This document shows, one piece after another, positions 1 to 64,000 of a stretch of DNA of 64,000 bases. Source of the stretch: a virus; the IMG/VR virus record IMGVR_UViG_3300032220_001630, positions 1-64,000 of that record, one strand, 5' to 3'. The translations under genes were made by a program, and so were the position numbers. Within the stretch, counting starts at the first letter, position 1; every line of letters starts with the position of its first letter. Below the pieces are notes generated by a model. The model saw only the letters and a list, made by a program, of their open reading frames with translations. It was not told where the DNA came from and made no database searches.

Positions 1-405
1 GTTGATAAAAACCCAGGTGTAATGGAACAGAAGTATAAATTCTCAAAAAGAAGATATGCAGGTGGAGCAGTTGATGACACTGGTGTAAAAGTTAGAATTG
101 AATTCGAAACTAACTTAGATGATAACAACAGTAACTACGTGTTTAAGACTCTTAGACAGTGGTCAGACTTAGTTTACAATCCTCTAACAGGGGCAACAGG
201 AATTAAATCTGTCTATGCTGGAGGAACTTATATTCTTATCTCTATGTTTAATAAACAAGGGGATGTATTCAGAAGAGTTAAATTAGTTAATTGCTTCCCT
301 GTTGATCAGATAAAAGCTATGGATCTTGATTATACTAATGGAACATCACCTTATAAAATTTCATTATCATTTAGAGCAGATTATTTCGAAGATTTATTTA
401 ACTAA
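1..405 (+). CDS. gp19: Tail tube protein (T4 gp19-like), 5'-truncated
   Basis: Frame is open from base 1. 'LRQWSDLVYNP..G', 'LVNCFP..I..MDLDY' and terminal 'SFRADYF' resemble the gp19 family. Followed by a terminator. Confidence 0.75.
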   Translation, partial: VDKNPGVMEQKYKFSKRRYAGGAVDDTGVKVRIEFETNLDDNNSNYVFKTLRQWSDLVYNPLTGATGIKSVYAGGTYILISMFNKQGDVFRRVKLVNCFPVDQIKAMDLDYTNGTSPYKISLSFRADYFEDLFN

Positions 406-436
406 TTTTTATTTATAATTATTGAATAATATATAC

Positions 437-465
437 ATGGAGACTCTACAAAGTCTCCATTTTTT
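437..465 (+). terminator. Intrinsic terminator
   Basis: ATGGAGACT-6 nt-AGTCTCCAT followed by a T run. Confidence 0.7.
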
Positions 466-519
466 ATGGAATCTGGTTCCGTCTAAAATGCACATCTAGA
501 AATAACATGGACGACAGTT

Positions 520-735
520 GTGAACAAAAAGAACAAACAAAAAATAGGATCAATCTGCCTAGTCTTAGCAACGTTCTTCAATCCCTTCGGATTCGATATC
601 CTTTTCGCGACAATCATGAAATGGACGAATTCTTACTGGCATACAGTTTCAATTTTCTACTTCCTTTCGGCACTCTTCTTTGGGTTATACTTTTTTTTAT
701 CCAGAGATAAGAAACTAAAAGAGGAAACAGAGTAA
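520..735 (+). CDS. Small two-TM membrane protein
   Basis: Two hydrophobic stretches with basic N-terminus and charged C-terminus; GTG start. Confidence 0.55.
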   Translation: MNKKNKQKIGSICLVLATFFNPFGFDILFATIMKWTNSYWHTVSIFYFLSALFFGLYFFLSRDKKLKEETE

Positions 736-788
736 AAAATGGAAGAGATAAAGTATTCCAAGGGTTTGGAAGAATAAAAAAAATAATT

Positions 789-1823
789 ATGGATATGAAT
801 CAAGACGATTACTTATTGGACCAGCTGTCTAAAAAAGAATCTAAATCCCAGTTTGAATATGACAAGGATGTAAGTGATTATAAGATTCCTGATTGGATCC
901 CAAATTCACAAGGAAATAATCAATCTACTCCTAACCCCGTTAATAACCAATCAAATACTAACAGCTTAGGAAAAGCAATAAGAACCCCAATGGGTATGGA
1001 ATCAGAATGGAAAAATATTCCAGTTGAATCCCTTCCATCCAGAGGATTTGGATATCCAGAAGGATTTGAAATAGCTATTAAAGCTGCTGAAGTTAAGGAG
1101 ATTAGACAATATTCAACAGTAGATGAAGCTGATAGAATAGATCTAGACGAAAAACTAAACACCATTATATCTAAATGTATGAAGATAAGATGGAATGGTG
1201 GATTTCTAGAGCATTATGATTTATGGTACGAAGATAGATTTTTCGTGATAATGTCAATAAGAGATTTAACTTTTATTAAAGGAGAGAATAGAATACTTCT
1301 TCCAGTCACTAAAAATTGCTCTAAACCTGACTGCGAAATAGCAGATCAGATAGAATTAAAAGCTAATCTTTTAGATAGCTTTGTAATGGAGGATGAAATA
1401 CTAAAAAGATACAGTAGAGACACATTCTCTTTTAAATTTGTTCCTAAGGATGGAAGTCCGGAAATGAATCTTTACATTCCTACAGTTGGTGTGACTACTG
1501 TATGCAGAAAAATAATAAAAGACAAGAAAGAAAAAGGTAAAAAATTCGATGAGAGTTTTGCAAATATTGCAACCTTTATTATACCAGACTGGAGAGGTCT
1601 AGATGAAAGAACATATGATCAATATGAGAGAGCATCTAATGAATGGACTCCGCTACAATTCTCAATCGCAGATCAGATAAGTTCAAAGATCAACTTTGCA
1701 ACTAAATCAAGAATTTATAGTAAATGTAATAGCTGTGGTGGGGAGGTCACAGCACAAATATCATTTCCCAGAGGGTACAGATCTCTTTTCGTTATTTCAG
1801 ATATCTTTAGCCAATTACTTTGA
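789..1823 (+). CDS. gp26: Baseplate hub assembly protein (T4 gp26-like)
   Basis: 'LPSRG..Y', 'DRFFVIMSIRDLT', two Cys pairs (CSKPDC, CNSCG); lies after the tail tube gene. Confidence 0.65.
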   Translation: MDMNQDDYLLDQLSKKESKSQFEYDKDVSDYKIPDWIPNSQGNNQSTPNPVNNQSNTNSLGKAIRTPMGMESEWKNIPVESLPSRGFGYPEGFEIAIKAAEVKEIRQYSTVDEADRIDLDEKLNTIISKCMKIRWNGGFLEHYDLWYEDRFFVIMSIRDLTFIKGENRILLPVTKNCSKPDCEIADQIELKANLLDSFVMEDEILKRYSRDTFSFKFVPKDGSPEMNLYIPTVGVTTVCRKIIKDKKEKGKKFDESFANIATFIIPDWRGLDERTYDQYERASNEWTPLQFSIADQISSKINFATKSRIYSKCNSCGGEVTAQISFPRGYRSLFVISDIFSQLL

Positions 1824-2001
1824 TATTAAATTCCGTCTATGGGAAGAATATAAGCTATCTATTGACTCATTAGAGAAACTTCCATTCTATGAATATCAGT
1901 TGTTTATAGACAAATTAAACGAGAAAATAGAAGCGGAAAATAAAAAGAATGCTCAAGGAGATCTAGTTGAAGCTTTCTCATTTTCAAAACCAAAAATATA
2001 A
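1696..2001 (+). CDS. gp51: Baseplate hub assembly catalyst (gp51-like); start uncertain, possibly reached by frameshift
   Basis: 'SLANYF..KFRLWEEYKLSIDSLEKLPFYEYQLFIDKLNEKIEAEN' resembles the gp51 pattern; no ATG in the ORF. Confidence 0.55.
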   Translation: MQLNQEFIVNVIAVVGRSQHKYHFPEGTDLFSLFQISLANYFDIKFRLWEEYKLSIDSLEKLPFYEYQLFIDKLNEKIEAENKKNAQGDLVEAFSFSKPKI

Positions 2002-2038
2002 CAGAAAGTATTTTTTGGGTATATAAGTAAAAAATACA

Positions 2039-3799
2039 TTGGCTGACGAAAAGGAATTCCCAATTTTTAAATCAGAAGGTGAAGCTTTTGATAGGGCTAA
2101 AATAAACCAAGAAGTAAACTCTGGTAATACAGGAGCAATCACCAGAGAGATTGGTGATGCAATGAGAGACGCAGACTCTGTATCTAAGGAGGCCAAAAAA
2201 TTCTACGATCAATCTTTTAATGAAGATATAAAAGCTTTAGATCCCGCATACGATCCCAATTCTATTTACTATACTTCAGCATATTCAAATCAGGGATCTG
2301 ATAAAAAGAATATAGAAAAAAGAATAGAAAAAGGTGAGGCAGTAGACGGTAAGGAAATAGTAGACATGGCACAAAAAGCAGCCTATAATAAGGTTGAAAA
2401 TGCCAAGGTATTAAAAACTGGTACTGTAACAAAAATAGTAGAGAATATAGGAGCACGCCAAATAAAAGATATGGAAGCTTTCGAAGACGTAAAAAGCGAA
2501 TTCGACTCTAAAATAAAATCTGAAAAATATAATTTTGATAAGCTATTTAGTTCACTATATAGTATTCTGAATGAAATAAATAATCCTGGCCCAACTGGTG
2601 TTCCGTCTGGTGTTTTTACACCAGAGAATAATGCGATTATATCTGCCCTAGCTAAAATACTAGAGAAAGAAGGTTTTGACAGCGAGAGTGTTAAGGCTAT
2701 GTCTGCTAAGTATGATGAAAACACCACTAAATTAACAGAGAAAGTAGGGGGATCTATAGAAAAAGCTGGGGAGGAGAAAAAGACAGAGGAGAAAAAATCT
2801 GAAGCAGGCGTTACCGGTGCAGAACAAAAATTAGAATCTAAAAATGAAAATGCTGCTAGTGCAACAGGAGCAACAGGAGCAGCTATAGAATCGGCACCAA
2901 AAACCACTGCAGAATCTCCAGTAGAAGGTGCAAAAACTGAGGTGGGTGAAACTAAAGTAGGTGAAAATGCGACCGGTGCATCTGCAACTGGTGCACAATC
3001 TCAATTACTTAATAAAGAAGGGGGTACAGGGGATAAATCTGGAGCTACCGGCATAGAGGGAAGCAAAAACGAATCAGAGATGATAAGAGGTTCTCAAGCA
3101 GGTGCGGATTTCCTAAAAGAAATGTTCGGGGGTATTCTTGGTCTATCTGAAGCAGGCGGAACTGGAGAAGCACAAAAGCTGGAAAGTAGAGGGGTAGAGC
3201 TAGCAAAAGGTATAGTAGGTGATAAAAGTGAAACGGGATCAACTGGGGGATCAACTGGGGGAGGTCCAGAGAAATTAGAATCAAAGACTGAGATAAAAAC
3301 TGAAACAAAGGCTGGTGAAAATAAAGAGGGTCCAAAATCCATAGAATCTAACAATACATCGATTACCTCTGATAAAACAGGTTCAAATAATCCAACTAAC
3401 CCAGAGAATGTTTCAACTGTAGAAAAAATTCAAGAAAAAGTTGGGGCTTCCCCTGAAACTTTTGCAAAATCGGAAGGTATAAAAGAAACCGTTACCCAAA
3501 AGCTGAGTAGTTCAATTTCTCCGGAGAAGGTATCTAACGAGAAACCAAACCAACCAACTACAAGTACGGTAGGAGAAGATAATTCTTCCCAAGCAAAAAC
3601 TGAAAATTCTACTACACAGGAAGGTGGAGCAGGAACAGAAAAAAAAGAGGAGCCTAGTAAATCAGGTGAATCTGAGGGAAGCAATTCGATGGAGGAACTA
3701 TCAAAGAAAATGGAAGCAATGGTAGGTCTTCTTTCACAGCTAAATGACACCCTTTCGGGTCCATTGTTAGTAACTCCGACAACAAAAAAGTTTGACTGA
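2039..3799 (+). CDS. Low-complexity structural protein, possibly baseplate hub/tape-measure-like
   Basis: 586 aa, TTG start, G/T/E/K-rich with GATG motifs; follows gp26/gp51; variant late motif GGTATATA at 2018. Confidence 0.4.
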   Translation: MADEKEFPIFKSEGEAFDRAKINQEVNSGNTGAITREIGDAMRDADSVSKEAKKFYDQSFNEDIKALDPAYDPNSIYYTSAYSNQGSDKKNIEKRIEKGEAVDGKEIVDMAQKAAYNKVENAKVLKTGTVTKIVENIGARQIKDMEAFEDVKSEFDSKIKSEKYNFDKLFSSLYSILNEINNPGPTGVPSGVFTPENNAIISALAKILEKEGFDSESVKAMSAKYDENTTKLTEKVGGSIEKAGEEKKTEEKKSEAGVTGAEQKLESKNENAASATGATGAAIESAPKTTAESPVEGAKTEVGETKVGENATGASATGAQSQLLNKEGGTGDKSGATGIEGSKNESEMIRGSQAGADFLKEMFGGILGLSEAGGTGEAQKLESRGVELAKGIVGDKSETGSTGGSTGGGPEKLESKTEIKTETKAGENKEGPKSIESNNTSITSDKTGSNNPTNPENVSTVEKIQEKVGASPETFAKSEGIKETVTQKLSSSISPEKVSNEKPNQPTTSTVGEDNSSQAKTENSTTQEGGAGTEKKEEPSKSGESEGSNSMEELSKKMEAMVGLLSQLNDTLSGPLLVTPTTKKFD

Positions 3800-3824
3800 T
3801 GTTTACTTTTTAAAAAACATCTCT

Positions 3825-3832
3825 TATATTTG
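3825..3832 (+). promoter_or_regulatory. Bacteroidota-type -7 promoter element TAnnTTTG
   Basis: TATATTTG in the intergenic gap before the operon that contains the ECF-like sigma. Confidence 0.55.
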
Positions 3833-3858
3833 TAACTAACTAAATAAAATAAATTAAA

Positions 3859-4128
3859 ATGACGAAAAATTACGAGATCACTAAGGAGCTCAGAAAGGCA
3901 TCGGTTGATTTTTTAACAACCTACGCTAACTATGGCAAATGTTTGGAAAATTTAAGTAACGAGGAAAAATCAGAATTTACAGAAGAGGAAGTCAATGAAA
4001 TCCTAAATCTGCTTGGCAGCTTCCGTCTTCGCGATGTATTCCATGTAGTAGAAAGATTTAAAGTAGAGGTTACACAACTCAAATCAGAACAAAGTGAACC
4101 CACAACTACTACAGAGCAAGCAGGATAA
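3859..4128 (+). CDS. Hypothetical protein
   Basis: 89-aa ORF, A-rich start context, first gene of an operon. Confidence 0.7.
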   Translation: MTKNYEITKELRKASVDFLTTYANYGKCLENLSNEEKSEFTEEEVNEILNLLGSFRLRDVFHVVERFKVEVTQLKSEQSEPTTTTEQAG

Positions 4129-4528
4129 AATAGATAGGTTATATTTAAGGATGGCTTCTGTATGGGCCGAAAATTCTCACTGTAAGAGAAGTAAGGTCGG
4201 TTGCTTAATAGTCAACAATAGAAGAATAATATCTGACGGATATAACGGTACACCCTCAGGCTTTCCTAATGAATGCGAGGATTGCGATAATAAAACATAC
4301 CCCATAGTTCTACACGCCGAGGCTAACGCTATAACTAAAATAGCAACCAGTACCAACACTTCAGAAGGTGCTACCTTATATGTAACTCTCTCTCCGTGTT
4401 TTGATTGCGCTAAGTTGATAATTCAGGCAGGAATAAAAAGAATTGTCTTCTCAGAGCTATACAGAAACACGGATTCATTCGAACTCTTTAAACACGCAGG
4501 AATTGAAATAAAACAACTAGAAATTTAA
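4094..4528 (+). CDS. cd: dCMP deaminase
   Basis: HAEANAI and SPCFDC zinc motifs; GYNGTPSG. Confidence 0.92.
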   Translation: MNPQLLQSKQDKIDRLYLRMASVWAENSHCKRSKVGCLIVNNRRIISDGYNGTPSGFPNECEDCDNKTYPIVLHAEANAITKIATSTNTSEGATLYVTLSPCFDCAKLIIQAGIKRIVFSELYRNTDSFELFKHAGIEIKQLEI

Positions 4529-4541
4529 AAAAATCAGGAAA

Positions 4542-5165
4542 ATGGCAGCAAAAAACATTCAGGAATTGGCAGAAAGCTTTATGCGGACTTCGTCAGAGAA
4601 GGATTTCGTAGAGCTTTACAAAAGAATTAAACCAGGACTTTTAAACCACTGTAAATCCATTTTGGTGGAGCAAGAAGCAGCAGAAGATGCTGTCTCAAAT
4701 ACAATGGCTAAGATCTGGACAAAAATAGCCCAGTACGATCCTCTTAGAGGAAATTTCTCAACTTGGGTTTATAATATAGCTAGGAACGAATCACTAGTTA
4801 TAAAAAAATGTGAGGATAGGTATATGCCTATCATACAAGAGATCATAAAAAATTCAGATGATAGTTCAGATGATCCGCAAATCTCTATAAATAAATTCGA
4901 AGAGGATAATTCGTTCGAGGTCACTTTCAGTAACGAGGATCAGAATGAGATGGAGGGATTATACGAGAACGTCATAGAAAAAATGAAAGGTCTTCCTGCT
5001 ATTTATAAAGATATTCTTTTCGATAGAGAAATACTAAGAATGAAATATCAGGACATAGCAGACAAGCACGGAATGAAGAAAAGAGCGATAGCAACAAGAA
5101 TAAGAAGAGCAAGATTAAAGGTGAGAGAAATGTTCCCTGGAATAAATCTTACTTTTAACGATTGA
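4542..5165 (+). CDS. ECF-like sigma-70 factor
   Basis: Region 2 'AEDAVS..MAKIW...YDP.RGNFSTWVYNIARN'; region 4 HTH 'MKYQDIAD..GM...AIATRIRRAR'. Confidence 0.88.
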   Translation: MAAKNIQELAESFMRTSSEKDFVELYKRIKPGLLNHCKSILVEQEAAEDAVSNTMAKIWTKIAQYDPLRGNFSTWVYNIARNESLVIKKCEDRYMPIIQEIIKNSDDSSDDPQISINKFEEDNSFEVTFSNEDQNEMEGLYENVIEKMKGLPAIYKDILFDREILRMKYQDIADKHGMKKRAIATRIRRARLKVREMFPGINLTFND

Positions 5166-5237
5166 TATCTTTACAATCCATTTTTGTAGATCAGCTGTAA
5201 CTTTTCCTTCCATATAATCTAAGAATAGAAAAGAGTC

Positions 5238-5699
5238 ATGAATTACCCTTTCAAAAGAGTTATCACAGATATAAAGAATTACAGGTTCCTTAAAAAAACC
5301 ATTAATCAAAATTTGGGAACTGTAGAATGGGAAAAATTTAAACTAAGAACTGATTGGATCGGAAGAATTTACACAGTTGTAAATCTTCCACCTGAAGTTA
5401 TCTATTCTCCTGATGCACCAGAGCAAATTAGACCTGCTTACGTTTTAGAGGAGACAAGACAGCTAAACGAATACCTTACTAGGCTAAATCTCCAAGAGAT
5501 TATTATGCCCGAGTTAACACCAATACCAAATTCAATTTCGTATCTGGTTGTTTATAAGCCATATTTTCAGAGATTATCGACTCGATGGTTTTTATATAGA
5601 ATCGCAGGTATAACTATAGCTATCTGGACACAGCATAAATTTGGTTTATTTGATTGGTGTTGGTCTCTACTGAAACAATTATATGGATTTATCCTCTAA
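5238..5699 (+). CDS. Hypothetical protein with hydrophobic C-terminus
   Basis: 153-aa ORF in operon. Confidence 0.65.
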   Translation: MNYPFKRVITDIKNYRFLKKTINQNLGTVEWEKFKLRTDWIGRIYTVVNLPPEVIYSPDAPEQIRPAYVLEETRQLNEYLTRLNLQEIIMPELTPIPNSISYLVVYKPYFQRLSTRWFLYRIAGITIAIWTQHKFGLFDWCWSLLKQLYGFIL

Positions 5700-6441
5700 T
5701 CTCTCGATAAACAGAAAGCAGTATCCTTGGGGTAGGGCTTATATAGTAGAGCAACCTGGCAAAGAAACATTAATACTTCCTTCAGTAACAACAATTCTGA
5801 AGCTCGTAAAAATAGAAAAATACGAGAAGATGAGAGAAGAGCTTGGGGAAGAAAAAATGACTGTGATAATGAATAATGCCTCAGAGAGAGGAAATATTCT
5901 ACACAGAATGCTTGAGTTATTTCTTTTAGAATGGGCAAGAGAAAGAAATGTTGAAAGATCTCTTAAGAAAGCTCAAATCTATGCTATAGAGGAGGCAAGA
6001 AAAGACGGGGGTATTAACGCCAAATTAGTCGAAAGAGGGAGAAACCTTTTCTGGAATTTCTACCATGACAGATTTTGGGAGAACATTTCAGAAATAGTCG
6101 AAAATGAAATATTTCTGTACACTATTTTCAAAGGAGGTTGGGCAGGAGCTTCGGATTTTGTTTATAGAGATCTAAATCAGTATTTGATAGTGGAAGATTT
6201 TAAATCTGCTACATTTGCTAAAGACGAAGACGAAATACTTGCTTATAAGCTACAAATATCAGCATATATGTTTATGTGTGCAGAAAAATATAAGGAAGTT
6301 CCTAAAATGGGTAGAATAAGGATATCTAATGAGAATTCAGCTGATCTTCAAACTTTTACCGTCCATGACTATGAGATGAAAGGTTACCTAAAAACGTTCT
6401 TAGATCTCTTAGAAGAATTTAAAAAAATCAATAACATCTAG
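5683..6441 (+). CDS. PD-(D/E)XK exonuclease
   Basis: 'LPSVTTIL', 'RGNILH', 'AGASD', 'DFKS', 'LQISAY'. Confidence 0.82.
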   Translation: MDLSSNLSINRKQYPWGRAYIVEQPGKETLILPSVTTILKLVKIEKYEKMREELGEEKMTVIMNNASERGNILHRMLELFLLEWARERNVERSLKKAQIYAIEEARKDGGINAKLVERGRNLFWNFYHDRFWENISEIVENEIFLYTIFKGGWAGASDFVYRDLNQYLIVEDFKSATFAKDEDEILAYKLQISAYMFMCAEKYKEVPKMGRIRISNENSADLQTFTVHDYEMKGYLKTFLDLLEEFKKINNI

Positions 6442-6470
6442 AAACTTATCCACATTATTAACTATAAAAA
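6441..6470 (+). promoter_or_regulatory. Candidate middle (ECF-type) promoter GAAACTTA-N-TAAAA
   Basis: The same bipartite motif recurs at 16623, 26892 and 47575, always upstream of a gene start. Confidence 0.55.
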
Positions 6471-6484
6471 TAAAAATCAATAAA

Positions 6485-6976
6485 ATGAATAACGAAAGTA
6501 ATCTAACGGTAGAGAATAACGAAGAGGTATTAGAAAAATTCATCAGCAATGTTGACCAGGAAAAAGTGTCAGCGCTAAAGAAAGAGATTGAAGAATATAA
6601 ACAATCCCTTTCTGGTAAAGAGTATGCAGTTTCTCTTGATAAGAATATCTTAGCAAGATTCGAAAAGTTCATGAAGCAAGAAGTTCAATGGAGATCTAAA
6701 GAAGCTCTTGGAGTTCTAGAAATTCTTAAAAGAATCGAATCTATTAAAAAAGAAGGCATTAAAGATGGTGTTGGCTATTTCACTAATCTAGAGGTAGAAG
6801 CTTCACACTATTTCATTTTGAAATGGGAAGGAAAAGGTGAAAAAGAAATCGCAGACTTCGTTACTCTATGGAAAACTTTCGAAGAAACATTAATGCTTAT
6901 CCACCAGGATAACGCTAAATTTGAAAATCTTAAAAAGCAATTACAGGCTGCTGAGCAAGGAATCGAATTAGAATAA
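6485..6976 (+). CDS. Hypothetical protein
   Basis: 163-aa helical ORF between a promoter motif and a terminator. Confidence 0.7.
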   Translation: MNNESNLTVENNEEVLEKFISNVDQEKVSALKKEIEEYKQSLSGKEYAVSLDKNILARFEKFMKQEVQWRSKEALGVLEILKRIESIKKEGIKDGVGYFTNLEVEASHYFILKWEGKGEKEIADFVTLWKTFEETLMLIHQDNAKFENLKKQLQAAEQGIELE

Positions 6977-6998
6977 ATCTATTAACTATCGCACAATC

Positions 6999-7030
6999 AA
7001 AAGACTCGGTTTGTTCCGGGTCTTTTTTTT
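6999..7030 (+). terminator. Intrinsic terminator
   Basis: AAAAGACTCGG-tttgtt-CCGGGTCTTTTTTTT. Confidence 0.75.
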
Positions 7031-7032
7031 GC

Positions 7033-7040
7033 GATATATA
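7033..7040 (+). promoter_or_regulatory. Candidate late promoter GATATATA
   Basis: Motif recurs about 15 times just upstream of gene starts, strand-matched. Confidence 0.65.
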
Positions 7041-7045
7041 ATAAT

Positions 7046-8158
7046 ATGAAAAGGAAAATCTTACCTTGGATAATAGCACTTTCAGCTTTATCGGTATCTG
7101 CATCTGCTGCATTTTATTCTGTATCTGGTCTTGGAAAAATGTTTGCTGGTGCATCTTTACAAGTTATGATTCTAGCAGGTAGTCTAGAATTTGCTAAATT
7201 AGTTACTGCTTCATTACTTTATGAATATTGGAGCAAATTAAACAGAGCTTTAAAGTATTACCTTCTAATAGCGACATTTATTCTTATCGCTATCACATCT
7301 GCTGGTATTTATGGGTTCTTATCTTCAGCTTATCAAGAAACCGCTTTTAAAGTGGAAAACCAGGACAAAAATGTGGGTATGCTAGATAAGAGGATATTAA
7401 TTATCCAGTCTGAGCTATCTAGCTACGAAAAACAGGTGGAACAAAAAAATAACAGATTAACTCAGATAACCAATATTAGGTCAAATCTACAAGGAACACA
7501 GGATCAATTAATAGCTCAATCTAAATCAACCTCCGCAGTAAGACAACAAATAAAAGAAATTGATTCGGAAATAAAAAGAATTGATTCGGAAGTATCAGTA
7601 CTAAATGATTCTATTTCTTCTAAAAATGTACAGATAACAGATCTGGAGACGAAAAAGATAGATGCTTCATCTGATGAGGAACTTGCAAAAGAGGTTGGTC
7701 CTCTTAAATACATAGCAAGCTTAACCGGTAAGAGCTTAGCAGAAGTCGTAAACTGGTATATTATAGTCTTAATGCTCGTTTTTGATCCATTAGCAATAGC
7801 TTTGGTTCTAGCTGCTAACTTTGCTTTCAGTAAGAGTAAAGAGGAGGATAAGGATCAAGAAGAGACGAAAACAAAGGAAGAAGAGACACAAGAAGAATAC
7901 ACTGAATTAGAAATTGAAGAGACCAAAGAAGAAAATCCTATTGATATAAAGTTTAGAGATGATATATCAGATCCTTTATTAGATATTAAGGAGATAGCTA
8001 AAAAGGAGGAGGAAAATATACAAGAGGAGCCCCAGAATTTAGATCAGCCAAGTGATAAATACAGTAATGGAGAATTTGGTGGATATAAAGCGAAAGGAAT
8101 GCCTCCTGTAGATTATATGCCTCCTCAAAATTCAACAAATCCTTTAAGTTTAAGATGA
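7046..8158 (+). CDS. Membrane protein with long coiled coil
   Basis: Three N-terminal TM segments, central heptad region, a fourth TM ('VFDPLAIALVLA') and an acidic tail. Confidence 0.7.
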   Translation: MKRKILPWIIALSALSVSASAAFYSVSGLGKMFAGASLQVMILAGSLEFAKLVTASLLYEYWSKLNRALKYYLLIATFILIAITSAGIYGFLSSAYQETAFKVENQDKNVGMLDKRILIIQSELSSYEKQVEQKNNRLTQITNIRSNLQGTQDQLIAQSKSTSAVRQQIKEIDSEIKRIDSEVSVLNDSISSKNVQITDLETKKIDASSDEELAKEVGPLKYIASLTGKSLAEVVNWYIIVLMLVFDPLAIALVLAANFAFSKSKEEDKDQEETKTKEEETQEEYTELEIEETKEENPIDIKFRDDISDPLLDIKEIAKKEEENIQEEPQNLDQPSDKYSNGEFGGYKAKGMPPVDYMPPQNSTNPLSLR

Positions 8159-8736
8159 TAAAACCAGTATATACAACCGATACTCAATACATAAAATACC
8201 TAGACTGTAATCCTGGTGTTTACAGAAGAGTTGTTTTTCAATCATGTAATCTTGATATCAAAGAGGGATCTAATATCCTATCAAGTACATCTCTTTGTAA
8301 TTTTAAGTTAGAATCACTAGGAAATTCAGAACTTGGTGGATGCGGAGGAAATCTCAAGAAAAACATAACTCTTGCAGCTGGAGCAAATTATATACTAACT
8401 GCACCAGAAATAGGACAAGCGCAGGGAGAAGTACAGATGATTGTTGTTAAGGTTAAGTATAAAAAGGAACAGGCCGTAGAAGATAGGTATTTAACATGGG
8501 AATATAAAGGAAACGTATATCCTCTTTATTCTTTGATGTTTTTATCAGGAAGAACTGAACCTGATATTCCTTGGCAAGGATGGGATCTAAGTTATTATTC
8601 AAATAATCCCCCTTCACCCTCTTTTTCGCCAGCTTTATATCCTCCAGTAACATCACCAGACAATACTTTCGGAGGTATTATGTTTACTAATCCCGGAATT
8701 TATGAGGTAGATCTGGAAATATTAATTTTTAACTAA
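8155..8736 (+). CDS. Hypothetical beta-rich protein, paralogue of the next gene
   Basis: Shares FQxCNL, SLC, GWDL and GGxxxxNP motifs with 8736-9233. Confidence 0.65.
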   Translation: MIKPVYTTDTQYIKYLDCNPGVYRRVVFQSCNLDIKEGSNILSSTSLCNFKLESLGNSELGGCGGNLKKNITLAAGANYILTAPEIGQAQGEVQMIVVKVKYKKEQAVEDRYLTWEYKGNVYPLYSLMFLSGRTEPDIPWQGWDLSYYSNNPPSPSFSPALYPPVTSPDNTFGGIMFTNPGIYEVDLEILIFN

Positions 8737-9233
8737 TGGCAACAGCTCCACAAGTATGTAACACGATAGAATTTGAGGGTGTAATCTTTCAGAGATGTAA
8801 CTTACAAGTAGTTCAAGGAACAACAGTTCTTAGAGAATTATCTCTTTGTGATACTGATATTATCATAAATAATTTTTCAACTTTCAGTGGTTGTGTTTAT
8901 GGAAATTCGTCTCTACTACTTAATTCTGAAGGATTAGGAGAGCTTTCTTTTATAATGATAAAGGCCAGTTACCCGTCAACCTTACCGGTTGCTAGTAGAT
9001 TTATAAACATAATCTATAACGGCGCATATCTGCCGATGAGTAATCTTACAATTTTAACAGGAAATCCTAGCGATACTTCACCATCTATTCCTAATAGAGG
9101 ATGGGATTTAGATCCTAATGGAAGCGATATAGAATCACCATATTTCTCTAGCGGAGGAATGATATTATACAACCCACATTCAGTAAGAGTAAACGTGGAA
9201 GTTGTACTTGCAGGTGAATTTTTAACTTCTTAA
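8736..9233 (+). CDS. Hypothetical beta-rich protein, paralogue of the previous gene
   Basis: Same shared motifs; TAATG stop/start coupling. Confidence 0.65.
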   Translation: MATAPQVCNTIEFEGVIFQRCNLQVVQGTTVLRELSLCDTDIIINNFSTFSGCVYGNSSLLLNSEGLGELSFIMIKASYPSTLPVASRFINIIYNGAYLPMSNLTILTGNPSDTSPSIPNRGWDLDPNGSDIESPYFSSGGMILYNPHSVRVNVEVVLAGEFLTS

Positions 9234-9286
9234 ACATCATGAGCTATTGTTCTCTAATTATATAGGCATTTTAATATCTATAAGAG

Positions 9287-9339
9287 GATATATAACTTTT
9301 AAATGAAACAAGAAAATCTCTAATAGAATAAGATATATA
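9287..9339 (+). promoter_or_regulatory. Tandem candidate late promoters
   Basis: GATATATA at 9287-9294 and 9332-9339. Confidence 0.6.
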
Positions 9340-9357
9340 CTAAAAAAGCGAATCAAA

Positions 9358-11679
9358 ATGGAAAAAAATAATAGTCCGGAGATCAACAGATTAAACATGG
9401 AGACTTCCAAAAATCTTGCAGAATCTTTAAAAGAATGGGCAGGATTAGATTCTCCAAAATCACAAGTTGCTTCTTCTTTCCTTAATGGATCGACCGCTCA
9501 GATGATAAAAGAATCTAACAGTAATGAATTTTCACCTAAGCCTTTAAATAATACAATATTTAGCTTTGGTCTTATTAATACTGTTTCTGCACTAAAAAAT
9601 TCAAGTCTTAATGAATTACCAGCAGGAAAGATTATGTTGGAAAGATACGAGGGTCTTCTTCTACAGAAAGGAATCTCAGAAGCTTTCCTTATTGAAGGAT
9701 TTTTAAATGACCTTAAATCTTTCTCATGGGAATCATCAGTAACTTCTGTTCTGGAAAACGTAAATTCTATCTTCGAAAATAGAAGAAGAGAGGTAGAGGT
9801 AGTAAAAGCATATGAGACTATCAAAGTAGCACCAGGGAAAGAATTATTCTCTGATGCAACTGCACAAATGAAAGATTGGTTAGTTTCTGAGAAAAAATCC
9901 TCAGATTCACTTATCCATGGTTTAAAAAGATTTGGCTTTAATCCACTTGTTAGAAATCTAGTTAGTTTCCTCTCTATATACGAAAATAAAAATCCAAACA
10001 AATTTAATCTCGGTGTAGATAATAACGTTTGCGAAGTTTCTAATGTATATTCACCAATAATGGTTACAGAGAGCGGATCTATTTTCTTCGCTGGAGGTAA
10101 ATTCCTAAAGATTAACGAGTCTGACAATTCTATATCTGAATGCTCTATGGATGAAGTACCAGTAGATTTTCAAAATAAAGCTGGTATAATTACTGACAGA
10201 GACGTTAAGATAGATGGAAATAGAATCTCATTAAATATCGGAAATAGTAAGGTAGAGATTGTATTCGAGAACGAAGAAAAGCAAATCTATTTCGACGGTA
10301 AAAGAATCAATGAATCTGATTTACCTGCTGCAGTTAGTGTTACTACTAATAGTCTTTTAGAAAATTCAAACTATAAAGCTTCTAAAGCAGCATTTATCGC
10401 TAAAAGTGCTGATGACATCGTAGATATAGATTTCGGTAAAAAGATAAAATCTAAACTGTACGAAGGAGTAGAAGCTAACATTTTCAAATTTGCAAATAAG
10501 ATATACGTTCAAACTGTTAATCCTTCTATGAGATTAAACAAAATTTATGAGGCTAATGCTACTCAAGCTATTAGCATTATAAAGGACTTTATCAAATATG
10601 ACATCTCTGAATCTTTAACTGAATTCTTACAGGGAGAGCAAGCTTTCCTAAGTGTAATGAAAAATGATAAAGCTGAGATTGTTAAGAATATCCAAATTTT
10701 AGAAAGCGAAATTGCTAAAATTGATAGAGTAAAAACAGAAAATCCTTTGATTGCAAAATCTAAAGAACTAATCAGCTTACAAGAATCATTAGAAGGAGAA
10801 TTAGAAAATCTTAAGGATAAATGGAACCAAATAAATATCGAGATCGATAGATTTGAAAAATCAGCAAATCCAATTTCGGTTAATGAAGAAATGGGTTATC
10901 CTATAGATACTGACGTTAGAATAAAAAGAAACGGTGCTAAAGGTAAAATCGTAGGTGTTGATGGAAGTTCAAAAACATATACAATTTTATTTAAGGAAGG
11001 AAAAACTGGAGAATATTTTTTCTCTGATGTTGAAGATCTAGCAGACGAAGTTGATAATTACGACATACAAACTCCCGATTTAGATCTTGAGTTTAGTGAC
11101 GATGCTAATGAATCATTAGATCAAAATTTTTCAACTGCACCTGGTCCAAAAGGAGCTACTCACTATAACAACGTTTTTATGAATATGGTGAAAAAGCACA
11201 TGGCAGCTGCTCCTGATAAGGATGCTAAAGGAAGTGCTAAATTTATAGACGACCAGAAAAATTCTAATATGGCTAGTGTTAAAGGAGAAGGTAAAAAATC
11301 TCCAGCTACTAAAAACGCTAAAGTTAAAGGTCAAAATTTAGTTGAAGCTCCAGGAAAAAGTGCAGGAAAGGGTAAGAATTTTATAGAAGATCTAAAAGAT
11401 TCTAATCTTTCAAAAGCACCATCATCTGTTATTAAAAGTGCTTCTAAATTCATCGAGGATCTTAAGGATCACAACTTAGCTCTAAAAGAAAACCAAAAGA
11501 ATTCTCATATCGAAAAAGCTCCTAAAGCAAAAGTTGCTAAGCCTAAGAAATTCATTGAGAGAGAAGAACATGCTAACTTAGAGGAAGCTCCTGGAGATCA
11601 CAAGAAAAACGGTAAAGAGTTTGTAGAAGATCAAAAGAGAGCAAATTTATCTTCTGCTCCGAAGACAAAAAAAAAGTAA
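9358..11679 (+). CDS. Large probable head/core protein with C-terminal 'NL..AP' repeats
   Basis: 773 aa; late motifs upstream; coiled coil, SH3-like segment, Lys-rich repeats; several L/I-x-E-S sites. Confidence 0.6.
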   Translation: MEKNNSPEINRLNMETSKNLAESLKEWAGLDSPKSQVASSFLNGSTAQMIKESNSNEFSPKPLNNTIFSFGLINTVSALKNSSLNELPAGKIMLERYEGLLLQKGISEAFLIEGFLNDLKSFSWESSVTSVLENVNSIFENRRREVEVVKAYETIKVAPGKELFSDATAQMKDWLVSEKKSSDSLIHGLKRFGFNPLVRNLVSFLSIYENKNPNKFNLGVDNNVCEVSNVYSPIMVTESGSIFFAGGKFLKINESDNSISECSMDEVPVDFQNKAGIITDRDVKIDGNRISLNIGNSKVEIVFENEEKQIYFDGKRINESDLPAAVSVTTNSLLENSNYKASKAAFIAKSADDIVDIDFGKKIKSKLYEGVEANIFKFANKIYVQTVNPSMRLNKIYEANATQAISIIKDFIKYDISESLTEFLQGEQAFLSVMKNDKAEIVKNIQILESEIAKIDRVKTENPLIAKSKELISLQESLEGELENLKDKWNQINIEIDRFEKSANPISVNEEMGYPIDTDVRIKRNGAKGKIVGVDGSSKTYTILFKEGKTGEYFFSDVEDLADEVDNYDIQTPDLDLEFSDDANESLDQNFSTAPGPKGATHYNNVFMNMVKKHMAAAPDKDAKGSAKFIDDQKNSNMASVKGEGKKSPATKNAKVKGQNLVEAPGKSAGKGKNFIEDLKDSNLSKAPSSVIKSASKFIEDLKDHNLALKENQKNSHIEKAPKAKVAKPKKFIEREEHANLEEAPGDHKKNGKEFVEDQKRANLSSAPKTKKK

Positions 11680-11747
11680 AAACCAATAAATTAACTGAGT
11701 CTGAGACCTCTCCTGAAGAAGGAATAGGTAACAGACTCAGTTTTATT
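11667..11747 (+). promoter_or_regulatory. Programmed -1 frameshift cassette (A_AAA_AAG plus hairpin)
   Basis: A9G immediately before TAA; 11-bp stem AACTGAGTCTG (11693-11703)/CAGACTCAGTT (11732-11742). Confidence 0.7.
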
Positions 11748-11924
11748 TTAGACGATTTAAAAGATTGTCTAGGAAAATTGAAAGAATTGGAAACTTCCAG
11801 TCTAGAAAACGGTAGAATTGGAATAGACGTAATTAAGGACTCTAAGGAAAATTTGGAAAAATTAAGGATTAATTTAGAAAATCAAATAAAAAAGTTCCAA
11901 AATAATTTCCCCGACCAGTCATGA
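11676..11924 (+). CDS. Unannotated 82-aa -1-frame extension of the 9358 protein
   Basis: Open frame VKTNKLTESETSPEEGIGNRLSFILDDLKDCLGKLKELE...NNFPDQS*; no ATG; its TGA overlaps the next ATG (ATGA). Confidence 0.7.
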   Translation, partial: VKTNKLTESETSPEEGIGNRLSFILDDLKDCLGKLKELETSSLENGRIGIDVIKDSKENLEKLRINLENQIKKFQNNFPDQS

Positions 11925-12277
11925 TCTACGTAAAAAATAAAGAGCTAAAAAGAGCTTTACTCGAAAGCAAAGAAAAAGGAGAGCTAACTAGCGAAACCGT
12001 AAAAATGTTTACTTTAATAGTAAACGGTATGTCCAAGACACATTCCTATAGAGATACAGAAGACAGAGAAGATTGCATATCTTCAGGATTAGAAGATCTA
12101 GTTAAATACTGGAACAGATACGATCCAGAAAAATCTGATAATCCCTTTGCATTTATATCCCAAATAGCACACAATGGAATGAAAAAAGGATGGAAGAAAA
12201 TTCATCCACCAAAATCAATTAAAACAATCCCTTTTTCTAGAATAGTAAGAGAAGAGAATTCAAACTATAATGTTTAA
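11921..12277 (+). CDS. gp55: Late-transcription sigma factor (T4 gp55-like)
   Basis: 'YVKNKEL', 'REDCISSGLE..VKYWNRYDPEKSDNPFAFISQIA'; region-2-only sigma. Confidence 0.82.
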   Translation: MIYVKNKELKRALLESKEKGELTSETVKMFTLIVNGMSKTHSYRDTEDREDCISSGLEDLVKYWNRYDPEKSDNPFAFISQIAHNGMKKGWKKIHPPKSIKTIPFSRIVREENSNYNV

Positions 12278-12279
12278 TC

Positions 12280-12768
12280 GTGGATATAAAAAAACTCAAG
12301 CCTTCTGATAGATTTAAGTCGGGAAAGTACTTCCCTACCAATCCAGAGAAGTATGTGGGTGATATACACAATATAATTTATAGGAGTTCATGGGAAAGAA
12401 AGTTTTGTCAATATTGTGACATTAATCCAAATATAACTAAATGGAGCTCTGAACCTTGTGCTATTCCCTATTGGAGTCCAATCGATAAAAAGGAGCACAA
12501 ATATTACGTTGATTATTACATCCAGGTTAAAAAAGCAAACGACGTATTAGAAAATTGGTTTATTGAAATAAAACCTGAAAATCAATACGACCTTAAAAAA
12601 AGACCAAAAGAACCAACCGGTAATTTAACAGAAAAGAAGATAAGGTCTTACAACGAAAAATTAAAAACCTGGATAACAAATAGAGCTAAATTCGAAGCTG
12701 CAACAAGATTTGCAGAAGCTAGGGGATATAAATTTGGAGCTATAAACGAAAGCTTCATAATGAGATGA
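12280..12768 (+). CDS. gp4: Head completion nuclease (T4 gp4-like, TnsA fold)
   Basis: 'NPEKYVGD..NIIYRSSWERKFC', 'WSSE', 'IPY', 'IEIKP', 'N.AKFEAA'. Confidence 0.88.
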   Translation: MDIKKLKPSDRFKSGKYFPTNPEKYVGDIHNIIYRSSWERKFCQYCDINPNITKWSSEPCAIPYWSPIDKKEHKYYVDYYIQVKKANDVLENWFIEIKPENQYDLKKRPKEPTGNLTEKKIRSYNEKLKTWITNRAKFEAATRFAEARGYKFGAINESFIMR

Positions 12769-13355
12769 AACCCTTTAATCAATTATTCGAAGACTACAAA
12801 CTACAAGTTTCTGGACTAACCTCTTTATCAGAGGAGTCATTTATGTTTTGGTTTAAAAATTACGTTAACCAAAAATCTGAATTTAACCCAAAAGACTTCT
12901 TAACTGGAAGAGTTTATTCTTTCGAGTATAATGACAAGATTGAAAAGAATAAAAAGTTCATAAATAAAAGACCAGTAGTATTTTTTACTGGCTTTCATAG
13001 TAAGGGAGATCAAAATTATTTTAACGGAGTAGATCTTATACTAATGCCTCCAATGATAAGAATACCTTTATTTACTAGAATACAGAGCGTTTATTCATCA
13101 CAAATAGAAAATATCATAAAGATGGATAAGCAAGGAGAAAAAAGCCAAATACAATTAAAAACAGACTATGAGGTATTGAATACAATTTTCAAAGGTATTC
13201 CATTTAAAAATGCTTATAGGTTTTGGGATCTTAAAAAAATAAGGGATGTCAAAGAAATTCCTTATGAAGAATGGACTAGAATAGTATATCTACATACGAG
13301 GTCAATTGAAGGGACCCCGATAGAAGAGATATATAATAAAAATATGCAGGTTTAA
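12765..13355 (+). CDS. gp2: DNA end protector (T4 gp2-like)
   Basis: 'GRVYSFEY', 'FNGVDL..MPP..R', 'EIPYEEW'; adjacent to gp4. Confidence 0.55.
   Translation: MKPFNQLFEDYKLQVSGLTSLSEESFMFWFKNYVNQKSEFNPKDFLTGRVYSFEYNDKIEKNKKFINKRPVVFFTGFHSKGDQNYFNGVDLILMPPMIRIPLFTRIQSVYSSQIENIIKMDKQGEKSQIQLKTDYEVLNTIFKGIPFKNAYRFWDLKKIRDVKEIPYEEWTRIVYLHTRSIEGTPIEEIYNKNMQV
13328..13335 (+). promoter_or_regulatory. Candidate late promoter for the portal genes
   Basis: GATATATA 19 nt before the portal ATG. Confidence 0.6.
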
Positions 13356-14944
13356 TGGCTGGATTTACAGATGGAAATAAAACTTTTTTTAGCTCGATAA
13401 TAGACAGCGTTAGGAAAGTTGGTAGCTTCGGGATGGCCTATGGTGATCTAGTAGTAAAAAATTCACAAGCTGTCGGTGTAACAGAAGCACAATTCTTAAA
13501 GAAAGGAGGAATAAAAGATGAGGCTTTTCTTTTTGGATTAAAAAGGTCAGATACAACTACTAAGCAATACATAGCTTATTTTGATAAGGACTTCAAAAAT
13601 AAAAGACACTATGTACAGGGATTTGCACAAAATCCAGAGATAGAGTTTATATTGGATACAGTATGTGATGAAGCAATAGTCTATGACGAGAAAAATTTCT
13701 GGGCATACTTCTCTTTCATGCAGCATGATGATGTGGATGATGACGTTGCAAAAAAAGTTCAAAAAAGATATAAAGAGATTTACAATCTCTTTGGATTTAA
13801 CCAAGACATCTTAGCTTGGCACTTATTTAGAAAATTCTTAATCGAAGGTATAATATCATTCGAAATCATATTTGACAAGAAAGGGAAAAATATCATAGGA
13901 TTTAAAGAAATAGATGCGGCTTCTTTAGTACCTACAGTTGAACAGCAGCCTGATGGATCATACGTAGATATCTGGATACAGTATCCCGATAATCCATCAC
14001 TAACAAGAAAACTTTACGATTCACAATTAATCTATATAAGTTATGCTAAAGGTGGAGGAACTTCTGCAAGAATAAGCTATATTGAAAGATTGATAAGATC
14101 TTTTAACCTCTTGAGGATAATGGAGCACACTAGAATCATCTGGAACGTGATGAATTCTTCTTTCCGTATGGCAATGACAGTTCCAATCGGTACTAAATCC
14201 CCACAAAAAGCAAAGCAAACATTAGGCGAACTTATGTCTATTTATAAAGAGGACATAAGGTTAAATACAGACAGTGGAGAATTAACAGTTGATGGGAGAC
14301 CAAAAATACAATTCTTTAAGAACTATTTAATGCCTTCATCACCAAACGGAACTCCAGATATACAGCCTTTAGCTGGCGGAGGTGATGCTAGTGCATTTTC
14401 AGATACAAAAGCTTTACAATATTTCGCTAATAAACTTAGAATAGATTCAAAAGTCCCTGCAACAAGATTTGGTAGAGACGACTCTGGATCTGAAGGTACC
14501 ATTACATTCTCTGCAGATGGATTAGATCAGGAAGAAATAAGATTTGGTAAATTTATAAACAGACTTAGATCTATTTACCAGGAGATATTAATGAAACCAC
14601 TATGGGTTCAATTCTGCTTAGATTTTCCACAGCTAAAAAATGATTATATAATTAAGTCAGAATTTGGACTAGATTATGTTAAAGAAAATATGTTCCTGGA
14701 AGCTAAGGAAATGGAGGTCATGACTGCAAGAAAGGATCAGGTTATAAAAATTCTAGGTCTTAAAGATTCAGAAGGTAAATCATACTTCAGTTTAAAATTT
14801 GCTCTCGATAGATGGTTAGGAATGACCCCTCAGGATATGTTGGATAACGAAAAAGCTAAGAAAGAAGCAGCAGAGAAAAAGAAGGAAGAGGGCAAAGAGG
14901 AAAAACCTGAAGGTGAAGGTTCTGGAGAAGAATTTAAAATATAA
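13355..14944 (+). CDS. gp20: Portal protein, copy 1 (T4 gp20-like)
   Basis: 'PEIE..LD.VCDEAIV', 'SYIER.IRSFN.LRIME', 'YF..KL....KVP.TR', 'EIRF.KFI.RLR'. Confidence 0.88.
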   Translation: MAGFTDGNKTFFSSIIDSVRKVGSFGMAYGDLVVKNSQAVGVTEAQFLKKGGIKDEAFLFGLKRSDTTTKQYIAYFDKDFKNKRHYVQGFAQNPEIEFILDTVCDEAIVYDEKNFWAYFSFMQHDDVDDDVAKKVQKRYKEIYNLFGFNQDILAWHLFRKFLIEGIISFEIIFDKKGKNIIGFKEIDAASLVPTVEQQPDGSYVDIWIQYPDNPSLTRKLYDSQLIYISYAKGGGTSARISYIERLIRSFNLLRIMEHTRIIWNVMNSSFRMAMTVPIGTKSPQKAKQTLGELMSIYKEDIRLNTDSGELTVDGRPKIQFFKNYLMPSSPNGTPDIQPLAGGGDASAFSDTKALQYFANKLRIDSKVPATRFGRDDSGSEGTITFSADGLDQEEIRFGKFINRLRSIYQEILMKPLWVQFCLDFPQLKNDYIIKSEFGLDYVKENMFLEAKEMEVMTARKDQVIKILGLKDSEGKSYFSLKFALDRWLGMTPQDMLDNEKAKKEAAEKKKEEGKEEKPEGEGSGEEFKI

Positions 14945-14947
14945 AAA

Positions 14948-16621
14948 ATGGCAGGATTCGTAGACAATTTACAAAAATTAAATCCCAATTTATCAAGAAT
15001 AATAAAGTCAATTAGCGGGCTTGGATCTTTTGGTATGGAGTACAAAGACATGGTCATTGAAGATTCCATGGCAATAGGTATTTCTGAAGCTAACCTAAGA
15101 GAAAGATTTGGCTACGGAGCAGACGACGAGGACTTTATTTACAGCATAGCTGCACAGGATTCTTCAAATAGAAAATATATTGCATATTTTGATAAGGATT
15201 ATCCAGTAAGAAGGGATTTTTTAAGAACGTTTGCACTTAATGCAGAGATAGAATACGTTTTAGATACTTTATGTGACGAAGGAATAGTTTATGACGAGAA
15301 AAATTTCTTTTGTCATCCCGCAACTATGAACATGGATCTTAAAGACGATGTTATGAAATCTTTAAGAGGTAACTTTAGAAAGCTTTATGTCCTTCACAAC
15401 TTCACAAACGGATTAACTGCTTGGCAATACTTTAGACAGCTTTTAGTTGATGGATTTTTAGCATTTGAAATAATTTATTCTAGTGACGGCAAAAATATAG
15501 TAGGATTCAAGGAATTAGATGCTACTAGTCTTACTCCTGCAGTAGAAAGAAAAGCTGACGGATCTAGAGAATCCCTTTGGTGGCAATATTACGGAGATAC
15601 AACTAGACAAAGAAAACTTTTAGATGCTCAAGTAATCTATATCTCCTATGCTAAAGCTAATACTGCAGCTAGAACTTCTTATTGTGAAAGATTAGTTAGA
15701 TCTTATAACCTTCTTAAAATAATGGAGCATTCCAGAATAATATGGAATGTAATGAATTCACAGTACAGAATAAAAATGACTGTACCAATTGGAAGTAAAT
15801 CTCCGCAAAAGGCTAAAGAAACTTTAGGCGAACTTATGTCCGTATACAAAGAGGATATAAAACTTGATACTTCATCAGGAGAACTTGCAATTAACGGAAG
15901 ACCAGATTTACAATTCTATAAAAACTATCTTTTCCCACAAAGCGGCGGTGAATCAACTAAAGTTGAGACTATAAACGCTCAAGGACCAAATCTGAATATT
16001 ATGGATTCGGTAGTTTATTTCTATAATAAATTAAGACAGGATTCTAAAATACCATATAATAGATTTTCTGCAAGATGGGGTTCAGGTAGTGCTGCAGCTT
16101 ATAAAATTCCAGCAGACGGATCAGAAAGAGACGAAGTTAGATTTGCAAAATTTATAACACGTCTAAGATCTATTTTCCAAGAAATAGTAGTAAAGCCTCT
16201 ATGGATACAAATGTGTTTAGATTTTCCACATTTAAAAAATGATTCTGAATTTAGAAGCCAAATTGGGGTTAAATTTGAGAGCGATAATACTTTTGGAGAA
16301 TCAAGAGAGATAGAGCAGCTTTTAAAACATATAGACTTCATAAATTCCTTAGGTGAAATAAAAGAAACAGTTAATGACGAAGAAGTTCAATTCTTCAATC
16401 AAGACTTCCTTATAGAAAGATGGTCAGGATTGCCATATGAAGATATAATGGCAAATAAAAAATATAAGGAAAAAGAAAAAGGTGAAGCTGCACCAGCAGA
16501 AGCTCCTGCTTCTGAAGAGACCCCAGCTGAAGAGACACCTGCTGAAACACCAGCAGAAGAAACACCAGCTGAGACCCCTGCTGAGACATCAGAGGAGGGA
16601 GGAGAAGAAACTACAACCTAA
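14948..16621 (+). CDS. gp20: Portal protein, copy 2 (T4 gp20-like)
   Basis: Colinear with copy 1 and carries the same motifs; acidic PAEET tail. Confidence 0.88.
   Translation: MAGFVDNLQKLNPNLSRIIKSISGLGSFGMEYKDMVIEDSMAIGISEANLRERFGYGADDEDFIYSIAAQDSSNRKYIAYFDKDYPVRRDFLRTFALNAEIEYVLDTLCDEGIVYDEKNFFCHPATMNMDLKDDVMKSLRGNFRKLYVLHNFTNGLTAWQYFRQLLVDGFLAFEIIYSSDGKNIVGFKELDATSLTPAVERKADGSRESLWWQYYGDTTRQRKLLDAQVIYISYAKANTAARTSYCERLVRSYNLLKIMEHSRIIWNVMNSQYRIKMTVPIGSKSPQKAKETLGELMSVYKEDIKLDTSSGELAINGRPDLQFYKNYLFPQSGGESTKVETINAQGPNLNIMDSVVYFYNKLRQDSKIPYNRFSARWGSGSAAAYKIPADGSERDEVRFAKFITRLRSIFQEIVVKPLWIQMCLDFPHLKNDSEFRSQIGVKFESDNTFGESREIEQLLKHIDFINSLGEIKETVNDEEVQFFNQDFLIERWSGLPYEDIMANKKYKEKEKGEAAPAEAPASEETPAEETPAETPAEETPAETPAETSEEGGEETTT
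16486..16590 (+). repeat. Coding (P)AEET repeats in the tail of portal 2
   Basis: PAEAPASEETPAEETPAETPAEETPAETPAET. Confidence 0.8.
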
Positions 16622-16622
16622 A

Positions 16623-16699
16623 GAAACTTAGATCAATTTAAAGTGTAAAAGAAATATACCGGTTTCATTTTTTTCTATCGGTATAAATTTCTACATTTG
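16623..16699 (+). promoter_or_regulatory. Dual promoter region of the replication operon
   Basis: GAAACTTA..TAAAA at 16623-16650; TACATTTG at 16692-16699; TATACCG/CGGTATA inverted repeat between them. Confidence 0.55.
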
Positions 16700-16716
16700 C
16701 TTTAAATTGAAATAAG

Positions 16717-18039
16717 ATGAAAAAAGAATTAGAGGTACTCCTAAAAATAGAATCTTCCACTGGAGAGGGGTCACAGAAAACAAAACAAGATCTCATTAAG
16801 CAAAACAGCAACGAGATACTTAATTATCTTTTAAAAGTAGCACTTAACCCCTTTTTAACAACTAAACTTCATAAACTTGAGGTTATAGAGAATTCTCCAT
16901 ATCTCGTGGATTATGACGTATTTGAAAAATTTCAGGATCTTACTGCTAGATTATTTAGTGCACCTGCAGCAAATGATAAATTTAGAGAAGAAGCTTTTGA
17001 GATAGTAAATTGTATAGATCTCCCGTTTGAGCACCGAAAGATGTTAGGAAAGATCCTAACAAAAAGACTGAATATTGGTATAGGAGCCAAATTGATCAAT
17101 AAAGCTTTTCCTGTTGAACTTATTCCAGATCCAAGCTTAATGCTAGCTCAAGATGATGAGGACGAAATAAAAAAATGGTCTAATATCATTTGTGAGGAAA
17201 AATATGACGGGGTAAGAATAGCTGCCTTCATATCTGGAAAGGAGGTTAAGTTCTTTACAAGGGCCTTTAATGAAATCCCTTCACATTATCTAGAAAAAAT
17301 AGCTAATGAGTGTCTTCTATTAATAGAAGCATCTGGATTAAAAGGAGAATGGTTCTTCGACGGGGAACTAACGGATCTAAATAGAAAAACAGTATCAGGT
17401 AAGGTCACACAAATGCTAAAGGGAAAACCGATGGATTCTATCGGGGACGATTTCATATTTAATGTTTTCGATCTCGAAGATGCTGAAACACTTAAAACAG
17501 GAAAAGGTGTTATACCATTCGATATGAGAAGATCTTCGCTAGAGGCCGTTTTTAAGACAAATAAGACATCTTCTGTCACACTTGCAGATTCTTTCTTAAC
17601 TAAAGAAAAAGAAGACGTATACGCTTACTATAAGAAAATAGTAGATGCTGGCGGAGAGGGAGTCATTTTAAAAAATCCTGACCATGTTTACGAGTGTAAA
17701 AGATCCAAAAATTGGATAAAACTAAAAGAGGTAAACGAATGCGATTTGGTTATCAAAGGGTGGTATCCAGGAGAAGGTAAAAGAGAAGGATTCATTGGGG
17801 GATTTATTTGTGAGGACCTTTCTGGAACTATCAAAGTAAATATAGGATCTGGTTTTACAGATGCAGATCTGAAAGAGCTAAGTCAAGATCCAGACTCGCA
17901 CATCGGAAAGGTATGTGCAGTACAATACAATGTTATAATCAGCGACAAAAATGGGAATTGGTCTTTATTTCTTCCTAGGTTCGTAGATATAAGACACGAT
18001 AAAACAAGTCCAGACAATTTAAAAGAAAAGTGTAAATGA
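16717..18039 (+). CDS. lig: ATP-dependent DNA ligase
   Basis: KYDG, FDGEL, FD, EGVILK, KRSKNWIKLK; OB-fold GSGF and FLPRF. Confidence 0.95.
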   Translation: MKKELEVLLKIESSTGEGSQKTKQDLIKQNSNEILNYLLKVALNPFLTTKLHKLEVIENSPYLVDYDVFEKFQDLTARLFSAPAANDKFREEAFEIVNCIDLPFEHRKMLGKILTKRLNIGIGAKLINKAFPVELIPDPSLMLAQDDEDEIKKWSNIICEEKYDGVRIAAFISGKEVKFFTRAFNEIPSHYLEKIANECLLLIEASGLKGEWFFDGELTDLNRKTVSGKVTQMLKGKPMDSIGDDFIFNVFDLEDAETLKTGKGVIPFDMRRSSLEAVFKTNKTSSVTLADSFLTKEKEDVYAYYKKIVDAGGEGVILKNPDHVYECKRSKNWIKLKEVNECDLVIKGWYPGEGKREGFIGGFICEDLSGTIKVNIGSGFTDADLKELSQDPDSHIGKVCAVQYNVIISDKNGNWSLFLPRFVDIRHDKTSPDNLKEKCK

Positions 18040-18986
18040 TACAAGAATTATTAACAGAGAAATTAAGGCCTAAAGAACTAAAACATATGATCCTTCCTTC
18101 AAGGATTAAAAGTTCTTTCGAAGGAGGGCTTCAACAAAATGTGTTATTGGCAGGATCCCCTGGTTCAGGCAAGACAAGTATGGCAAAGATTCTAATGAAG
18201 AATCATCCACACATTTTTATCAACGTTTCAGATGAAAGCTCAGTGGAAACAATTAGGACGAAGGTTCACGATTTTTGTTCTACTGTTTCTATTATGGATG
18301 GCGAGAATCAAACTAAGATAGTAATACTAGACGAGTTTGATGGTGCTTCAGATCAGTTCTATAAAGCCTTAAGGGGAACTATTGAAAAATACGCTAAAGG
18401 AACGAGATTTGTGGCTACCTGCAATTATCTAAATAAAATACCAGATGCTATTAGATCAAGGTTTGAGGTTTATGATTTTGATCCAATCAATAAGCAAGAA
18501 GAGCTAGAGATACAACAACAATGGAAGGACAGAATAAGTAAAATACTTTCCGCTCTTTCAATTAATCACGATGATAAAACCTTAGATCTTTTTACTAAAA
18601 GATATTTTCCAGATATGAGGTCCGCTCTTAATACTATACAGAGATGGAACATTGATGGCGTTACAGACCTAACAGAATCTAAAATAAATGAGGTATTATG
18701 GGATCACGAGGAAATATTTGAACTCATCTTCTCTAAACCAGACCCTGTAAAAAATTATCAATACGTAGTAGGTCAATATTCATCTAAAACTAATGAAGTT
18801 ATGTCTTCATTAAGTTCAGATTTCATAAAGTGGATACAAGAGAAAAGACCACAGAATGCAAACCTAATACCTGGGATAATAATCACAGTAGCAAAATATC
18901 AAGCAGAAAGGAATCTAGTTATAGATCCAGTCGTTAGTTTGTTGGCTCTGATTTTTACAATACAACAGATGGCAAATAAAAGCTAA
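18036..18986 (+). CDS. gp44: Clamp loader large subunit (T4 gp44/RFC-like)
   Basis: EKLRP, GSPGSGKTS, ILDEFD, TCN, IRSR, FPDMR. Confidence 0.92.
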   Translation: MIQELLTEKLRPKELKHMILPSRIKSSFEGGLQQNVLLAGSPGSGKTSMAKILMKNHPHIFINVSDESSVETIRTKVHDFCSTVSIMDGENQTKIVILDEFDGASDQFYKALRGTIEKYAKGTRFVATCNYLNKIPDAIRSRFEVYDFDPINKQEELEIQQQWKDRISKILSALSINHDDKTLDLFTKRYFPDMRSALNTIQRWNIDGVTDLTESKINEVLWDHEEIFELIFSKPDPVKNYQYVVGQYSSKTNEVMSSLSSDFIKWIQEKRPQNANLIPGIIITVAKYQAERNLVIDPVVSLLALIFTIQQMANKS

Positions 18987-18990
18987 AAAA

Positions 18991-19044
18991 GCATAGTATA
19001 CTACTCGTTAGGTATTGTTTTCTTGGCTAACGCATAGTATACTA
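18991..19044. repeat. Duplicated palindrome / long hairpin
   Basis: GCATAGTATACTA twice, 41 bp apart, with inner CGTTAG/CTAACG arms. Confidence 0.7.
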
Positions 19045-19071
19045 GGCATTTTTATACAAATAAAAACACGA

Positions 19072-19539
19072 ATGAATAGCAAAATTATTATAGTAGGATC
19101 TGGTGGATCAGGGAAGGATTTTCTAAGAAAAAAATTCACTTCTAAAGGATTCACGTATGGAATATCTTTCACATCTAGACCCCCAAGGGTAGATGAAAAG
19201 GAAGGTGTCGATTACTTTTTCAGAGATAAAGATTTCTTCGAATTGAATAAAGAAATATTTCTAGAGATCCAAGAATTTAATGGATGGTACTATGGAATAT
19301 CTAAAGGGGAATTTGAAGAAAAGAACCTATTTATACTTAGCCCTGCAGGATTAAAATCCCTTCCTAAAGAATATAGGGATAGAAGTATGGTGATCTATTT
19401 AGATCCACCATTAAGCCTAAGAGCGGAAAGATTAATGGAGAGAAGCGATGCAGATTCCATGGAAAGAAGAATATTAGCAGATAAGGAGGACTTTTTTGAA
19501 TTTTCCGACTATGATATGATAATAAAAAACATTTTTTAA
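19072..19539 (+). CDS. gmk: Guanylate kinase-like protein
   Basis: GSGGSGKD, TSRPPR..E.EGVDYFF, WYYG; ATG at 19072 preferred over TTG at 19015. Confidence 0.85.
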   Translation: MNSKIIIVGSGGSGKDFLRKKFTSKGFTYGISFTSRPPRVDEKEGVDYFFRDKDFFELNKEIFLEIQEFNGWYYGISKGEFEEKNLFILSPAGLKSLPKEYRDRSMVIYLDPPLSLRAERLMERSDADSMERRILADKEDFFEFSDYDMIIKNIF

Positions 19540-20673
19540 ATGATAACGGTTTGTATAGACGGTAACTACCTTTTCCATAAGACCTTCGGTATATTTTCGG
19601 GTTTCGGAAGCAAAAGTCCGGGTGATGTACTATCATCAGAAGCAGAGAGAAATATGTTTCTCAGAAAAGTAATAACAGATCTATGTTATTCATTAAATCA
19701 GATACCAGACATCAGCAGAGTAATTTTTTGTAAGGATTCTAAATCATGGAGAAAAGATTACAAGATAACAAGGAGCGTCTACAAGGAAAGCAGGATTAAG
19801 GGTGAAGGTGTTGATTGGGGTTCTTTCTTTAAGCTCATGGAAGAATTTGGAGAATTTCTAGAAGAAAATGGCTATATCTATAGTAGATACGGAGGAGCTG
19901 AAGGGGATGATCTTATTTGGGCTTGGTGTGATTATTTAAGAGACAAAGATGATTCAGTGATAGTTATAAGTGGCGATAAGGATATGCACCAATTAGTATC
20001 TTATTCAGATAAAAGTTGGATAGGAATTTGGAACAGCAATTCTAAAAATAACCGATTTATAGTATCTGATGATTGGGAGATGAAGAAAGAAGAAGAAATA
20101 AGCATATTTGATGTTAATCCCTCTTCAGGCTCTAATGATTCAAAAATTGATAAATTCATATCATCTTGTATTGTTGAAAAAATCCCAACTAAAGAATTCA
20201 TCTTTAAGAAAATATTAATGGGGGATAAAAAAGATGATGTCCCAGGAGTATTCCCCCATTTAACAAAAACAGGAAAGACCTCAAATATTGCTGAAGGCAA
20301 AGCACAAAAAATATGGGATTTATACAAAGATTCTCCGTGGGAAAAATATGCTATGGAAGATTTATGGATGAATAACGAATTTTTAGGATGGTTAGCAGGA
20401 CTTTCTTTAAGATTGATAGGACAAACAGACAATTCTGAAAATCGGGACAAATTTAAGCAGTTTTACGAAGAAAACGCAAGACTCGTATGGCTGAATGAAA
20501 AATCTATCCCTGAGGATATGTCAAGAGGTCTAAAAGAGCATGTACAATTTTTAGATTTAAAACCTAGATTGATCAGTCCTTTAATAGAGAAGAAAACAAT
20601 GATTGAAAAATCCCCATGGGCTAAGGATACTACGCCTCCTAAGGGATATGACCCTTTTGATTTATTTAATTGA
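19540..20673 (+). CDS. rnh: RNase H / 5'-3' flap exonuclease (T4 rnh-like)
   Basis: IDGN, SWRK, YK..R, EGDD, SGDKD..QL, GDKKDDVP. Confidence 0.9.
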   Translation: MITVCIDGNYLFHKTFGIFSGFGSKSPGDVLSSEAERNMFLRKVITDLCYSLNQIPDISRVIFCKDSKSWRKDYKITRSVYKESRIKGEGVDWGSFFKLMEEFGEFLEENGYIYSRYGGAEGDDLIWAWCDYLRDKDDSVIVISGDKDMHQLVSYSDKSWIGIWNSNSKNNRFIVSDDWEMKKEEEISIFDVNPSSGSNDSKIDKFISSCIVEKIPTKEFIFKKILMGDKKDDVPGVFPHLTKTGKTSNIAEGKAQKIWDLYKDSPWEKYAMEDLWMNNEFLGWLAGLSLRLIGQTDNSENRDKFKQFYEENARLVWLNEKSIPEDMSRGLKEHVQFLDLKPRLISPLIEKKTMIEKSPWAKDTTPPKGYDPFDLFN

Positions 20674-21074
20674 TGAATAATCCTTTCGACATATTAAAAG
20701 CTTTCCACACTAAAGATTGGGAAAAAATTAATGATAGAGATAAATCTAGAAATCTTTTTATGATTAATAGAATTTGCTCTATAGCTTATCCCGTTCAAGC
20801 TAATTCGTTTAATCATATAAAGATACAGCCAGAAAAGGTTGTGGATTTCTGGAAAATATTTATTACTCACCACAATAAAAAAACCCCTCAATGGGTTTGG
20901 ACAAAAACTATTAAGACTGAAAAGGAAAAGGAAGATAACAAATATAAAGAAGAGATATTAGATTTCATAAAAAATAAGTATGAAATATCAGATCGAGAAA
21001 TAAAAGAAATGATGGATTTCTTTCCACAAAAATTTAAAATCTTCTATAAAGAAATAGAATCCCTATTGAGTTAA
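20673..21074 (+). CDS. gp62: Clamp loader small subunit (T4 gp62-like)
   Basis: 'NPFD', 'FMINR..S', 'W.K', 'IKNKYEIS'; size and context fit. Confidence 0.55.
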   Translation: MNNPFDILKAFHTKDWEKINDRDKSRNLFMINRICSIAYPVQANSFNHIKIQPEKVVDFWKIFITHHNKKTPQWVWTKTIKTEKEKEDNKYKEEILDFIKNKYEISDREIKEMMDFFPQKFKIFYKEIESLLS

Positions 21075-21082
21075 GATGATAG

Positions 21083-21118
21083 TTCATGTCCGGATATATA
21101 AAGCAAAATACCTCTGGA

Positions 21119-21123
<5 letters not shown>
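21083..21123 (+). promoter_or_regulatory. Late promoter embedded in a start-occluding hairpin
   Basis: GATATATA at 21093; TTCAT-g-TCCGGA can pair with TCTGGA-ATGAA, covering ATG 21119. Confidence 0.55.
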
Positions 21124-24649
<3,526 letters not shown>

Positions 24650-24658
24650 TAAAGGAAA

Positions 24659-25207
24659 ATGGTAATTTCAGAAAAAAATAAGGTTCTAATAAATAGGGTA
24701 TTAGACACTATAGATTGGGACTTAATTTATAAGTTTTATAAATTGGTTGGAAGAAGCGTTGGTAACGAAACAACGCAAATCCCAGGCATTAAAAAATTAG
24801 CCAAGGGAATTAAATTAGACCAATCTCACATTAGGGAAGAAGTAAATTTTGTGGTTAACCATATTGTTGAAAATGATCTATCTCAATTTATGTACGGTCC
24901 TTGGAATGTAGTTTGGGTAAACGGTGAATGGGAGATGGAAATGCCTGAGATAGACGAAAACGGAAACGAGGTACAAGGAGGGGAATCTACTTTTATTCCT
25001 ATTTTAGAATCAATACTAGAGGTTCATTTTTCTCCAATGGTTGTTATCTCTAAAGAGATGGTGATGGATCCAGATGAGGAAGAAATCATAGAAACGCAAG
25101 AAACCATAAGCCTTTCAAAGCAACTAGAAAAAGCATTAGAGGAAGAAAATTATGAACTAGCTTCAAAAATCAGAGATCTGATTGATATGTATAAGAAAAA
25201 GAAATGA
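24659..25207 (+). CDS. Hypothetical protein with C-terminal UVR (UvrB/C) motif
   Basis: 'LSKQLEKALEEENYELASKIRDLI'. Confidence 0.7.
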   Translation: MVISEKNKVLINRVLDTIDWDLIYKFYKLVGRSVGNETTQIPGIKKLAKGIKLDQSHIREEVNFVVNHIVENDLSQFMYGPWNVVWVNGEWEMEMPEIDENGNEVQGGESTFIPILESILEVHFSPMVVISKEMVMDPDEEEIIETQETISLSKQLEKALEEENYELASKIRDLIDMYKKKK

Positions 25208-26082
25208 AAAAACCTATAATAAAATCACTCGACGAGTTCTATTCACAAACACTAACAGGAGATAGCTTTAATAGCTCTAATGGAGTTTTTAAAGTGGATT
25301 ACAAACCGTTTTCTGATCTTTCAATTAGTGTTGGTAGAGATCCTGATCCTAGTATTCTAATAAAAGATTCAAGGTTCCAGGTTGGTGATTTTGTTAAAGG
25401 AAACGTACAAGGAAAAAAGAAGAAAATTATAGGTGAGGTAATTGAAGTATCTAAATCAGAGGACGGAAAATTTTACATTATAAAGATACAAGCAGAGAGA
25501 GATAAAAAATCTTATACACTTATTCCAGGTTCGATCGAATTTGTAGAAGATAGAGGAAACTCTACTAACATTATGGGAATGAATGTTACTGCTAGAGAGA
25601 AAATGGCTCAAAATGCAAAGTATAGTGGAGGAAACGTAGTATGGGGTTCTCTAGAAAGTGAAAACCGAAACATTCTTCCTCTAAATCCTGAAAATGATAA
25701 TCCTGTAGAAGGTCCCTTCGGTACTGGGTGGAAAATAAAATTTGTTGACGAACTACCAGAAGGAACTCCTGTATTTAATTCATTAATTCCAGATAACAAA
25801 GAAAAGATCATCTTTTCTTTAATGAATGATGATACAGACCACTTAAAGAACCTATTAAAGGCAGCTGAAGCTTATTTTTTTATTACTAATCATGACGAAC
25901 TAAAAGAAGACCCAATTGACCTAAAAACATTGATGTCAATTATTTTTTTAGAAATAAAAAATGAATTAGAGCCTAAAAAGATTTTAATTAAACATTTTCC
26001 GGAATCAACTGGAAGATCGTATGGTGAATGTAGAGACCAACATCTCGAAAAGGCAAAATCTATGATTAACAGATTCCTATAA
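25204..26082 (+). CDS. Hypothetical protein with SH3-like segment
   Basis: 'FQVGDFVKG...IGEVIEV'; N-terminal 'IKSLDEF' motif. Confidence 0.6.
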   Translation: MKKPIIKSLDEFYSQTLTGDSFNSSNGVFKVDYKPFSDLSISVGRDPDPSILIKDSRFQVGDFVKGNVQGKKKKIIGEVIEVSKSEDGKFYIIKIQAERDKKSYTLIPGSIEFVEDRGNSTNIMGMNVTAREKMAQNAKYSGGNVVWGSLESENRNILPLNPENDNPVEGPFGTGWKIKFVDELPEGTPVFNSLIPDNKEKIIFSLMNDDTDHLKNLLKAAEAYFFITNHDELKEDPIDLKTLMSIIFLEIKNELEPKKILIKHFPESTGRSYGECRDQHLEKAKSMINRFL

Positions 26083-26891
26083 TGTCAATAGAAAGAAAAA
26101 GAGATCTTCTAAGAATTAGTAGAGAAAAGTCAAGGAATCCTAATTTTAATGGTTATTTTCCTACCCCTAAACCTGCACAGCAGGAAACATTTTTTAATAA
26201 CTTAGATAATAAAAGAGTGAACACAGAACCTTCTAGCACAAGGATTAAAACAAATCCAAAAAGTCAATATCTAGGAAAAAATCTATATCCTGATTACATA
26301 GGAAAATATAAAGACGAAACTTTCATAATAGCTGGGTGCGGATCATCGCTAAATGTGTATGCGGGAGAAGATTTCAGTAAATATTATATAATTGGTGTTA
26401 ACGACATAGAAAGAATTTTAACACCTGATTTTTTAGTAGTGGTAAATGAGATTAGAACATTTATGAGAGGAAGATGGGAGTTTGTAAGGGATTCTCTCAG
26501 TCCTGTCATTTTTTCGCATCTAGATGATCCAGGACCAATTAACCGTAAAGCACATCTGGCTAAAATTAAAATCGGTCAAAGAAACCAAGCCAGACTGGAT
26601 CAATTCCAAGAAGTTGATCACACAATGAATTCCCCCTATATGGCAGCCATAATAGCTTATCAATTAGGAGCTAAAAAAATAGGTATGCTTGGTGTGGATT
26701 TTACAAACAATCATTTCTTTTCTGAAACTGGCACTCATAAATTATCTAGGCACATAGTAAGCATAGATTCAGAGTATATGCTATTAAGAAATGAATTGGA
26801 GAGAAGAGGTGTAAAAGTTGCTAATTTATCCCCTATTAGTCAATTAGAAGCTTGGCCTAAAATGAGCTTAGCAGATTTCGACTCTTTATAA
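26082..26891 (+). CDS. Maf/DUF115-like putative sugar transferase
   Basis: 'IIAGCGSSL', 'IGVN', 'AYQLGAKKIGMLGVDF', 'V.NLS..S.L'. Confidence 0.6.
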   Translation: MSIERKRDLLRISREKSRNPNFNGYFPTPKPAQQETFFNNLDNKRVNTEPSSTRIKTNPKSQYLGKNLYPDYIGKYKDETFIIAGCGSSLNVYAGEDFSKYYIIGVNDIERILTPDFLVVVNEIRTFMRGRWEFVRDSLSPVIFSHLDDPGPINRKAHLAKIKIGQRNQARLDQFQEVDHTMNSPYMAAIIAYQLGAKKIGMLGVDFTNNHFFSETGTHKLSRHIVSIDSEYMLLRNELERRGVKVANLSPISQLEAWPKMSLADFDSL

Positions 26892-26918
26892 GAAACTTAT
26901 CTGTTAAATCCAATAAAA
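26892..26918 (+). promoter_or_regulatory. Candidate middle promoter
   Basis: GAAACTTA..TAAAA upstream of 26924. Confidence 0.55.
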
Positions 26919-26923
26919 ATGAT

Positions 26924-27673
26924 ATGGATTTAACAAGAAACGGAATAGTGATCAGATTACCATTAGTCTCTAGAGAAACCCTATTGGCTAGAAAAATCTG
27001 CGATCAAATAAAAAATTATATTCCCCTCGGATATAAAATGTTCGTAGTAGAGATTTCTGAAAAAGACGTAGATCTTAATCTAGAAGTTTTTCCTTCAGAA
27101 AAAGAAAGATTTTTTTATTTTTTAGATGATCTTGGAATTAGAATAGCTTTCTATATAAAGAGCAAAAACCATGTGGTTTCTACAGATCTAGAGTCAAGAA
27201 AAAAAGCTAAAAGTGAGATTTCTAAAATTGGTAACCTAATAGATGAAATTGACGGTGGAAAATTTGATATCCCCTTAATATGTCACGTTGGTGGTGCTAA
27301 AGGAAACAGAAGAAAAAGCATGCTTGAATTCTGTAAATTTTTTGACAGCCTTCCATGGAAAGCACAAAAGAGAGTTTGCTTAATTAATGATGAAAAACCT
27401 AGCTTATTTTCGGTAAAAGATCTTTTGTCTGTTACCTACATAGAAAAGAAAATTCCGATTGTTTTTAGAACATCATCTCACAGAACTAACCAAGGTGGAT
27501 TGACGTACAAAGAGAGTTTTTTCCTTGCTGCCTCAACTTGGGCAGAAAGAGATAATCCTATAATGTTTTATTGTCCTGCAACACAAGAAGAAACAGTAAC
27601 TGTTAAGGATTTGAATCCTTATAATTTAGTTGTTGATGTTGCTTTTGATAATTATTTGCCAGAGCCAAAATAA
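26924..27673 (+). CDS. uvsE: UV-damage endonuclease UvsE-like protein, degenerate active site
   Basis: 'HVGG..G.....F...F..LP....KR..L.NDEK..FSV.DLL...IPIVF' follows the UvsE C-terminal half. Confidence 0.6.
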   Translation: MDLTRNGIVIRLPLVSRETLLARKICDQIKNYIPLGYKMFVVEISEKDVDLNLEVFPSEKERFFYFLDDLGIRIAFYIKSKNHVVSTDLESRKKAKSEISKIGNLIDEIDGGKFDIPLICHVGGAKGNRRKSMLEFCKFFDSLPWKAQKRVCLINDEKPSLFSVKDLLSVTYIEKKIPIVFRTSSHRTNQGGLTYKESFFLAASTWAERDNPIMFYCPATQEETVTVKDLNPYNLVVDVAFDNYLPEPK

Positions 27674-27675
27674 TG

Positions 27676-27942
27676 TTACCAACCAACATAGCCCTTAGGT
27701 TTTCTTTCCTTAGTTACGGCTTGACTTGTTTTTTCATTTGCTTTAACGAGAGAATCAAGATCTTTAACGAAGTATCTTGTTTGACCAGGCATTCCCCATT
27801 TCCCGTTGGAAGTAATATCAATAAAATCGTAATTGGTAAGATGCTTAGTCTCAACAGGATTATTTGGTATTTGAGTGTCGTTTCTAGAAGACTTTTCAAA
27901 TTCGTTTCTAGAACTAATGTTTTTGTAACCGTATTTTTCCAT
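27676..27942 (-). CDS. Hypothetical protein
   Basis: ATG start with minus-strand GATATATA at 27952-27959. Confidence 0.65.
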   Translation of the reverse strand: MEKYGYKNISSRNEFEKSSRNDTQIPNNPVETKHLTNYDFIDITSNGKWGMPGQTRYFVKDLDSLVKANEKTSQAVTKERKPKGYVGW

Positions 27943-27959
27943 AATTAAAATTATATATC

Positions 27960-28664
27960 ATGATCCCAAAAAGTTTAATTGAAACCTACAACTTTATAGA
28001 CATCGAAACAGTTGGCTTATATCCAACTTTAGCTGAGTGTAGAAATAATGATCCACATTTAGCAGATCTTTGGATAAAAAGATGTAAATGGCTCCAAAAA
28101 AATATCGAAGCAGGTGAATCTTCAGATCCTGAAGATCTATGGTTAAACCGATCATCCCTACACCCAGAATTTGGCAAGATAGTATGTGTATCATTTGGTG
28201 TATTTTCTAGCGATCTTTCACTCGAAAGAATGAATAGCTTTTACGGGGACGACGAAAAAGAAGTTCTAGAAAAAACAAACAAGATATTGGCTAATTCTAG
28301 AACTAAAGGATTTAAAATAGCGGGGCAAAACATCAAGAACTTTGATATCCCATACCTAGGAAAAAGAATGTTAATCAATGGAATTACACCAGATCCTATT
28401 ATACAAACATGGAATAAAAAACCATGGGAGACTTCTTTTGTAGATCTAGCAGAGATATTTTCATTTGGAGCATGGGGACAAACATTTTCTTCTTTAGATC
28501 TGGTTTCTCACGTTTTAGGGGTTCCTACATCAAAAGATAATCTAGACGGATCAAAGGTCCATAACCATTTTTGGAATAAAGATGGAGGATTAGAGGAAAT
28601 TAAAAATTACTGCGAACAAGACGTTTATTGTACAATGAATTGTTTTAAAAGAATATCTTCATAA
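27960..28664 (+). CDS. Stand-alone PolB-related 3'-5' exonuclease (DnaQ-like)
   Basis: DIET, 'HPEFGKIVCVS', NIKNFDIPY, YCEQDV. Confidence 0.88.
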   Translation: MIPKSLIETYNFIDIETVGLYPTLAECRNNDPHLADLWIKRCKWLQKNIEAGESSDPEDLWLNRSSLHPEFGKIVCVSFGVFSSDLSLERMNSFYGDDEKEVLEKTNKILANSRTKGFKIAGQNIKNFDIPYLGKRMLINGITPDPIIQTWNKKPWETSFVDLAEIFSFGAWGQTFSSLDLVSHVLGVPTSKDNLDGSKVHNHFWNKDGGLEEIKNYCEQDVYCTMNCFKRISS

Positions 28665-28675
28665 TCTTTAAAAAG

Positions 28676-28711
28676 AATCTGGATATATAATTGGCTTAAT
28701 ATCCAGATTTG
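28676..28711 (+). promoter_or_regulatory. Late promoter inside a perfect 11-bp inverted repeat covering the initiation region
   Basis: AATCTGGATAT (28676-28686)/ATATCCAGATT (28699-28709); GATATATA at 28682; TTG start at 28709. Confidence 0.7.
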
Positions 28712-29464
28712 AAAAATGTTTTAAAATTTACCGATTGGATCTTAGAAAACGAAGAAAGAAATGATTTCTATAAAAAGGAATTAAACCCATCTTTCTGGAA
28801 GGATTCTAACTTTGATCCACACATAAGAGAAAAGCTTTTAAAAATAGCTAAAGACTTTTATAGTGCTTTAAAATTAACAGCACCTATAAAAGATATCCAA
28901 TTAACAGGTTCGTTGGCCAATTATAATTGGACAGATAAATCCGACCTAGATGTACACGTCCTTATAGATTTTGAGGACATAGATGATAATAAAGATCTAG
29001 TAAAAAAGGCTTTAGACGGACTAAGATTCATTTGGAATTTAAGACACAAGATAGTTTTAAGAGATCACGACGTAGAGCTTTATATACAAGATGTAAAGGA
29101 ACCTCACGTTGCGTCGGGATTATTTTCATTGATGAATAATGAATGGATCAGAGTACCTAAGTACAATCCTCCCGAAATAGACTACAAAGACGTAGATAAA
29201 AAATTCCAAGGTTTAGTTTCTGAAATCCAAGAGATGGAGAATCTTATGGGTACAGCAGATTTTTCTTCTGTTTCTAAAGAAGAATTATACTCCTATGCAG
29301 AAAAACTCAAAAAGAAGATCCTTGAAATGAGAAGAGAAGGATTAGCAAGAGATGGTGAATTTTCCGTTGAGAATCTAGTCTTTAAAAAATTAAGGAATGA
29401 AGGATATATAGAAAAGATAATAGAGATAATCTCTAAAGCATATACAAATATCTACAATGAATAA
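28709..29464 (+). CDS. Pol-beta-superfamily nucleotidyltransferase
   Basis: GSLANYNW..SDLDVH and third acidic 'VELY'; 'GEFSVENLVFKKLR'. Confidence 0.8.
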   Translation: MKNVLKFTDWILENEERNDFYKKELNPSFWKDSNFDPHIREKLLKIAKDFYSALKLTAPIKDIQLTGSLANYNWTDKSDLDVHVLIDFEDIDDNKDLVKKALDGLRFIWNLRHKIVLRDHDVELYIQDVKEPHVASGLFSLMNNEWIRVPKYNPPEIDYKDVDKKFQGLVSEIQEMENLMGTADFSSVSKEELYSYAEKLKKKILEMRREGLARDGEFSVENLVFKKLRNEGYIEKIIEIISKAYTNIYNE

Positions 29465-32060
29465 GAACATGAACGACTTGTACAAAGGTATAAACCCAAT
29501 TTACGAAAGTATGAAATCCTCAATCATGGAGGATAAAGAAAAAGGAACAGACAAGAAAGCAAAAGCCCTTGATACTGTTTCTCTTGTATCTACAGCCATG
29601 AATACTTTCTTTTCCATCCTTTTAAATTCAAAGATGGAAAATGCTAAAACGGTAAGAGGATTCCAAGAGATTAAAAACAAAATATTAGGAACTAACAATT
29701 TTGGTGCGTTCAGACAATATTTAATTTCTGTAGTAGATTCTTTAGCTGCTATGGATCCTTCACAAAAAGATGCTTACCAAAAAAATATTCAGTTCATTAC
29801 TGGTTTATTAGCAAATGTAGAGCCTCTTTTATCTGATCCAAAAATATTTGATAGCTTAAAGAAAGATACAGTTTCTAAACTAGTAAGCAACTTCGAAAAC
29901 GATCTAAAGGAAAGAGAATCTCAAATGAGAAAAACTAATCCAAAATTATTTGGTGAAGTTGTTAAGCAAGGTTTAGTTGTTAAGGAAGCTAAAAGAACAG
30001 GTGAAGAAGACAACGTAGAAGATGCAGAGTTTAGAGGTAAAGCTTTTAATAAATCCAAAGAATCATTAGATGCTTCTAGTGCTTTTGTAGGTATGATCGA
30101 TAGAGATTCATACGTTGCAGTTCTTAAAGATAACGAGGACGTAAAAAGATATAAAGAAATTGCTCAGAATCTTTACAAAAGAGCTCAAGATCTACAAATG
30201 CTAGACAGAAAGGGATTACTAAATATAGTAACACCTTCAGGAGAATATAAAAGAAAAGATTACGTAAGACAGCAAGATTCATTATTAAATGACATCATAA
30301 GACAAAAGAAAGAATACGAAAGAATTAAGGAAGGTATTCTAAAACAAGGAGGATTAACACCTCCCCCACCAGTTATTCCAGTTTGTCCTCCTGGAAAAAT
30401 ATACGATCCATCTAAAGGAATTTGTGTAAGCTCAGGAGAAACACAAGCAACAGGAGGAACCTCCGGAGGCGAAGGAGACAACAAACCAAAACCAAAAACT
30501 TCAGATTGCACATTCCCTATTTCTCTAAATACTAAATGTGCACAAGTAGGAGATATACAAAATAAATTGATGGAAGTTATTCCTTCAGTTAAAGAGTATC
30601 TTCCAAAGAAAGGTGGAGCGGATAAGGTTTACGGAAAAGGAACTGCAACTGTATCTAATATAGTTTGGGGTTACCTTTCAGGAAATACTGGACAATCTAT
30701 AACATCTCCTCTATCTAAGGAAATGTATGACGCTATCATGGCTTTAACGCCTAATGATATCGACACAACAACTGCAATGATGGCAGGAGCAGCTATTAAA
30801 GATAGCAAAAACTGGGAAATGTCAATCAGCGACAAAATACAGGAAAGAGAAGAGATTAAAGGATCTCCTATCTTATCTTTCGAAGACTTTTATTCAGTAA
30901 TAGAAGAATCCTATAACTTCGCAAAAATTGACGAGGATTCAGTATTTGATAGATTAAAAAAAGTAGCAGAGCCAGTTACAGATGTTAACAAAAAAGTAGA
31001 ACCTGCTACAACTCCATCAGGTAAGAAATTAATAGATTCTTGTATTAAAGATTCTATTGCACAAGGTAAGGTTCTTCCTTGCGTTGGTGCTACAGGAGGT
31101 ACAGGAGGTACAGGTGGTACAGGTGGTACTGGAGGTACTGGAGGTACTGGAGGTACTGGAGGTACTGGAGGTACAGGTGGTACAGGTGACGTTAAATGGA
31201 AAGGTTTAAAGCCAGTTAAAGACGGAGCTTATACAGTATACTATGATGAAAGTTGGTCAGAATGGTGGAGTGATACAGGTAAAGGAGTTATAGTAGCTGG
31301 ATTAATCGTAGGTGCTATAGTTGCTACCGCAGGAGCAGCAAGTATTGCAGTTCCAGTAGGAGGTACATTAATAGGAGCATCCTCATTAGGAGCATCTGGA
31401 TTAGCAGGAGCTGGTGCAGCTGCAGCAGGATTAGTTACAACTGGAGCAGGTGGAATCGTATTAGCTACAGGAGCTATAGGAGGTTCTGCAATAGCAAAAT
31501 GGGCAGGTGATGATAGAAAACCTGCTACAATCTTAGTATTTAACGGATATATTGAAAGCGTGGCTGTTAAAGCAATGGCTAGAGGATTATACAATAGCTT
31601 AACTGGTACAGTTTCATCACAAGATCTTTTAGCTATCTTCTCTACATTAATTCTTTGTAGAGGAACTTATACAGAAGGTCCAGATGGTAAAGCAATTTCA
31701 GTATGGGAAAAAGTTAAGAAGGATTACTCTGCATTCGGAGGTGAAGATCTATCTTATGATATCAAGGATATCACTAGTGGAGGTGTTGGTGGATTCTTTA
31801 AAGACGTAGTTACAGATATGGACGAAATTCCAGGATTCCCTACTAGCTTTAAAACTAAAGATCCAACAAACGGAGGTCCTACAACATTCGAATCAGCAAA
31901 AGATGCTTGCGACGAAGCAGTAGGTAAACTTAATGGCAACGTAACTAAAATGGCAGAAAATCTGCAAAATATTACAGAAGAAGATTTAGAGGTTCTTTCA
32001 GAAAGTATGGGTGAACTCACAGAAGGGGTAGCTAAAGAAGCAGGGGAATCTGAAGAGTAA
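29457..32060 (+). CDS. Large probable internal virion/ejection protein with Gly-zipper hydrophobic segment
   Basis: 867 aa; GATATATA at 29403; (TGG)n linker; about 70-aa G/A-rich hydrophobic stretch; internal 'ILSFEDF' motif. Confidence 0.55.
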   Translation: MNKNMNDLYKGINPIYESMKSSIMEDKEKGTDKKAKALDTVSLVSTAMNTFFSILLNSKMENAKTVRGFQEIKNKILGTNNFGAFRQYLISVVDSLAAMDPSQKDAYQKNIQFITGLLANVEPLLSDPKIFDSLKKDTVSKLVSNFENDLKERESQMRKTNPKLFGEVVKQGLVVKEAKRTGEEDNVEDAEFRGKAFNKSKESLDASSAFVGMIDRDSYVAVLKDNEDVKRYKEIAQNLYKRAQDLQMLDRKGLLNIVTPSGEYKRKDYVRQQDSLLNDIIRQKKEYERIKEGILKQGGLTPPPPVIPVCPPGKIYDPSKGICVSSGETQATGGTSGGEGDNKPKPKTSDCTFPISLNTKCAQVGDIQNKLMEVIPSVKEYLPKKGGADKVYGKGTATVSNIVWGYLSGNTGQSITSPLSKEMYDAIMALTPNDIDTTTAMMAGAAIKDSKNWEMSISDKIQEREEIKGSPILSFEDFYSVIEESYNFAKIDEDSVFDRLKKVAEPVTDVNKKVEPATTPSGKKLIDSCIKDSIAQGKVLPCVGATGGTGGTGGTGGTGGTGGTGGTGGTGGTGGTGDVKWKGLKPVKDGAYTVYYDESWSEWWSDTGKGVIVAGLIVGAIVATAGAASIAVPVGGTLIGASSLGASGLAGAGAAAAGLVTTGAGGIVLATGAIGGSAIAKWAGDDRKPATILVFNGYIESVAVKAMARGLYNSLTGTVSSQDLLAIFSTLILCRGTYTEGPDGKAISVWEKVKKDYSAFGGEDLSYDIKDITSGGVGGFFKDVVTDMDEIPGFPTSFKTKDPTNGGPTTFESAKDACDEAVGKLNGNVTKMAENLQNITEEDLEVLSESMGELTEGVAKEAGESEE
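31092..31187 (+). repeat. 9-bp tandem repeat encoding (TGG)n
   Basis: ACA/T-GGA/T-GGT units. Confidence 0.85.
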
Positions 32061-32062
32061 TA

Positions 32063-32070
32063 GATATATA
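32063..32070 (+). promoter_or_regulatory. Candidate late promoter
   Basis: GATATATA 12 nt before the protease ATG. Confidence 0.65.
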
Positions 32071-32082
32071 AAAAAATAAAAA

Positions 32083-34143
32083 ATGGAAAAAAACTTAGAC
32101 TACGTACTTATACTAGAAAAATCATCTAATAATCTTTCGTCTGTAAAAAAAGACGGAGATTATTTCTTAGAAGGTGTAGCTGCTGTATTCGGGGTAGAAA
32201 ATTCAAATCATAGAATATATGAGGAGAAGGAATATCTTCCACATTTAGACTATCTTAAGAAGAAGATCGATCAAAATAGATTAGTAGGTGAATTAGATCA
32301 CCCTAAAGAATTTGATGTGTCTTTAAAAAATATTTCTCATATCATCACAGATTTAGATTACGATGATGATAAAAGAGTAGTAAGAATTAAAGTTAAGCTT
32401 CTAGATACTCCAGCAGGTAAAATCGCAAAGAGTTTAGTTGATGCTGGTATACCTATTTCAATTTCTTCTAGAGCAGCAGGTAATGTAAAAGACAATAAAA
32501 AAGTAGAGATCAAGAAGATTTTTACTTATGATCTTGTTGCAGATCCTGGATTCGAAAATGCTCAATTAGAAAGAGTTCAAGAGAGTCTATACGAGAGTTT
32601 AGGATACGGTTCTTTTAATGATACACAAAAAAGTTCAGTAATTTCCACACTTACCAATATAAATGAAAGTTTTGGTCTAAGAAAAAATTCCAACACGCAG
32701 ATATATAGAATTAAAGATACGGAGAAAATCTCTAGACTCTTGAAAGAAAACACAACAAATAATTCAAAGAATATGGACAATAACTTTGTCACTGCAGAAG
32801 AACTAAACGAATATTCTCTCATTCTTAAAAAAGAGATGGATTCTTTAAAGAATGAAATTAAATCCGTTTCTAAAGGTTCTAGTAATACATCTACTTCTAA
32901 TGGTGATCAATCTTTAGAAGAAAGAGTACAAAGACTTGAAAAATACTCTGAGTATCTTGCTGAGAATCTAGAATCTTCTATTAAGTATGGTGATTATTTA
33001 GCAGAAAATTTAGAAGGGTCTATATCTTACAATAAATATTTAGCTGAAAATCTTGACAAAGCTATTTCATATGCTAAATACTTAGCAGAGCACGTAGACG
33101 GAAATATTTCTTATTCTGAATACATCGCAGAGAATTTAGATAACAATATCGCTTATAGCAAATACATAGCTGAAAACTTAGACAAGAACATTTCTTACTC
33201 TGAGTACTTAGCAGAAAATTTAGATAAAAACATTTCGTATTCAGAATATCTTGCAGAGAACTTAGACAAGAACATTTCTTACTCTGAGTACCTAGCAGAA
33301 AATCTTGACAAAAACATTTCATATTCAGAATATCTTGCAGAGAACTTAGACAGAAACATTTCTTATTCTGACTATCTTGCAGAAAATTTAGATAAGAGCA
33401 TTTCTTATTCAGATTACCTAGGAGAAAAATTAAACGGTAACATTAACTACTCTGACTATTTAGCAGAGAAAGTTAAATCTGGTATCGAATACACTCAATA
33501 CGTTGCAGAGTCAATGAATAAGGGTGGATCTCCTAAAGCTGATTTAGGAAAACAAGTTAATGAATCAGTTAACACTGGCAAGAGAACTTCAGGTTTCTCA
33601 GGAGACTACACTTCTCTTTCAGGTAAGGTTGATCAATTAATAGAATCTCTTAATAAGAACAAGACTGAAGAAATTATTAGTGAAAATAAATATTCTTTCT
33701 TAAAGCTTGTCGATGACAATACCAAGAAAGGATTTCTTTCTTTGAACGAGGCCGAAAAACAAAAGGTCGCTAAAGCTCTTAACGAGCAGAACTATAATTC
33801 GGGTACGGATGTAGTTCAAATAATGGGATCTGCTTTAACTGAGCAGGTTAACTCAGGAGAAAAATTCTTAGACATGATGCCAGAAGATTTGGTACCGGTT
33901 TGGGAGTCTTTAAATGAATCACAAAGAGCATCAATTATTGCTCAGAGTAAATTCTACAAATTAGACACACCTTATCAGATCAATCACTTCTGGAGAACAC
34001 GTCCTAATTTTTCAGCTCCAGCTGCTAACCTAGAACAATTAAGCGAATCTCAGCAAGTTCAAAACAACACTGCTAAAATGGGGATCAGCAATAGCTATCT
34101 CCAAAACATCGCAGCTGAATTGGACAAAAGATTTAAAAAATAA
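32083..34143 (+). CDS. gp21: Prohead protease (gp21-like) fused to scaffold/core protein
   Basis: 'N.N.RIY', GELDHP, 'SH.I', 'LDTPAGKI', 'ISSRAAG', 'YDLVADPGF'; long helical repeat C-terminal part; directly before the capsid gene. Confidence 0.9.
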   Translation: MEKNLDYVLILEKSSNNLSSVKKDGDYFLEGVAAVFGVENSNHRIYEEKEYLPHLDYLKKKIDQNRLVGELDHPKEFDVSLKNISHIITDLDYDDDKRVVRIKVKLLDTPAGKIAKSLVDAGIPISISSRAAGNVKDNKKVEIKKIFTYDLVADPGFENAQLERVQESLYESLGYGSFNDTQKSSVISTLTNINESFGLRKNSNTQIYRIKDTEKISRLLKENTTNNSKNMDNNFVTAEELNEYSLILKKEMDSLKNEIKSVSKGSSNTSTSNGDQSLEERVQRLEKYSEYLAENLESSIKYGDYLAENLEGSISYNKYLAENLDKAISYAKYLAEHVDGNISYSEYIAENLDNNIAYSKYIAENLDKNISYSEYLAENLDKNISYSEYLAENLDKNISYSEYLAENLDKNISYSEYLAENLDRNISYSDYLAENLDKSISYSDYLGEKLNGNINYSDYLAEKVKSGIEYTQYVAESMNKGGSPKADLGKQVNESVNTGKRTSGFSGDYTSLSGKVDQLIESLNKNKTEEIISENKYSFLKLVDDNTKKGFLSLNEAEKQKVAKALNEQNYNSGTDVVQIMGSALTEQVNSGEKFLDMMPEDLVPVWESLNESQRASIIAQSKFYKLDTPYQINHFWRTRPNFSAPAANLEQLSESQQVQNNTAKMGISNSYLQNIAAELDKRFKK
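32700..32707 (+). promoter_or_regulatory. Internal late promoter before a nested in-frame start (ATG 32773)
   Basis: GATATATA at the protease/scaffold boundary. Confidence 0.55.
32944..33510 (+). repeat. 14 x 42-bp coding repeat (YSEYLAENLDKNIS; last unit partial)
   Basis: In-frame 14-aa repeat with synonymous variation. Confidence 0.92.
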
Positions 34144-34155
34144 GATCTAAAAAAA

Positions 34156-35943
34156 ATGCAACTCTTAAATCAAAACGAGATCTACGAAACATGGTCTCCT
34201 ATCATTGAGAGCAAGACCGGCATGACTGATCGTTCAAAAGTAGAATGGCTTTCTAAATATTGCCACTTCCACTCACTTAACGAATCTGCTGGAGCTTATA
34301 ACTCTCTTTCAGTAATCCCAGGTATGGGTAACATCTTACCTCCAGGTAACTACTCAGGTGGTGCTGCTGGTGCTGGTAACGCAGGTTTTTACTACAACAA
34401 CACTTACAACGCTGGTACTCCATATGTTGGTTCTGGTGATAAGTTCCCTTCATTACTTCCATTGGCTATTCAGGTAGCTGCTAAAACCGTTGGTTTTGAC
34501 ATCGTTCCTGTTATTCCTATGGCTGGTCCTACAGGGGTACTTTCTTACCTTGACTATGTATATGCAGGTGGTACTTTAACTGGTACTTCAACAGATTCAG
34601 GTACAGGTTACATCGCTAATACACCTGATATGATCAAGGTTCCTATTGCGACTGCATCTCCAGTATACGGTACTTTAACTGTAGGTTCTAACTACGCTAT
34701 TTACGTAACTGGTGCAGCTCCTACTTCAGGTCTTGCTTCTGGTAACGCTGGTGCTATTGGTACTTACGTTGGTAACTCACGTATTGACGGTTTCCCAATC
34801 TTCAGAATTATCGGTATCACTACTGGTTCTTCAGTTGCTGCTGCAATCACTGCTAACTCTGAGATTAAAGCTGTTACTTTAACTTCTGCAGCTGGTGCAA
34901 TCCCTACATGGGCATCACTTGGTTCTTTAGTTGCTTACTCTGGTGGTGCTGCTGTATTAGTTAAAACGTTAGAAGATCACATCCAAGGTTTCTCTGGTGC
35001 TGGTCCAACTAACAACAACAACTGGCAAGGTCCTTACGTAGACGGTACTCAAAACTACGATCCAATGTTAAGAGGTACAGCCGAGTCAACTTACTTCAAG
35101 TCTCTTGGTTTATCTACTTTCACTAAGTTCGTAGAAGCTGGTACTTTCCAAGTTGCTGCTTCTGTTACTACTGAGCAAATCCAAGACCTTAACAAGCAAT
35201 TCGGTATCGACGTAGTTTCTATGATCGAGAACGCTCTTGTTAACGAGGTTTCTCAAGCTATTAACAAGCACATCTTATCAAGAGGTTTTGCTCTTGGTTG
35301 GTCAAACCACTCACAATTCTTCGTAACTGAAAGTACAAACCTTAACCTTAACTTAGTAATTGGCGGTCTTGCTGCAAGTTATGCAGTTCCTTCTTACGTA
35401 GGTAAGACTGGTTCTCCTGTAACTGGAGCACCAGGTTCAGTTGCTGGTCCTGCTTCAGGTACTTTCGAGAACTTATCAACAGTTCAAAGAAGACTTTACA
35501 GCCGTATCTTAGCTGCTGCTAACGTAGTTGCTAACAGAGGTCGTAGAGGTCCTGCTAACTTCATCGTTACTAACTCACAAATTGCTTCTGCTCTACAAGA
35601 CATTAGCCAATTTACATTCGCTCCATTTACTAACACTCTTACTCAAAACAACGGTACTTTATACCCAGTAGGTTCACTTGCAGGTATGACAGTATATGTT
35701 GACCAAAACATGTCATTCGGTGACACTAGAGTATTAGTTGGTAGAAAAGGTGCTGATGATGAGCCAGGTATGAAGTTCATGCCTTACATGATGGCTGAAT
35801 CAATTCAGACTATCTCTGAAGGTACTATGTCTCCTAAGATCGCGGTTAAGTCTCGTTACTCTTTAGTTGAGGCTGGTCACTTACCAGAGACTATGTATTT
35901 CACGTTCCACGTTAATACTGGTTCTGCTACTTCTATCATCTAA
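34156..35943 (+). CDS. gp23: Major capsid protein (T4 gp23-like)
   Basis: 'W.PIIE', 'V.PMAGPTG', 'EQIQDL', 'RRGPANFIV', 'FMPY', 'PKIAVKSRY'; strong high-expression codon bias. Confidence 0.95.
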   Translation: MQLLNQNEIYETWSPIIESKTGMTDRSKVEWLSKYCHFHSLNESAGAYNSLSVIPGMGNILPPGNYSGGAAGAGNAGFYYNNTYNAGTPYVGSGDKFPSLLPLAIQVAAKTVGFDIVPVIPMAGPTGVLSYLDYVYAGGTLTGTSTDSGTGYIANTPDMIKVPIATASPVYGTLTVGSNYAIYVTGAAPTSGLASGNAGAIGTYVGNSRIDGFPIFRIIGITTGSSVAAAITANSEIKAVTLTSAAGAIPTWASLGSLVAYSGGAAVLVKTLEDHIQGFSGAGPTNNNNWQGPYVDGTQNYDPMLRGTAESTYFKSLGLSTFTKFVEAGTFQVAASVTTEQIQDLNKQFGIDVVSMIENALVNEVSQAINKHILSRGFALGWSNHSQFFVTESTNLNLNLVIGGLAASYAVPSYVGKTGSPVTGAPGSVAGPASGTFENLSTVQRRLYSRILAAANVVANRGRRGPANFIVTNSQIASALQDISQFTFAPFTNTLTQNNGTLYPVGSLAGMTVYVDQNMSFGDTRVLVGRKGADDEPGMKFMPYMMAESIQTISEGTMSPKIAVKSRYSLVEAGHLPETMYFTFHVNTGSATSII

Positions 35944-35960
35944 TTGATATAAGTTATAAT

Positions 35961-35992
35961 AAAAAAAAGGGTCTCTTCGGAGACCCTTTTTT
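35961..35992 (+). terminator. Intrinsic terminator with cUUCGg loop
   Basis: AAAAAGGGTCTC-TTCG-GAGACCCTTTTTT. Confidence 0.9.
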
Positions 35993-36039
35993 ATTTGTTT
36001 TGGTTCCTAGGAAGGATATATAGACTAAAAGAAAGCTGT

Positions 36040-37035
36040 ATGTTATTCGAAAACATAAAACAATACGACAAAGCTAAAAAAGCTCTTATAGAGAACGAAG
36101 GGAATATTAATCTAGTATTTAATATCCTAAAAAACGATCAGGATTTTAAAACACTTTCAGAAGGTGAATTAAGATCCTCTTTAAGTGAGCTTAACGAAGG
36201 ATTAGGAGAAAGAATAGTTAATTTTATAGGTGGAGCTTTTGGTGGAGATATAAGCAAAATAAAAACAGTTCTTACTCAAATGAAAGAGCAGGAATTAAAA
36301 TTTAATAGAGAGGAGAACGAGATATACAATGAATTCTATAGCTTATTACAAGACAAAAAACAACTAGAAAAGGCTAAAGATAATCCCAATCGCGAATCCC
36401 TTAGTAAGGATATTACCACAGGTATGAATGCTCTTAATACTAGAATGAGAGAGCTAACTAAGACACATGACGAAATATTTAATGCTCTAGAAGAGAAAGT
36501 AAAAAGTCTTGTAGGTGATAATAGTAGAAAGAAAAGATATTTTAATGCACAGAGAGCAACTGATGTATTAGAAACTAAAAACGACAGATATGAGAAGATA
36601 AAAGCTATAACTGCTAAGAGCGCAAAAAGATCACAGGAACTAGAAAGTTTCTTTGGCGTTGATGTAGAAGGAACAAAAAAAGAGGCAGAAAAAGCTGCAG
36701 CAGAGGCAGAAAAAAAGGTTGACACTTTAACAAATTCACAGACTGCACCAACAGCAAGTACTACATCTTCTACTAGTAAAAATGTAAAGATATCTTTTGA
36801 CGAAAGTCCAGAAAAAGAACTATTTCAGAAACTAGAAAAAATTAAAAATGATCCAGGAGGATTCTATGCAAAAAGAAAAAACCTGGAGGATCTAGAAGAG
36901 GAAATCTTGATTGCTACCAATGATGATGCTTTTAAAAACTATTCAGAGGAAAAAAAGAAATCGATCAATAATTTATATCTTTTAACTAAACAACTCTACA
37001 AAGAGCTGGAGAGAGAAGCAACTAAAATCAAATAA
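36040..37035 (+). CDS. Helical late protein (probable internal head protein)
   Basis: GATATATA at 36015, ATG at 36040; 'LNEG...GG.F....SKI..VL..MK' shared with the next gene. Confidence 0.6.
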   Translation: MLFENIKQYDKAKKALIENEGNINLVFNILKNDQDFKTLSEGELRSSLSELNEGLGERIVNFIGGAFGGDISKIKTVLTQMKEQELKFNREENEIYNEFYSLLQDKKQLEKAKDNPNRESLSKDITTGMNALNTRMRELTKTHDEIFNALEEKVKSLVGDNSRKKRYFNAQRATDVLETKNDRYEKIKAITAKSAKRSQELESFFGVDVEGTKKEAEKAAAEAEKKVDTLTNSQTAPTASTTSSTSKNVKISFDESPEKELFQKLEKIKNDPGGFYAKRKNLEDLEEEILIATNDDAFKNYSEEKKKSINNLYLLTKQLYKELEREATKIK

Positions 37036-37036
37036 A

Positions 37037-37909
37037 ATGGAGATTAAAAGATTAAAGGATTTTGAATTAAACGAGGGAATTATTTCTTCAATATTTGGCG
37101 GGATTGGTGATTTTTTTAAAAGTAAAAAATCAAAAATTGAATCAATTCTAAAAAGTATTAAGAAAGCAAAAGAAGAGGACGTTAGCCATATAATTAATGT
37201 GGAAAAGGAAATCTGGAACATGCCTAAGGATAATTCTCCTGAATACAGATTTCAAATTACTAATCTGAATAGACAGGTTAGAACATACAGCTCCTTAAAA
37301 AGACAAGAGATGGATTCCTTAATAAAGGAAGCAAATAAGATAATTGATAACGACCCAAAATTACAGGCTTTTTTCAGTGCAGGTCTTGCTAAAATAGAAG
37401 CAGATGTAACTGAGAAAATGATCAAAGGATTAAAGCCTTATAAGGAGAAAACTTATCTAGATCAATTAAATGCAGAGTTTGATTCATTAGTTAGAGATGC
37501 TACAAAAAAATCTGAATTTTATAGTGAATACTCAGAAAGACCTTCATATGCTGGAGATTTTGAATCAATCCGTGAAAATACACCTCCAGAGGTATTCGCC
37601 TTTATAGATTCAACTAATGGAAAAAATATTGAATACATGGAAGGACTAGGTAACGAAGATCTTTACAAACTATACAATAAAATTAAAGACTTCTCTTTTG
37701 ACCTAGACGTTAGATACAAAAAAACAATAGATTCATTAAGAAAGGATCGAAAAAGATTTGCTAAGGAAGATCAGGATTACTTAACTCCTCCTATAGAAAA
37801 AGAGGAGATAAGAATTAAAAACGAAGCATTTTTTATTATGGAAAGGCTAAAAACTAAAATTTCCCTAATAGAAAAAGAAATTAAATCTAGAAAATATGGG
37901 AATAGTTAA
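37037..37909 (+). CDS. Helical late protein, paralogue of the previous gene
   Basis: N-terminus 'MEIKRLKDFELNEGIISSIFGG'. Confidence 0.6.
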   Translation: MEIKRLKDFELNEGIISSIFGGIGDFFKSKKSKIESILKSIKKAKEEDVSHIINVEKEIWNMPKDNSPEYRFQITNLNRQVRTYSSLKRQEMDSLIKEANKIIDNDPKLQAFFSAGLAKIEADVTEKMIKGLKPYKEKTYLDQLNAEFDSLVRDATKKSEFYSEYSERPSYAGDFESIRENTPPEVFAFIDSTNGKNIEYMEGLGNEDLYKLYNKIKDFSFDLDVRYKKTIDSLRKDRKRFAKEDQDYLTPPIEKEEIRIKNEAFFIMERLKTKISLIEKEIKSRKYGNS

Positions 37910-38177
37910 ACTAAAGGATTTTCTATCTGAACAATCCACACAGGAAAAGGTAAAGGATCTACAGGCTAAAACCAATATAGAGAAAGAAATAATGGAGATT
38001 GATAAAAGAATCTCCGACATAGATCTTGCTCTGGCTAACTTAGCTAAAAGAGAGAAAGACGGGAGTCTTAAAAAAAGTGAATCCCTGTCTCAGCAAGCCA
38101 TAGAGCTACAAAAAAAAGTAGCAGAATTCCAGAAGAAATCACAGGCTGTTAAAAAGATGGAAAGCCTAGAAAAATAA
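37896..38177 (+). CDS. Small coiled-coil protein
   Basis: N-terminus 'MGIVKLKDFLSE'. Confidence 0.6.
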   Translation: MGIVKLKDFLSEQSTQEKVKDLQAKTNIEKEIMEIDKRISDIDLALANLAKREKDGSLKKSESLSQQAIELQKKVAEFQKKSQAVKKMESLEK

Positions 38178-38202
38178 GATATATAATAAAAAAAGACAAA
38201 AA

Positions 38203-38748
38203 ATGAGAAATTCGTATTTACCATACAATCCAGTTTTTGAATCTCTCTCCTTACAGGCAAGCAAATACACATCTTCACCAAGATTTAGTATTTATGAGAG
38301 GACTGATGATAAACTTAATGCAGAGGAAACACAGAAATATGCGATAACAATTATTAGTGATACTCTTTACCCTAATGTAACAGAATTTGCGTTAGCTGCT
38401 CCTATTGGTGATATGTATGATGTGATTTTACCACTATTATCAGAAAAATCCGACACATTATCTAAAAATGCTAAATTAGAAGATTTAGTTACTTCTATGT
38501 ACGAAATATGGGAAAAATGCTACAAATTGGCTTCTTCTCATAAAAGAAAAGACATTATTATGCCTTATTACGATAAGGTAAATGAGGGGATTAATCATGT
38601 AATGAAAGCATGGGCAGTTCTAAAAGATTCAGCCCAGGAATTAGAAAGACCAGAGCTTATAAATCTCGTTAACTCTAAAATGGAGGAAAATACTAAAGTC
38701 CTAAAAAAGAGTATAGCAGATGTTAAAGCTAGACTGGGAAAAAAATAA
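38203..38748 (+). CDS. Hypothetical late protein
   Basis: GATATATA at 38178; 'YNPVFESL' resembles the N-terminus of 29457. Confidence 0.6.
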   Translation: MRNSYLPYNPVFESLSLQASKYTSSPRFSIYERTDDKLNAEETQKYAITIISDTLYPNVTEFALAAPIGDMYDVILPLLSEKSDTLSKNAKLEDLVTSMYEIWEKCYKLASSHKRKDIIMPYYDKVNEGINHVMKAWAVLKDSAQELERPELINLVNSKMEENTKVLKKSIADVKARLGKK

Positions 38749-38766
38749 AAAATAATATAAATCCAA

Positions 38767-40500
38767 ATGGCAATCAGTAATAATTTTAGAATGTTAATGG
38801 AGGACATGAAAAGAATCCCCATTGTAACAGAAGATAAGAGTGAAAGAAGAGAGAGAAGAGAAAAAAGAAGGGAAGAAAGAAAATCTGGAAGATTCGAGGA
38901 TACAACCAAAGATTTTAATCTTAACTCTTTTATGTCTGCTCTTAACTCTTTAAAAAATTCTATTGTATCTCAAATAGTATCTTGCGATAATTCTATTGCT
39001 AACCCTGATTTAGGAAATAAACAAAATGCAGAGAAATACAAGGGTATATTTAATAAACAGTTAGATAAAGTTGCGTTATTATTAGCGAAAGCTCAAAATA
39101 AAAAAGATACTGGAGAGGGTAGAAAATTAGAGTCTGGTAGTAAAGATCAAAGTATTATAGATTCTTTCAGAAAACAATATCAGCAAGTACTAGACGATTT
39201 TACAAAGAGCTCAGAAGAATATGAAGTCAATTCTGGTAAAGAATATGACGAGTATGTATCTAAAATTGATTTCTCTGAATTAGAAAAACCATTATCAGCA
39301 GCAAATAAAGCATTTGTAGAAGCAAAACTGCTATCTTCAGATGTATTAAAAGAGATTAAGGATGTTTTAGCAATAGAAGGTGCGGGAAGTACAGGTTCAG
39401 GAGGTTCTACTGGAGGAACTAATAGTGGCTCAACAAATACATCAAGTATTAAAGTTGCTAAAACAATTAAAAGTGGTACAACTCCAACAGGTGAAGATGC
39501 TGAGATAACTAAAAAGATTTTTGCATTAATCTGTGAAAAATGGAAAGAATCGAAAACATTAACTGCTACTACAGCATGGAAAAAATCAGCATTCTGTTCA
39601 CCTGGTTCATTAATCTTAGGACCTAACAGAAAAAAATGTGTAGCTGCAATTAAAGCTGCATATGGTATTTCCGATAGCAGTGGAGATTTAACACAAGAGT
39701 TAGTGGATAAATTATCTGCATCTGAAGCAGTTAAAGAATCATTCGAAGTTAAATCAATTCCTACATCTTCGAGACTTCTTTCTTTCAATGATTTTTTATC
39801 CGCGAAATCAACATTCAATGAAGAGGTTAATATGGATGCTCTTAAAAAAGCATTAGGCGGTGGATCATCAGATGGTAAAAGTAAATCTGGATCTTCTGAT
39901 AAAAAAAGTAGCTGGGAATCTCCATTCAAAAATAAGGAAGAAGGAGACGCTTTTAGAAAATGGGTTAATGATAATCATTCAGACTGGGCTAAAGAAAATA
40001 AACTTGACGTAAGTGGAAGCCACACTAACTCTTTCGTTAAAAAAGCTTGGGAAAAATTCAAGAATGACTATAAGCCAGGTGAAAATAAATCAGACAGTAA
40101 AGTAGATTCTGGAAACGCAAGTGAAAATGCTGCTGAGATAGAAAAACTAATGTTATCAGCTTCTGATTCAATCGTTGAGCTTTTCAATAACGCAGAATTT
40201 TGGAGAGATTATAAAGGTAAATTTGATGACAACGAAGAAAAAGCTAAAGTTGGATTCAATGATTGGTGGGATAATAATATCTTAAGAAAAAAACTTAAGC
40301 CCGCTAAGCAAAAATTAGAGACTTTACCAGAAGATTCAGACGAAAAGAGTACTTGCAAGAAAATGTACGACACTATCGTAGGTCTAAAAAGCACTATAGA
40401 TAATAAAATCATAGGCGAAACAGAGAACGATACTGCCACTTGGAAAATGTATTTGTTAAACGGAGAAGCTAAAAGCTACAAAGTAGATACAGATTTCTAA
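38767..40500 (+). CDS. Large probable internal virion protein
   Basis: 577 aa; GSTG linker and internal 'LLSFNDFL' motif; architecture resembles 29457. Confidence 0.55.
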   Translation: MAISNNFRMLMEDMKRIPIVTEDKSERRERREKRREERKSGRFEDTTKDFNLNSFMSALNSLKNSIVSQIVSCDNSIANPDLGNKQNAEKYKGIFNKQLDKVALLLAKAQNKKDTGEGRKLESGSKDQSIIDSFRKQYQQVLDDFTKSSEEYEVNSGKEYDEYVSKIDFSELEKPLSAANKAFVEAKLLSSDVLKEIKDVLAIEGAGSTGSGGSTGGTNSGSTNTSSIKVAKTIKSGTTPTGEDAEITKKIFALICEKWKESKTLTATTAWKKSAFCSPGSLILGPNRKKCVAAIKAAYGISDSSGDLTQELVDKLSASEAVKESFEVKSIPTSSRLLSFNDFLSAKSTFNEEVNMDALKKALGGGSSDGKSKSGSSDKKSSWESPFKNKEEGDAFRKWVNDNHSDWAKENKLDVSGSHTNSFVKKAWEKFKNDYKPGENKSDSKVDSGNASENAAEIEKLMLSASDSIVELFNNAEFWRDYKGKFDDNEEKAKVGFNDWWDNNILRKKLKPAKQKLETLPEDSDEKSTCKKMYDTIVGLKSTIDNKIIGETENDTATWKMYLLNGEAKSYKVDTDF

Positions 40501-40545
40501 AAGCAAGAAATTTTTAATAAATTAGGGGTATAATGAATAAACATT

Positions 40546-41082
40546 ATGCCCCTTTTAATTGTAGAAGGTCCTAGAAAATCCGGTAAAAGTTACCTAATAT
40601 CCCAGCAGGATTCTCTTCCAGTTTTTAAGTTTAACTTCAATGAGAATTTTGCATACTGGAACTTTGACAAAAATGGTAAAGATGTTCATTGGTTTGGACT
40701 GGGAAAAGAAGTTATGCTTCACGAATTGAACAATGCTGGATTTATTCCAAAGATGATTGTTGACAGGGGTATACTTACAAATTCAGTATGGGGAGTTTTC
40801 CAAAAGAGAATAACAGAGGAACAGGCAAAAAAAGATCTTGTTAATTTCTATAAAAGAGGACTTTTTAACGATGTAAGTATCTTGCTAATCGAAGGTAATT
40901 ACAAGAAGGATAGAGTAAAAGATATATGGGATCAAGACGATGCTAGACAGGATGAAGAAAGACGTCTTTTTTCATCGTTTTCTTTGCTTTTACGAGACTT
41001 AGGAGTAGAGGTCAATGTTTTCCATAATAATATGGATTTGGACTCCGTAATAAGATTTAAAACAAAAATATCAGAATTATAA
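40546..41082 (+). CDS. P-loop nucleotide (dNMP-type) kinase
   Basis: 'IVEGPRKSGKS', 'IVDRG'. Confidence 0.72.
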   Translation: MPLLIVEGPRKSGKSYLISQQDSLPVFKFNFNENFAYWNFDKNGKDVHWFGLGKEVMLHELNNAGFIPKMIVDRGILTNSVWGVFQKRITEEQAKKDLVNFYKRGLFNDVSILLIEGNYKKDRVKDIWDQDDARQDEERRLFSSFSLLLRDLGVEVNVFHNNMDLDSVIRFKTKISEL

Positions 41083-41086
41083 AAAC

Positions 41087-42502
41087 ATGTGTGGAATTTT
41101 AGTAGCTATTAACCCGACAAAGGAAAGGATAGAATCTATATCTCATAGAGGAATAGAACATTCTATTGTAAACGATCAAAATCTATATCTAGTTCATCAC
41201 AGGCTTCCAATACAAACAGTGGATGGTGATAGCTGGTCACAGCCTATACAAATTGGCGAAAATAGGTGGCTGTTATTTAATGGCGAGATTTTCAATTATA
41301 GTGGCGGATTCGATTCGGATACAGCATACCTTCAAAATCTATTTAGTAGTTTTAATTTTAGTGGTATTGACATGCTACAAGCTATATACGAACCCCATAT
41401 AGTTTCATGGGATGGGTTTTGGGCAATAGTTATGGTAGACACCAAAGAGAAAGAAATATATGCTTTTACTGATCCTTTGGGCAAAAAGGTTTTATACAAG
41501 AACGATCTTGGCGAAATCTGCTCAGAAATAAAAGGATTATTTGAAAAGGACAATGAACCCGCACCAGATCCATCATTCTTCAGTGGTGTTATAAAGTGGG
41601 GATATTTAACCACCGATCAGACACCTTATGAAGGCATAAAAAAACTACAACCTAATAGATTTTATAAATGGAATCTCTATAACCCATCAAAAATGGAAGT
41701 ATCTGATCCATATTATAATTTTTACTCTTTTGAGGCAGGATTAGAAACATATGAAGATAGAATGGATTGGTTATGGAATAAACTTGAAAATTCAGTAGAA
41801 TCAAGATTGATCTCTAAAAACTACCCGACATCTCTTCTGTTATCAGGGGGTTTAGATTCTGCCATTATTGCAGGTCTTCTTCTTAAACTCGGAGCAGATG
41901 TTCAGTTTTATTCTATATCCAACGGTGAAGATGAGCAATACGTAAAAGCATGTGAGGAATATTGGGGTGTTAAATCTATAAGATTAGATTACGATGTTGA
42001 CATAGAAAGCGAAGAGGGTAAGAATAAAACACTAGAAATATATCAGAAATGGAATGAATCACCCATAGATATGGGAAGTGTTCTACCTCAATATCATTTA
42101 TTTGATGCAATAAAAAAAGGATCTAAAACCAGGATAGTTATTTCAGGAGATGGAGCTGATGAATTATTTGGAGGATATAGGAGAATTAATGAATACGATT
42201 CACAAGATTCAGACATCTTTCACGAATTAACTTCATACCATCTACCAAGATTGGACAAGTTATCAATGGCACACACCTTGGAGCTTAGAAGTCCTTTTTT
42301 AAATCACGACATAGTAAGATTTGCTTTAACACTTCCTTTTGAAGAGAGAAAGAATAAAAAAATATTGAAGGATACTTTTAAAGGATTAGTTCCAGATTCA
42401 GTAATTGAAAGAAAAAAATTGCCTCTTAAAAATCAGATGATTGTAGAGGATCAAATTTCTTACAGAAAAAAGATAAAGGATTTATATCTTAAATCCATTT
42501 GA
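41087..42502 (+). CDS. asnB: Asparagine-synthase-like glutamine amidotransferase
   Basis: MCGI, HRG, HRL, FNGEIFNY, LSGGLDS, SGDGADELFGGY, 'SMAH.LE.RSPFL'. Confidence 0.9.
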   Translation: MCGILVAINPTKERIESISHRGIEHSIVNDQNLYLVHHRLPIQTVDGDSWSQPIQIGENRWLLFNGEIFNYSGGFDSDTAYLQNLFSSFNFSGIDMLQAIYEPHIVSWDGFWAIVMVDTKEKEIYAFTDPLGKKVLYKNDLGEICSEIKGLFEKDNEPAPDPSFFSGVIKWGYLTTDQTPYEGIKKLQPNRFYKWNLYNPSKMEVSDPYYNFYSFEAGLETYEDRMDWLWNKLENSVESRLISKNYPTSLLLSGGLDSAIIAGLLLKLGADVQFYSISNGEDEQYVKACEEYWGVKSIRLDYDVDIESEEGKNKTLEIYQKWNESPIDMGSVLPQYHLFDAIKKGSKTRIVISGDGADELFGGYRRINEYDSQDSDIFHELTSYHLPRLDKLSMAHTLELRSPFLNHDIVRFALTLPFEERKNKKILKDTFKGLVPDSVIERKKLPLKNQMIVEDQISYRKKIKDLYLKSI

Positions 42503-43963
42503 TAAAACTACCTCCACACCCGCAACAGGATCCCCTTTTGCGTCTTTTGGAGAATATCCGTCTGGTCTATCTGTTAATACGAAATCCTCTGAAGGATCTA
42601 CTATTAAACCTGCGGAGCTTAGAAAATCTCTATTTAATAAAAGAGGTGTGCTTTTTTCAGTTCTATCTACTAGTGAAAACTTTACTTTCTTGTAAAGAAT
42701 ACCATTGAATTCAACATCAAGATTAACAACCGCTCTGTGGTGGATTTTTTCACCAACCTCAGCTTTAGATTGTCCTACGATTTTATTTACAAATTGCTGA
42801 TTACCTAAAGTCCATACCACTTCTCCGTCTTTTTCTTCGATAGTATCTGCGTGTAACGAACAAGACGTAGCACCATTACCAGTATCTAATTTTCCTACAA
42901 ACGTACCAACTCCAGAGATAGATATCAATTCTCTAAATCCTGTTACTTTCTTAGGCTTAACCCAGTTTTTTCTATCAATTAAGAAATCTACTACAATATC
43001 TGTTACTGGTATACCGGTTGTTTTTTCTATCCCCGTAGTTCCAGGAGATGCGTTAACTTCTAATACGTATGGGTTTTCTGTTCCTTTATCAACAATTATA
43101 TCAACTCCACACCATAGACAACCTGTAGCTTTAGCAGATTCAATAGCTATTTTTTCTATCGATTCTGGTAGCTCTACTGTTTCAGTGTCACCACCGAGTG
43201 AGAAGTTAGTTCTAAAATCGCCTTTAATCTTAATTCTTTTCATCGCTGCGATGACTTTGTACTCTCTTCCAGACATACCATCAGATTCAGCAATTACGTG
43301 AATTCTTAAGTCATATTCAGCTTCGATTTTTTCTTGTAAAACTATCTCAGTTCCTGGTGCTAAATGCCATAAAGCTTGAAGAGTAGAAACTAATGATGGT
43401 CTCGAATCAATCATGAATACTCCTATACCTTTAGTTCCTGAAAGAAACTTACATACTACAGGGTATTTTCCACCAACATCTTCAACAGCCTTATCTATAT
43501 CTGCCTCAGAAGATATTAAAGATGTTTTAGGTACGGGGATATTATTTAATTGAAGCTTTCTTGTTGTTTGTAATTTATCCTCACATATGATAACAGAATC
43601 ATAAGAGTTAACACAAGGAAAACCTAAATCTTCCATTTTCTTAAAGAATCCCTTAGCAGCATTATTTTTTATGGAAGATCTTCTAGTTAGAACTATTGTA
43701 CGATCAAGATAAATTTCTTGCTGTTTATCTCCTCTACTAGATATAAGATATGTTCCTTTTGGTGTTTTTTGAATAGATCCTTTTTCTGTATCTACTATAA
43801 TACATTTTAAACCTTTCTCCTCACATATCTTCATTATTTTGTCAGTGGTTGGAGCATTCTTTAGGGTCTTACCTAATTTAGTGGTTAGCACAACTACTGT
43901 TAAGGGTCTTTCTTTTCCTTTTACCCCTTTGAATATAAATTTTTCTAGCAATGGATTATCCAT
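42482..43963 (-). CDS. rimK: RimK-family ATP-grasp ligase fused to a RimB-like aspartic-fold protease
   Basis: 'DK..T...L...IPVPKT', 'GTKGIGV', 'DFRTNFSLGG', 'GVD', 'EVNASPG'; C-terminal 'KLDTGNG..SLHA', 'FSLVDR....PLLLNRDFL'; minus-strand GATATATA at 43968. Confidence 0.9.
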   Translation of the reverse strand: MDNPLLEKFIFKGVKGKERPLTVVVLTTKLGKTLKNAPTTDKIMKICEEKGLKCIIVDTEKGSIQKTPKGTYLISSRGDKQQEIYLDRTIVLTRRSSIKNNAAKGFFKKMEDLGFPCVNSYDSVIICEDKLQTTRKLQLNNIPVPKTSLISSEADIDKAVEDVGGKYPVVCKFLSGTKGIGVFMIDSRPSLVSTLQALWHLAPGTEIVLQEKIEAEYDLRIHVIAESDGMSGREYKVIAAMKRIKIKGDFRTNFSLGGDTETVELPESIEKIAIESAKATGCLWCGVDIIVDKGTENPYVLEVNASPGTTGIEKTTGIPVTDIVVDFLIDRKNWVKPKKVTGFRELISISGVGTFVGKLDTGNGATSCSLHADTIEEKDGEVVWTLGNQQFVNKIVGQSKAEVGEKIHHRAVVNLDVEFNGILYKKVKFSLVDRTEKSTPLLLNRDFLSSAGLIVDPSEDFVLTDRPDGYSPKDAKGDPVAGVEVVLSNGFKI

Positions 43964-43987
43964 GTTGTATATATCGATATAACACTA

Positions 43988-44012
43988 AAAAGCCTAGAAT
44001 AGTCTAGGCTTT
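43988..44012. terminator. Bidirectional intrinsic terminator
   Basis: AAAGCCTAGA-atag-TCTAGGCTTT flanked by A and T runs. Confidence 0.75.
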
Positions 44013-44032
44013 ATAAATTGTATATTTAAGTT

Positions 44033-44782
44033 TTAATTGAAGAACTTATCAAATCTTATAACTCTTTGAGATTCCTCCTCTTTATCTTCCAGATCTGATT
44101 CATCCTCTTCCTCAGTATCTTCAGTATCATCTTCTATCTCAGTAGTTTGCATAGGGGCTTCATCTGAAATAACCTCGTTATCATCTTCTTCCTCGGTTTC
44201 TTCATCTTCATCTTCTTCGTCTTCTTCTTCGTCTTCTTCATCTTCTTCAGATTCCTCGTCTTCATCTTCATCTTCAGATTCATCGTTCTCTTCCTCGTCT
44301 TCAGATTCTGCATCTTCTTCAGATTCCTCGTCCTCGTCTTCCTCTTCAGGCTCTTCTTCGGTTTCCTCTTCTGATTCTTCTTCAGATTCCTCGTCTTCCT
44401 CTTCAGACTCTTCCTCAGTCTCTTCTTCAGATTCCTCGTCTTCCTCTTCGGACTCTTCCTCAGTTTCTTCGTCTTCCTCTTCGGACTCTTCTTCTGATTC
44501 TTCGTCTTCCTCTTCGGACTCTTCTTCTGATTCTTCCTCAGTCTCTTCTTCAGATTCCTCGTCTTCTTCTTCAGTTTCCTCTTCAGATTCTTCCTCAGTT
44601 TCCTCAGTGTTGTCAGATTCTTCTTCAGAACCTTCCTCCTCTGATTCTTCTTCAGTTTCCTCCTCGTCCTCAGTTTCCTCCTCTTCCTCTATTTCTAGAT
44701 CTTTCCAGATTTCATTTTCTTCTGGTAATTGGTTGCTTCTATTAGAGGCAAACTCTTCGAATGATAATATTTTTTTCTCCAT
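44033..44782 (-). CDS. Extremely acidic Glu-rich repeat protein
   Basis: About 200 residues of EEES/EEET/EDE repeats between 'ILSFEEF' and 'VIRFDKFF' ends. Confidence 0.8.
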   Translation of the reverse strand: MEKKILSFEEFASNRSNQLPEENEIWKDLEIEEEEETEDEEETEEESEEEGSEEESDNTEETEEESEEETEEEDEESEEETEEESEEESEEEDEESEEESEEEDEETEEESEEEDEESEEETEEESEEEDEESEEESEEETEEEPEEEDEDEESEEDAESEDEEENDESEDEDEDEESEEDEEDEEEDEEDEDEETEEEDDNEVISDEAPMQTTEIEDDTEDTEEEDESDLEDKEEESQRVIRFDKFFN

Positions 44783-44788
44783 TTTGTT

Positions 44789-45040
44789 TTATTCTGTTAT
44801 TCCTATAGCATGAGCACTTCCAGATTCGGTAGCGCCATATCCAGGATAGTCTATTTTAGATACGCCTTTAAAAACGGAATCTTGGAATCCAACATAAGCA
44901 TAAGCCTCTTCAGGTGTTATTTTATGTAGTCCAGTTCTGTCTTCTTTGCTAAGATTTTCAGGATTCCATGGGTCTTGTGCGACTTTCATAAAATCCTTAT
45001 AGCTAAGAATTTCTCTCTTTTTTATGTTCTTTTGGTTCAT
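44789..45040 (-). CDS. Hypothetical protein
   Basis: In minus-strand operon; 'ILSYKDF' motif. Confidence 0.6.
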   Translation of the reverse strand: MNQKNIKKREILSYKDFMKVAQDPWNPENLSKEDRTGLHKITPEEAYAYVGFQDSVFKGVSKIDYPGYGATESGSAHAIGITE

Positions 45041-45054
45041 TTTAATTACTTCTT

Positions 45055-45762
45055 TTAGAATTGTAGGATATTAGATAATCCGGTTTTCATGGCCTTAGCA
45101 AAAATGTTAGGGTCATTAGTTTCCGCTTTTTCTATTTCTGATGATAATTTTTGTTTGTCTCCTTGAGTAATGTTACCAGATAAAACGTCACCTAGACTAA
45201 ATCCACATATTTTATCTCCTATCATTTTCTCTACGTTATTCATGAAGTTAGTATTGTTTATAGCATTAGTTAAAGCTTCTCTTAATCCTGCTGATATAGT
45301 ACCACCCATACCTGTATTCATGTCAATTTTTAATCCTAGTTTAGGTAATAAATATTCTACTCCTCTCTCTTGCAATGTTTCAGATAATCCCTCTACTATT
45401 GCTCTTGCCCAATTTTTACAAGATCCTTTACCAAAATAACTTCCCAACTCGGTTATACTTACTCCTTCTATTACGTTTCTTATAAGTTGGTAAAAGAATG
45501 TTGGCTGGTTTTGTTCATCGTAAGGTTCTATACCTAATTTTTGTGCTGCCCAGTCGATAACATAATCTTTAAAGGTATCAGTAAAACCTCCACCTAAAGA
45601 TCCAAGTAAAGATGAAAAAATGTTTTCGTTTATTTCTTGCTCTGATAGACCCTCTCCCTTCATTCTCAAATACTCATTCTCGAGTATAGCTATTTGATCT
45701 TTTGAACCATTATTTCTAGGTGTTGCCGACTCAGAAACAAACTGTGAATATCTGTATATCAT
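45055..45762 (-). CDS. Hypothetical late protein (probable internal head protein)
   Basis: 'MIYRYSQFVSES'; minus-strand GATATATA at 45781. Confidence 0.65.
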   Translation of the reverse strand: MIYRYSQFVSESATPRNNGSKDQIAILENEYLRMKGEGLSEQEINENIFSSLLGSLGGGFTDTFKDYVIDWAAQKLGIEPYDEQNQPTFFYQLIRNVIEGVSITELGSYFGKGSCKNWARAIVEGLSETLQERGVEYLLPKLGLKIDMNTGMGGTISAGLREALTNAINNTNFMNNVEKMIGDKICGFSLGDVLSGNITQGDKQKLSSEIEKAETNDPNIFAKAMKTGLSNILQF

Positions 45763-45780
45763 TCCCGTTTACTTTTCTTA

Positions 45781-45815
45781 TATATATCATTTTACTATCT
45801 AAATTCTGATATATA
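45781..45815. promoter_or_regulatory. Divergent pair of late promoters
   Basis: TATATATC at 45781-45788 (-) and GATATATA at 45808-45815 (+) between divergent genes. Confidence 0.7.
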
Positions 45816-45822
45816 AGGAGAA

Positions 45823-46233
45823 ATGTCTAGAATACTAAAAATTGACGATTTTGAAAAATCATTCCCTACCAAATATGGTTTGGATGCTGATGGATCTTGT
45901 TACGAGATAGAATCTCCATTTGATATAATGATAATTGTAGATTATGAAGATTTAGACGGGCAGATTGATACTAAATACAAATCACCAAAATGGGAAAAGT
46001 TTAAAACTAGCAAGGGTGATGTTATACTGTGTAGTAAAAACGGATCTTTTATATTTCCAAAAGACAAAGAAGGATTCGTAGAATGCACACCAGTAAAAGA
46101 TTCAAATCAACAAGATATTAGTTTTGATACATTTCCAAAAAATTCTTTAAAGAAAATAGGAAAGGATCTTTTTAGAATGCACTCTATGCCTTTCGAGGAA
46201 AGAAAAAAAATGACCATCTTTAACGGGCTATGA
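45823..46233 (+). CDS. Hypothetical protein
   Basis: 'MSRILKIDDF' N-terminus; late motif upstream. Confidence 0.6.
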   Translation: MSRILKIDDFEKSFPTKYGLDADGSCYEIESPFDIMIIVDYEDLDGQIDTKYKSPKWEKFKTSKGDVILCSKNGSFIFPKDKEGFVECTPVKDSNQQDISFDTFPKNSLKKIGKDLFRMHSMPFEERKKMTIFNGL

Positions 46234-46784
46234 AAAATTTAAAGAATTTCAAAAATTTTATTATCAATGAGAGTTCTGCTGCAGGAAACAGAGAACATAC
46301 TTACGATACTCCATTCTCTTACACCTCAAACGATCCAAAATTTGGATACAACAGTAAAAGCTTTGTAGACGACCTTAAAGCTCTTTTTGTAGAGAAACCT
46401 TCTCTGAAAGGAGAAATTACTGAATTTCTTGTTCAAAATACAGGGATATCAAGAGTTGAGGATTTAGCTTTAAAGCCTTTTGCATTAATAAAAGAGATAA
46501 TTCCTGAAATAGAAAGAATAATAGCTGCTGGAGAATATGAGCCAGAACTTATTATGCCTGGTGGTGCTTTACTGTTTATAAGAAATAAAATACTAGACAA
46601 CGGAAAAGGAGCTGATTTCTATATAAACAGGAAAGGAACTAAAATAGAAGTTGTTACTGACGATTTTAACGGGGAAGAAAAAGTATTATTCTACAATTCT
46701 AAAAATTTCCCGTACGATAGGTATGATTTCACACAAGAGGAAAAAGAAGAACTTCAATCAATTATAAAAGCAAAGGGAGCTTAA
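46230..46784 (+). CDS. Hypothetical protein (probable internal head protein)
   Basis: 'MKNLKNFKNFIINES'. Confidence 0.62.
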   Translation: MKNLKNFKNFIINESSAAGNREHTYDTPFSYTSNDPKFGYNSKSFVDDLKALFVEKPSLKGEITEFLVQNTGISRVEDLALKPFALIKEIIPEIERIIAAGEYEPELIMPGGALLFIRNKILDNGKGADFYINRKGTKIEVVTDDFNGEEKVLFYNSKNFPYDRYDFTQEEKEELQSIIKAKGA

Positions 46785-47491
46785 TTATTATTAAAATTTT
46801 TAAGTATAAGCTCTATAGATTTTTCTTTTCCTATTTCGGTTCCTGTTTCTAGATCGACACCTTTAGCAACATCCGCAATAATAACACAATCAAATTTATC
46901 TGAGAAATCTTTTATATTGGTCTTCAAAAATCTTCTTATTTTAATAATCTCAGTGGTTGTTTCGCATTTAGGATCTAACATTTCTGTCATAAGAAGTGCT
47001 ACTTTTTCATCATCCCCTATCTTAACAACAGAAAAGAACCAGCTAAATACTTTCATATATTCCTCTTCGGTTTTTCTTACTACCAAAAATCCCTGATCCC
47101 AAAGATTGTATCTGGTACAATAGCTTTCAACATCAACTAGTGAATTATATTTAAAAGACACCTCTTTATTCTCCTCCATAAATTTATCTATGGTTTCTAT
47201 GGAGTTTTTAACTATCGTCTCTATTTCGCCGATCAGATCTAAGTTTTTATCTAGTAAGTTGTAGAAAATATTTTTATCTACGTCGGTCATATTTGCAAGG
47301 GTCCTTTGACTAAACTCTGTTTTTTTATCAAAACTCTCAAGATCTCTCTTAAGTATTAATACCTCTTTAAAGTGTTTCTCAAATCCCTTTTTATTAAAAT
47401 TATTTTTTGCCTTCGTTAGTAAATCCATCAAAACATAATATTTATGCTCTACATCTATAGGGGATTCGAGAAACCAATATGGCTTTATCAT
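46781..47491 (-). CDS. Hypothetical protein
   Basis: 236-aa ORF; 'WF...IDVEHKYYVL'. Confidence 0.65.
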   Translation of the reverse strand: MIKPYWFLESPIDVEHKYYVLMDLLTKAKNNFNKKGFEKHFKEVLILKRDLESFDKKTEFSQRTLANMTDVDKNIFYNLLDKNLDLIGEIETIVKNSIETIDKFMEENKEVSFKYNSLVDVESYCTRYNLWDQGFLVVRKTEEEYMKVFSWFFSVVKIGDDEKVALLMTEMLDPKCETTTEIIKIRRFLKTNIKDFSDKFDCVIIADVAKGVDLETGTEIGKEKSIELILKNFNNN

Positions 47492-47574
47492 TATCTTGTA
47501 TTATTCTGTATCTATAACTTATATATAGAACAAAATGTTTTATTCCGGTTGTAGAAAAAAATTTTTCTATATGT

Positions 47575-47602
47575 GAAACTTATCTCCGAACAGGGACTAA
47601 AA
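47575..47602 (+). promoter_or_regulatory. Candidate middle promoter heading the glycan cluster
   Basis: GAAACTTA..TAAAA. Confidence 0.5.
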
Positions 47603-47652
47603 TTTTTACGTAGTAAATCCCGGACTATGAATCATATAATATAGTATTACTT

Positions 47653-48276
47653 ATGTGCCCCCAATTCTTAGTTATCGCTTACTATACTGAAAACACTTCC
47701 TACCAAGACTTAGCTGAAAAATTAAAAAATTCGCTTCAAAGGTTTGGTTTACCCCATTACATAGAACCTATCAAAGATCAAGGCTCATGGGAAAAGAATA
47801 CACACTACAAAGCTTATTTTATTAAGAAATGTCTAAATGACAGAAATCTAGATCTTCTCTACGTAGATGTAGATGCAGTGTTTAAAGCGTATCCTAGCTT
47901 AATCGATGGCTTAGATTGTGACATTGCATACAGAACCCAAGATTTTAGATGGAGAAAAGATGAGGCCTTATCTGGTACTATCTTTCTAAAGAACAATGAC
48001 AAGGTAAAGAGGTTAGTTGATAGGTGGATAGAGATTAACGAAAAGACTCCTGCTGAAAGAATGAAACCTGAGACCTGGGAGCAAAAAAATATGCAAACCG
48101 CACATAGAGAATTCTCCGATGTGGTTTATTATAATCTACCACCAGAATATACTTTTATATTTGATCACTCAAGAACAATGTATCCTAAGGCTTCTCCTGT
48201 AATAGAGCATTACCAAGAATCTAGAAATGTACATCGAAATAATTTACAATCTCGAGGTATAATTAGAAAAAGATAG
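47653..48276 (+). CDS. GT-A glycosyltransferase (nucleotide-diphospho-sugar transferase-like)
   Basis: 'KAYFI..CL....LLYVDVD', 'SGTIFL', 'EQ', 'LPPEY..IFD', 'IEHYQ.SR'. Confidence 0.72.
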   Translation: MCPQFLVIAYYTENTSYQDLAEKLKNSLQRFGLPHYIEPIKDQGSWEKNTHYKAYFIKKCLNDRNLDLLYVDVDAVFKAYPSLIDGLDCDIAYRTQDFRWRKDEALSGTIFLKNNDKVKRLVDRWIEINEKTPAERMKPETWEQKNMQTAHREFSDVVYYNLPPEYTFIFDHSRTMYPKASPVIEHYQESRNVHRNNLQSRGIIRKR

Positions 48277-48277
48277 A

Positions 48278-49009
48278 ATGCAATTAACCTATGCAGTAGT
48301 CAGCTCTAATTCCAACCCTGAGTACTTGGATTTTTGGCCATATGTGGCAAAAATGTGGCAGAGGATAGGATTAGAGCCTGTCCTTTTTTATATAGATAAA
48401 GAAGCTCCTAAGGAAAATGCGGCAGAATATGGTAGAGTTATCTTTCTAGAATCTATACCCGAATGGGACATAGCCCAACAGGCACAGTGTATTAGATTTT
48501 GGGCTGCAAAGGTTTTAGACAATCCTTTTATTATCTCAGATATTGATATGCTTCCTATTTCAAAGGATTATTACATAAATGAAGCATTGAAAATAGGACA
48601 CAGAGGTATAATATCCTATAGTTCTGATATTATCAAATATAGATGGTATAGGACTAATCCTCAGTATCCTATGTGTTATCTTGCCGGAGATCCCTTATCA
48701 TTCACACAGCTTCTGGATATGAATGATACTGATCATAAAAGTTTTCTCAGAAGATTAATGAGAATGAATATCAGATTTGGTACTGATCAAAAATTCTTCT
48801 ATAACCAATCCCTTCGAAAGCCTGATATTAAAATTAAGCATTTGGAGAGAGGATGGATAGAAGAAAAATATGCGGTTAAAAGACTTGATAAAGCTATCTG
48901 GCCAAAATCTGATTATAATCCAGAGGAATATATAGACTGTCATTTACCTAGACCCTTATCATCAAATGCAGTCCTTTGTAAAAAATTATTTAGTAAGCTA
49001 GATTTATGA
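48278..49009 (+). CDS. Putative glycosyltransferase, paralogue of 59107
   Basis: 'FWPYV..MW', SDIDMLP (DxD), 'GTDQ', 'YIDCH..RP'. Confidence 0.55.
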   Translation: MQLTYAVVSSNSNPEYLDFWPYVAKMWQRIGLEPVLFYIDKEAPKENAAEYGRVIFLESIPEWDIAQQAQCIRFWAAKVLDNPFIISDIDMLPISKDYYINEALKIGHRGIISYSSDIIKYRWYRTNPQYPMCYLAGDPLSFTQLLDMNDTDHKSFLRRLMRMNIRFGTDQKFFYNQSLRKPDIKIKHLERGWIEEKYAVKRLDKAIWPKSDYNPEEYIDCHLPRPLSSNAVLCKKLFSKLDL

Positions 49010-49647
49010 CAAATCTCCCTATATTTATATCCTATCATACTGGGGATTCTTATTATTCCTCCTGTGCAGAAAATCTTGTATCTAATATAAGATCTTTAGG
49101 CGGTGAGATAATAATGGAGAAAGTTACAGATACTGGATATTACTGGAAGAATACTTTAAAAAAGCCTGGGTTCATACTTTCTAAAATGGATGAACTAAAA
49201 AGAGATCTAATTTGGATAGATGCAGATACCAATATTTTTGGATATACAGATTGTATGAAAAAATGGGAATCCGATATACTATTTGCATCCCATACCGGAG
49301 ACATCCATGGTATAAAGGCATCTCCTATGGGTATAAAGTACAGTGAAAAAACACTGGGATTCTTTAAAAAATTTTCAGATTTGTGTAATCATAAAATAGA
49401 ATCCAATGAATTGGATTTAGATCACGACGTTTTAAAGTATGAATTACTTCCTGATTACAAGGAGAAGATCAGTTTAGAAATTTTAGGTTGTGAAGGAGTA
49501 CCATCGGATTACACAGACGGGAAATATATAAGAAATGGAATTTCCAGAGGAATTAATAAAGGAAGAGAGGTTCATTCTGTCACTTTAAAAAATTCTACTA
49601 GAGATCTAAAATTTAGAATGCTATCTTTAAATGACTTCACAATATGA
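49006..49647 (+). CDS. GT-A glycosyltransferase
   Basis: 'KPGFI.......LIWIDAD', 'ASP', 'LDHD.LK'. Confidence 0.65.
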   Translation: MTNLPIFISYHTGDSYYSSCAENLVSNIRSLGGEIIMEKVTDTGYYWKNTLKKPGFILSKMDELKRDLIWIDADTNIFGYTDCMKKWESDILFASHTGDIHGIKASPMGIKYSEKTLGFFKKFSDLCNHKIESNELDLDHDVLKYELLPDYKEKISLEILGCEGVPSDYTDGKYIRNGISRGINKGREVHSVTLKNSTRDLKFRMLSLNDFTI

Positions 49648-50459
49648 GCACATACAGAGTAACTAAAAGAGGTGACCTTAGAAGAAGAGTAATTAATAAT
49701 TCACCACCTTTACAAAATTCAAACAAAAACGAAATAGGAAAAGAAGAAAAAATGAACGAAGATTTATTTTATCCGATTAAAAATTCTAGGGAAAGAAAAA
49801 TAATAGAAAGAAAGGAGAGATTGACAGGTAAAGATGATATTGTAATATCTTTTATATCTGATCCCGTAGGATCAAATTTTTACAGCGAAAAATTTAGAAC
49901 CTTATTAGATAAGGTGGATCAATTAGGACTTGATTATATTTTCTGTAAATACGAAAGTGATAGGAATTATTACCAGAACTGCTGTTACAAGCCATATTTT
50001 ATAAAGACACTTATCAAAGAAACTGGAAAAAACGTTATATGGGTCGATGGAGATACAATATTAAAGAATGGGTTTTCTTCATTAAACAGAAAGGATAAGG
50101 AATTTGATATGGGATTAGTATCATATACAGGATCGATGGATTCTTTTGTAGCATCCCCTGTTTATTTCAAAAACACAGAGGTAAGCAATACTATTATAGA
50201 TCATTGGGAAAACCATTGTACTTCTAGAATAGAAAATGGAGAATGTGAGTTAGATCATGATGCTTTAAAGCATTCTATACTTCCACATTATAGAGATAGA
50301 GTTAGAATCAATCTCTGTGGGATCGAGCTCCATAAGGGAGAAAACGTAGAAAATGTAAATTCAGATGTTCCGTATAAAAGAGATATACTTATAAAAATGA
50401 GAAGCGTAAATATGAATAGAACATTTCCAGGAAATATAACAAACTATAATATAGTATGA
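49644..50459 (+). CDS. GT-A glycosyltransferase
   Basis: 'KPYFI......VIWVDGD', 'ASP', 'LDHDALK'; paralogue of 49006. Confidence 0.65.
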   Translation: MSTYRVTKRGDLRRRVINNSPPLQNSNKNEIGKEEKMNEDLFYPIKNSRERKIIERKERLTGKDDIVISFISDPVGSNFYSEKFRTLLDKVDQLGLDYIFCKYESDRNYYQNCCYKPYFIKTLIKETGKNVIWVDGDTILKNGFSSLNRKDKEFDMGLVSYTGSMDSFVASPVYFKNTEVSNTIIDHWENHCTSRIENGECELDHDALKHSILPHYRDRVRINLCGIELHKGENVENVNSDVPYKRDILIKMRSVNMNRTFPGNITNYNIV

Positions 50460-51301
50460 ATAAATTAAAAACTAACTGGGCGCCTTTTCCTCACGAGTAT
50501 TCGTCTTGTTCAAATTTTAAACCTGAGGACTTCGAATGGTCAAGAACTGAGGGAATAGCTAATATAGTTATCGATAATCAGATAATGACTTACAATCCTC
50601 CTTTAAACGAGAAAAATTTTGGATGGTTCTGTGAGTCCAGTGAAATACTTCCATCTTTAAAATCCTATATTAGAAGTAATATGCCGGCTCTAAAGAGGAA
50701 GTTTAGAAATATATTTACCTCTGATCGTGAAATAATCTCTTGGGATCCAAGCTTTTTTATATTTAACCCTCCAGGATCTAATTTACCATGGACACCTAAG
50801 AATAATTATAGGATTCCTGAAAAAACTAAAAAATGCTCAATGATCTGCAGTCCAAAAAGTATGACATCCGGACATAAATTGAGATTAGAAGTAGCAGAAA
50901 AATATAGTGCAAATTTTGATCTGTTTGGCGGAGCATCAGGAAGCTCTCGAATAGGATCCGGATCTGGTCCTAATGGAGATTGGTGGAGATCTAAAGAAGA
51001 AGCATTAGCTCCATATATGTTTTCTTTAGTTTTTGAGAATGCTAAAATAGATAAGTATTATACTGAAAAAATAACAGATTGCTTTGCATTGGGGGTAATT
51101 CCTATATACTGGGGAACCGATAAGATCTCTGAAGATTTCAATATGGGAGGTATTATTAAATGGGAAGATAATTTTGATTTTTCTATGCTTACGTTGGATC
51201 TTTACAACTCTAAAATGGAATATGTAAAAGATAACATGGAAAGAGTCAGAAATATGTTATCCGCAGATTCATTAATTTTCAATAAGATAAAAACTTTATG
51301 A
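50456..51301 (+). CDS. GT10-like (alpha-1,3-fucosyltransferase family) glycosyltransferase
   Basis: 'YMFSLVFEN....YYTEKITDCF..G.IPIYWG'. Confidence 0.78.
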   Translation: MNKLKTNWAPFPHEYSSCSNFKPEDFEWSRTEGIANIVIDNQIMTYNPPLNEKNFGWFCESSEILPSLKSYIRSNMPALKRKFRNIFTSDREIISWDPSFFIFNPPGSNLPWTPKNNYRIPEKTKKCSMICSPKSMTSGHKLRLEVAEKYSANFDLFGGASGSSRIGSGSGPNGDWWRSKEEALAPYMFSLVFENAKIDKYYTEKITDCFALGVIPIYWGTDKISEDFNMGGIIKWEDNFDFSMLTLDLYNSKMEYVKDNMERVRNMLSADSLIFNKIKTL

Positions 51302-52020
51302 GTAAAATAAACCTCGTAGCTGCATCCAGACAAAGACCAGTAAGGATGTTCAATGTATTAAAAAAATGGCTGAGTAATTCTGCATCACCTTCTGATATAA
51401 AGGTAATTATATCTATAGACTCTAGCGATCCTACAATTGATAAATATTTTGAATTAATAAATCCATTATCGCTGGAATACAATACAAATATATTGATAAT
51501 TGTTAACCACAATACATGTACAGTTGAAGCAATAAATTCTGTTAAGCCATATTTGGATGGGGATTTAGTTATAGTATTTTCTGATGACACAGATTGCTTT
51601 AAAAATTGGGATAAGGAATTGATAGATTTCTCGACTAATCTTTCAGGTAAATATGTGATAAAGACCTCTGATGGAATAGGCAAAGACCTTATTACAATGC
51701 CAGTATTTTCTAAAGAATATTTAGATGGATTCACTTACATATACCATCCATCTTACAAGCATATGTTTTGTGATACAGAACTTACGTGTGTAGCTACCGT
51801 ATTAGGGTGTGTGATTAATGGCGATCAATTTGAATTTAAGCATTTACACTACTCCCAATTACATCATGATAAGGATTCTGTTGATGATAAAAATCAATCT
51901 ACTTTTTATGACGGAATGGACATTTTTAAAGAAAGACTTTCTAATAATTTCGATCTAGAACCTTCTGATTTTAAATGTGAAATGCCAAAAGAAATAATAG
52001 AATGGATATCTCAAAAATAA
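51298..52020 (+). CDS. GT2-like glycosyltransferase
   Basis: 'ASRQRP', 'SID..D', 'FSDD', 'WD', 'Y...FCD.E', 'H.H'. Confidence 0.68.
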   Translation: MSKINLVAASRQRPVRMFNVLKKWLSNSASPSDIKVIISIDSSDPTIDKYFELINPLSLEYNTNILIIVNHNTCTVEAINSVKPYLDGDLVIVFSDDTDCFKNWDKELIDFSTNLSGKYVIKTSDGIGKDLITMPVFSKEYLDGFTYIYHPSYKHMFCDTELTCVATVLGCVINGDQFEFKHLHYSQLHHDKDSVDDKNQSTFYDGMDIFKERLSNNFDLEPSDFKCEMPKEIIEWISQK

Positions 52021-52667
52021 ATCTTGATAGAGTAACATTGGTGTGTATCGATGGGAGGGAAGAGGATTCTGAAAGAACCTCTAGATATAGAGATATATTT
52101 AGATACTCTATGAATCATATTGATTTTAAAAGAGTAATTTTTTTCAGCCACATAGATTACAAATTCGATGGGGTAGAAACTATTAATATATGGAAACTAG
52201 GAAGTACTGGTGAATATTCTAATTTTTGTATGAGATTGCTAAATCCTTATATCAATACAGATTACTGTATGATTATGCAGGATGATGGATTTATATTAAA
52301 TCCTGATCTATGGGATGATGAATTTTTATCTTATGATTATATAGGAGCTCCCTGGCCTATAGGATTAGGATCTACTACAGAGGAAACACAGGTAGGAAAT
52401 GGAGGATTTTGTATAAGAAGTAAAAAATTTCTAGAGTTTAGTTCTAAGCTTTTCCCTACAATGCAAAACGAGGATAAGTACATATTAGAAACTAACAGAA
52501 AAGCAGTTAATCAAGCGAATTTAAAAATAGCACCAGTCGAGTTAGCTAAAAGATTTTCTGTAGAAATTCCAATAGATGATCAGCATAGTATAAAGAATTG
52601 TTTTGGTTTTCATGCAAAACATCTATTGGAAGAATCAATTGAATACATAAAAAATAAAAATAAATGA
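52002..52667 (+). CDS. DUF5672-like putative glycosyltransferase
   Basis: 'QDDGFI', 'FLSYDYIGAPW', 'VGNGGF..RS', 'ED', 'FGFH'. Confidence 0.75.
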   Translation: MDISKINLDRVTLVCIDGREEDSERTSRYRDIFRYSMNHIDFKRVIFFSHIDYKFDGVETINIWKLGSTGEYSNFCMRLLNPYINTDYCMIMQDDGFILNPDLWDDEFLSYDYIGAPWPIGLGSTTEETQVGNGGFCIRSKKFLEFSSKLFPTMQNEDKYILETNRKAVNQANLKIAPVELAKRFSVEIPIDDQHSIKNCFGFHAKHLLEESIEYIKNKNK

Positions 52668-53245
52668 CTAAACAAATCAAAGCCTTTAACACGGATTACA
52701 AACTAGCAGAAAGATTTATTGCTTTTAAGAAAAAGTACAAAATAAAAACTGCAATAGAAACCGGAACATACCATGGAGACACCACATCCTGGCTAGCAGA
52801 AAATTTCGATACTGTATATACTGTCGAATACGATAAAAGATATCTAGACGTGGCTCAGGATCAAATATCCAAGTATACCAATATAAGAAGTTATTTAGGT
52901 AGCAGCACGGATTATCTTGGAAAATTCCTTGATGAATCAAAGGATAATAATGTTATAGTTTTCCTAGATGCACATTGGTATGCTAATCCAGTATTACAAG
53001 AACTGGACAGGATTAGAGAGTCTGGAACAAAACCTGTTCTTGCTATACACGATTTCAAAGTTCCAGAAAGACCAGATCTTGGTTATGATGAATATCCTAA
53101 TCAGGGTATAGTCTATGAATGGAATTGGATAAAGGAAAAAATAGATGCCATTTATGGAATCGATCAGTATGACATAGAATACAATACATACTCTGAACAA
53201 AATATGAGAGGCTGTATATTCATATTACCAAAAAATAAATTATGA
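52664..53245 (+). CDS. SAM-dependent methyltransferase
   Basis: 'IETGTYHG', 'TVE', 'G.S', 'FLDAH'. Confidence 0.72.
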   Translation: MTKQIKAFNTDYKLAERFIAFKKKYKIKTAIETGTYHGDTTSWLAENFDTVYTVEYDKRYLDVAQDQISKYTNIRSYLGSSTDYLGKFLDESKDNNVIVFLDAHWYANPVLQELDRIRESGTKPVLAIHDFKVPERPDLGYDEYPNQGIVYEWNWIKEKIDAIYGIDQYDIEYNTYSEQNMRGCIFILPKNKL

Positions 53246-53931
53246 TAAAATTAAACGACTATAGAAAGAGTGTCTACTCTCAAACAGGTGAAGACGGAAT
53301 ACTAGAAAAACTTTTCCAAACTCTAGATATAAAACAAGGCCAATTTTGTGAATTTGGTGCATCTGATGGTATGTCATATTGTAATACCCGAAAATTGAGA
53401 GAGGAAGGATGGGGAGGAGTTTTAATCGAAGGTGATCCATTATATGCAGAGGGAATAAAAGAAAACCTTAAGGACTATAAAAATATTGAGATCCTAGATA
53501 GCTTTATTAGCTGTGAACCAGGAAGTACATTGGATGAGATTCTAAAACCTACGAAATTAAAAAAAGACTTTGATTTTATTTCAATAGATATAGACGGGAA
53601 CGATCTTTGGGTCTGGGAATCTTTAAAAAATTATTCTCCTAAGGTAATAATGGTAGAATATAATTCTAATTATCCTTCTACTGATAGCTTGTCTATAAAA
53701 TATGATAAGGATCATAGACATCAGTTAGATGCTTATTATAGCGCCACAGCTGGTGCATATAAGAAATTAGCTGATAAGAAGGGATATAAATTAGTAGGAT
53801 TTACTGAGGGATTAAACCTAGTATTTTGTAAGAATGAATTAGCTTCCAATTTTTACGAATATAAACTAGAGGAAATACCAGTAATGAGAGTGTGGCCTAT
53901 AAAAGAAGGGAGAGAGCTTTTAATATATTAA
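53242..53931 (+). CDS. FkbM-like methyltransferase
   Basis: 'YSQTGEDG', 'EFGASDG', 'SIDIDGND', 'VEYN'. Confidence 0.78.
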   Translation: MIKLNDYRKSVYSQTGEDGILEKLFQTLDIKQGQFCEFGASDGMSYCNTRKLREEGWGGVLIEGDPLYAEGIKENLKDYKNIEILDSFISCEPGSTLDEILKPTKLKKDFDFISIDIDGNDLWVWESLKNYSPKVIMVEYNSNYPSTDSLSIKYDKDHRHQLDAYYSATAGAYKKLADKKGYKLVGFTEGLNLVFCKNELASNFYEYKLEEIPVMRVWPIKEGRELLIY

Positions 53932-53932
53932 A

Positions 53933-54604
53933 ATGAAAATAATATCTTTCTCACTTTGGGGAGAACACGAGAGATACTTTATAGGTGCTTTTAGAAATTG
54001 CGAGTTAGCTTTACAGTGGTATCCGGATTGGACATGCTTTTTTTATGTAAGATCTGATTCTAGTATAAAGCATATGGATAAATTGAGAGCTTATCCGAAT
54101 GCTAGAGTTATTGAAATAGAATCACCCGATGAAAAAAGAGGACTTTTCTGGAGGTTTATTCCTGCTTTTGATAAATCGATAGATGTTACAATTGTAAGAG
54201 ATTGCGATTCACGTCTCTCTGAGAGAGAATTATTAGCGGTTAATCAATGGCTCGAAAGTGACAAGGCATTTCACATAATGAGAGATCATCCTTATCATAG
54301 TACCGAAATACTTGGCGGTATGTGGGGAGTTAAGAATAAAATGATAGATCTAGGAGATCCTCTTAATCTTGAAATCATTAGTTCTTACAAAGATGAATAC
54401 CAAGAGGACCAAAGATATCTTAGAGAAAAGATATGGCCAAGAGTCAAGGATAATTGCATGATACATGACGAATTTTTCGGTGGATTAAAATTTCCTAAGG
54501 AAAGGTATGATTTTGACGATTTTGTTGGTCAGCAATATAACGATAATGATCAGCCGGTAAAGGAAAATTCAGATATTCTTAAAAAATACTTGCAAGGATC
54601 ATGA
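53933..54604 (+). CDS. Putative glycosyltransferase-like protein
   Basis: 'IISFSLWG', 'RDCDSR', 'FHIMRDHPYH...ILGGMWG', 'DQ.YL'. Confidence 0.5.
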   Translation: MKIISFSLWGEHERYFIGAFRNCELALQWYPDWTCFFYVRSDSSIKHMDKLRAYPNARVIEIESPDEKRGLFWRFIPAFDKSIDVTIVRDCDSRLSERELLAVNQWLESDKAFHIMRDHPYHSTEILGGMWGVKNKMIDLGDPLNLEIISSYKDEYQEDQRYLREKIWPRVKDNCMIHDEFFGGLKFPKERYDFDDFVGQQYNDNDQPVKENSDILKKYLQGS

Positions 54605-55437
54605 GGATTATTATTATACAAGAAGCAGGAAGGCATGACGAGAATAGAAATTTTAGAGAGTGCTTAAGCTTACAGAGAGCATTTCTATATAACGGTCATC
54701 AGTGCGACGTTTGGGGATTGGGTCATTCCAATTATAGTCAAATCCCAGATTGGGATTCCTATGATCTTATAATGAATATAGAAAATTACGATTCTGTCGG
54801 ATGGGTTCCTAATCTATCTTCATTTAATAAACCCATAAAATTACTTTGGAGTATAGATGCTCACTGTAGGGGAGAAGAGATATACGAAAATACCTTTTCT
54901 TCTGGAAGATATAATTTCTTGCTTCACTCCACTAAAGATTTTGTCAAAAATAATTATCATATATGGTTTCCTAATTGTTTTGATGACGACCTAGTTAAAA
55001 ATATGCAGGTTGATAAAAAACATTTCATAGGGTTTTGTGGTAATTATGTTAACAGAAAAGATCTTATAGATACAATTACTTCCGAATTCGGTATGAAGCA
55101 GGACATATTTGTAATAGGAGAATCTATGGTTAAATCTATCAATGAATATAGAATACACTTTAACAAGAACATGTTAAACGATATAAACTATAGAAACTTC
55201 GAAACAATAGGTACAGGTACAGTTCTACTCACGAGCAATAATCCAAATTATGAAAGTCTTGGGTTTATCGATGGTGAAAATTGTTTAATATATAATGATA
55301 TTGGGGACATTAGAAGAATATTGATGGAGGTAAAACAAAATCCTGATATTTTGGAAAAAATAGGGGATTCCGGATATGGACTTTCTAAAAATCATACCTA
55401 TAAAGTAAGGGTTAATGATTTATTGAAAAAAATTTAG
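54601..55437 (+). CDS. CgeB-like GT-B glycosyltransferase
   Basis: 'GFCG', 'HFN', 'NYRNFE..G.G..LL', 'HTY..R'. Confidence 0.72.
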   Translation: MRIIIIQEAGRHDENRNFRECLSLQRAFLYNGHQCDVWGLGHSNYSQIPDWDSYDLIMNIENYDSVGWVPNLSSFNKPIKLLWSIDAHCRGEEIYENTFSSGRYNFLLHSTKDFVKNNYHIWFPNCFDDDLVKNMQVDKKHFIGFCGNYVNRKDLIDTITSEFGMKQDIFVIGESMVKSINEYRIHFNKNMLNDINYRNFETIGTGTVLLTSNNPNYESLGFIDGENCLIYNDIGDIRRILMEVKQNPDILEKIGDSGYGLSKNHTYKVRVNDLLKKI

Positions 55438-55438
55438 C

Positions 55439-56389
55439 ATGAGAGTTTTAATTACAGGCGGAGCAGGATTTATCGGATCTAATATAGCTAATCAACTTGC
55501 TAAAGATGATATTATTAAAGATGTGATTGTTCTTGATAATTTATCTAATGGAAGTGTTTCCAATTTAATAGATTCTCCAAAGATAAATTTTATAGAAGGA
55601 GATATCTGCGATTACAAATTAGTTTCCGATATATGTAAAAATGTTGATATTATATCGCACCAAGCTGCATGGGGATCTGTCCCTAAGTCTATAATAGATC
55701 CTATAAATTTTATTTATAACAATGTTTATGGATTTACCTGTATATTACAAGCTGCAAGGGATAATCAGGTAAAAAAAATTATTTATGCTACTTCTTCTTC
55801 TGTATATGGAGATAATGAACTTTATAAGAAGAATGAAAAAATTATAGGAAATCCTCTTTCCCCTTATGCTTTGAGCAAAAGGTTCGATGAGATGCTAGCT
55901 GATAATTTTAACCGTTTGTATGGTATTAATTTTTATGGACTAAGATATTTCAATGTCTTTGGAGAAAATCAAAGGTTTGATTCGGAATATTCTGCGGTTA
56001 TCCCTAAATTTATAGATGCTATCATAAAAAAAGAACAGCCCGTAATATATGGTGACGGGGAGCAAAGAAGAGATTTTACATATATTAAAAATGTCGTAGA
56101 TTTTAATGTAGACCTAATAAAAAAGGAGGTCGCTAAAGGATCACATATTTATAATGTTGGGGCGGGAAAAAGTACATCTGTTAATGAGATATTTAGCATG
56201 ATAAGAAATAAATTGAAATCCGATATAAATCCTAGATATACTGATAGGAGAAATGGCGATATATTGAATTCTTTAGCTGATATAGATGCTTCTGTTAATA
56301 TAGGATATATCCCTAAGATTGATGTTGAAGAAGGTATAGAGAAGACCATAGAATGGTTTAAAAATAAAAATAAAAATGCAGGATATTAA
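55439..56389 (+). CDS. NAD-dependent UDP-sugar 4-epimerase (WbpP-like)
   Basis: GGAGFIG, HQAA.GSVP.S, SSSVYG, YALSK, LRYFNVFG, RDFTY. Confidence 0.88.
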   Translation: MRVLITGGAGFIGSNIANQLAKDDIIKDVIVLDNLSNGSVSNLIDSPKINFIEGDICDYKLVSDICKNVDIISHQAAWGSVPKSIIDPINFIYNNVYGFTCILQAARDNQVKKIIYATSSSVYGDNELYKKNEKIIGNPLSPYALSKRFDEMLADNFNRLYGINFYGLRYFNVFGENQRFDSEYSAVIPKFIDAIIKKEQPVIYGDGEQRRDFTYIKNVVDFNVDLIKKEVAKGSHIYNVGAGKSTSVNEIFSMIRNKLKSDINPRYTDRRNGDILNSLADIDASVNIGYIPKIDVEEGIEKTIEWFKNKNKNAGY

Positions 56390-57056
56390 AAAAAGAATAT
56401 TAGTTATATCCCCACATACTGATGATGAACTATTTGGTGTGGGTGGAACTTTGATAAAGAGAAAAAAAGAAGGATCTCACATAAAAGTTGTTGTTATGTC
56501 TTGCTCTAGTAGGTATCTTCACCATTTAGGAAGGGAGATAACAGAGGAAGAGCAATGGTCTGAGTTTAATAATGTTTCAAAGTTTATATCAACAGAAGAA
56601 CCTGAAAAATTCGATACTGGCGGTATAAGACTGGAAGAAGTTCCGCAATATAAGATTGTTAGGTGGTTAGACGAATTGATAAGATCCTATAGGCCTACTG
56701 TTATTTATATTCCAGAGCCTTCTTACCACCAAGAACATAAAGATGTTTATAATGCTTGTATATCAGCGGTTAGACCTACCGGGGTGGGATTAATCCCTGA
56801 AATCATATCCTATGAAATACCAACATCAACGTGGTCTGATCCATCCAATAGATTTCAGCCTAATTTATTTGAGAACATCGAGGATACCATAGAAGATAAA
56901 ATAAACATTTTTAAAGAAAATTATGTTTTACAGTATACTAAAACAAAGAGGGATAAATTGGGTGAAGAAGGAATAAAAGCACATGCTCATTATAGGGGAT
57001 TTGAGTGCGGGATAAAGTATGCAGAAGCTTTCAACATAATAAGAAAAATAAAATAA
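56376..57056 (+). CDS. PIG-L/LmbE family deacetylase
   Basis: PHTDDE..G.GGT, H..H, 'RG...G..YAEAF'. Confidence 0.85.
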   Translation: MQDIKKRILVISPHTDDELFGVGGTLIKRKKEGSHIKVVVMSCSSRYLHHLGREITEEEQWSEFNNVSKFISTEEPEKFDTGGIRLEEVPQYKIVRWLDELIRSYRPTVIYIPEPSYHQEHKDVYNACISAVRPTGVGLIPEIISYEIPTSTWSDPSNRFQPNLFENIEDTIEDKINIFKENYVLQYTKTKRDKLGEEGIKAHAHYRGFECGIKYAEAFNIIRKIK

Positions 57057-57062
57057 AATATT

Positions 57063-57734
57063 TTGAGAATTAATTTTTTCGATTTAGGAGCTTTCGATGG
57101 GATAGAATCCAAAATAGCTTCGGATATCTTTAGATCATTAGGTATTGAAGATTTTAAAATATACACTTTTGAACCGTGTCAAAAATCTTTTGACCAAATA
57201 TCTTCCCTGTTAAAGGATGATCCTAATGTTAAACTTGTAAAATCTGCTATTTCTAATAGTAACGGAATGAGCAAATTATATCACTCATTTGAAGGAAATG
57301 AAGTGGGGCACTCTATTTTCTCCTCGAAAAATAACGTATACGAAAGTGATTATGAAGAAATAGAAACTATAAAATTTTCTTCATTTTGTACTAATGAAAA
57401 TATTGACCTAGAAAATGGGTTTAATATCATTAAAATTAATATCGAAGGCGCTGAATGGCATCTATTTAATGATTTGATAGATTCAAAAATGATTCAAAAT
57501 ATACATATTTTTTGCGGGGAAGCAATAGACATGCCTAAAGTTAAAGAGCTACATCCTTACATACCCGAGTATGAGTCGATGCTAAAAAAATACAAAATAG
57601 AATTCGTACCATTTTCAGCACAGGGTATACAAAACGAATCTGATAGGGTACTTAGTGAAACCCGAGATTTTAAAAATAAAATAAAAATGGAATATGAAAA
57701 AATGCAGGGATTTGACCCAGGATCTACAAAGTAA
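57063..57734 (+). CDS. FkbM-like methyltransferase
   Basis: 'FDLGAFDG', 'FEP', 'KINIEGAEW'. Confidence 0.75.
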   Translation: MRINFFDLGAFDGIESKIASDIFRSLGIEDFKIYTFEPCQKSFDQISSLLKDDPNVKLVKSAISNSNGMSKLYHSFEGNEVGHSIFSSKNNVYESDYEEIETIKFSSFCTNENIDLENGFNIIKINIEGAEWHLFNDLIDSKMIQNIHIFCGEAIDMPKVKELHPYIPEYESMLKKYKIEFVPFSAQGIQNESDRVLSETRDFKNKIKMEYEKMQGFDPGSTK

Positions 57735-58548
57735 TCCAATTAAAAGGGAATCTAATAAATTCATCGATGTAAACACAAAAGTTTTCACTATAGGTAGCTG
57801 TTTTGCACTTGAGATAAAGGATTTTCTCATGAGAAATTCGTATAATGTATTGGTTCCAGAGGAGACAAGCTCAACACCAGAGCCAAGATTGATATGGTAT
57901 AACACATATACTATATTATATGAATTTCAAAGAATAACCGGTGAATTTGTACAGAAAGAGGATGATGTTTGGGATCTGGGTAATAGGTGGCAAGACCCTT
58001 ACAGAAGGTGTGTATTTGGTGATACGAAAGAGGATCTTTGGAAAAAAATAAATAAATTAAACGAGGATATAAAATTTGGAATTTTAAACTCTGAATGTTT
58101 AGTAATAACTTTAGGACTTACAGAAGTTTTCTTTAATGGAAACTCCGCAATATGTTCCACACCGGGTTATGCTGGAGGAGGTGGACATGAGTGCGTATTT
58201 CGACCTACTAAATTCAATGAAAATTACGATAATGTGAAAAAGATTGTTGAAATACTAAAAAATATAAATCCTAATTGTAGTATAATTTTAACTGTTTCTC
58301 CTGTTCCCCTAGGAATGACCTTCAGAGATTTAGACCATTTAATTGCAAATACTGAAAGTAAATCTATATTAAGAACCGTAGCTGGACAAATACAGGAAGA
58401 ATATCCAGATATAGTCAATTATTTCCATAGCTTTGAGATTTCATCAAATAGTAATAGAGAAGCTGTTTATATGGAAGATGCGAGACATGTTCGTAGAGAT
58501 TTTGTTGAGGGAATTATGAGTGAATTTAAAAAATATTTCATAAAGTAA
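57694..58548 (+). CDS. GSCFA-domain protein (SGNH-like)
   Basis: 'IGSCFA', 'ITLGLTE', 'TVSPVPL', 'SKSILR', 'D.RH'. Confidence 0.85.
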   Translation: MKKCRDLTQDLQSNPIKRESNKFIDVNTKVFTIGSCFALEIKDFLMRNSYNVLVPEETSSTPEPRLIWYNTYTILYEFQRITGEFVQKEDDVWDLGNRWQDPYRRCVFGDTKEDLWKKINKLNEDIKFGILNSECLVITLGLTEVFFNGNSAICSTPGYAGGGGHECVFRPTKFNENYDNVKKIVEILKNINPNCSIILTVSPVPLGMTFRDLDHLIANTESKSILRTVAGQIQEEYPDIVNYFHSFEISSNSNREAVYMEDARHVRRDFVEGIMSEFKKYFIK

Positions 58549-59114
58549 TGACTATTTCTATACACCAGCCTAATTTTTTCCCCTGGTATCCTTTTTTTCA
58601 GAAAGTCGAAAAATCCCAAAAATTTATTCTTTTGAATCAGTCACAATTTCAGAAGAACAATCTGCAGAATAGATTTAGTATGGACGATAAATGGTATACT
58701 ATTTCTGTTAATAGAGGACTAGATCCAATATTTACAAAAAAATATTTATCCCCAACCGATGATTGGGAAAGAATAAAAAAATCACTTCCCGAATACAAAA
58801 AGATTTTAGAAAAATTTGATCCTTTCATAGGTCATGATTTAAAAGACACCAATACTAATATAATCAAAAAAATATGTGATATTATTGAAGTCGATACCGA
58901 AATATTATCCGATTACCCTACTGAATTAAAAGCAAGCGAAAGAATTTTGGACATATGCTTAAAATTCGAAGCTTCTACTTATATTTCTGGCATTTCTGGA
59001 AAAAAATACTTAGACCTAGAGATTTTCAAAAAAAATGGTATAGAGGTATTTTTTCAAAAAGAGGAAGAAATGATCAAGGAACCTATTTTAAAAATACTAA
59101 AAAAATATGTTTAA
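58548..59114 (+). CDS. wbqC: WbqC-like protein
   Basis: 'IHQPNFFPW..FF.K', 'NR', 'YISG.SG..YL'. Confidence 0.85.
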   Translation: MTISIHQPNFFPWYPFFQKVEKSQKFILLNQSQFQKNNLQNRFSMDDKWYTISVNRGLDPIFTKKYLSPTDDWERIKKSLPEYKKILEKFDPFIGHDLKDTNTNIIKKICDIIEVDTEILSDYPTELKASERILDICLKFEASTYISGISGKKYLDLEIFKKNGIEVFFQKEEEMIKEPILKILKKYV

Positions 59115-59934
59115 TAGAGTTATTGTTAGCTCAGACGATTCTGATTTTAAAAATTTCTGGCCTATAGTGGTTAAGTCTTGGAATAAATATTTTCCGGAAG
59201 TAAAGGTGTGTTTAGCATTTGTAACGGACAGAAAAGAAAATGATGAGATCGTAAAAAGGCTTAAAAAATATGGTGAGGTTTATTTATTCCCCGTTCAACC
59301 TAATATACCTACTCCCAACCAAGCAAAAATGTACAGACATATATTAGCTGGACAATTTGGTGATGATGTGTGTATGATAGAGGATATAGATACTATTCCA
59401 CTACAATCTGAATTTGTACACAGAATCCTATCTCAGAGGGATTTTGGAAAAATGCTCAGGGTTGGCTCTGAGATCTACAACGGGACACTTGACGAGGGTA
59501 AATTTCCTACGAGTAACCTTACAGGGGAATCATATCTCTTCAAGGAATTAATAAATCCAGATAATCTAAACTACAAATCTCTATTTGATACGTGGTGTAA
59601 TATTAGATATTATGACCACAAAGAATCTGTTAATAACCATCCGGATTTATCTGGATTAGATGGATTCTCTGATGAATCTTTGATGAGAGTACTAATGAAT
59701 AGATTTTCCCCAACAAAAGATAGAATTAATGAAATAAAAAGGGATGTTGATATACGGGACAATTGGATAGACAGATCTTGGTGGAATATAGATAAAAATA
59801 AATTAATTAATAACGAATATGTGATCTGTAACTTTTTAAGACCTTTTGCTGAAAATATTCATCTATGCAAACCGATAATTGAATATATATTCGACACTCA
59901 AAATATCCGGTTAGACGAAATATTAATAGATTAA
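59107..59934 (+). CDS. Putative glycosyltransferase, paralogue of 48278
   Basis: 'FWPIV..SW', 'EDIDTIP', 'SDE', 'IDRS.W'. Confidence 0.55.
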   Translation: MFNRVIVSSDDSDFKNFWPIVVKSWNKYFPEVKVCLAFVTDRKENDEIVKRLKKYGEVYLFPVQPNIPTPNQAKMYRHILAGQFGDDVCMIEDIDTIPLQSEFVHRILSQRDFGKMLRVGSEIYNGTLDEGKFPTSNLTGESYLFKELINPDNLNYKSLFDTWCNIRYYDHKESVNNHPDLSGLDGFSDESLMRVLMNRFSPTKDRINEIKRDVDIRDNWIDRSWWNIDKNKLINNEYVICNFLRPFAENIHLCKPIIEYIFDTQNIRLDEILID

Positions 59935-59936
59935 AA

Positions 59937-60575
59937 ATGATTACAACCATTTATGAGCATTCTGTTGATTTAGAAATTCTAGAAAAAGGTGGGTGGGTTT
60001 TAGATCTGGGATGTGGTGTAGACTTCCTATTTTCAAAAGCCATGCTAGAAAAAGGAATGAAAGTTTTAGCAGTAGATCCAAATCCTAAAATTTCACAAAT
60101 TCCAGATCATCCTAATTTCTATTTTGTAAACAAGGCAATAACCACAGAAGAATCTAAAGAGCCTTTGGAATTCACCATATATAATGACTCTGACGCATTT
60201 AGTTCAGTTAATACAATGCATGATGTTTCCTTCGTTGAAAAACAGGGGAATATCATGATTGAAACTGTGACCCTCAATGATCTTAAAAACGAATTTTCAA
60301 TTAATTCTATAGAGCTGATTAAAATTGACATCGAAGGGGCAGAATACGGTCTATTAGAATCTTTACATTATCCAATTTCTAGACAAATAAGTATCGAGTA
60401 TCACGATTTTAGAGGAATGAATCCATATTTTCCAAATAATCAATTATACCATGATAAATTGAAAATAAAACTTGGCTTTTACAACTTTGTTAAGTACAGC
60501 ATAGAACAACACAAGGGAATTTCAGGAGAACAGGGACTTAATTATTGGGATTGTCTTTTAGTTCAAAAAAATTAG
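59937..60575 (+). CDS. FkbM-like methyltransferase
   Basis: 'LDLGCG', 'KIDIEGAEY', 'QISIEYH'. Confidence 0.78.
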   Translation: MITTIYEHSVDLEILEKGGWVLDLGCGVDFLFSKAMLEKGMKVLAVDPNPKISQIPDHPNFYFVNKAITTEESKEPLEFTIYNDSDAFSSVNTMHDVSFVEKQGNIMIETVTLNDLKNEFSINSIELIKIDIEGAEYGLLESLHYPISRQISIEYHDFRGMNPYFPNNQLYHDKLKIKLGFYNFVKYSIEQHKGISGEQGLNYWDCLLVQKN

Positions 60576-60579
60576 ATCT

Positions 60580-61251
60580 ATGGTTATAGGAAATGGCCTA
60601 CTGGCAAGAAAGTTCCAAGGAATTGACAATGTTATTGTTTTTGCTTCCGGAGTTTCAGACTCTTCAGAAACCGACCAGAAAGAATTTGAAAGAGAAAAAA
60701 AACTCCTTTTAAAGGTAATAGAATCGAACTCTTGTGTTCCTCTTGTTTATTTCAGTTCTGTTTCAATATTAACCCAATCTTCACCATATATCTTACACAA
60801 GAAAGAAATGGAACAAATCATACAAGGATTAGGGATTAATTATTGGATATTTAGACTTCCCCAAATTGTTGGCTTTGGCGGATGCAAAAGAAATCTTATA
60901 AATTTTATTCTTGGTAAGATAATGTCAGGAGATGAAATACAAATTTATGACACAAAAAGAAGTATATTGGACGTTGATGACGCTAGGAGTATTGTTGAGT
61001 ATATCATACAAAACTTTGAACCTAATAAAATTTTAAATGTTGGCGGGGTGCAAGCTTTGAAGGTTCATGATATTGTTGACATTTTAGAATCTTTAACTGG
61101 AAATAAACCCATAGTAAACAAAATCAAGAAAGAATGTTTAGATCAATCTACTGTTAATTCGGAAGAAGTTGAACAAGCAATCAGCTTTCTGGGAATAAAA
61201 ACTGAATTTTACATTAAAAAAACTTTAGCTAAATATGTTGCACATTACTGA
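60580..61251 (+). CDS. NAD-dependent epimerase/dehydratase-like protein
   Basis: 'IGNGLLA', 'FASGVS.S', 'YFSS', 'Y..HK..ME', 'FRLPQIVG'. Confidence 0.75.
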   Translation: MVIGNGLLARKFQGIDNVIVFASGVSDSSETDQKEFEREKKLLLKVIESNSCVPLVYFSSVSILTQSSPYILHKKEMEQIIQGLGINYWIFRLPQIVGFGGCKRNLINFILGKIMSGDEIQIYDTKRSILDVDDARSIVEYIIQNFEPNKILNVGGVQALKVHDIVDILESLTGNKPIVNKIKKECLDQSTVNSEEVEQAISFLGIKTEFYIKKTLAKYVAHY

Positions 61252-62152
61252 AGAAACACACCACGACCTATATTATAATGTAGAAAAATGTGTGGAGTAT
61301 TGTAGACAAATTAAGACATCTGTTCGCAAGGAAATAACTGAATATCACATGTTTTGGAATGTCGGTTTACCATTCGAGAGAAAACAAATTTTATCTATAA
61401 AATCATATCTTTGTACTCAAGATCTTAAGAATACACGATTAAACATATGGTCAAATGTAGACCTAAGGTCGAATCATTTTTTGTTGCCTTTTCTCCCTTA
61501 TATAAATTTTAAAATATGGGATCCTATCAAAGAAGCACGAGGAACTGAATTGGAAGGGAGGTTAGATGTTCTTCTAGTAAAAGACGACTTAAACTATTCT
61601 GCGGGGGATCTTTTCAGAATTTTGGTTTTGCATAATTATGGAGGATTATACGTAGATTTTGATGTCGTTTTTTTAAGGGATTTCTCCCCTATTCTTGATC
61701 AAGAATTTATGTATAAATGGTCCTTCCAAGAAGAAATGATAAATGGTGCTGTGATGAGGATGTTTAAAGGTAGTAAACTTTCTAAGGATCTTTTAAAAGA
61801 AATAGCAAAAGGTGAAGTTTATTCTGGAACTGTTAATTGGTCAACAGTTTTATATCAAAAAGTTAGATCTTATAATAAGGATTGGACAGTTTTCCCTTGT
61901 GCGTTCTTTAATACTGAGTGGCAAATTAAATTAACAGAGGAACAAAAAAACAACGACCCCGAATATAGGGAATTAGTTAATTTTATTCTTTATCCTTTCA
62001 AAAAAACAGAATGGAGTTCAAAATTGATGTATGAGGGGGTATTCAGTTGGCATTGGCATAACAACTGGAATGCAGAAATTGAAATAGGAAGTAAGTGGCA
62101 AATTTTAGAAGATAAATTTAACAATGAAATCAAAACAAAATTTAAAATTTGA
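61235..62152 (+). CDS. GT32-like DxD glycosyltransferase
   Basis: 'DLFR..VL..YGGLYVDFD', 'HWHN.W'. Confidence 0.8.
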   Translation: MLHITEETHHDLYYNVEKCVEYCRQIKTSVRKEITEYHMFWNVGLPFERKQILSIKSYLCTQDLKNTRLNIWSNVDLRSNHFLLPFLPYINFKIWDPIKEARGTELEGRLDVLLVKDDLNYSAGDLFRILVLHNYGGLYVDFDVVFLRDFSPILDQEFMYKWSFQEEMINGAVMRMFKGSKLSKDLLKEIAKGEVYSGTVNWSTVLYQKVRSYNKDWTVFPCAFFNTEWQIKLTEEQKNNDPEYRELVNFILYPFKKTEWSSKLMYEGVFSWHWHNNWNAEIEIGSKWQILEDKFNNEIKTKFKI

Positions 62153-62705
62153 TATCGATAAAAAGTATTTAACAATGTTTACGTCAGATAAAGAGGTAAA
62201 CCAGCTTGGATGGGGATCGATACATTCTCAAAATAGTAGATTTGAAATACTCCTACAGATTAGAGGATACAACCAAAACGATACGGTATTAGATGTTGGG
62301 TGTGGATACGGGGATCTTTGTAAATATATTCAAAATTATACTGGTATAGATCTGAGAGCATCTGCAATAGACAAGGCTAAAAATAAATACCCAGGGAGGG
62401 ATTTTAAAAATTGTGAAATATATTCAATCGACGAGAAATATGACTGGGTTTTTGCATCGGGAATATTTTGTTTTGATTATGAATGGGAAAAAAATACTAA
62501 TGATTGCATAAAAAAAATGTATGAAATTTCCAAAAAAGGATTAGCCTTTAATTTCCTTTCTGACCTAAGCGAGGGCAATAGAGAAATCGGAATGAAATAT
62601 ACCAAAATAGAAGAGGCTTTACCTATTGTTTCATCATTATGTAAGAATTTTACATTTAGACACGACTATCTAAAAAACGATTTTACTGTCTATATGTACA
62701 AATAA
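62124..62705 (+). CDS. Class I SAM methyltransferase
   Basis: 'GWGS..SQ..RF', 'VLDVGCGYG', 'YTGID', 'ASGIF', 'AFNFLS'. Confidence 0.82.
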   Translation: MKSKQNLKFDIDKKYLTMFTSDKEVNQLGWGSIHSQNSRFEILLQIRGYNQNDTVLDVGCGYGDLCKYIQNYTGIDLRASAIDKAKNKYPGRDFKNCEIYSIDEKYDWVFASGIFCFDYEWEKNTNDCIKKMYEISKKGLAFNFLSDLSEGNREIGMKYTKIEEALPIVSSLCKNFTFRHDYLKNDFTVYMYK

Positions 62706-62762
62706 TTCACGTTATAGGAGGAACTATCTTTAATACATTTTATATAATTTATAAATATCGTT

Positions 62763-63689
62763 ATGATTCTTTGTATTTTTGGATCCTCTGGATTAGTAGG
62801 AAGCAATCTTTATAATAAATGTTTAGAAAAATATTCGAATTACAGAATACTTGCTCCTAAAAGATCTGATGTGGATCTTTCTAATAGGGAAGAAACCTTA
62901 TCGTATCTCCATTTTAATAAGCCCGACATAGTTTTTCTATGTGCTGCTAAAGTTGGAGGAATAAAGGCTAATAGCGATTTTAAAGCTGATTTTATAACAG
63001 AGAATATAAAAATACAATCCAATGTTATAGAGGGATGTTTTCTAGCTGGTATAAAGAAGCTAGTATTTTTAGGATCTTCTTGCATATATCCTAAGAATTG
63101 TCCTCAACCCATCAAGGAAGAATACCTCATGACTGGACCATTAGAACCTACTAACGATGCTTATGCTATTGCAAAGATATCTGGGATTAAGATGTGTCAA
63201 TCCTACAGAAGTCAATATGGATGTGATTTTATATCCGTAATGCCGTCAAATCTTTATGGTCCTGGTGATAATTTCGATCTTAATTCGAGTCATGTATTGC
63301 CTGCTCTAATTAGAAAATTCCACGAGGCTAAAATAAAAAATAAGCCATACGTTGAGGTGTGGGGATCTGGTACACCCATGAGAGAATTTTTATATGTTGA
63401 GGATCTTGCGGATGCTTTAATTTTTCTGTCCGAAAATTATTCAGACGAGAAAATAATAAATGTTGGATCTGGAATGGACCTATCAATTAAACTTTTGTCC
63501 CATTATATACAAAAAGAAGTCGGTTATGAGGGTGATGTAGTTTTTAATAATTCTTATCCTGACGGAACAATGAGAAAGGTTATGGACTCATCCAGAATAT
63601 TCGAAATGGGATGGAGTCCTAAAATTTCATTGGAGGATGGGATTAAAAAGACATATTCCTACTATAAAGAAACATATGAACAACAATAA
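62763..63689 (+). CDS. fcl: GDP-L-fucose synthase
   Basis: [46 protein letters not shown]. Confidence 0.95.
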
Positions 63690-64000
63690 GAAAGCTATTA
63701 TAACCGGGGTTAATGGGCAGGACGGAAGCTACCTTGCTGAACTTCTTCTGAATAAAGGATATGAGGTTCATGGTACAATAAGAAGATCCTCGTCTTTTAA
63801 TACCTGGAGAATAGATCATTTAAGAAAAGATAGTAATTTTCACTGGCATTATGCTGATATAACAGACCCAGTAAGTATATCTAACCTAGTATCTTCTCTA
63901 AAACCTGACGAATTCTATAACCTTGCAGCGCAAAGCCATGTAAAGATTTCTTTTGAAATCCCATACTATACCGGACAAGTTGATGCTATAGGGACTTTAA
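63676..64000 (+). CDS. gmd: GDP-mannose 4,6-dehydratase (3'-truncated, not in the ORF track)
   Basis: [41 protein letters not shown]...[13 protein letters not shown]. Confidence 0.95.

Follow-up and report, generated by a model that had tools for sequence, protein, structure and literature searches.

Conservation of an A9 run at the stop codon of a late gene points to -1 recoding in uncultured T4-like phages

Genes and features at the locus

The window analysed here is the stretch of 64,000 nucleotides that opens IMG/VR virus record IMGVR_UViG_3300032220_001630, and all features mapped at the locus lie on its plus strand. At 9358-11679, the ORF list places a zero-frame late gene (P0001) for a protein of 773 aa, the 3' end of which reads ACA AAA AAA AAG TAA. 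The putative recoding site comprises the nine A residues of this end (11667-11675), a G at 11676 and the stop codon TAA (11677-11679), and is delimited by its invariance among relatives. The -1 frame is open from position 11616 on and continues after the run for 82 codons (11676-11921) up to TGA 11922-11924. Joined to the zero-frame gene, this extension ORF (11676-11924), which is recognized by its open frame, dN/dS, an AlphaFold model and profile search, would yield a long isoform of 855 aa. A hairpin followed by a T-tract (11693-11749) lies inside the extension, and a gene for a gp55-like late sigma factor of 118 aa (11921-12277; Sigma70_r2, phrog_234) adjoins it, with the sigma ATG at 11921 overlapping the extension stop (ATGA). 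The geometry given in the original prediction, i.e. 82 codons, the ATGA overlap with the sigma gene and a perfect 11-bp stem, was found exactly as claimed.

According to the AlphaFold model, the 773-aa protein has a folded part at approximately residues 66-565 and a disordered Lys/Ala/Pro-rich repeat tail at residues 567-773 with a final KKK. Its homologues form 117 clusters, nearly all with a length of about 770 aa. Fold search matched uncharacterised myovirus proteins only, including one of Tenacibaculum phage PTm1, and additionally pointed to a small Tudor/KOW-like barrel, while it gave no match in the PDB. Pfam and PHROGs hold no family for either the protein or the tail, and a search of the ESM Atlas returned no usable match. 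Two GATATATA motifs upstream of the gene (9287-9294 and 9332-9339) are candidate late promoters, a role suggested by motif enrichment: the window contains 15 matches compared to 6.1 expected, a number reached in none of 100 shuffles, and most matches are located just 5' of gene starts, that of the portal gene among them.

Conservation of the run and of the extension frame

The same arrangement, A9-N-stop plus a -1 ORF, exceeds what chance would give: it was found again at 69 related loci, which comprise 45 distinct ones. In 43 distinct relatives with identities down to 40%, the sequence NNA AAA AAA AA[G/C/A] followed by an immediate stop is invariant, and A9-N-TAA also occurs in eight distinct members of a deeper clade. 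None of the nine A's varies, not even the one that forms the third base of the preceding, otherwise variable codon (ACA, TCA, GCA, AGA, GTA or TTA). Elsewhere in the gene, not one of 11 conserved-Lys and 67 fourfold-degenerate columns is invariant, and AAG accounts for 24% of the Lys codons there. The shift-prone motif is thus kept at the nucleotide level beyond what the protein needs, in the deep clade as well. The tenth base after the run is G, C or A, with G in 38 of the 43 distinct main-clade sequences and mostly C in the deep clade (A_AAA_AAC). A zero-frame X_XXY_YYZ heptamer is present in the form of A_AAA_AAG in the window and of A_AAA_AAC or A_AAA_AAA in some relatives; the conserved element, however, is the full A9 with a free tenth base rather than the heptamer A_AAA_AAG. 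The first -1 codon (GTA) is GTA, CTA or ATA among relatives, and its invariant third base, a synonymous site under selection, indicates that the zero-frame stop is held in place. Furthermore, nine loci carry a -1-frame stop one codon 5' of the run, so the shift is confined to the run itself. In a FastTree phylogeny, A9 and ORF are shared by the outgroup and the two large clades and have been lost jointly and independently in two clades, as judged from a tree with midpoint root only.

Across the extension, the zero frame contains 13 stops, the +1 frame 10 and the -1 frame none, and in the relatives the -1 frame is stop-free for 80-86 codons while the other two frames hold 7-14 and 6-13 stops. 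In none of the relatives does this frame have a start codon upstream of the run. With a dN/dS of approximately 0.21 (extension columns 30-86), the ORF is protein-conserved, and it appears to be reachable only via the motif. The predicted extension consists of a short linker and a helical hairpin with helices at extension residues 13-45 and 50-76, modelled by AlphaFold with a pLDDT of 70-86, which together with its conservation bears out the helical domain proposed originally. The L-T-E motif at the extension start is conserved in the form [ILV]-x-E, though none of the analyses connects it with the prohead protease for which a site was proposed originally. In the deep clade the extension carries on the main protein's own repeat motif. 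Fold search with the tail yielded only generic antiparallel helical hairpins (Rop, SerRS arm, Kif21A); possibly, the tail serves as an oligomerisation or docking module. When 1.84 billion proteins were searched with a profile of the tail domain, all matches were short ORF calls of 45-74 aa that start at different positions, and none was a fusion with another protein. Homologues of 841-863 aa, considered as in-frame fusions, merely carry more C-terminal repeats. Standard gene callers miss the extension, leaving a 240-bp 'gap' or spurious small ORFs, and annotation of these phages should join the zero-frame gene and the -1 ORF.

Could the 82-codon ORF instead be an independent small gene, translated from a non-canonical start or by re-initiation, with the A-run as its A-rich leader or as a Lys tail of the upstream protein? 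SD-less translation with A-rich leaders is found in this phage, so the run could in principle aid initiation, and gene callers do place small ORFs at the extension, but no start position is conserved: the first ATG, GTG or TTG of the -1 frame in the window is TTG 11778 (codon 35), which is not conserved, and across relatives the first canonical start ranges from codon 2 to codon 60. Third-position periodicity is already visible 5' of any candidate start, and it lies together with an invariant Glu upstream of most of them. Moreover, in 43 of 43 relatives the frame stays open right back to the run and in nine it is closed just before the run, its first codon is the GTA, CTA or ATA named above, the ORF vanishes wherever A9 is lost, and the deep-clade extension prolongs the main protein's repeats. 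An independent gene is therefore very unlikely, and the original view of a -1 ORF devoid of its own start is supported. It is likewise scarcely conceivable that the arrangement reflects an artefact or decay, i.e. a true A10 miscalled within one continuous 855-aa ORF, a gene recently inactivated by a frameshift or a phase-variable locus. Some sequencing chemistries do make errors in homopolymers, but one frame relation is shared by about 50 distinct sequences, which come from many independent assemblies and include the substitution variants A9C and A10-T, and IMG/VR holds no A8 or A10G variant of the family when the run length is left free (A8-A12). Neither did any of the 117 homologue clusters have the fused length with an extension tail, nor did profile search reveal a fused form. 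This run-length evidence represents assembly consensus, in which minority transcripts would not show. In JGI metagenome contigs, the only match of an A10G scan was an unrelated chance match. Of the two outcomes named beforehand as speaking against recoding, A10 in the reads and relatives that lack heptamer or hairpin and start the small ORF independently, neither is borne out by the assemblies and relatives covered.

In view of the invariance of A9 and stop, the protein-like, startless -1 ORF and the joint loss of run and ORF, -1 recoding at the A9 run giving a C-terminally extended isoform, as predicted, is very probably real. It adds a deeply conserved natural recoding site for widespread uncultured freshwater (lake) jumbo T4-like phages. 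Which machine slips, how frequently it does so and what role the tail plays we infer here from sequence.

The downstream hairpin and the sigma factor gene

The hairpin is formed by arms at 11693-11703 and 11732-11742, a perfect 11-bp stem starting 16 nt downstream of the site, and is followed by TTTTATTTT. It folds with -27 kcal/mol (z = -6.0), and none of 200 shuffles folds as well. Over its 14 pairs in the alignment, 90.9% of cells are paired compared to approximately 40% in slid registers. Covariation, which had been suggested as a check, is strong, with compensatory changes at nine pairs that none of 500 shuffles equals. The relatives' hairpins have a median stem of 13 bp, a spacer of 16-28 nt and a T-rich tail. 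Canonical terminators occupy the equivalent place in clades with neither A9 nor ORF, as exemplified by clade 2 (13-bp stem, 9-nt loop, CTTTTTTT), while the deep clade, in which A9 is present, has no hairpin near the site. A stable stem, a direct T-tract, a position after the stop codon and covariation are thus combined in the manner of a Rho-independent terminator, with activity predicted. Based on the spacing, the T-tract, the presence in site-less clades and the absence from the deep A9 clade, hairpin and T-tract are predicted to act as intrinsic terminator for the late gene and not to stimulate frameshifting. A simple terminator scanner missed the window hairpin because of its 28-nt loop, and Rfam gave no match at 11400-12100. 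A second hairpin at 11749-11771 is 72% paired with little covariation and is restricted to the main clade.

The extension ORF would accordingly overlap an apparently functional terminator and extend to the late sigma gene, an unusual arrangement that could link isoform production to late-gene regulation. Among the 43 distinct relatives, extension stop and gp55 start are joined as ATGA in 27, as TAATG or TGATG in 11 and by a gap of 5-15 nt in five. A regulatory reading would be that ribosomes stopping at TAA leave the hairpin free to fold, so that the transcript ends before gp55, while slipped ribosomes translate through the hairpin, block termination and re-initiate at gp55, with the slip rate setting late-sigma output. 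This would amount to positive feedback on late transcription through late-sigma mRNA and protein, and the helical tail itself might have originated de novo through overprinting of the terminator-promoter spacer, but we regard this reading as unlikely. The stronger original proposal that only frameshifted ribosomes would reach gp55 is not supported: in the ORF-less clades, the same conserved nucleotides upstream of gp55 serve for its expression.

Polymerase slippage versus ribosomal frameshifting

In the course of events proposed here, most expression of the 773-aa gene would end at TAA 11677, and in a fraction of events the register would slip by one base within the nine A's. RNA polymerase would add one extra A on the A9/T9 template, giving rise to A10 mRNAs, on which translation would go on from GTA 11676 for 82 codons. 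In the resulting 855-aa isoform, a small antiparallel helical hairpin would cap the disordered tail, and the extension ORF would read through the late-gene terminator and terminate at the ATG with which the gp55-like sigma gene begins. That it is RNA polymerase that slips on A9 has about an even chance of being correct, and we think it is favoured over ribosomal -1 frameshifting, since constraint covers all nine A's but not the tenth base, and no stimulator is apparent. The heptamer A_AAA_AAG needs six A's only, yet the whole A9 is constrained, and this run is conserved over its full length at the approximately nine or more A or T residues given as threshold for transcriptional slippage (PMC1088944). 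Many bacteria show selection against slippage-prone runs of nine A/T residues, the same length that T. thermophilus dnaX and IS elements make use of (PMC1088944). In T. thermophilus, which has two Lys tRNAs, polymerase slippage is found where E. coli uses frameshifting (PMC5009743). Counting against polymerase slippage, the frequency of off-site A9 runs in the relatives roughly matches that predicted from the A7-to-A8 decay, so no strong general avoidance of A9 is seen. The adjacent stop, too, fits a ribosomal 'shifty stop' better, though it could instead keep the terminating ribosome off the terminator. Efficient termination at the hairpin would leave few transcripts with the whole extension, a point against the proposed course of events as a whole.

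The competing explanation, to which we assign a lower but still considerable probability of roughly one in three, is ribosomal -1 frameshifting, with tRNA-Lys slipping on A_AAA_AAG and/or the overlapping A_AAA_AAA to give the same 855-aa isoform, helped by a slow-to-decode stop directly 3' of the run and not by the hairpin. This corresponds to the mechanism proposed originally, minus its stimulatory hairpin. A_AAA_AAG is in frame, and the G predominating as tenth base in the main clades makes it the best bacterial heptamer; the stop always adjoins the run and is held by selection on a synonymous site; and all nine A's would be used if two heptamers overlap. Besides, frameshifting at A_AAA_AAC has been proven for an IS element in which no stimulator is known (PMC4066793). 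On the other hand, no 3' structure lies at 5-9 nt from the site, where a site-specific stimulator of the dnaX/IS3 type would be expected: the hairpin is 16-28 nt off and shared with site-less clades, and the deep clade lacks any. Likewise, no upstream hairpin or SD-like element is conserved among relatives, and the phage's genes are largely SD-less, with an SD-like core in three of 79. A tenth base that is mainly C in the deep clade and an invariant first A, which a classical heptamer does not need, also argue against the ribosome. The host, probably a member of the Bacteroidota, should possess a tRNA-Lys(CUU), which would make AAG poorly shifty; a phage tRNA-Lys was sought, and no tRNA genes were found in the 103-kb record. 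Of the dnaX/IS3-type signal predicted originally, the in-frame heptamer hence stands, whereas the hairpin is not its stimulator and conservation applies to A9 rather than to the heptamer. A conserved whole A9 beside a stop may serve as a test bed for polymerase versus ribosomal slippage in non-Shine-Dalgarno hosts.

Both kinds of mechanism have precedents. T. thermophilus dnaX (tau/gamma) and A9-slippage IS elements likewise carry a bare sense-strand A9 near the coding end (PMC1088944; PMC5009743), and in these systems, too, one gene gives two C-terminally different products with no dedicated stimulator. There, however, slipped mRNA leads to the shorter product, while at the phage site the slipped register would give the longer one; moreover, the phage stop adjoins the run, the shifted phage frame passes through a terminator, and the phage mechanism is a proposed one. 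The -1 frameshifting of E. coli dnaX and IS3/IS911-type elements employs an identical in-frame A_AAA_AAG and a downstream hairpin, but its 3' structure is only few nt away, accompanied in dnaX by an upstream SD-like element, whereas the phage site has a more distant hairpin with T-tract, no SD and a conserved A9. C-terminal extension of a phage late gene is known from T7/T3 gene 10A/10B, the capsid and tail-shaft genes of Listeria A118/A500/PSA and lambda G/GT (PMC5009743), where shifts near the 3' end produce major and minor isoforms, as would be the case here. The PSA tsh shift takes place at the last sense codon before the stop, resembling the phage site, and in T7 gene 10 the terminator further downstream affects frameshifting (PMC5009743). 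Their motifs differ (G_GUU_UUC, CCC_UGA, G_GGA_AAG), all are ribosomal, and in none of them does the extension ORF overlie a terminator and adjoin a sigma-factor gene. In Citrobacter rodentium tssM1 and Yersinia tssM3, a poly-A tract soon before the stop leads to short and long forms that are both functional (PMC4256274). Unlike the phage run, which adjoins the stop, this tract is an A11 located 28 nt before it, the frame change is opposite and the gene is bacterial (PMC4256274).

The 103-kb genome contains only two A9 runs and no longer A run. At the second A9 (genome position 68452), neither alternative frame offers an extension, and an A8 at 38110 is gene-internal and in frame.

The A9-N-stop site and its conservation

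Within the window (positions 1 to 64,000 of a viral record in IMG/VR, 103 kb in length with a G+C content of 34%), the gene for a 773-aa protein (9358-11679, plus strand) ends ACA AAA AAA AAG TAA and lies in a T4-like gene neighbourhood, together with genes for a gp55-like sigma (11921-12277), a gp4-like head-closure protein (12280-12768) and a gp2-like protein (12765-13355). A tandem pair of full-length portal (gp20-like) genes is also found (13355-14944 and 14948-16621; Portal_T4 5.5e-60, phrog_213 1.5e-57), with closest relatives in huge uncultured phages and Lak phages. The motif GATATATA is enriched in the window (15 matches vs 6 expected; 0 of 100 shuffles attain 15) and mostly located just upstream of gene starts, including those of portal and other morphogenetic genes (e.g., 7033, 9287, 9332, 13328, 21093, 28682 and 32063, mostly plus strand), making it a candidate late-promoter motif. 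As two copies precede the 773-aa gene, this is plausibly a late gene. An SD-like core occurs in only 3 of the 79 long ORFs of the 103-kb record, with leaders of 50-59% A, and this Bacteroidota-style initiation, along with fold matches of the 773-aa protein to proteins of Tenacibaculum phages PTm1/pT24, points to a Bacteroidota host.

The gene end, the open -1 frame and the exact 11-bp stem of the original prediction are all present in the sequence. Starting at 11616, the -1 frame stays open, extends for 82 codons past the A9 run (11667-11675) and closes at a TGA overlapping the sigma ATG. Using a profile of the 773-aa family, 79 related loci were gathered from IMG/VR, and 17 were later added from a deeper clade. 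Motif and -1 ORF proved to be conserved: 69 loci (45 distinct) show nine A's at the 3' end of the homologous gene, then a single G, C or A and a TAA or TAG stop, followed by a -1 ORF of 80-86 codons. While the codon before the run varies (ACA, TCA, GCA, AGA; GTA or TTA in the deep clade), its third base is A in every case, and both following Lys codons are AAA without exception. By comparison, the final 400 codons of these genes, serving as internal control, contain no all-AAA column among 11 conserved Lys columns (AAG: 24% of Lys codons) and no invariant third base in 67 fourfold-type columns (mean entropy 1.2 bits). In the first codon of the new frame (GTA), position three is likewise invariant, so that the zero-frame stop is kept at exactly that position.

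The A9 site is very unlikely to reflect assembly error or phase variation, since neither an A8 nor an A10G variant was found in IMG/VR with run length left free, nor an A10G variant in JGI metagenome contigs, and substitution variants (A9C, A10-T) retain the same frame relation. All non-recoding readings taken together are considered highly improbable. The sole other A9 run of the record (68452-68460, outside the window) sits near the end of a 58-codon ORF, two codons short of its stop, and is no recoding candidate because neither alternative frame remains open.

The extension ORF and its predicted product

The -1 ORF has the properties of a coding sequence. It is free of stops, whereas the zero frame has 7-14 and the +1 frame 6-13. 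Upstream of the run, the -1 frame holds no ATG, GTG or TTG, and in nine loci a stop lies one codon 5' of the run, so that the frame can be entered only within it. Independent initiation, for instance at a TTG, had been named as the alternative; no consistent start position exists among relatives, the first canonical start ranging from codon 2 to codon 60, and third-position-only variation and an invariant Glu are found well upstream of most such starts. In both large clades, the helical part has a dN/dS ratio of ~0.21; over the initial 22 codons, a linker region, it is 0.4-0.7. A search of 1.84 billion proteins with a profile of this tail gave no in-frame fusion; all matches were short ORF calls that differed in their starts. 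In a midpoint-rooted FastTree phylogeny of the large protein, A9 run and extension are present in the outgroup and both major clades, while the two clades without the run are exactly those without the ORF, decayed remnants of which are still visible in one of them.

According to AlphaFold, the 773-aa protein is folded over about residues 66-565 (helical domain, beta-rich domain, long coiled-coil hairpin and small barrel), followed by a disordered tail of ~200 residues. This tail (residues 567-773, window 11060-11679) carries five to six copies of the short linear motif KF[IV]ED.K..NL..AP, whose clade-dependent copy number explains the 841-863-aa relatives. The extension is modelled as a linker plus a two-helix antiparallel hairpin resembling only generic helical hairpins in fold comparison, and might act, tethered to a minority isoform, in oligomerisation or docking. 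Near its start, [ILV]-x-E with invariant Glu (window 11691-11699, residues 6-8, L-T-E) occurs in 43 of 43 relatives, clade 2 among them, where it falls outside the hairpin arm; it resembles a T4 prohead-protease site in form, but such a motif is common in helical sequence. The genes of the deep-clade homologues (L085/L086, L207-L219; 844-934 aa) likewise terminate in A9-N-TAA, with a non-homologous extension of 52-54 codons. This extension repeats the KFV...LSKAP-type motif found in the main protein itself, ends in an acidic tail and stops ahead of a canonical terminator.

The hairpin and possible mechanisms of frame change

The original prediction combined A_AAA_AAG and the downstream hairpin (arms 11693-11703 and 11732-11742) into a dnaX/IS3-type signal. 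The hairpin itself is real: its 11-bp stem is exact, the local sequence folds much better than shuffled versions (z = -6.0), pairing at its 14 pairs reaches 91% in 40 sequences (~40% in slid registers), and nine of the pairs show compensatory changes, equalled in 0 of 500 shuffles. Its role as classical frameshift stimulator, however, does not hold. It starts 16-28 nt past the last sense codon (median 19) and is directly followed by a T-tract; clades without A9 and ORF possess an equally strong hairpin and T-run ~20 nt after the stop, and the deep-clade A9-N-TAA lacks nearby structure. In clade 2, a 13-bp stem with 9-nt loop followed by CTTTTTTT has textbook terminator form. The hairpin is best read as a putative intrinsic terminator of the late gene, through which the main-clade extension ORF would have come to read; ribosome-mediated read-through of this terminator would be an attractive idea. 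Because the hairpin occurs without the site and the deep-clade site without structure, the common signal is A9-N-stop alone. A second predicted hairpin inside the ORF (window 11749-11771; 72% paired, main clade only, little covariation) is probably a by-product of the LDDLKDCL codons.

As to how the frame is changed, sequence comparison gives RNA-polymerase slippage at the A9 run a roughly even chance. All nine A's are constrained, whereas a heptamer requires only six. Base 10 is free, with C as majority in the deep clade, and relatives share no conserved stimulator of any kind; the essentially SD-less phage genes with A-rich leaders were also counted for the polymerase. Selection against slippage-prone runs sets in at a length of nine, which is also that used by Thermus thermophilus dnaX and IS elements (PMC1088944). 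In T. thermophilus, which has two Lys tRNAs, polymerase slippage occurs where E. coli frameshifts (PMC5009743). Ribosomal -1 frameshifting at the run is possible, if short of probable: G dominates at base 10 in the main clades, two overlapping heptamers would account for all nine A's, and the directly adjoining stop is itself under selection, fitting a 'shifty stop'. In tssM1 of Citrobacter rodentium, a poly-A (A11) tract lies 28 nt ahead of the stop (PMC4256274), not beside it.

Translation of the gp55-like sigma

In 38 of 43 distinct relatives, the stop of the extension overlaps or adjoins the ATG of the sigma gene (as ATGA, TAATG or TGATG), which makes re-initiation at gp55 plausible. The further claim that only frameshifted ribosomes reach gp55 finds no support in ORF-less clades, where the nucleotide motifs preceding gp55 (TTGGAAAC and AAATAATTCCC-like) are conserved as well, so that gp55 would not depend on such ribosomes. 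Within the extension ORF, TTGGAAAC and CAAAATAATTTCCCC (window 11787-11794 and 11898-11912) show almost no synonymous variation and are also retained in the non-coding spacer of ORF-less clades; they may represent gp55 promoter or initiation elements embedded in the ORF.

Follow-up and report, generated by a model that had tools for sequence, protein, structure and literature searches.

Two diverged portal genes are kept in tandem throughout a clade of uncultured giant phages

To our knowledge, few traits of tailed phages and herpesviruses vary as little as the homododecameric portal built from one gene, and the models that we know for packaging, symmetry mismatch and DNA gating all presuppose twelve identical subunits. 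The locus described here holds two portal genes in immediate succession. It lies in the 103-kb record of an uncultured virus (IMG/VR IMGVR_UViG_3300032220_001630), of which a stretch of 64,000 nucleotides (positions 1 to 64,000, hereafter the window) was analysed. Are both genes true portals, are both maintained by selection, and would their products occupy one ring or two?

The portal pair and its genomic setting

Portal paralog A (13,355-14,944, forward strand; 529 aa) is the more derived copy and portal paralog B (14,948-16,621, forward strand; 557 aa) the more ancestral-like one. Both match the Pfam family PF07230 (Portal_T4) over profile positions 9-432 of 433, A with 203.8 bits (E = 5.5e-60) and B with 199.5 bits (E = 1.1e-58) at a gathering threshold of 22.9 bits, and both match the PHROG 213 portal (E about 1e-57). 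Aligned to each other, they are collinear and 48% identical across 507 aa (E = 6e-175). The N-terminus MAGF and the blocks YIAYFDKD, IVYDEKNF and MTVPIGxKSPQKAKxTLGELMS are common to the two proteins. Their C-terminal tails are acidic and of low complexity and differ between the copies, that of B being long and made up of Pro, Ala, Thr and Glu. A first-pass annotation had described two full-length, diverged gp20-like ORFs in tandem; the coordinates, lengths, 3-nt gap, MAGF start and shared blocks were all verified, and the differing acidic tails that it noted are seen in both translations. A and B are intact T4 gp20-family portals. They account for the two PF07230 matches in the 103-kb record, where the rule of one portal gene per genome is broken.

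The pair is set among T4-type head-morphogenesis genes, all on the forward strand. A gene for a gp55-like late sigma factor (11,921-12,277; PHROG 234, E = 2.4e-16; Pfam Sigma70_r2) opens a tightly packed block that the two portals close. Directly upstream of the pair, this block also contains the genes of a gp4-like head completion (TnsA-like) nuclease (12,280-12,768; PHROG 218 head closure, E = 3.9e-45; PF08722) and a gp2-like DNA end protector (12,765-13,355; PHROG 429, E = 4.7e-10), the stop of the latter overlapping the start of A (TAATG). A gp21-like prohead maturation protease (32,083-34,143; PHROG 207, E = 5.5e-39) and the major head protein (34,156-35,943; PHROG 28442, E = 8.9e-83; PHROG 138, E = 1.6e-32) are encoded 15-19 kb downstream of the pair, and all-vs-all BLAST found no paralog of either in the 103-kb record. 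The window yielded no homolog of gp13 or gp14. For a second tandem paralog pair (8155-9233), searches brought up nothing in Pfam or PHROG and no convincing sequence match in the PDB, and a candidate tail-tube identity for it is unsupported. A-rich leaders lacking Shine-Dalgarno sites point to a probable Bacteroidota host.

The TAA stop of A and the ATG of B are separated by the three nucleotides AAA (14,945-14,947, forward strand). The junction reads AAA ATA TAA AAA ATG, with both genes in one reading frame. A read-through or recoded A-B fusion, for which a 1093-aa open frame spans both genes, was considered and rejected, TAA being the main stop and the frame offset being variable. Among window ORFs of at least 100 aa, 43 end in TAA, 18 in TGA and 4 in TAG; since all three stops are in use, the standard code applies and the TAA after A truly terminates translation, which makes A and B separate genes instead of a read-through fusion. 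In the relatives described below, the A-B spacer is 2-11 nt long and leaves the genes in frame in 28 pairs and out of frame in 17, so that no read-through fusion is conserved. An apparent natural fused double portal (P0141, a 1059-aa match) was also discarded, as it is actually one portal interrupted by an intein.

Retention and constraint of both copies among relatives

Relatives were drawn from IMG/VR, where 100 loci yielded 45 distinct complete A-B pairs from many samples. A precedes B on one strand in all 45, the orthologs of each copy are 66-95% identical, and the loci without one of the copies are all truncated there by the end of the contig. Between A and B, identity stays at 46-49% in every genome, so the cores have not been homogenised. 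In the phylogeny, A and B form two clades, each with 100/100 support, that are sisters with matching internal topologies; the sister relationship has an SH-aLRT of 96 in the 100-row tree and moderate support in the careful tree (92/61, UFboot 92). The neighbouring P0002-like, LR756500-like and P0011-like clades have a single portal, as seen also in whole records of 160-462 kb, and LR756500, a complete 462-kb phage, has one PF07230 match in its entire genome. Independent duplications in neighbouring clades, checked in the sister pair P0011/P0018, were rejected, P0011-like loci being single-copy in 80/80. In LR756501, a phage of 735 kb, the apparent second portal is a C-terminal fragment of only ~58 aa. 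A single tandem duplication of the portal gene predates the radiation of the sampled clade, and both copies have been kept since; on the retention check that the first-pass annotation had proposed, both clades persist across relatives and neither copy is missing in close ones.

Purifying selection is strong on both copies (dN/dS 0.013-0.045 in A, 0.027-0.049 in B). Among the 522 positions of the alignment, 334 in A and 333 in B are at least 90% conserved, and the counts are similar domain by domain. There are 72 positions fixed within each clade but different between A and B, including 22 at which the charge changes. It is highly improbable that one copy is a recent duplicate, dispensable or decaying into a pseudogene, or that the pair results from the mis-joining of two strains. 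Copy A of one 5-kb metagenome contig (L027) does carry an in-frame TAG, as decay would allow; against this, the other distinct complete pairs are intact, A and B stand at about 48% identity in every genome, and the deep, fully supported clades have matching topologies. Neither copy is under relaxed selection (dN/dS about 0.01-0.05), a point that the first-pass annotation had raised as a check. The same A-then-B order and the same 46-49% identity everywhere exclude strain mis-joins as the cause. With no copy missing in relatives, no relaxed selection and both clades kept, both copies are supported as functional portal-type subunits. This uncultured giant phage and every sampled member of its clade keep two diverged, equally constrained portal genes.

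One late motif had been reported upstream of the pair, and this holds for a phage-specific motif but not for the T4 consensus. The candidate late-promoter element GATATATAATA (13,328-13,338, forward strand) lies 27 nt upstream of A, with none before B, and the same motif is found 13-27 nt upstream of the ORFs starting at 7046, 9358, 32,083 and 38,203, which are late or structural genes. Among the 45 orthologous loci it precedes A in every case (38 exact, seven with one base changed) and B in none; it overlaps the coding end of the upstream gene, so coding constraint may explain part of this conservation. By contrast, TATAAATA, the late consensus of T4, does not occur upstream of the portal pair and is not enriched in the window, and a T4 late promoter was therefore rejected as the driver of the pair. 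No terminator was found between A and B. The arrangement suggests that A and B are on one predicted late transcript.

Fold, divergence and the possible arrangement of the subunits

AF2 models of A (pLDDT 79.2, pTM 0.76) and B (pLDDT 79.8, pTM 0.75) have an identical order of secondary-structure elements and a clip-stem-wing-crown architecture, with low-confidence loops (A 377-386, B 378-388) at the tunnel-loop position between the stem helix and the long bent helix. The top 13 Foldseek matches were all T4 gp20 for A and B alike (E from 1e-16 to 3e-20); the best for A were 6UZC, 9MKB, 9LU7 and 3JA7 (E about 1e-20; TM (target) up to 0.70), and the best T4 gp20 matches for B had E about 4e-19 and TM (target) up to 0.71. 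As modelled, both copies take the full T4 gp20-like portal fold.

The two copies have diverged unevenly along this fold. The stem is 72% identical between A and B, and the clip tip aligned to T4 N291/M292/R295/K296 reads PIG[TS]KSPQKAK in both, with an invariant K at T4 position 296 and R295 replaced by Q. In T4 the clip tip is the attachment site for gp17 and the neck (PMC4493910), which suggests that the clip tip of both copies is the predicted terminase and neck contact. Divergence is greatest in the channel loop, the tunnel loop and the crown, which touch DNA and the head interior. In the channel loop B holds the ancestral G341, T349, P354 and L356 (T4 numbering), all four of which are replaced in A. 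Crown net charge is +1.5±1.7 in A and -9.3±1.5 in B (46 genomes), ranges that barely overlap, and -4.1±2.3 in single-copy relatives. This charge split is also compatible with two separate rings with different interiors. A further charge swap is found at T4 132/167 (E/K in A, K/D in B); such swaps look self-compensating within one paralog, and homomeric rings fit them equally.

Judging from the sequences, we see an even chance that A and B co-assemble into one portal ring, most simply an alternating A6B6 dodecamer, and we hold this to be the best reading. The first-pass annotation had offered a 6+6 hetero-oligomer, two specialised vertices or alternative head forms; a shared ring is favoured over two assemblies by the identical clip tip, by the predicted co-transcription and tight spacing of the genes, and by the complementary crown charge. 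We put forward more tentatively, at somewhat under even probability, the stricter form of an obligate alternating A6B6 portal with six-fold symmetry, two kinds of channel loop and alternating crown charge. A and B would be made together, in similar amounts, from one late transcript, and would join at a single portal vertex in alternation. Both subunits would present the same clip tip, first to terminase and afterwards to the neck. Around the DNA channel, the derived loops of A would take turns with the ancestral loops of B. In the crown, within the head, near-neutral A modules would likewise alternate with strongly acidic B modules; the two would attract each other and together hold about the ancestral total charge. 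The symmetry of the portal would then be six-fold instead of twelve-fold.

Alternatively, A and B could form separate homododecamers, A12 and B12, used in different particles or steps, for example in two virion types differing in DNA gating or head interior, or as a ring for prohead initiation and packaging beside a variant in a sub-population (bet-hedging). We regard this as unlikely. With its complete fold and all domains constrained, each copy could, in principle, make a ring unaided; some fixed charge swaps, such as that at T4 132/167, are self-consistent in one paralog, and it is the parts facing DNA and the head interior that diverge most. However, the shared promoter-like motif and the spacing of 2-11 nt in all genomes imply that any one infected cell contains the A and B proteins simultaneously. 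In T4 the inter-subunit contacts are formed by the stem and clip regions, and the portal has seven inter-subunit salt bridges (PMC4493910); stem and clip are the parts in which A and B are most similar, so evolved specificity would be needed to avoid their mixing. Furthermore, the crown of a B12 ring would carry ~ -110 charges compared with ~ -50 in single-copy relatives, and for the prohead protease and the major capsid protein only a single gene each was found in the 103-kb record.

It is likewise doubtful that one copy is the true portal and the other an accessory ring or assembly factor on a portal fold. On this view the repurposed copy might stack on the portal as a second ring within the head, hold internal proteins or the DNA end in place as a plug or anchor, or act in assembly as an initiator or chaperone that the finished virion lacks. 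Ancestral residues are kept by B alone at 20 sites and by A alone at 10. With its channel loop replaced as well, A could thus have departed from the canonical function; its C-terminus also ends in a conserved E-F-[KT]-[LI] tip that B lacks. Yet the substituted channel-loop residues of A are 98-100% conserved within the A clade and hence not relaxed, constraint per domain is equal in the two copies, and A still holds 101 of 132 ancestrally conserved positions. A also has the clip tip of B, which a ring stacked within the head would not need.

Significance and comparison with known systems

A lineage that keeps two diverged portals would be a natural experiment on which portal functions can be divided among subunits. 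In this pair it is the channel loop and crown that diverge, and the clip tip and stem that do not. The pair makes the heteromeric portal ring a testable question; an A6B6 portal, if true, would give tailed viruses their first known hetero-oligomeric portal. The use of portal genes as single-copy phylogenetic markers in viromics would also be affected.

We know of one portal gene, giving a homododecamer, in T4 and all its characterised relatives, whereas here two paralogs (48% identical) are kept clade-wide. The family HMM, the fold and the flexible tunnel loop of T4 gp20 (3JA7, 6UZC, 9MKB, 9LU6/9LU7) are common to A and B, as is the clip-tip lysine equivalent to K296. Sequence identity to T4 gp20 is only about 15-20%, the basic inner-clip residues R338 and K342 are lost (S/G in A, Q/E in B), and T4 gp20 is without the long acidic low-complexity tails of A and B. 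The nearest database portals are those of LR756500 (462 kb; 42-45% identity), the Lak phages (35%), and PAU and PTm1 (28-30%). Portals of huge phages (LR756500-LR756504, Lak) and jumbo Bacteroidota phages (PTm1, PAU-like) have the MAGF N-terminus and the family-wide motifs in common with A and B; unlike the A-B clade, these relatives have a single portal gene. In the literature searched, no description was found of a heteromeric portal ring, of two portal genes or of portal paralogs.

The T4 connector consists of a gp20 12-mer, a gp13 12-mer and a gp14 6-mer (9LU6/9LU7; PMC12929587). The 12-to-6 symmetry step sits directly below the portal in T4 and is made by neck proteins under a homomeric ring, whereas an A6B6 portal would be six-fold already, so that the step would be shifted from the neck up into the portal. 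The link to the T4 neck step is speculative, since gp13 and gp14 homologs were not identified in the window.

The closest analogies are with other duplicated subunits. The T4 capsid and vertex proteins gp23 and gp24 are paralogs, of which gp24 takes a geometrically distinct site, the pentameric vertices. The proteasome, CCT and MCM2-7 are hetero-oligomeric rings derived from homomeric ones by duplication. By analogy with these systems, the portal pair would represent a duplicated subunit of which both copies are under selection, carry fixed differences and take related positions in one symmetric assembly.

Two adjacent portal genes

Two portal genes, A (13355-14944, + strand, 529 aa) and B (14948-16621, + strand, 557 aa), lie in tandem in a record that is 103 kb long in IMG/VR, its first 64 kb being the window; CheckV estimates the completeness of the 103-kb record at 36%, so the whole genome would be about 280 kb. 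BLASTP aligns A and B end-to-end (507 residues, of which 48% are identical and 69% positive; E = 6e-175), and the sequence blocks that the first-pass annotation had described as shared are present in this alignment. Both proteins match PHROG 213 (portal) and, over positions 9-432/433, Pfam Portal_T4 (PF07230; E = 5.5e-60 for A and 1.1e-58 for B). AlphaFold2 models based on an input alignment of 99 sequences are confident for A (pLDDT 79.2, pTM 0.76) and B (pLDDT 79.8, pTM 0.75), with an identical order of helices and strands and a low-confidence loop (A 377-386, B 378-388) at the site of the flexible tunnel loop of T4. For A and B alike, the top 13 Foldseek matches are exclusively chains of the T4 portal protein gp20 (6UZC, 9MKB, 9LU7, 9LU6, 3JA7; E from 1e-16 to 3e-20, TM up to 0.70-0.71), and portals of other phages rank next. 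As modeled, both copies have a complete portal fold.

The junction reads AAA ATA TAA AAA ATG, with the two ORFs in the same frame and a stop plus one codon between them. Some of the nearest relatives are phages known to recode stop codons. A read-through fusion of A and B was rejected: all three stops are in use in the densely packed window (TAA 43, TGA 18 and TAG 4 among ORFs of at least 100 aa), and the frame offset varies among relatives (in frame in 28, out of frame in 17), thus A and B are two genes.

Retention, age and constraint of the pair

The first-pass annotation had considered that one copy might be missing from close relatives or under relaxed selection, and neither is the case. 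Relatives were found on 114 IMG/VR stretches for A and 148 for B, and ORFs were called on the fetched loci. Complete copies of both genes are present in 100 loci, representing 45 distinct sequence pairs, always in the order A then B on one strand, with TAA as the stop codon of A and 2-11 nt from there to the start of B. Wherever one copy is missing, a contig end cuts the locus at that point. The pair is universally retained in the sampled clade. The sole broken copy is a portal A on a 5-kb contig (L027:1542-3161) with one in-frame TAG (KNYLMP*STNG), for which either a sequencing error or a genuine nonsense allele may account; contig L083 also breaks off there.

Searching 1.84 billion cluster representatives yielded 715 relatives (E up to 1e-10). 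A tree of 100 rows resolves A and B as monophyletic groups (SH-aLRT 100 each) that are sister to one another (96), and the internal branching of A matches that of B (L137 basal, then L071/L074/L075), so that phylogeny bears out the retention of both clades. A 43-row bootstrapped tree again supports each clade fully (100/100 for both) and places them as sisters on a short branch (UFboot 92 / SH-aLRT 61). The tandem duplication is old, and the trees favor, with moderate support, a single duplication at the base of the clade. Orthologs of the window's A and B are 66-95% identical, whereas A and B are 46-49% identical within every genome; this constancy indicates that the cores have not been homogenized by gene conversion. 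In the sub-lineage of L061 and L109, A and B both end in AGGDMGTI while their cores are still ~48% identical, so sequence has been exchanged locally, in the low-complexity tails only. These C-terminal tails, acidic as described in the first pass, are hypervariable in both copies and of Gly/Ala/Thr/Pro/Glu type; the very end of A is always E-F-[KT]-[LI] or a close variant, and that of B lacks conservation.

Three neighboring clades are single-copy: one portal was found within ±5 kb at P0002-like and LR756500-like loci and in 80/80 P0011-like loci, and four whole records (160, 173, 207 and 254 kb) as well as the complete 462-kb LR756500 each have exactly one Pfam portal match. An apparent second portal in the 735-kb LR756501 was discarded as a ~58-aa fragment: the 101-aa ORF (LR756501.1 15166-15351, - strand) lies far from the full-length portal gene and matches only the last ~58 portal-profile positions, i.e., a portal C-terminal fragment. 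In a distant relative among the cluster representatives, P0141 (1059 aa), an intein that carries an HNH-like endonuclease (Pfam Intein_splicing, E = 1e-10) interrupts the T4-type portal past profile position 277.

Pairwise Nei-Gojobori dN/dS was binned by dS, leaving out many pairs with saturated synonymous sites. For A and B, respectively, it is 0.013 and 0.027 at dS 0.3-0.8, 0.023 and 0.033 at dS 0.8-1.5, and 0.045 and 0.049 at dS 1.5-3. Among 522 aligned positions, 334 in A and 333 in B are at least 90% conserved (46 sequences each), and the counts are alike in every domain. By these sequence measures, constraint on the two copies is equal and strong.

Expression signals and gene context

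The neighbors of the pair are T4-type morphogenesis genes. Directly upstream of A are genes for a gp55-like late sigma factor (11921-12277, +), a gp4-like head-completion nuclease and a gp2-like DNA end protector, mutually overlapping or abutting; downstream are a DNA ligase and a clamp-loader-like gene (assigned by eye), and the prohead protease and major head protein lie at 32-36 kb. Besides the gp55-like factor there is a second sigma-factor-like gene (4542-5165, +; PHROG 1740, RNA polymerase sigma factor), and the two together suggest that the phage itself directs more than one stage of transcription.

The single late motif reported upstream of the pair holds only in part. The T4 late-promoter consensus TATAAATA is absent upstream of the pair and not enriched, but a phage-specific motif, GATATATAATA, occurs at 13328-13338 (+), 27 nt from the start of A. 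Copies with no more than one mismatch recur on the + strand at 7033-7043, 9332-9342, 32063-32073 and 38178-38188, before ORFs at 7046, 9358, 32083 (the protease) and 38203, so that the motif lies 13-27 nt ahead of several late or structural genes. GATATATAATA, which is unlike the T4 element, may serve the gp55-like sigma factor as a late promoter. A form of it stands before A in 45/45 orthologous loci and never before B; the 3' end of the gp2-like gene overlaps it, and part of its conservation may reflect coding constraint. No terminator-like hairpin was found between A and B. Given a motif before A only and no intervening terminator, the two genes are likely co-transcribed and made in roughly equal amounts.

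Of the 37 genes starting on the + strand at 1-42500, only one has a Shine-Dalgarno-like sequence, and the leaders are rich in A. This combination is typical of Bacteroidota and their phages. The near-absence of Shine-Dalgarno sites and the hosts that the closest cultured relatives infect (Prevotella, Tenacibaculum and Chryseobacterium) hint at a Bacteroidota host.

Elsewhere in the window, two further tandem paralogs (193 and 165 aa; 27% identity, E = 2e-18) abut each other at 8155-8736 and 8736-9233 (+), with a 773-aa ORF downstream; Pfam and PHROG searches gave no match and PDB no convincing sequence match. A 1187-aa collagen-repeat tail-fiber-like protein (21086-24649, +; PHROG 6320, 819, 5073) coincides with GC content of up to 0.415 locally vs. 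~0.33 elsewhere. A short minus-strand island with inverted GC skew (42.5-47.5 kb) holds one of the few minus-strand genes, 42482-43963 (-), matching PHROG 2599, annotated "ribosomal protein S6 glutaminyl transferase" (RimK-like). The following ~16 kb (47653-63689, +) of back-to-back, often overlapping genes for 200-320 aa resembles a cluster for modifying sugars or polysaccharides, with two NAD-dependent sugar epimerase/dehydratases (26% identity; 55439-56389 and 62763-63689) as well as small paralog families (47653/49006/49644 and 48278/59107).

Divergence of A and B and the possible composition of the portal ring

Using T4 domain limits (PMC4493910) and an alignment including T4 gp20, identity between A and B is 72% in the stem, 59% in the C-terminal wing, 56% in the clip, 48% in the N-terminal wing, 44% in the N-terminus, 37% in the tunnel loop and 27% in the crown. 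The T4 clip tip (N291, M292, R295, K296) makes contact first with the terminase gp17 and then with the neck (PMC4493910). The corresponding block is PIGTKSPQKAK in A and PIGSKSPQKAK in B, the best conserved between them, and by this alignment the putative partner-binding tip is common to both copies. One main rival explanation is that one copy may have been repurposed as an accessory ring or assembly factor; the shared tip speaks against such a ring lying within the head.

Seventy-two positions are fixed in both clades but different between them; 22 of these alter charge, with four full reversals (T4 positions 132, 167, 346 and 447). Single-copy relatives share 132 conserved positions, of which both copies retain 91, A alone 10, B alone 20 and neither copy 11. 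Local asymmetry is clearest in the inner-clip and channel-loop segment lining the DNA channel (T4 336-359), where B keeps the ancestral G341, T349, P354 and L356 (T4 numbering) and A has N, P, T and F, each 89-100% conserved within its clade. Judged from the alignment, the A channel loop is derived but constrained, not decaying, and the divergence of channel loop and crown is fixed.

Across 46 genomes, net charge of the AlphaFold2-defined crown is +1.5 ± 1.7 (range -1 to 5) for A (444-515) and -9.3 ± 1.5 (range -12 to -3) for B (446-514). Computed in T4-aligned columns, it is -4.1 ± 2.3 in single-copy relatives and -5 in T4; averaging A and B gives a value near the ancestral one. The wing trend is opposite to that of the crown (N-terminal wing, A -6.2 and B -1.7; tunnel loop plus C-terminal wing, A -0.6 and B +3.2). 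Because the T4 portal subunit interface is described as held mainly by salt bridges (PMC4493910), complementary charge across the lineage is what an alternating ring would predict. We infer that A and B would share one ring, most simply A6B6. The other main rival is two separate homomeric rings, whose different interiors the charge pattern could also serve; the probable tight co-expression of A and B and the very acidic B crown speak against an all-B ring.

A full-text literature search turned up no account of a phage with two portal genes or with portal paralogs, and a jumbo-phage comparative review gives the portal as a single gp20 ortholog. In T4, the stack comprises 12 gp20, 12 gp13 and 6 gp14 (PMC12929587), thus a 12-to-6 step is already present there, just below a homomeric portal.
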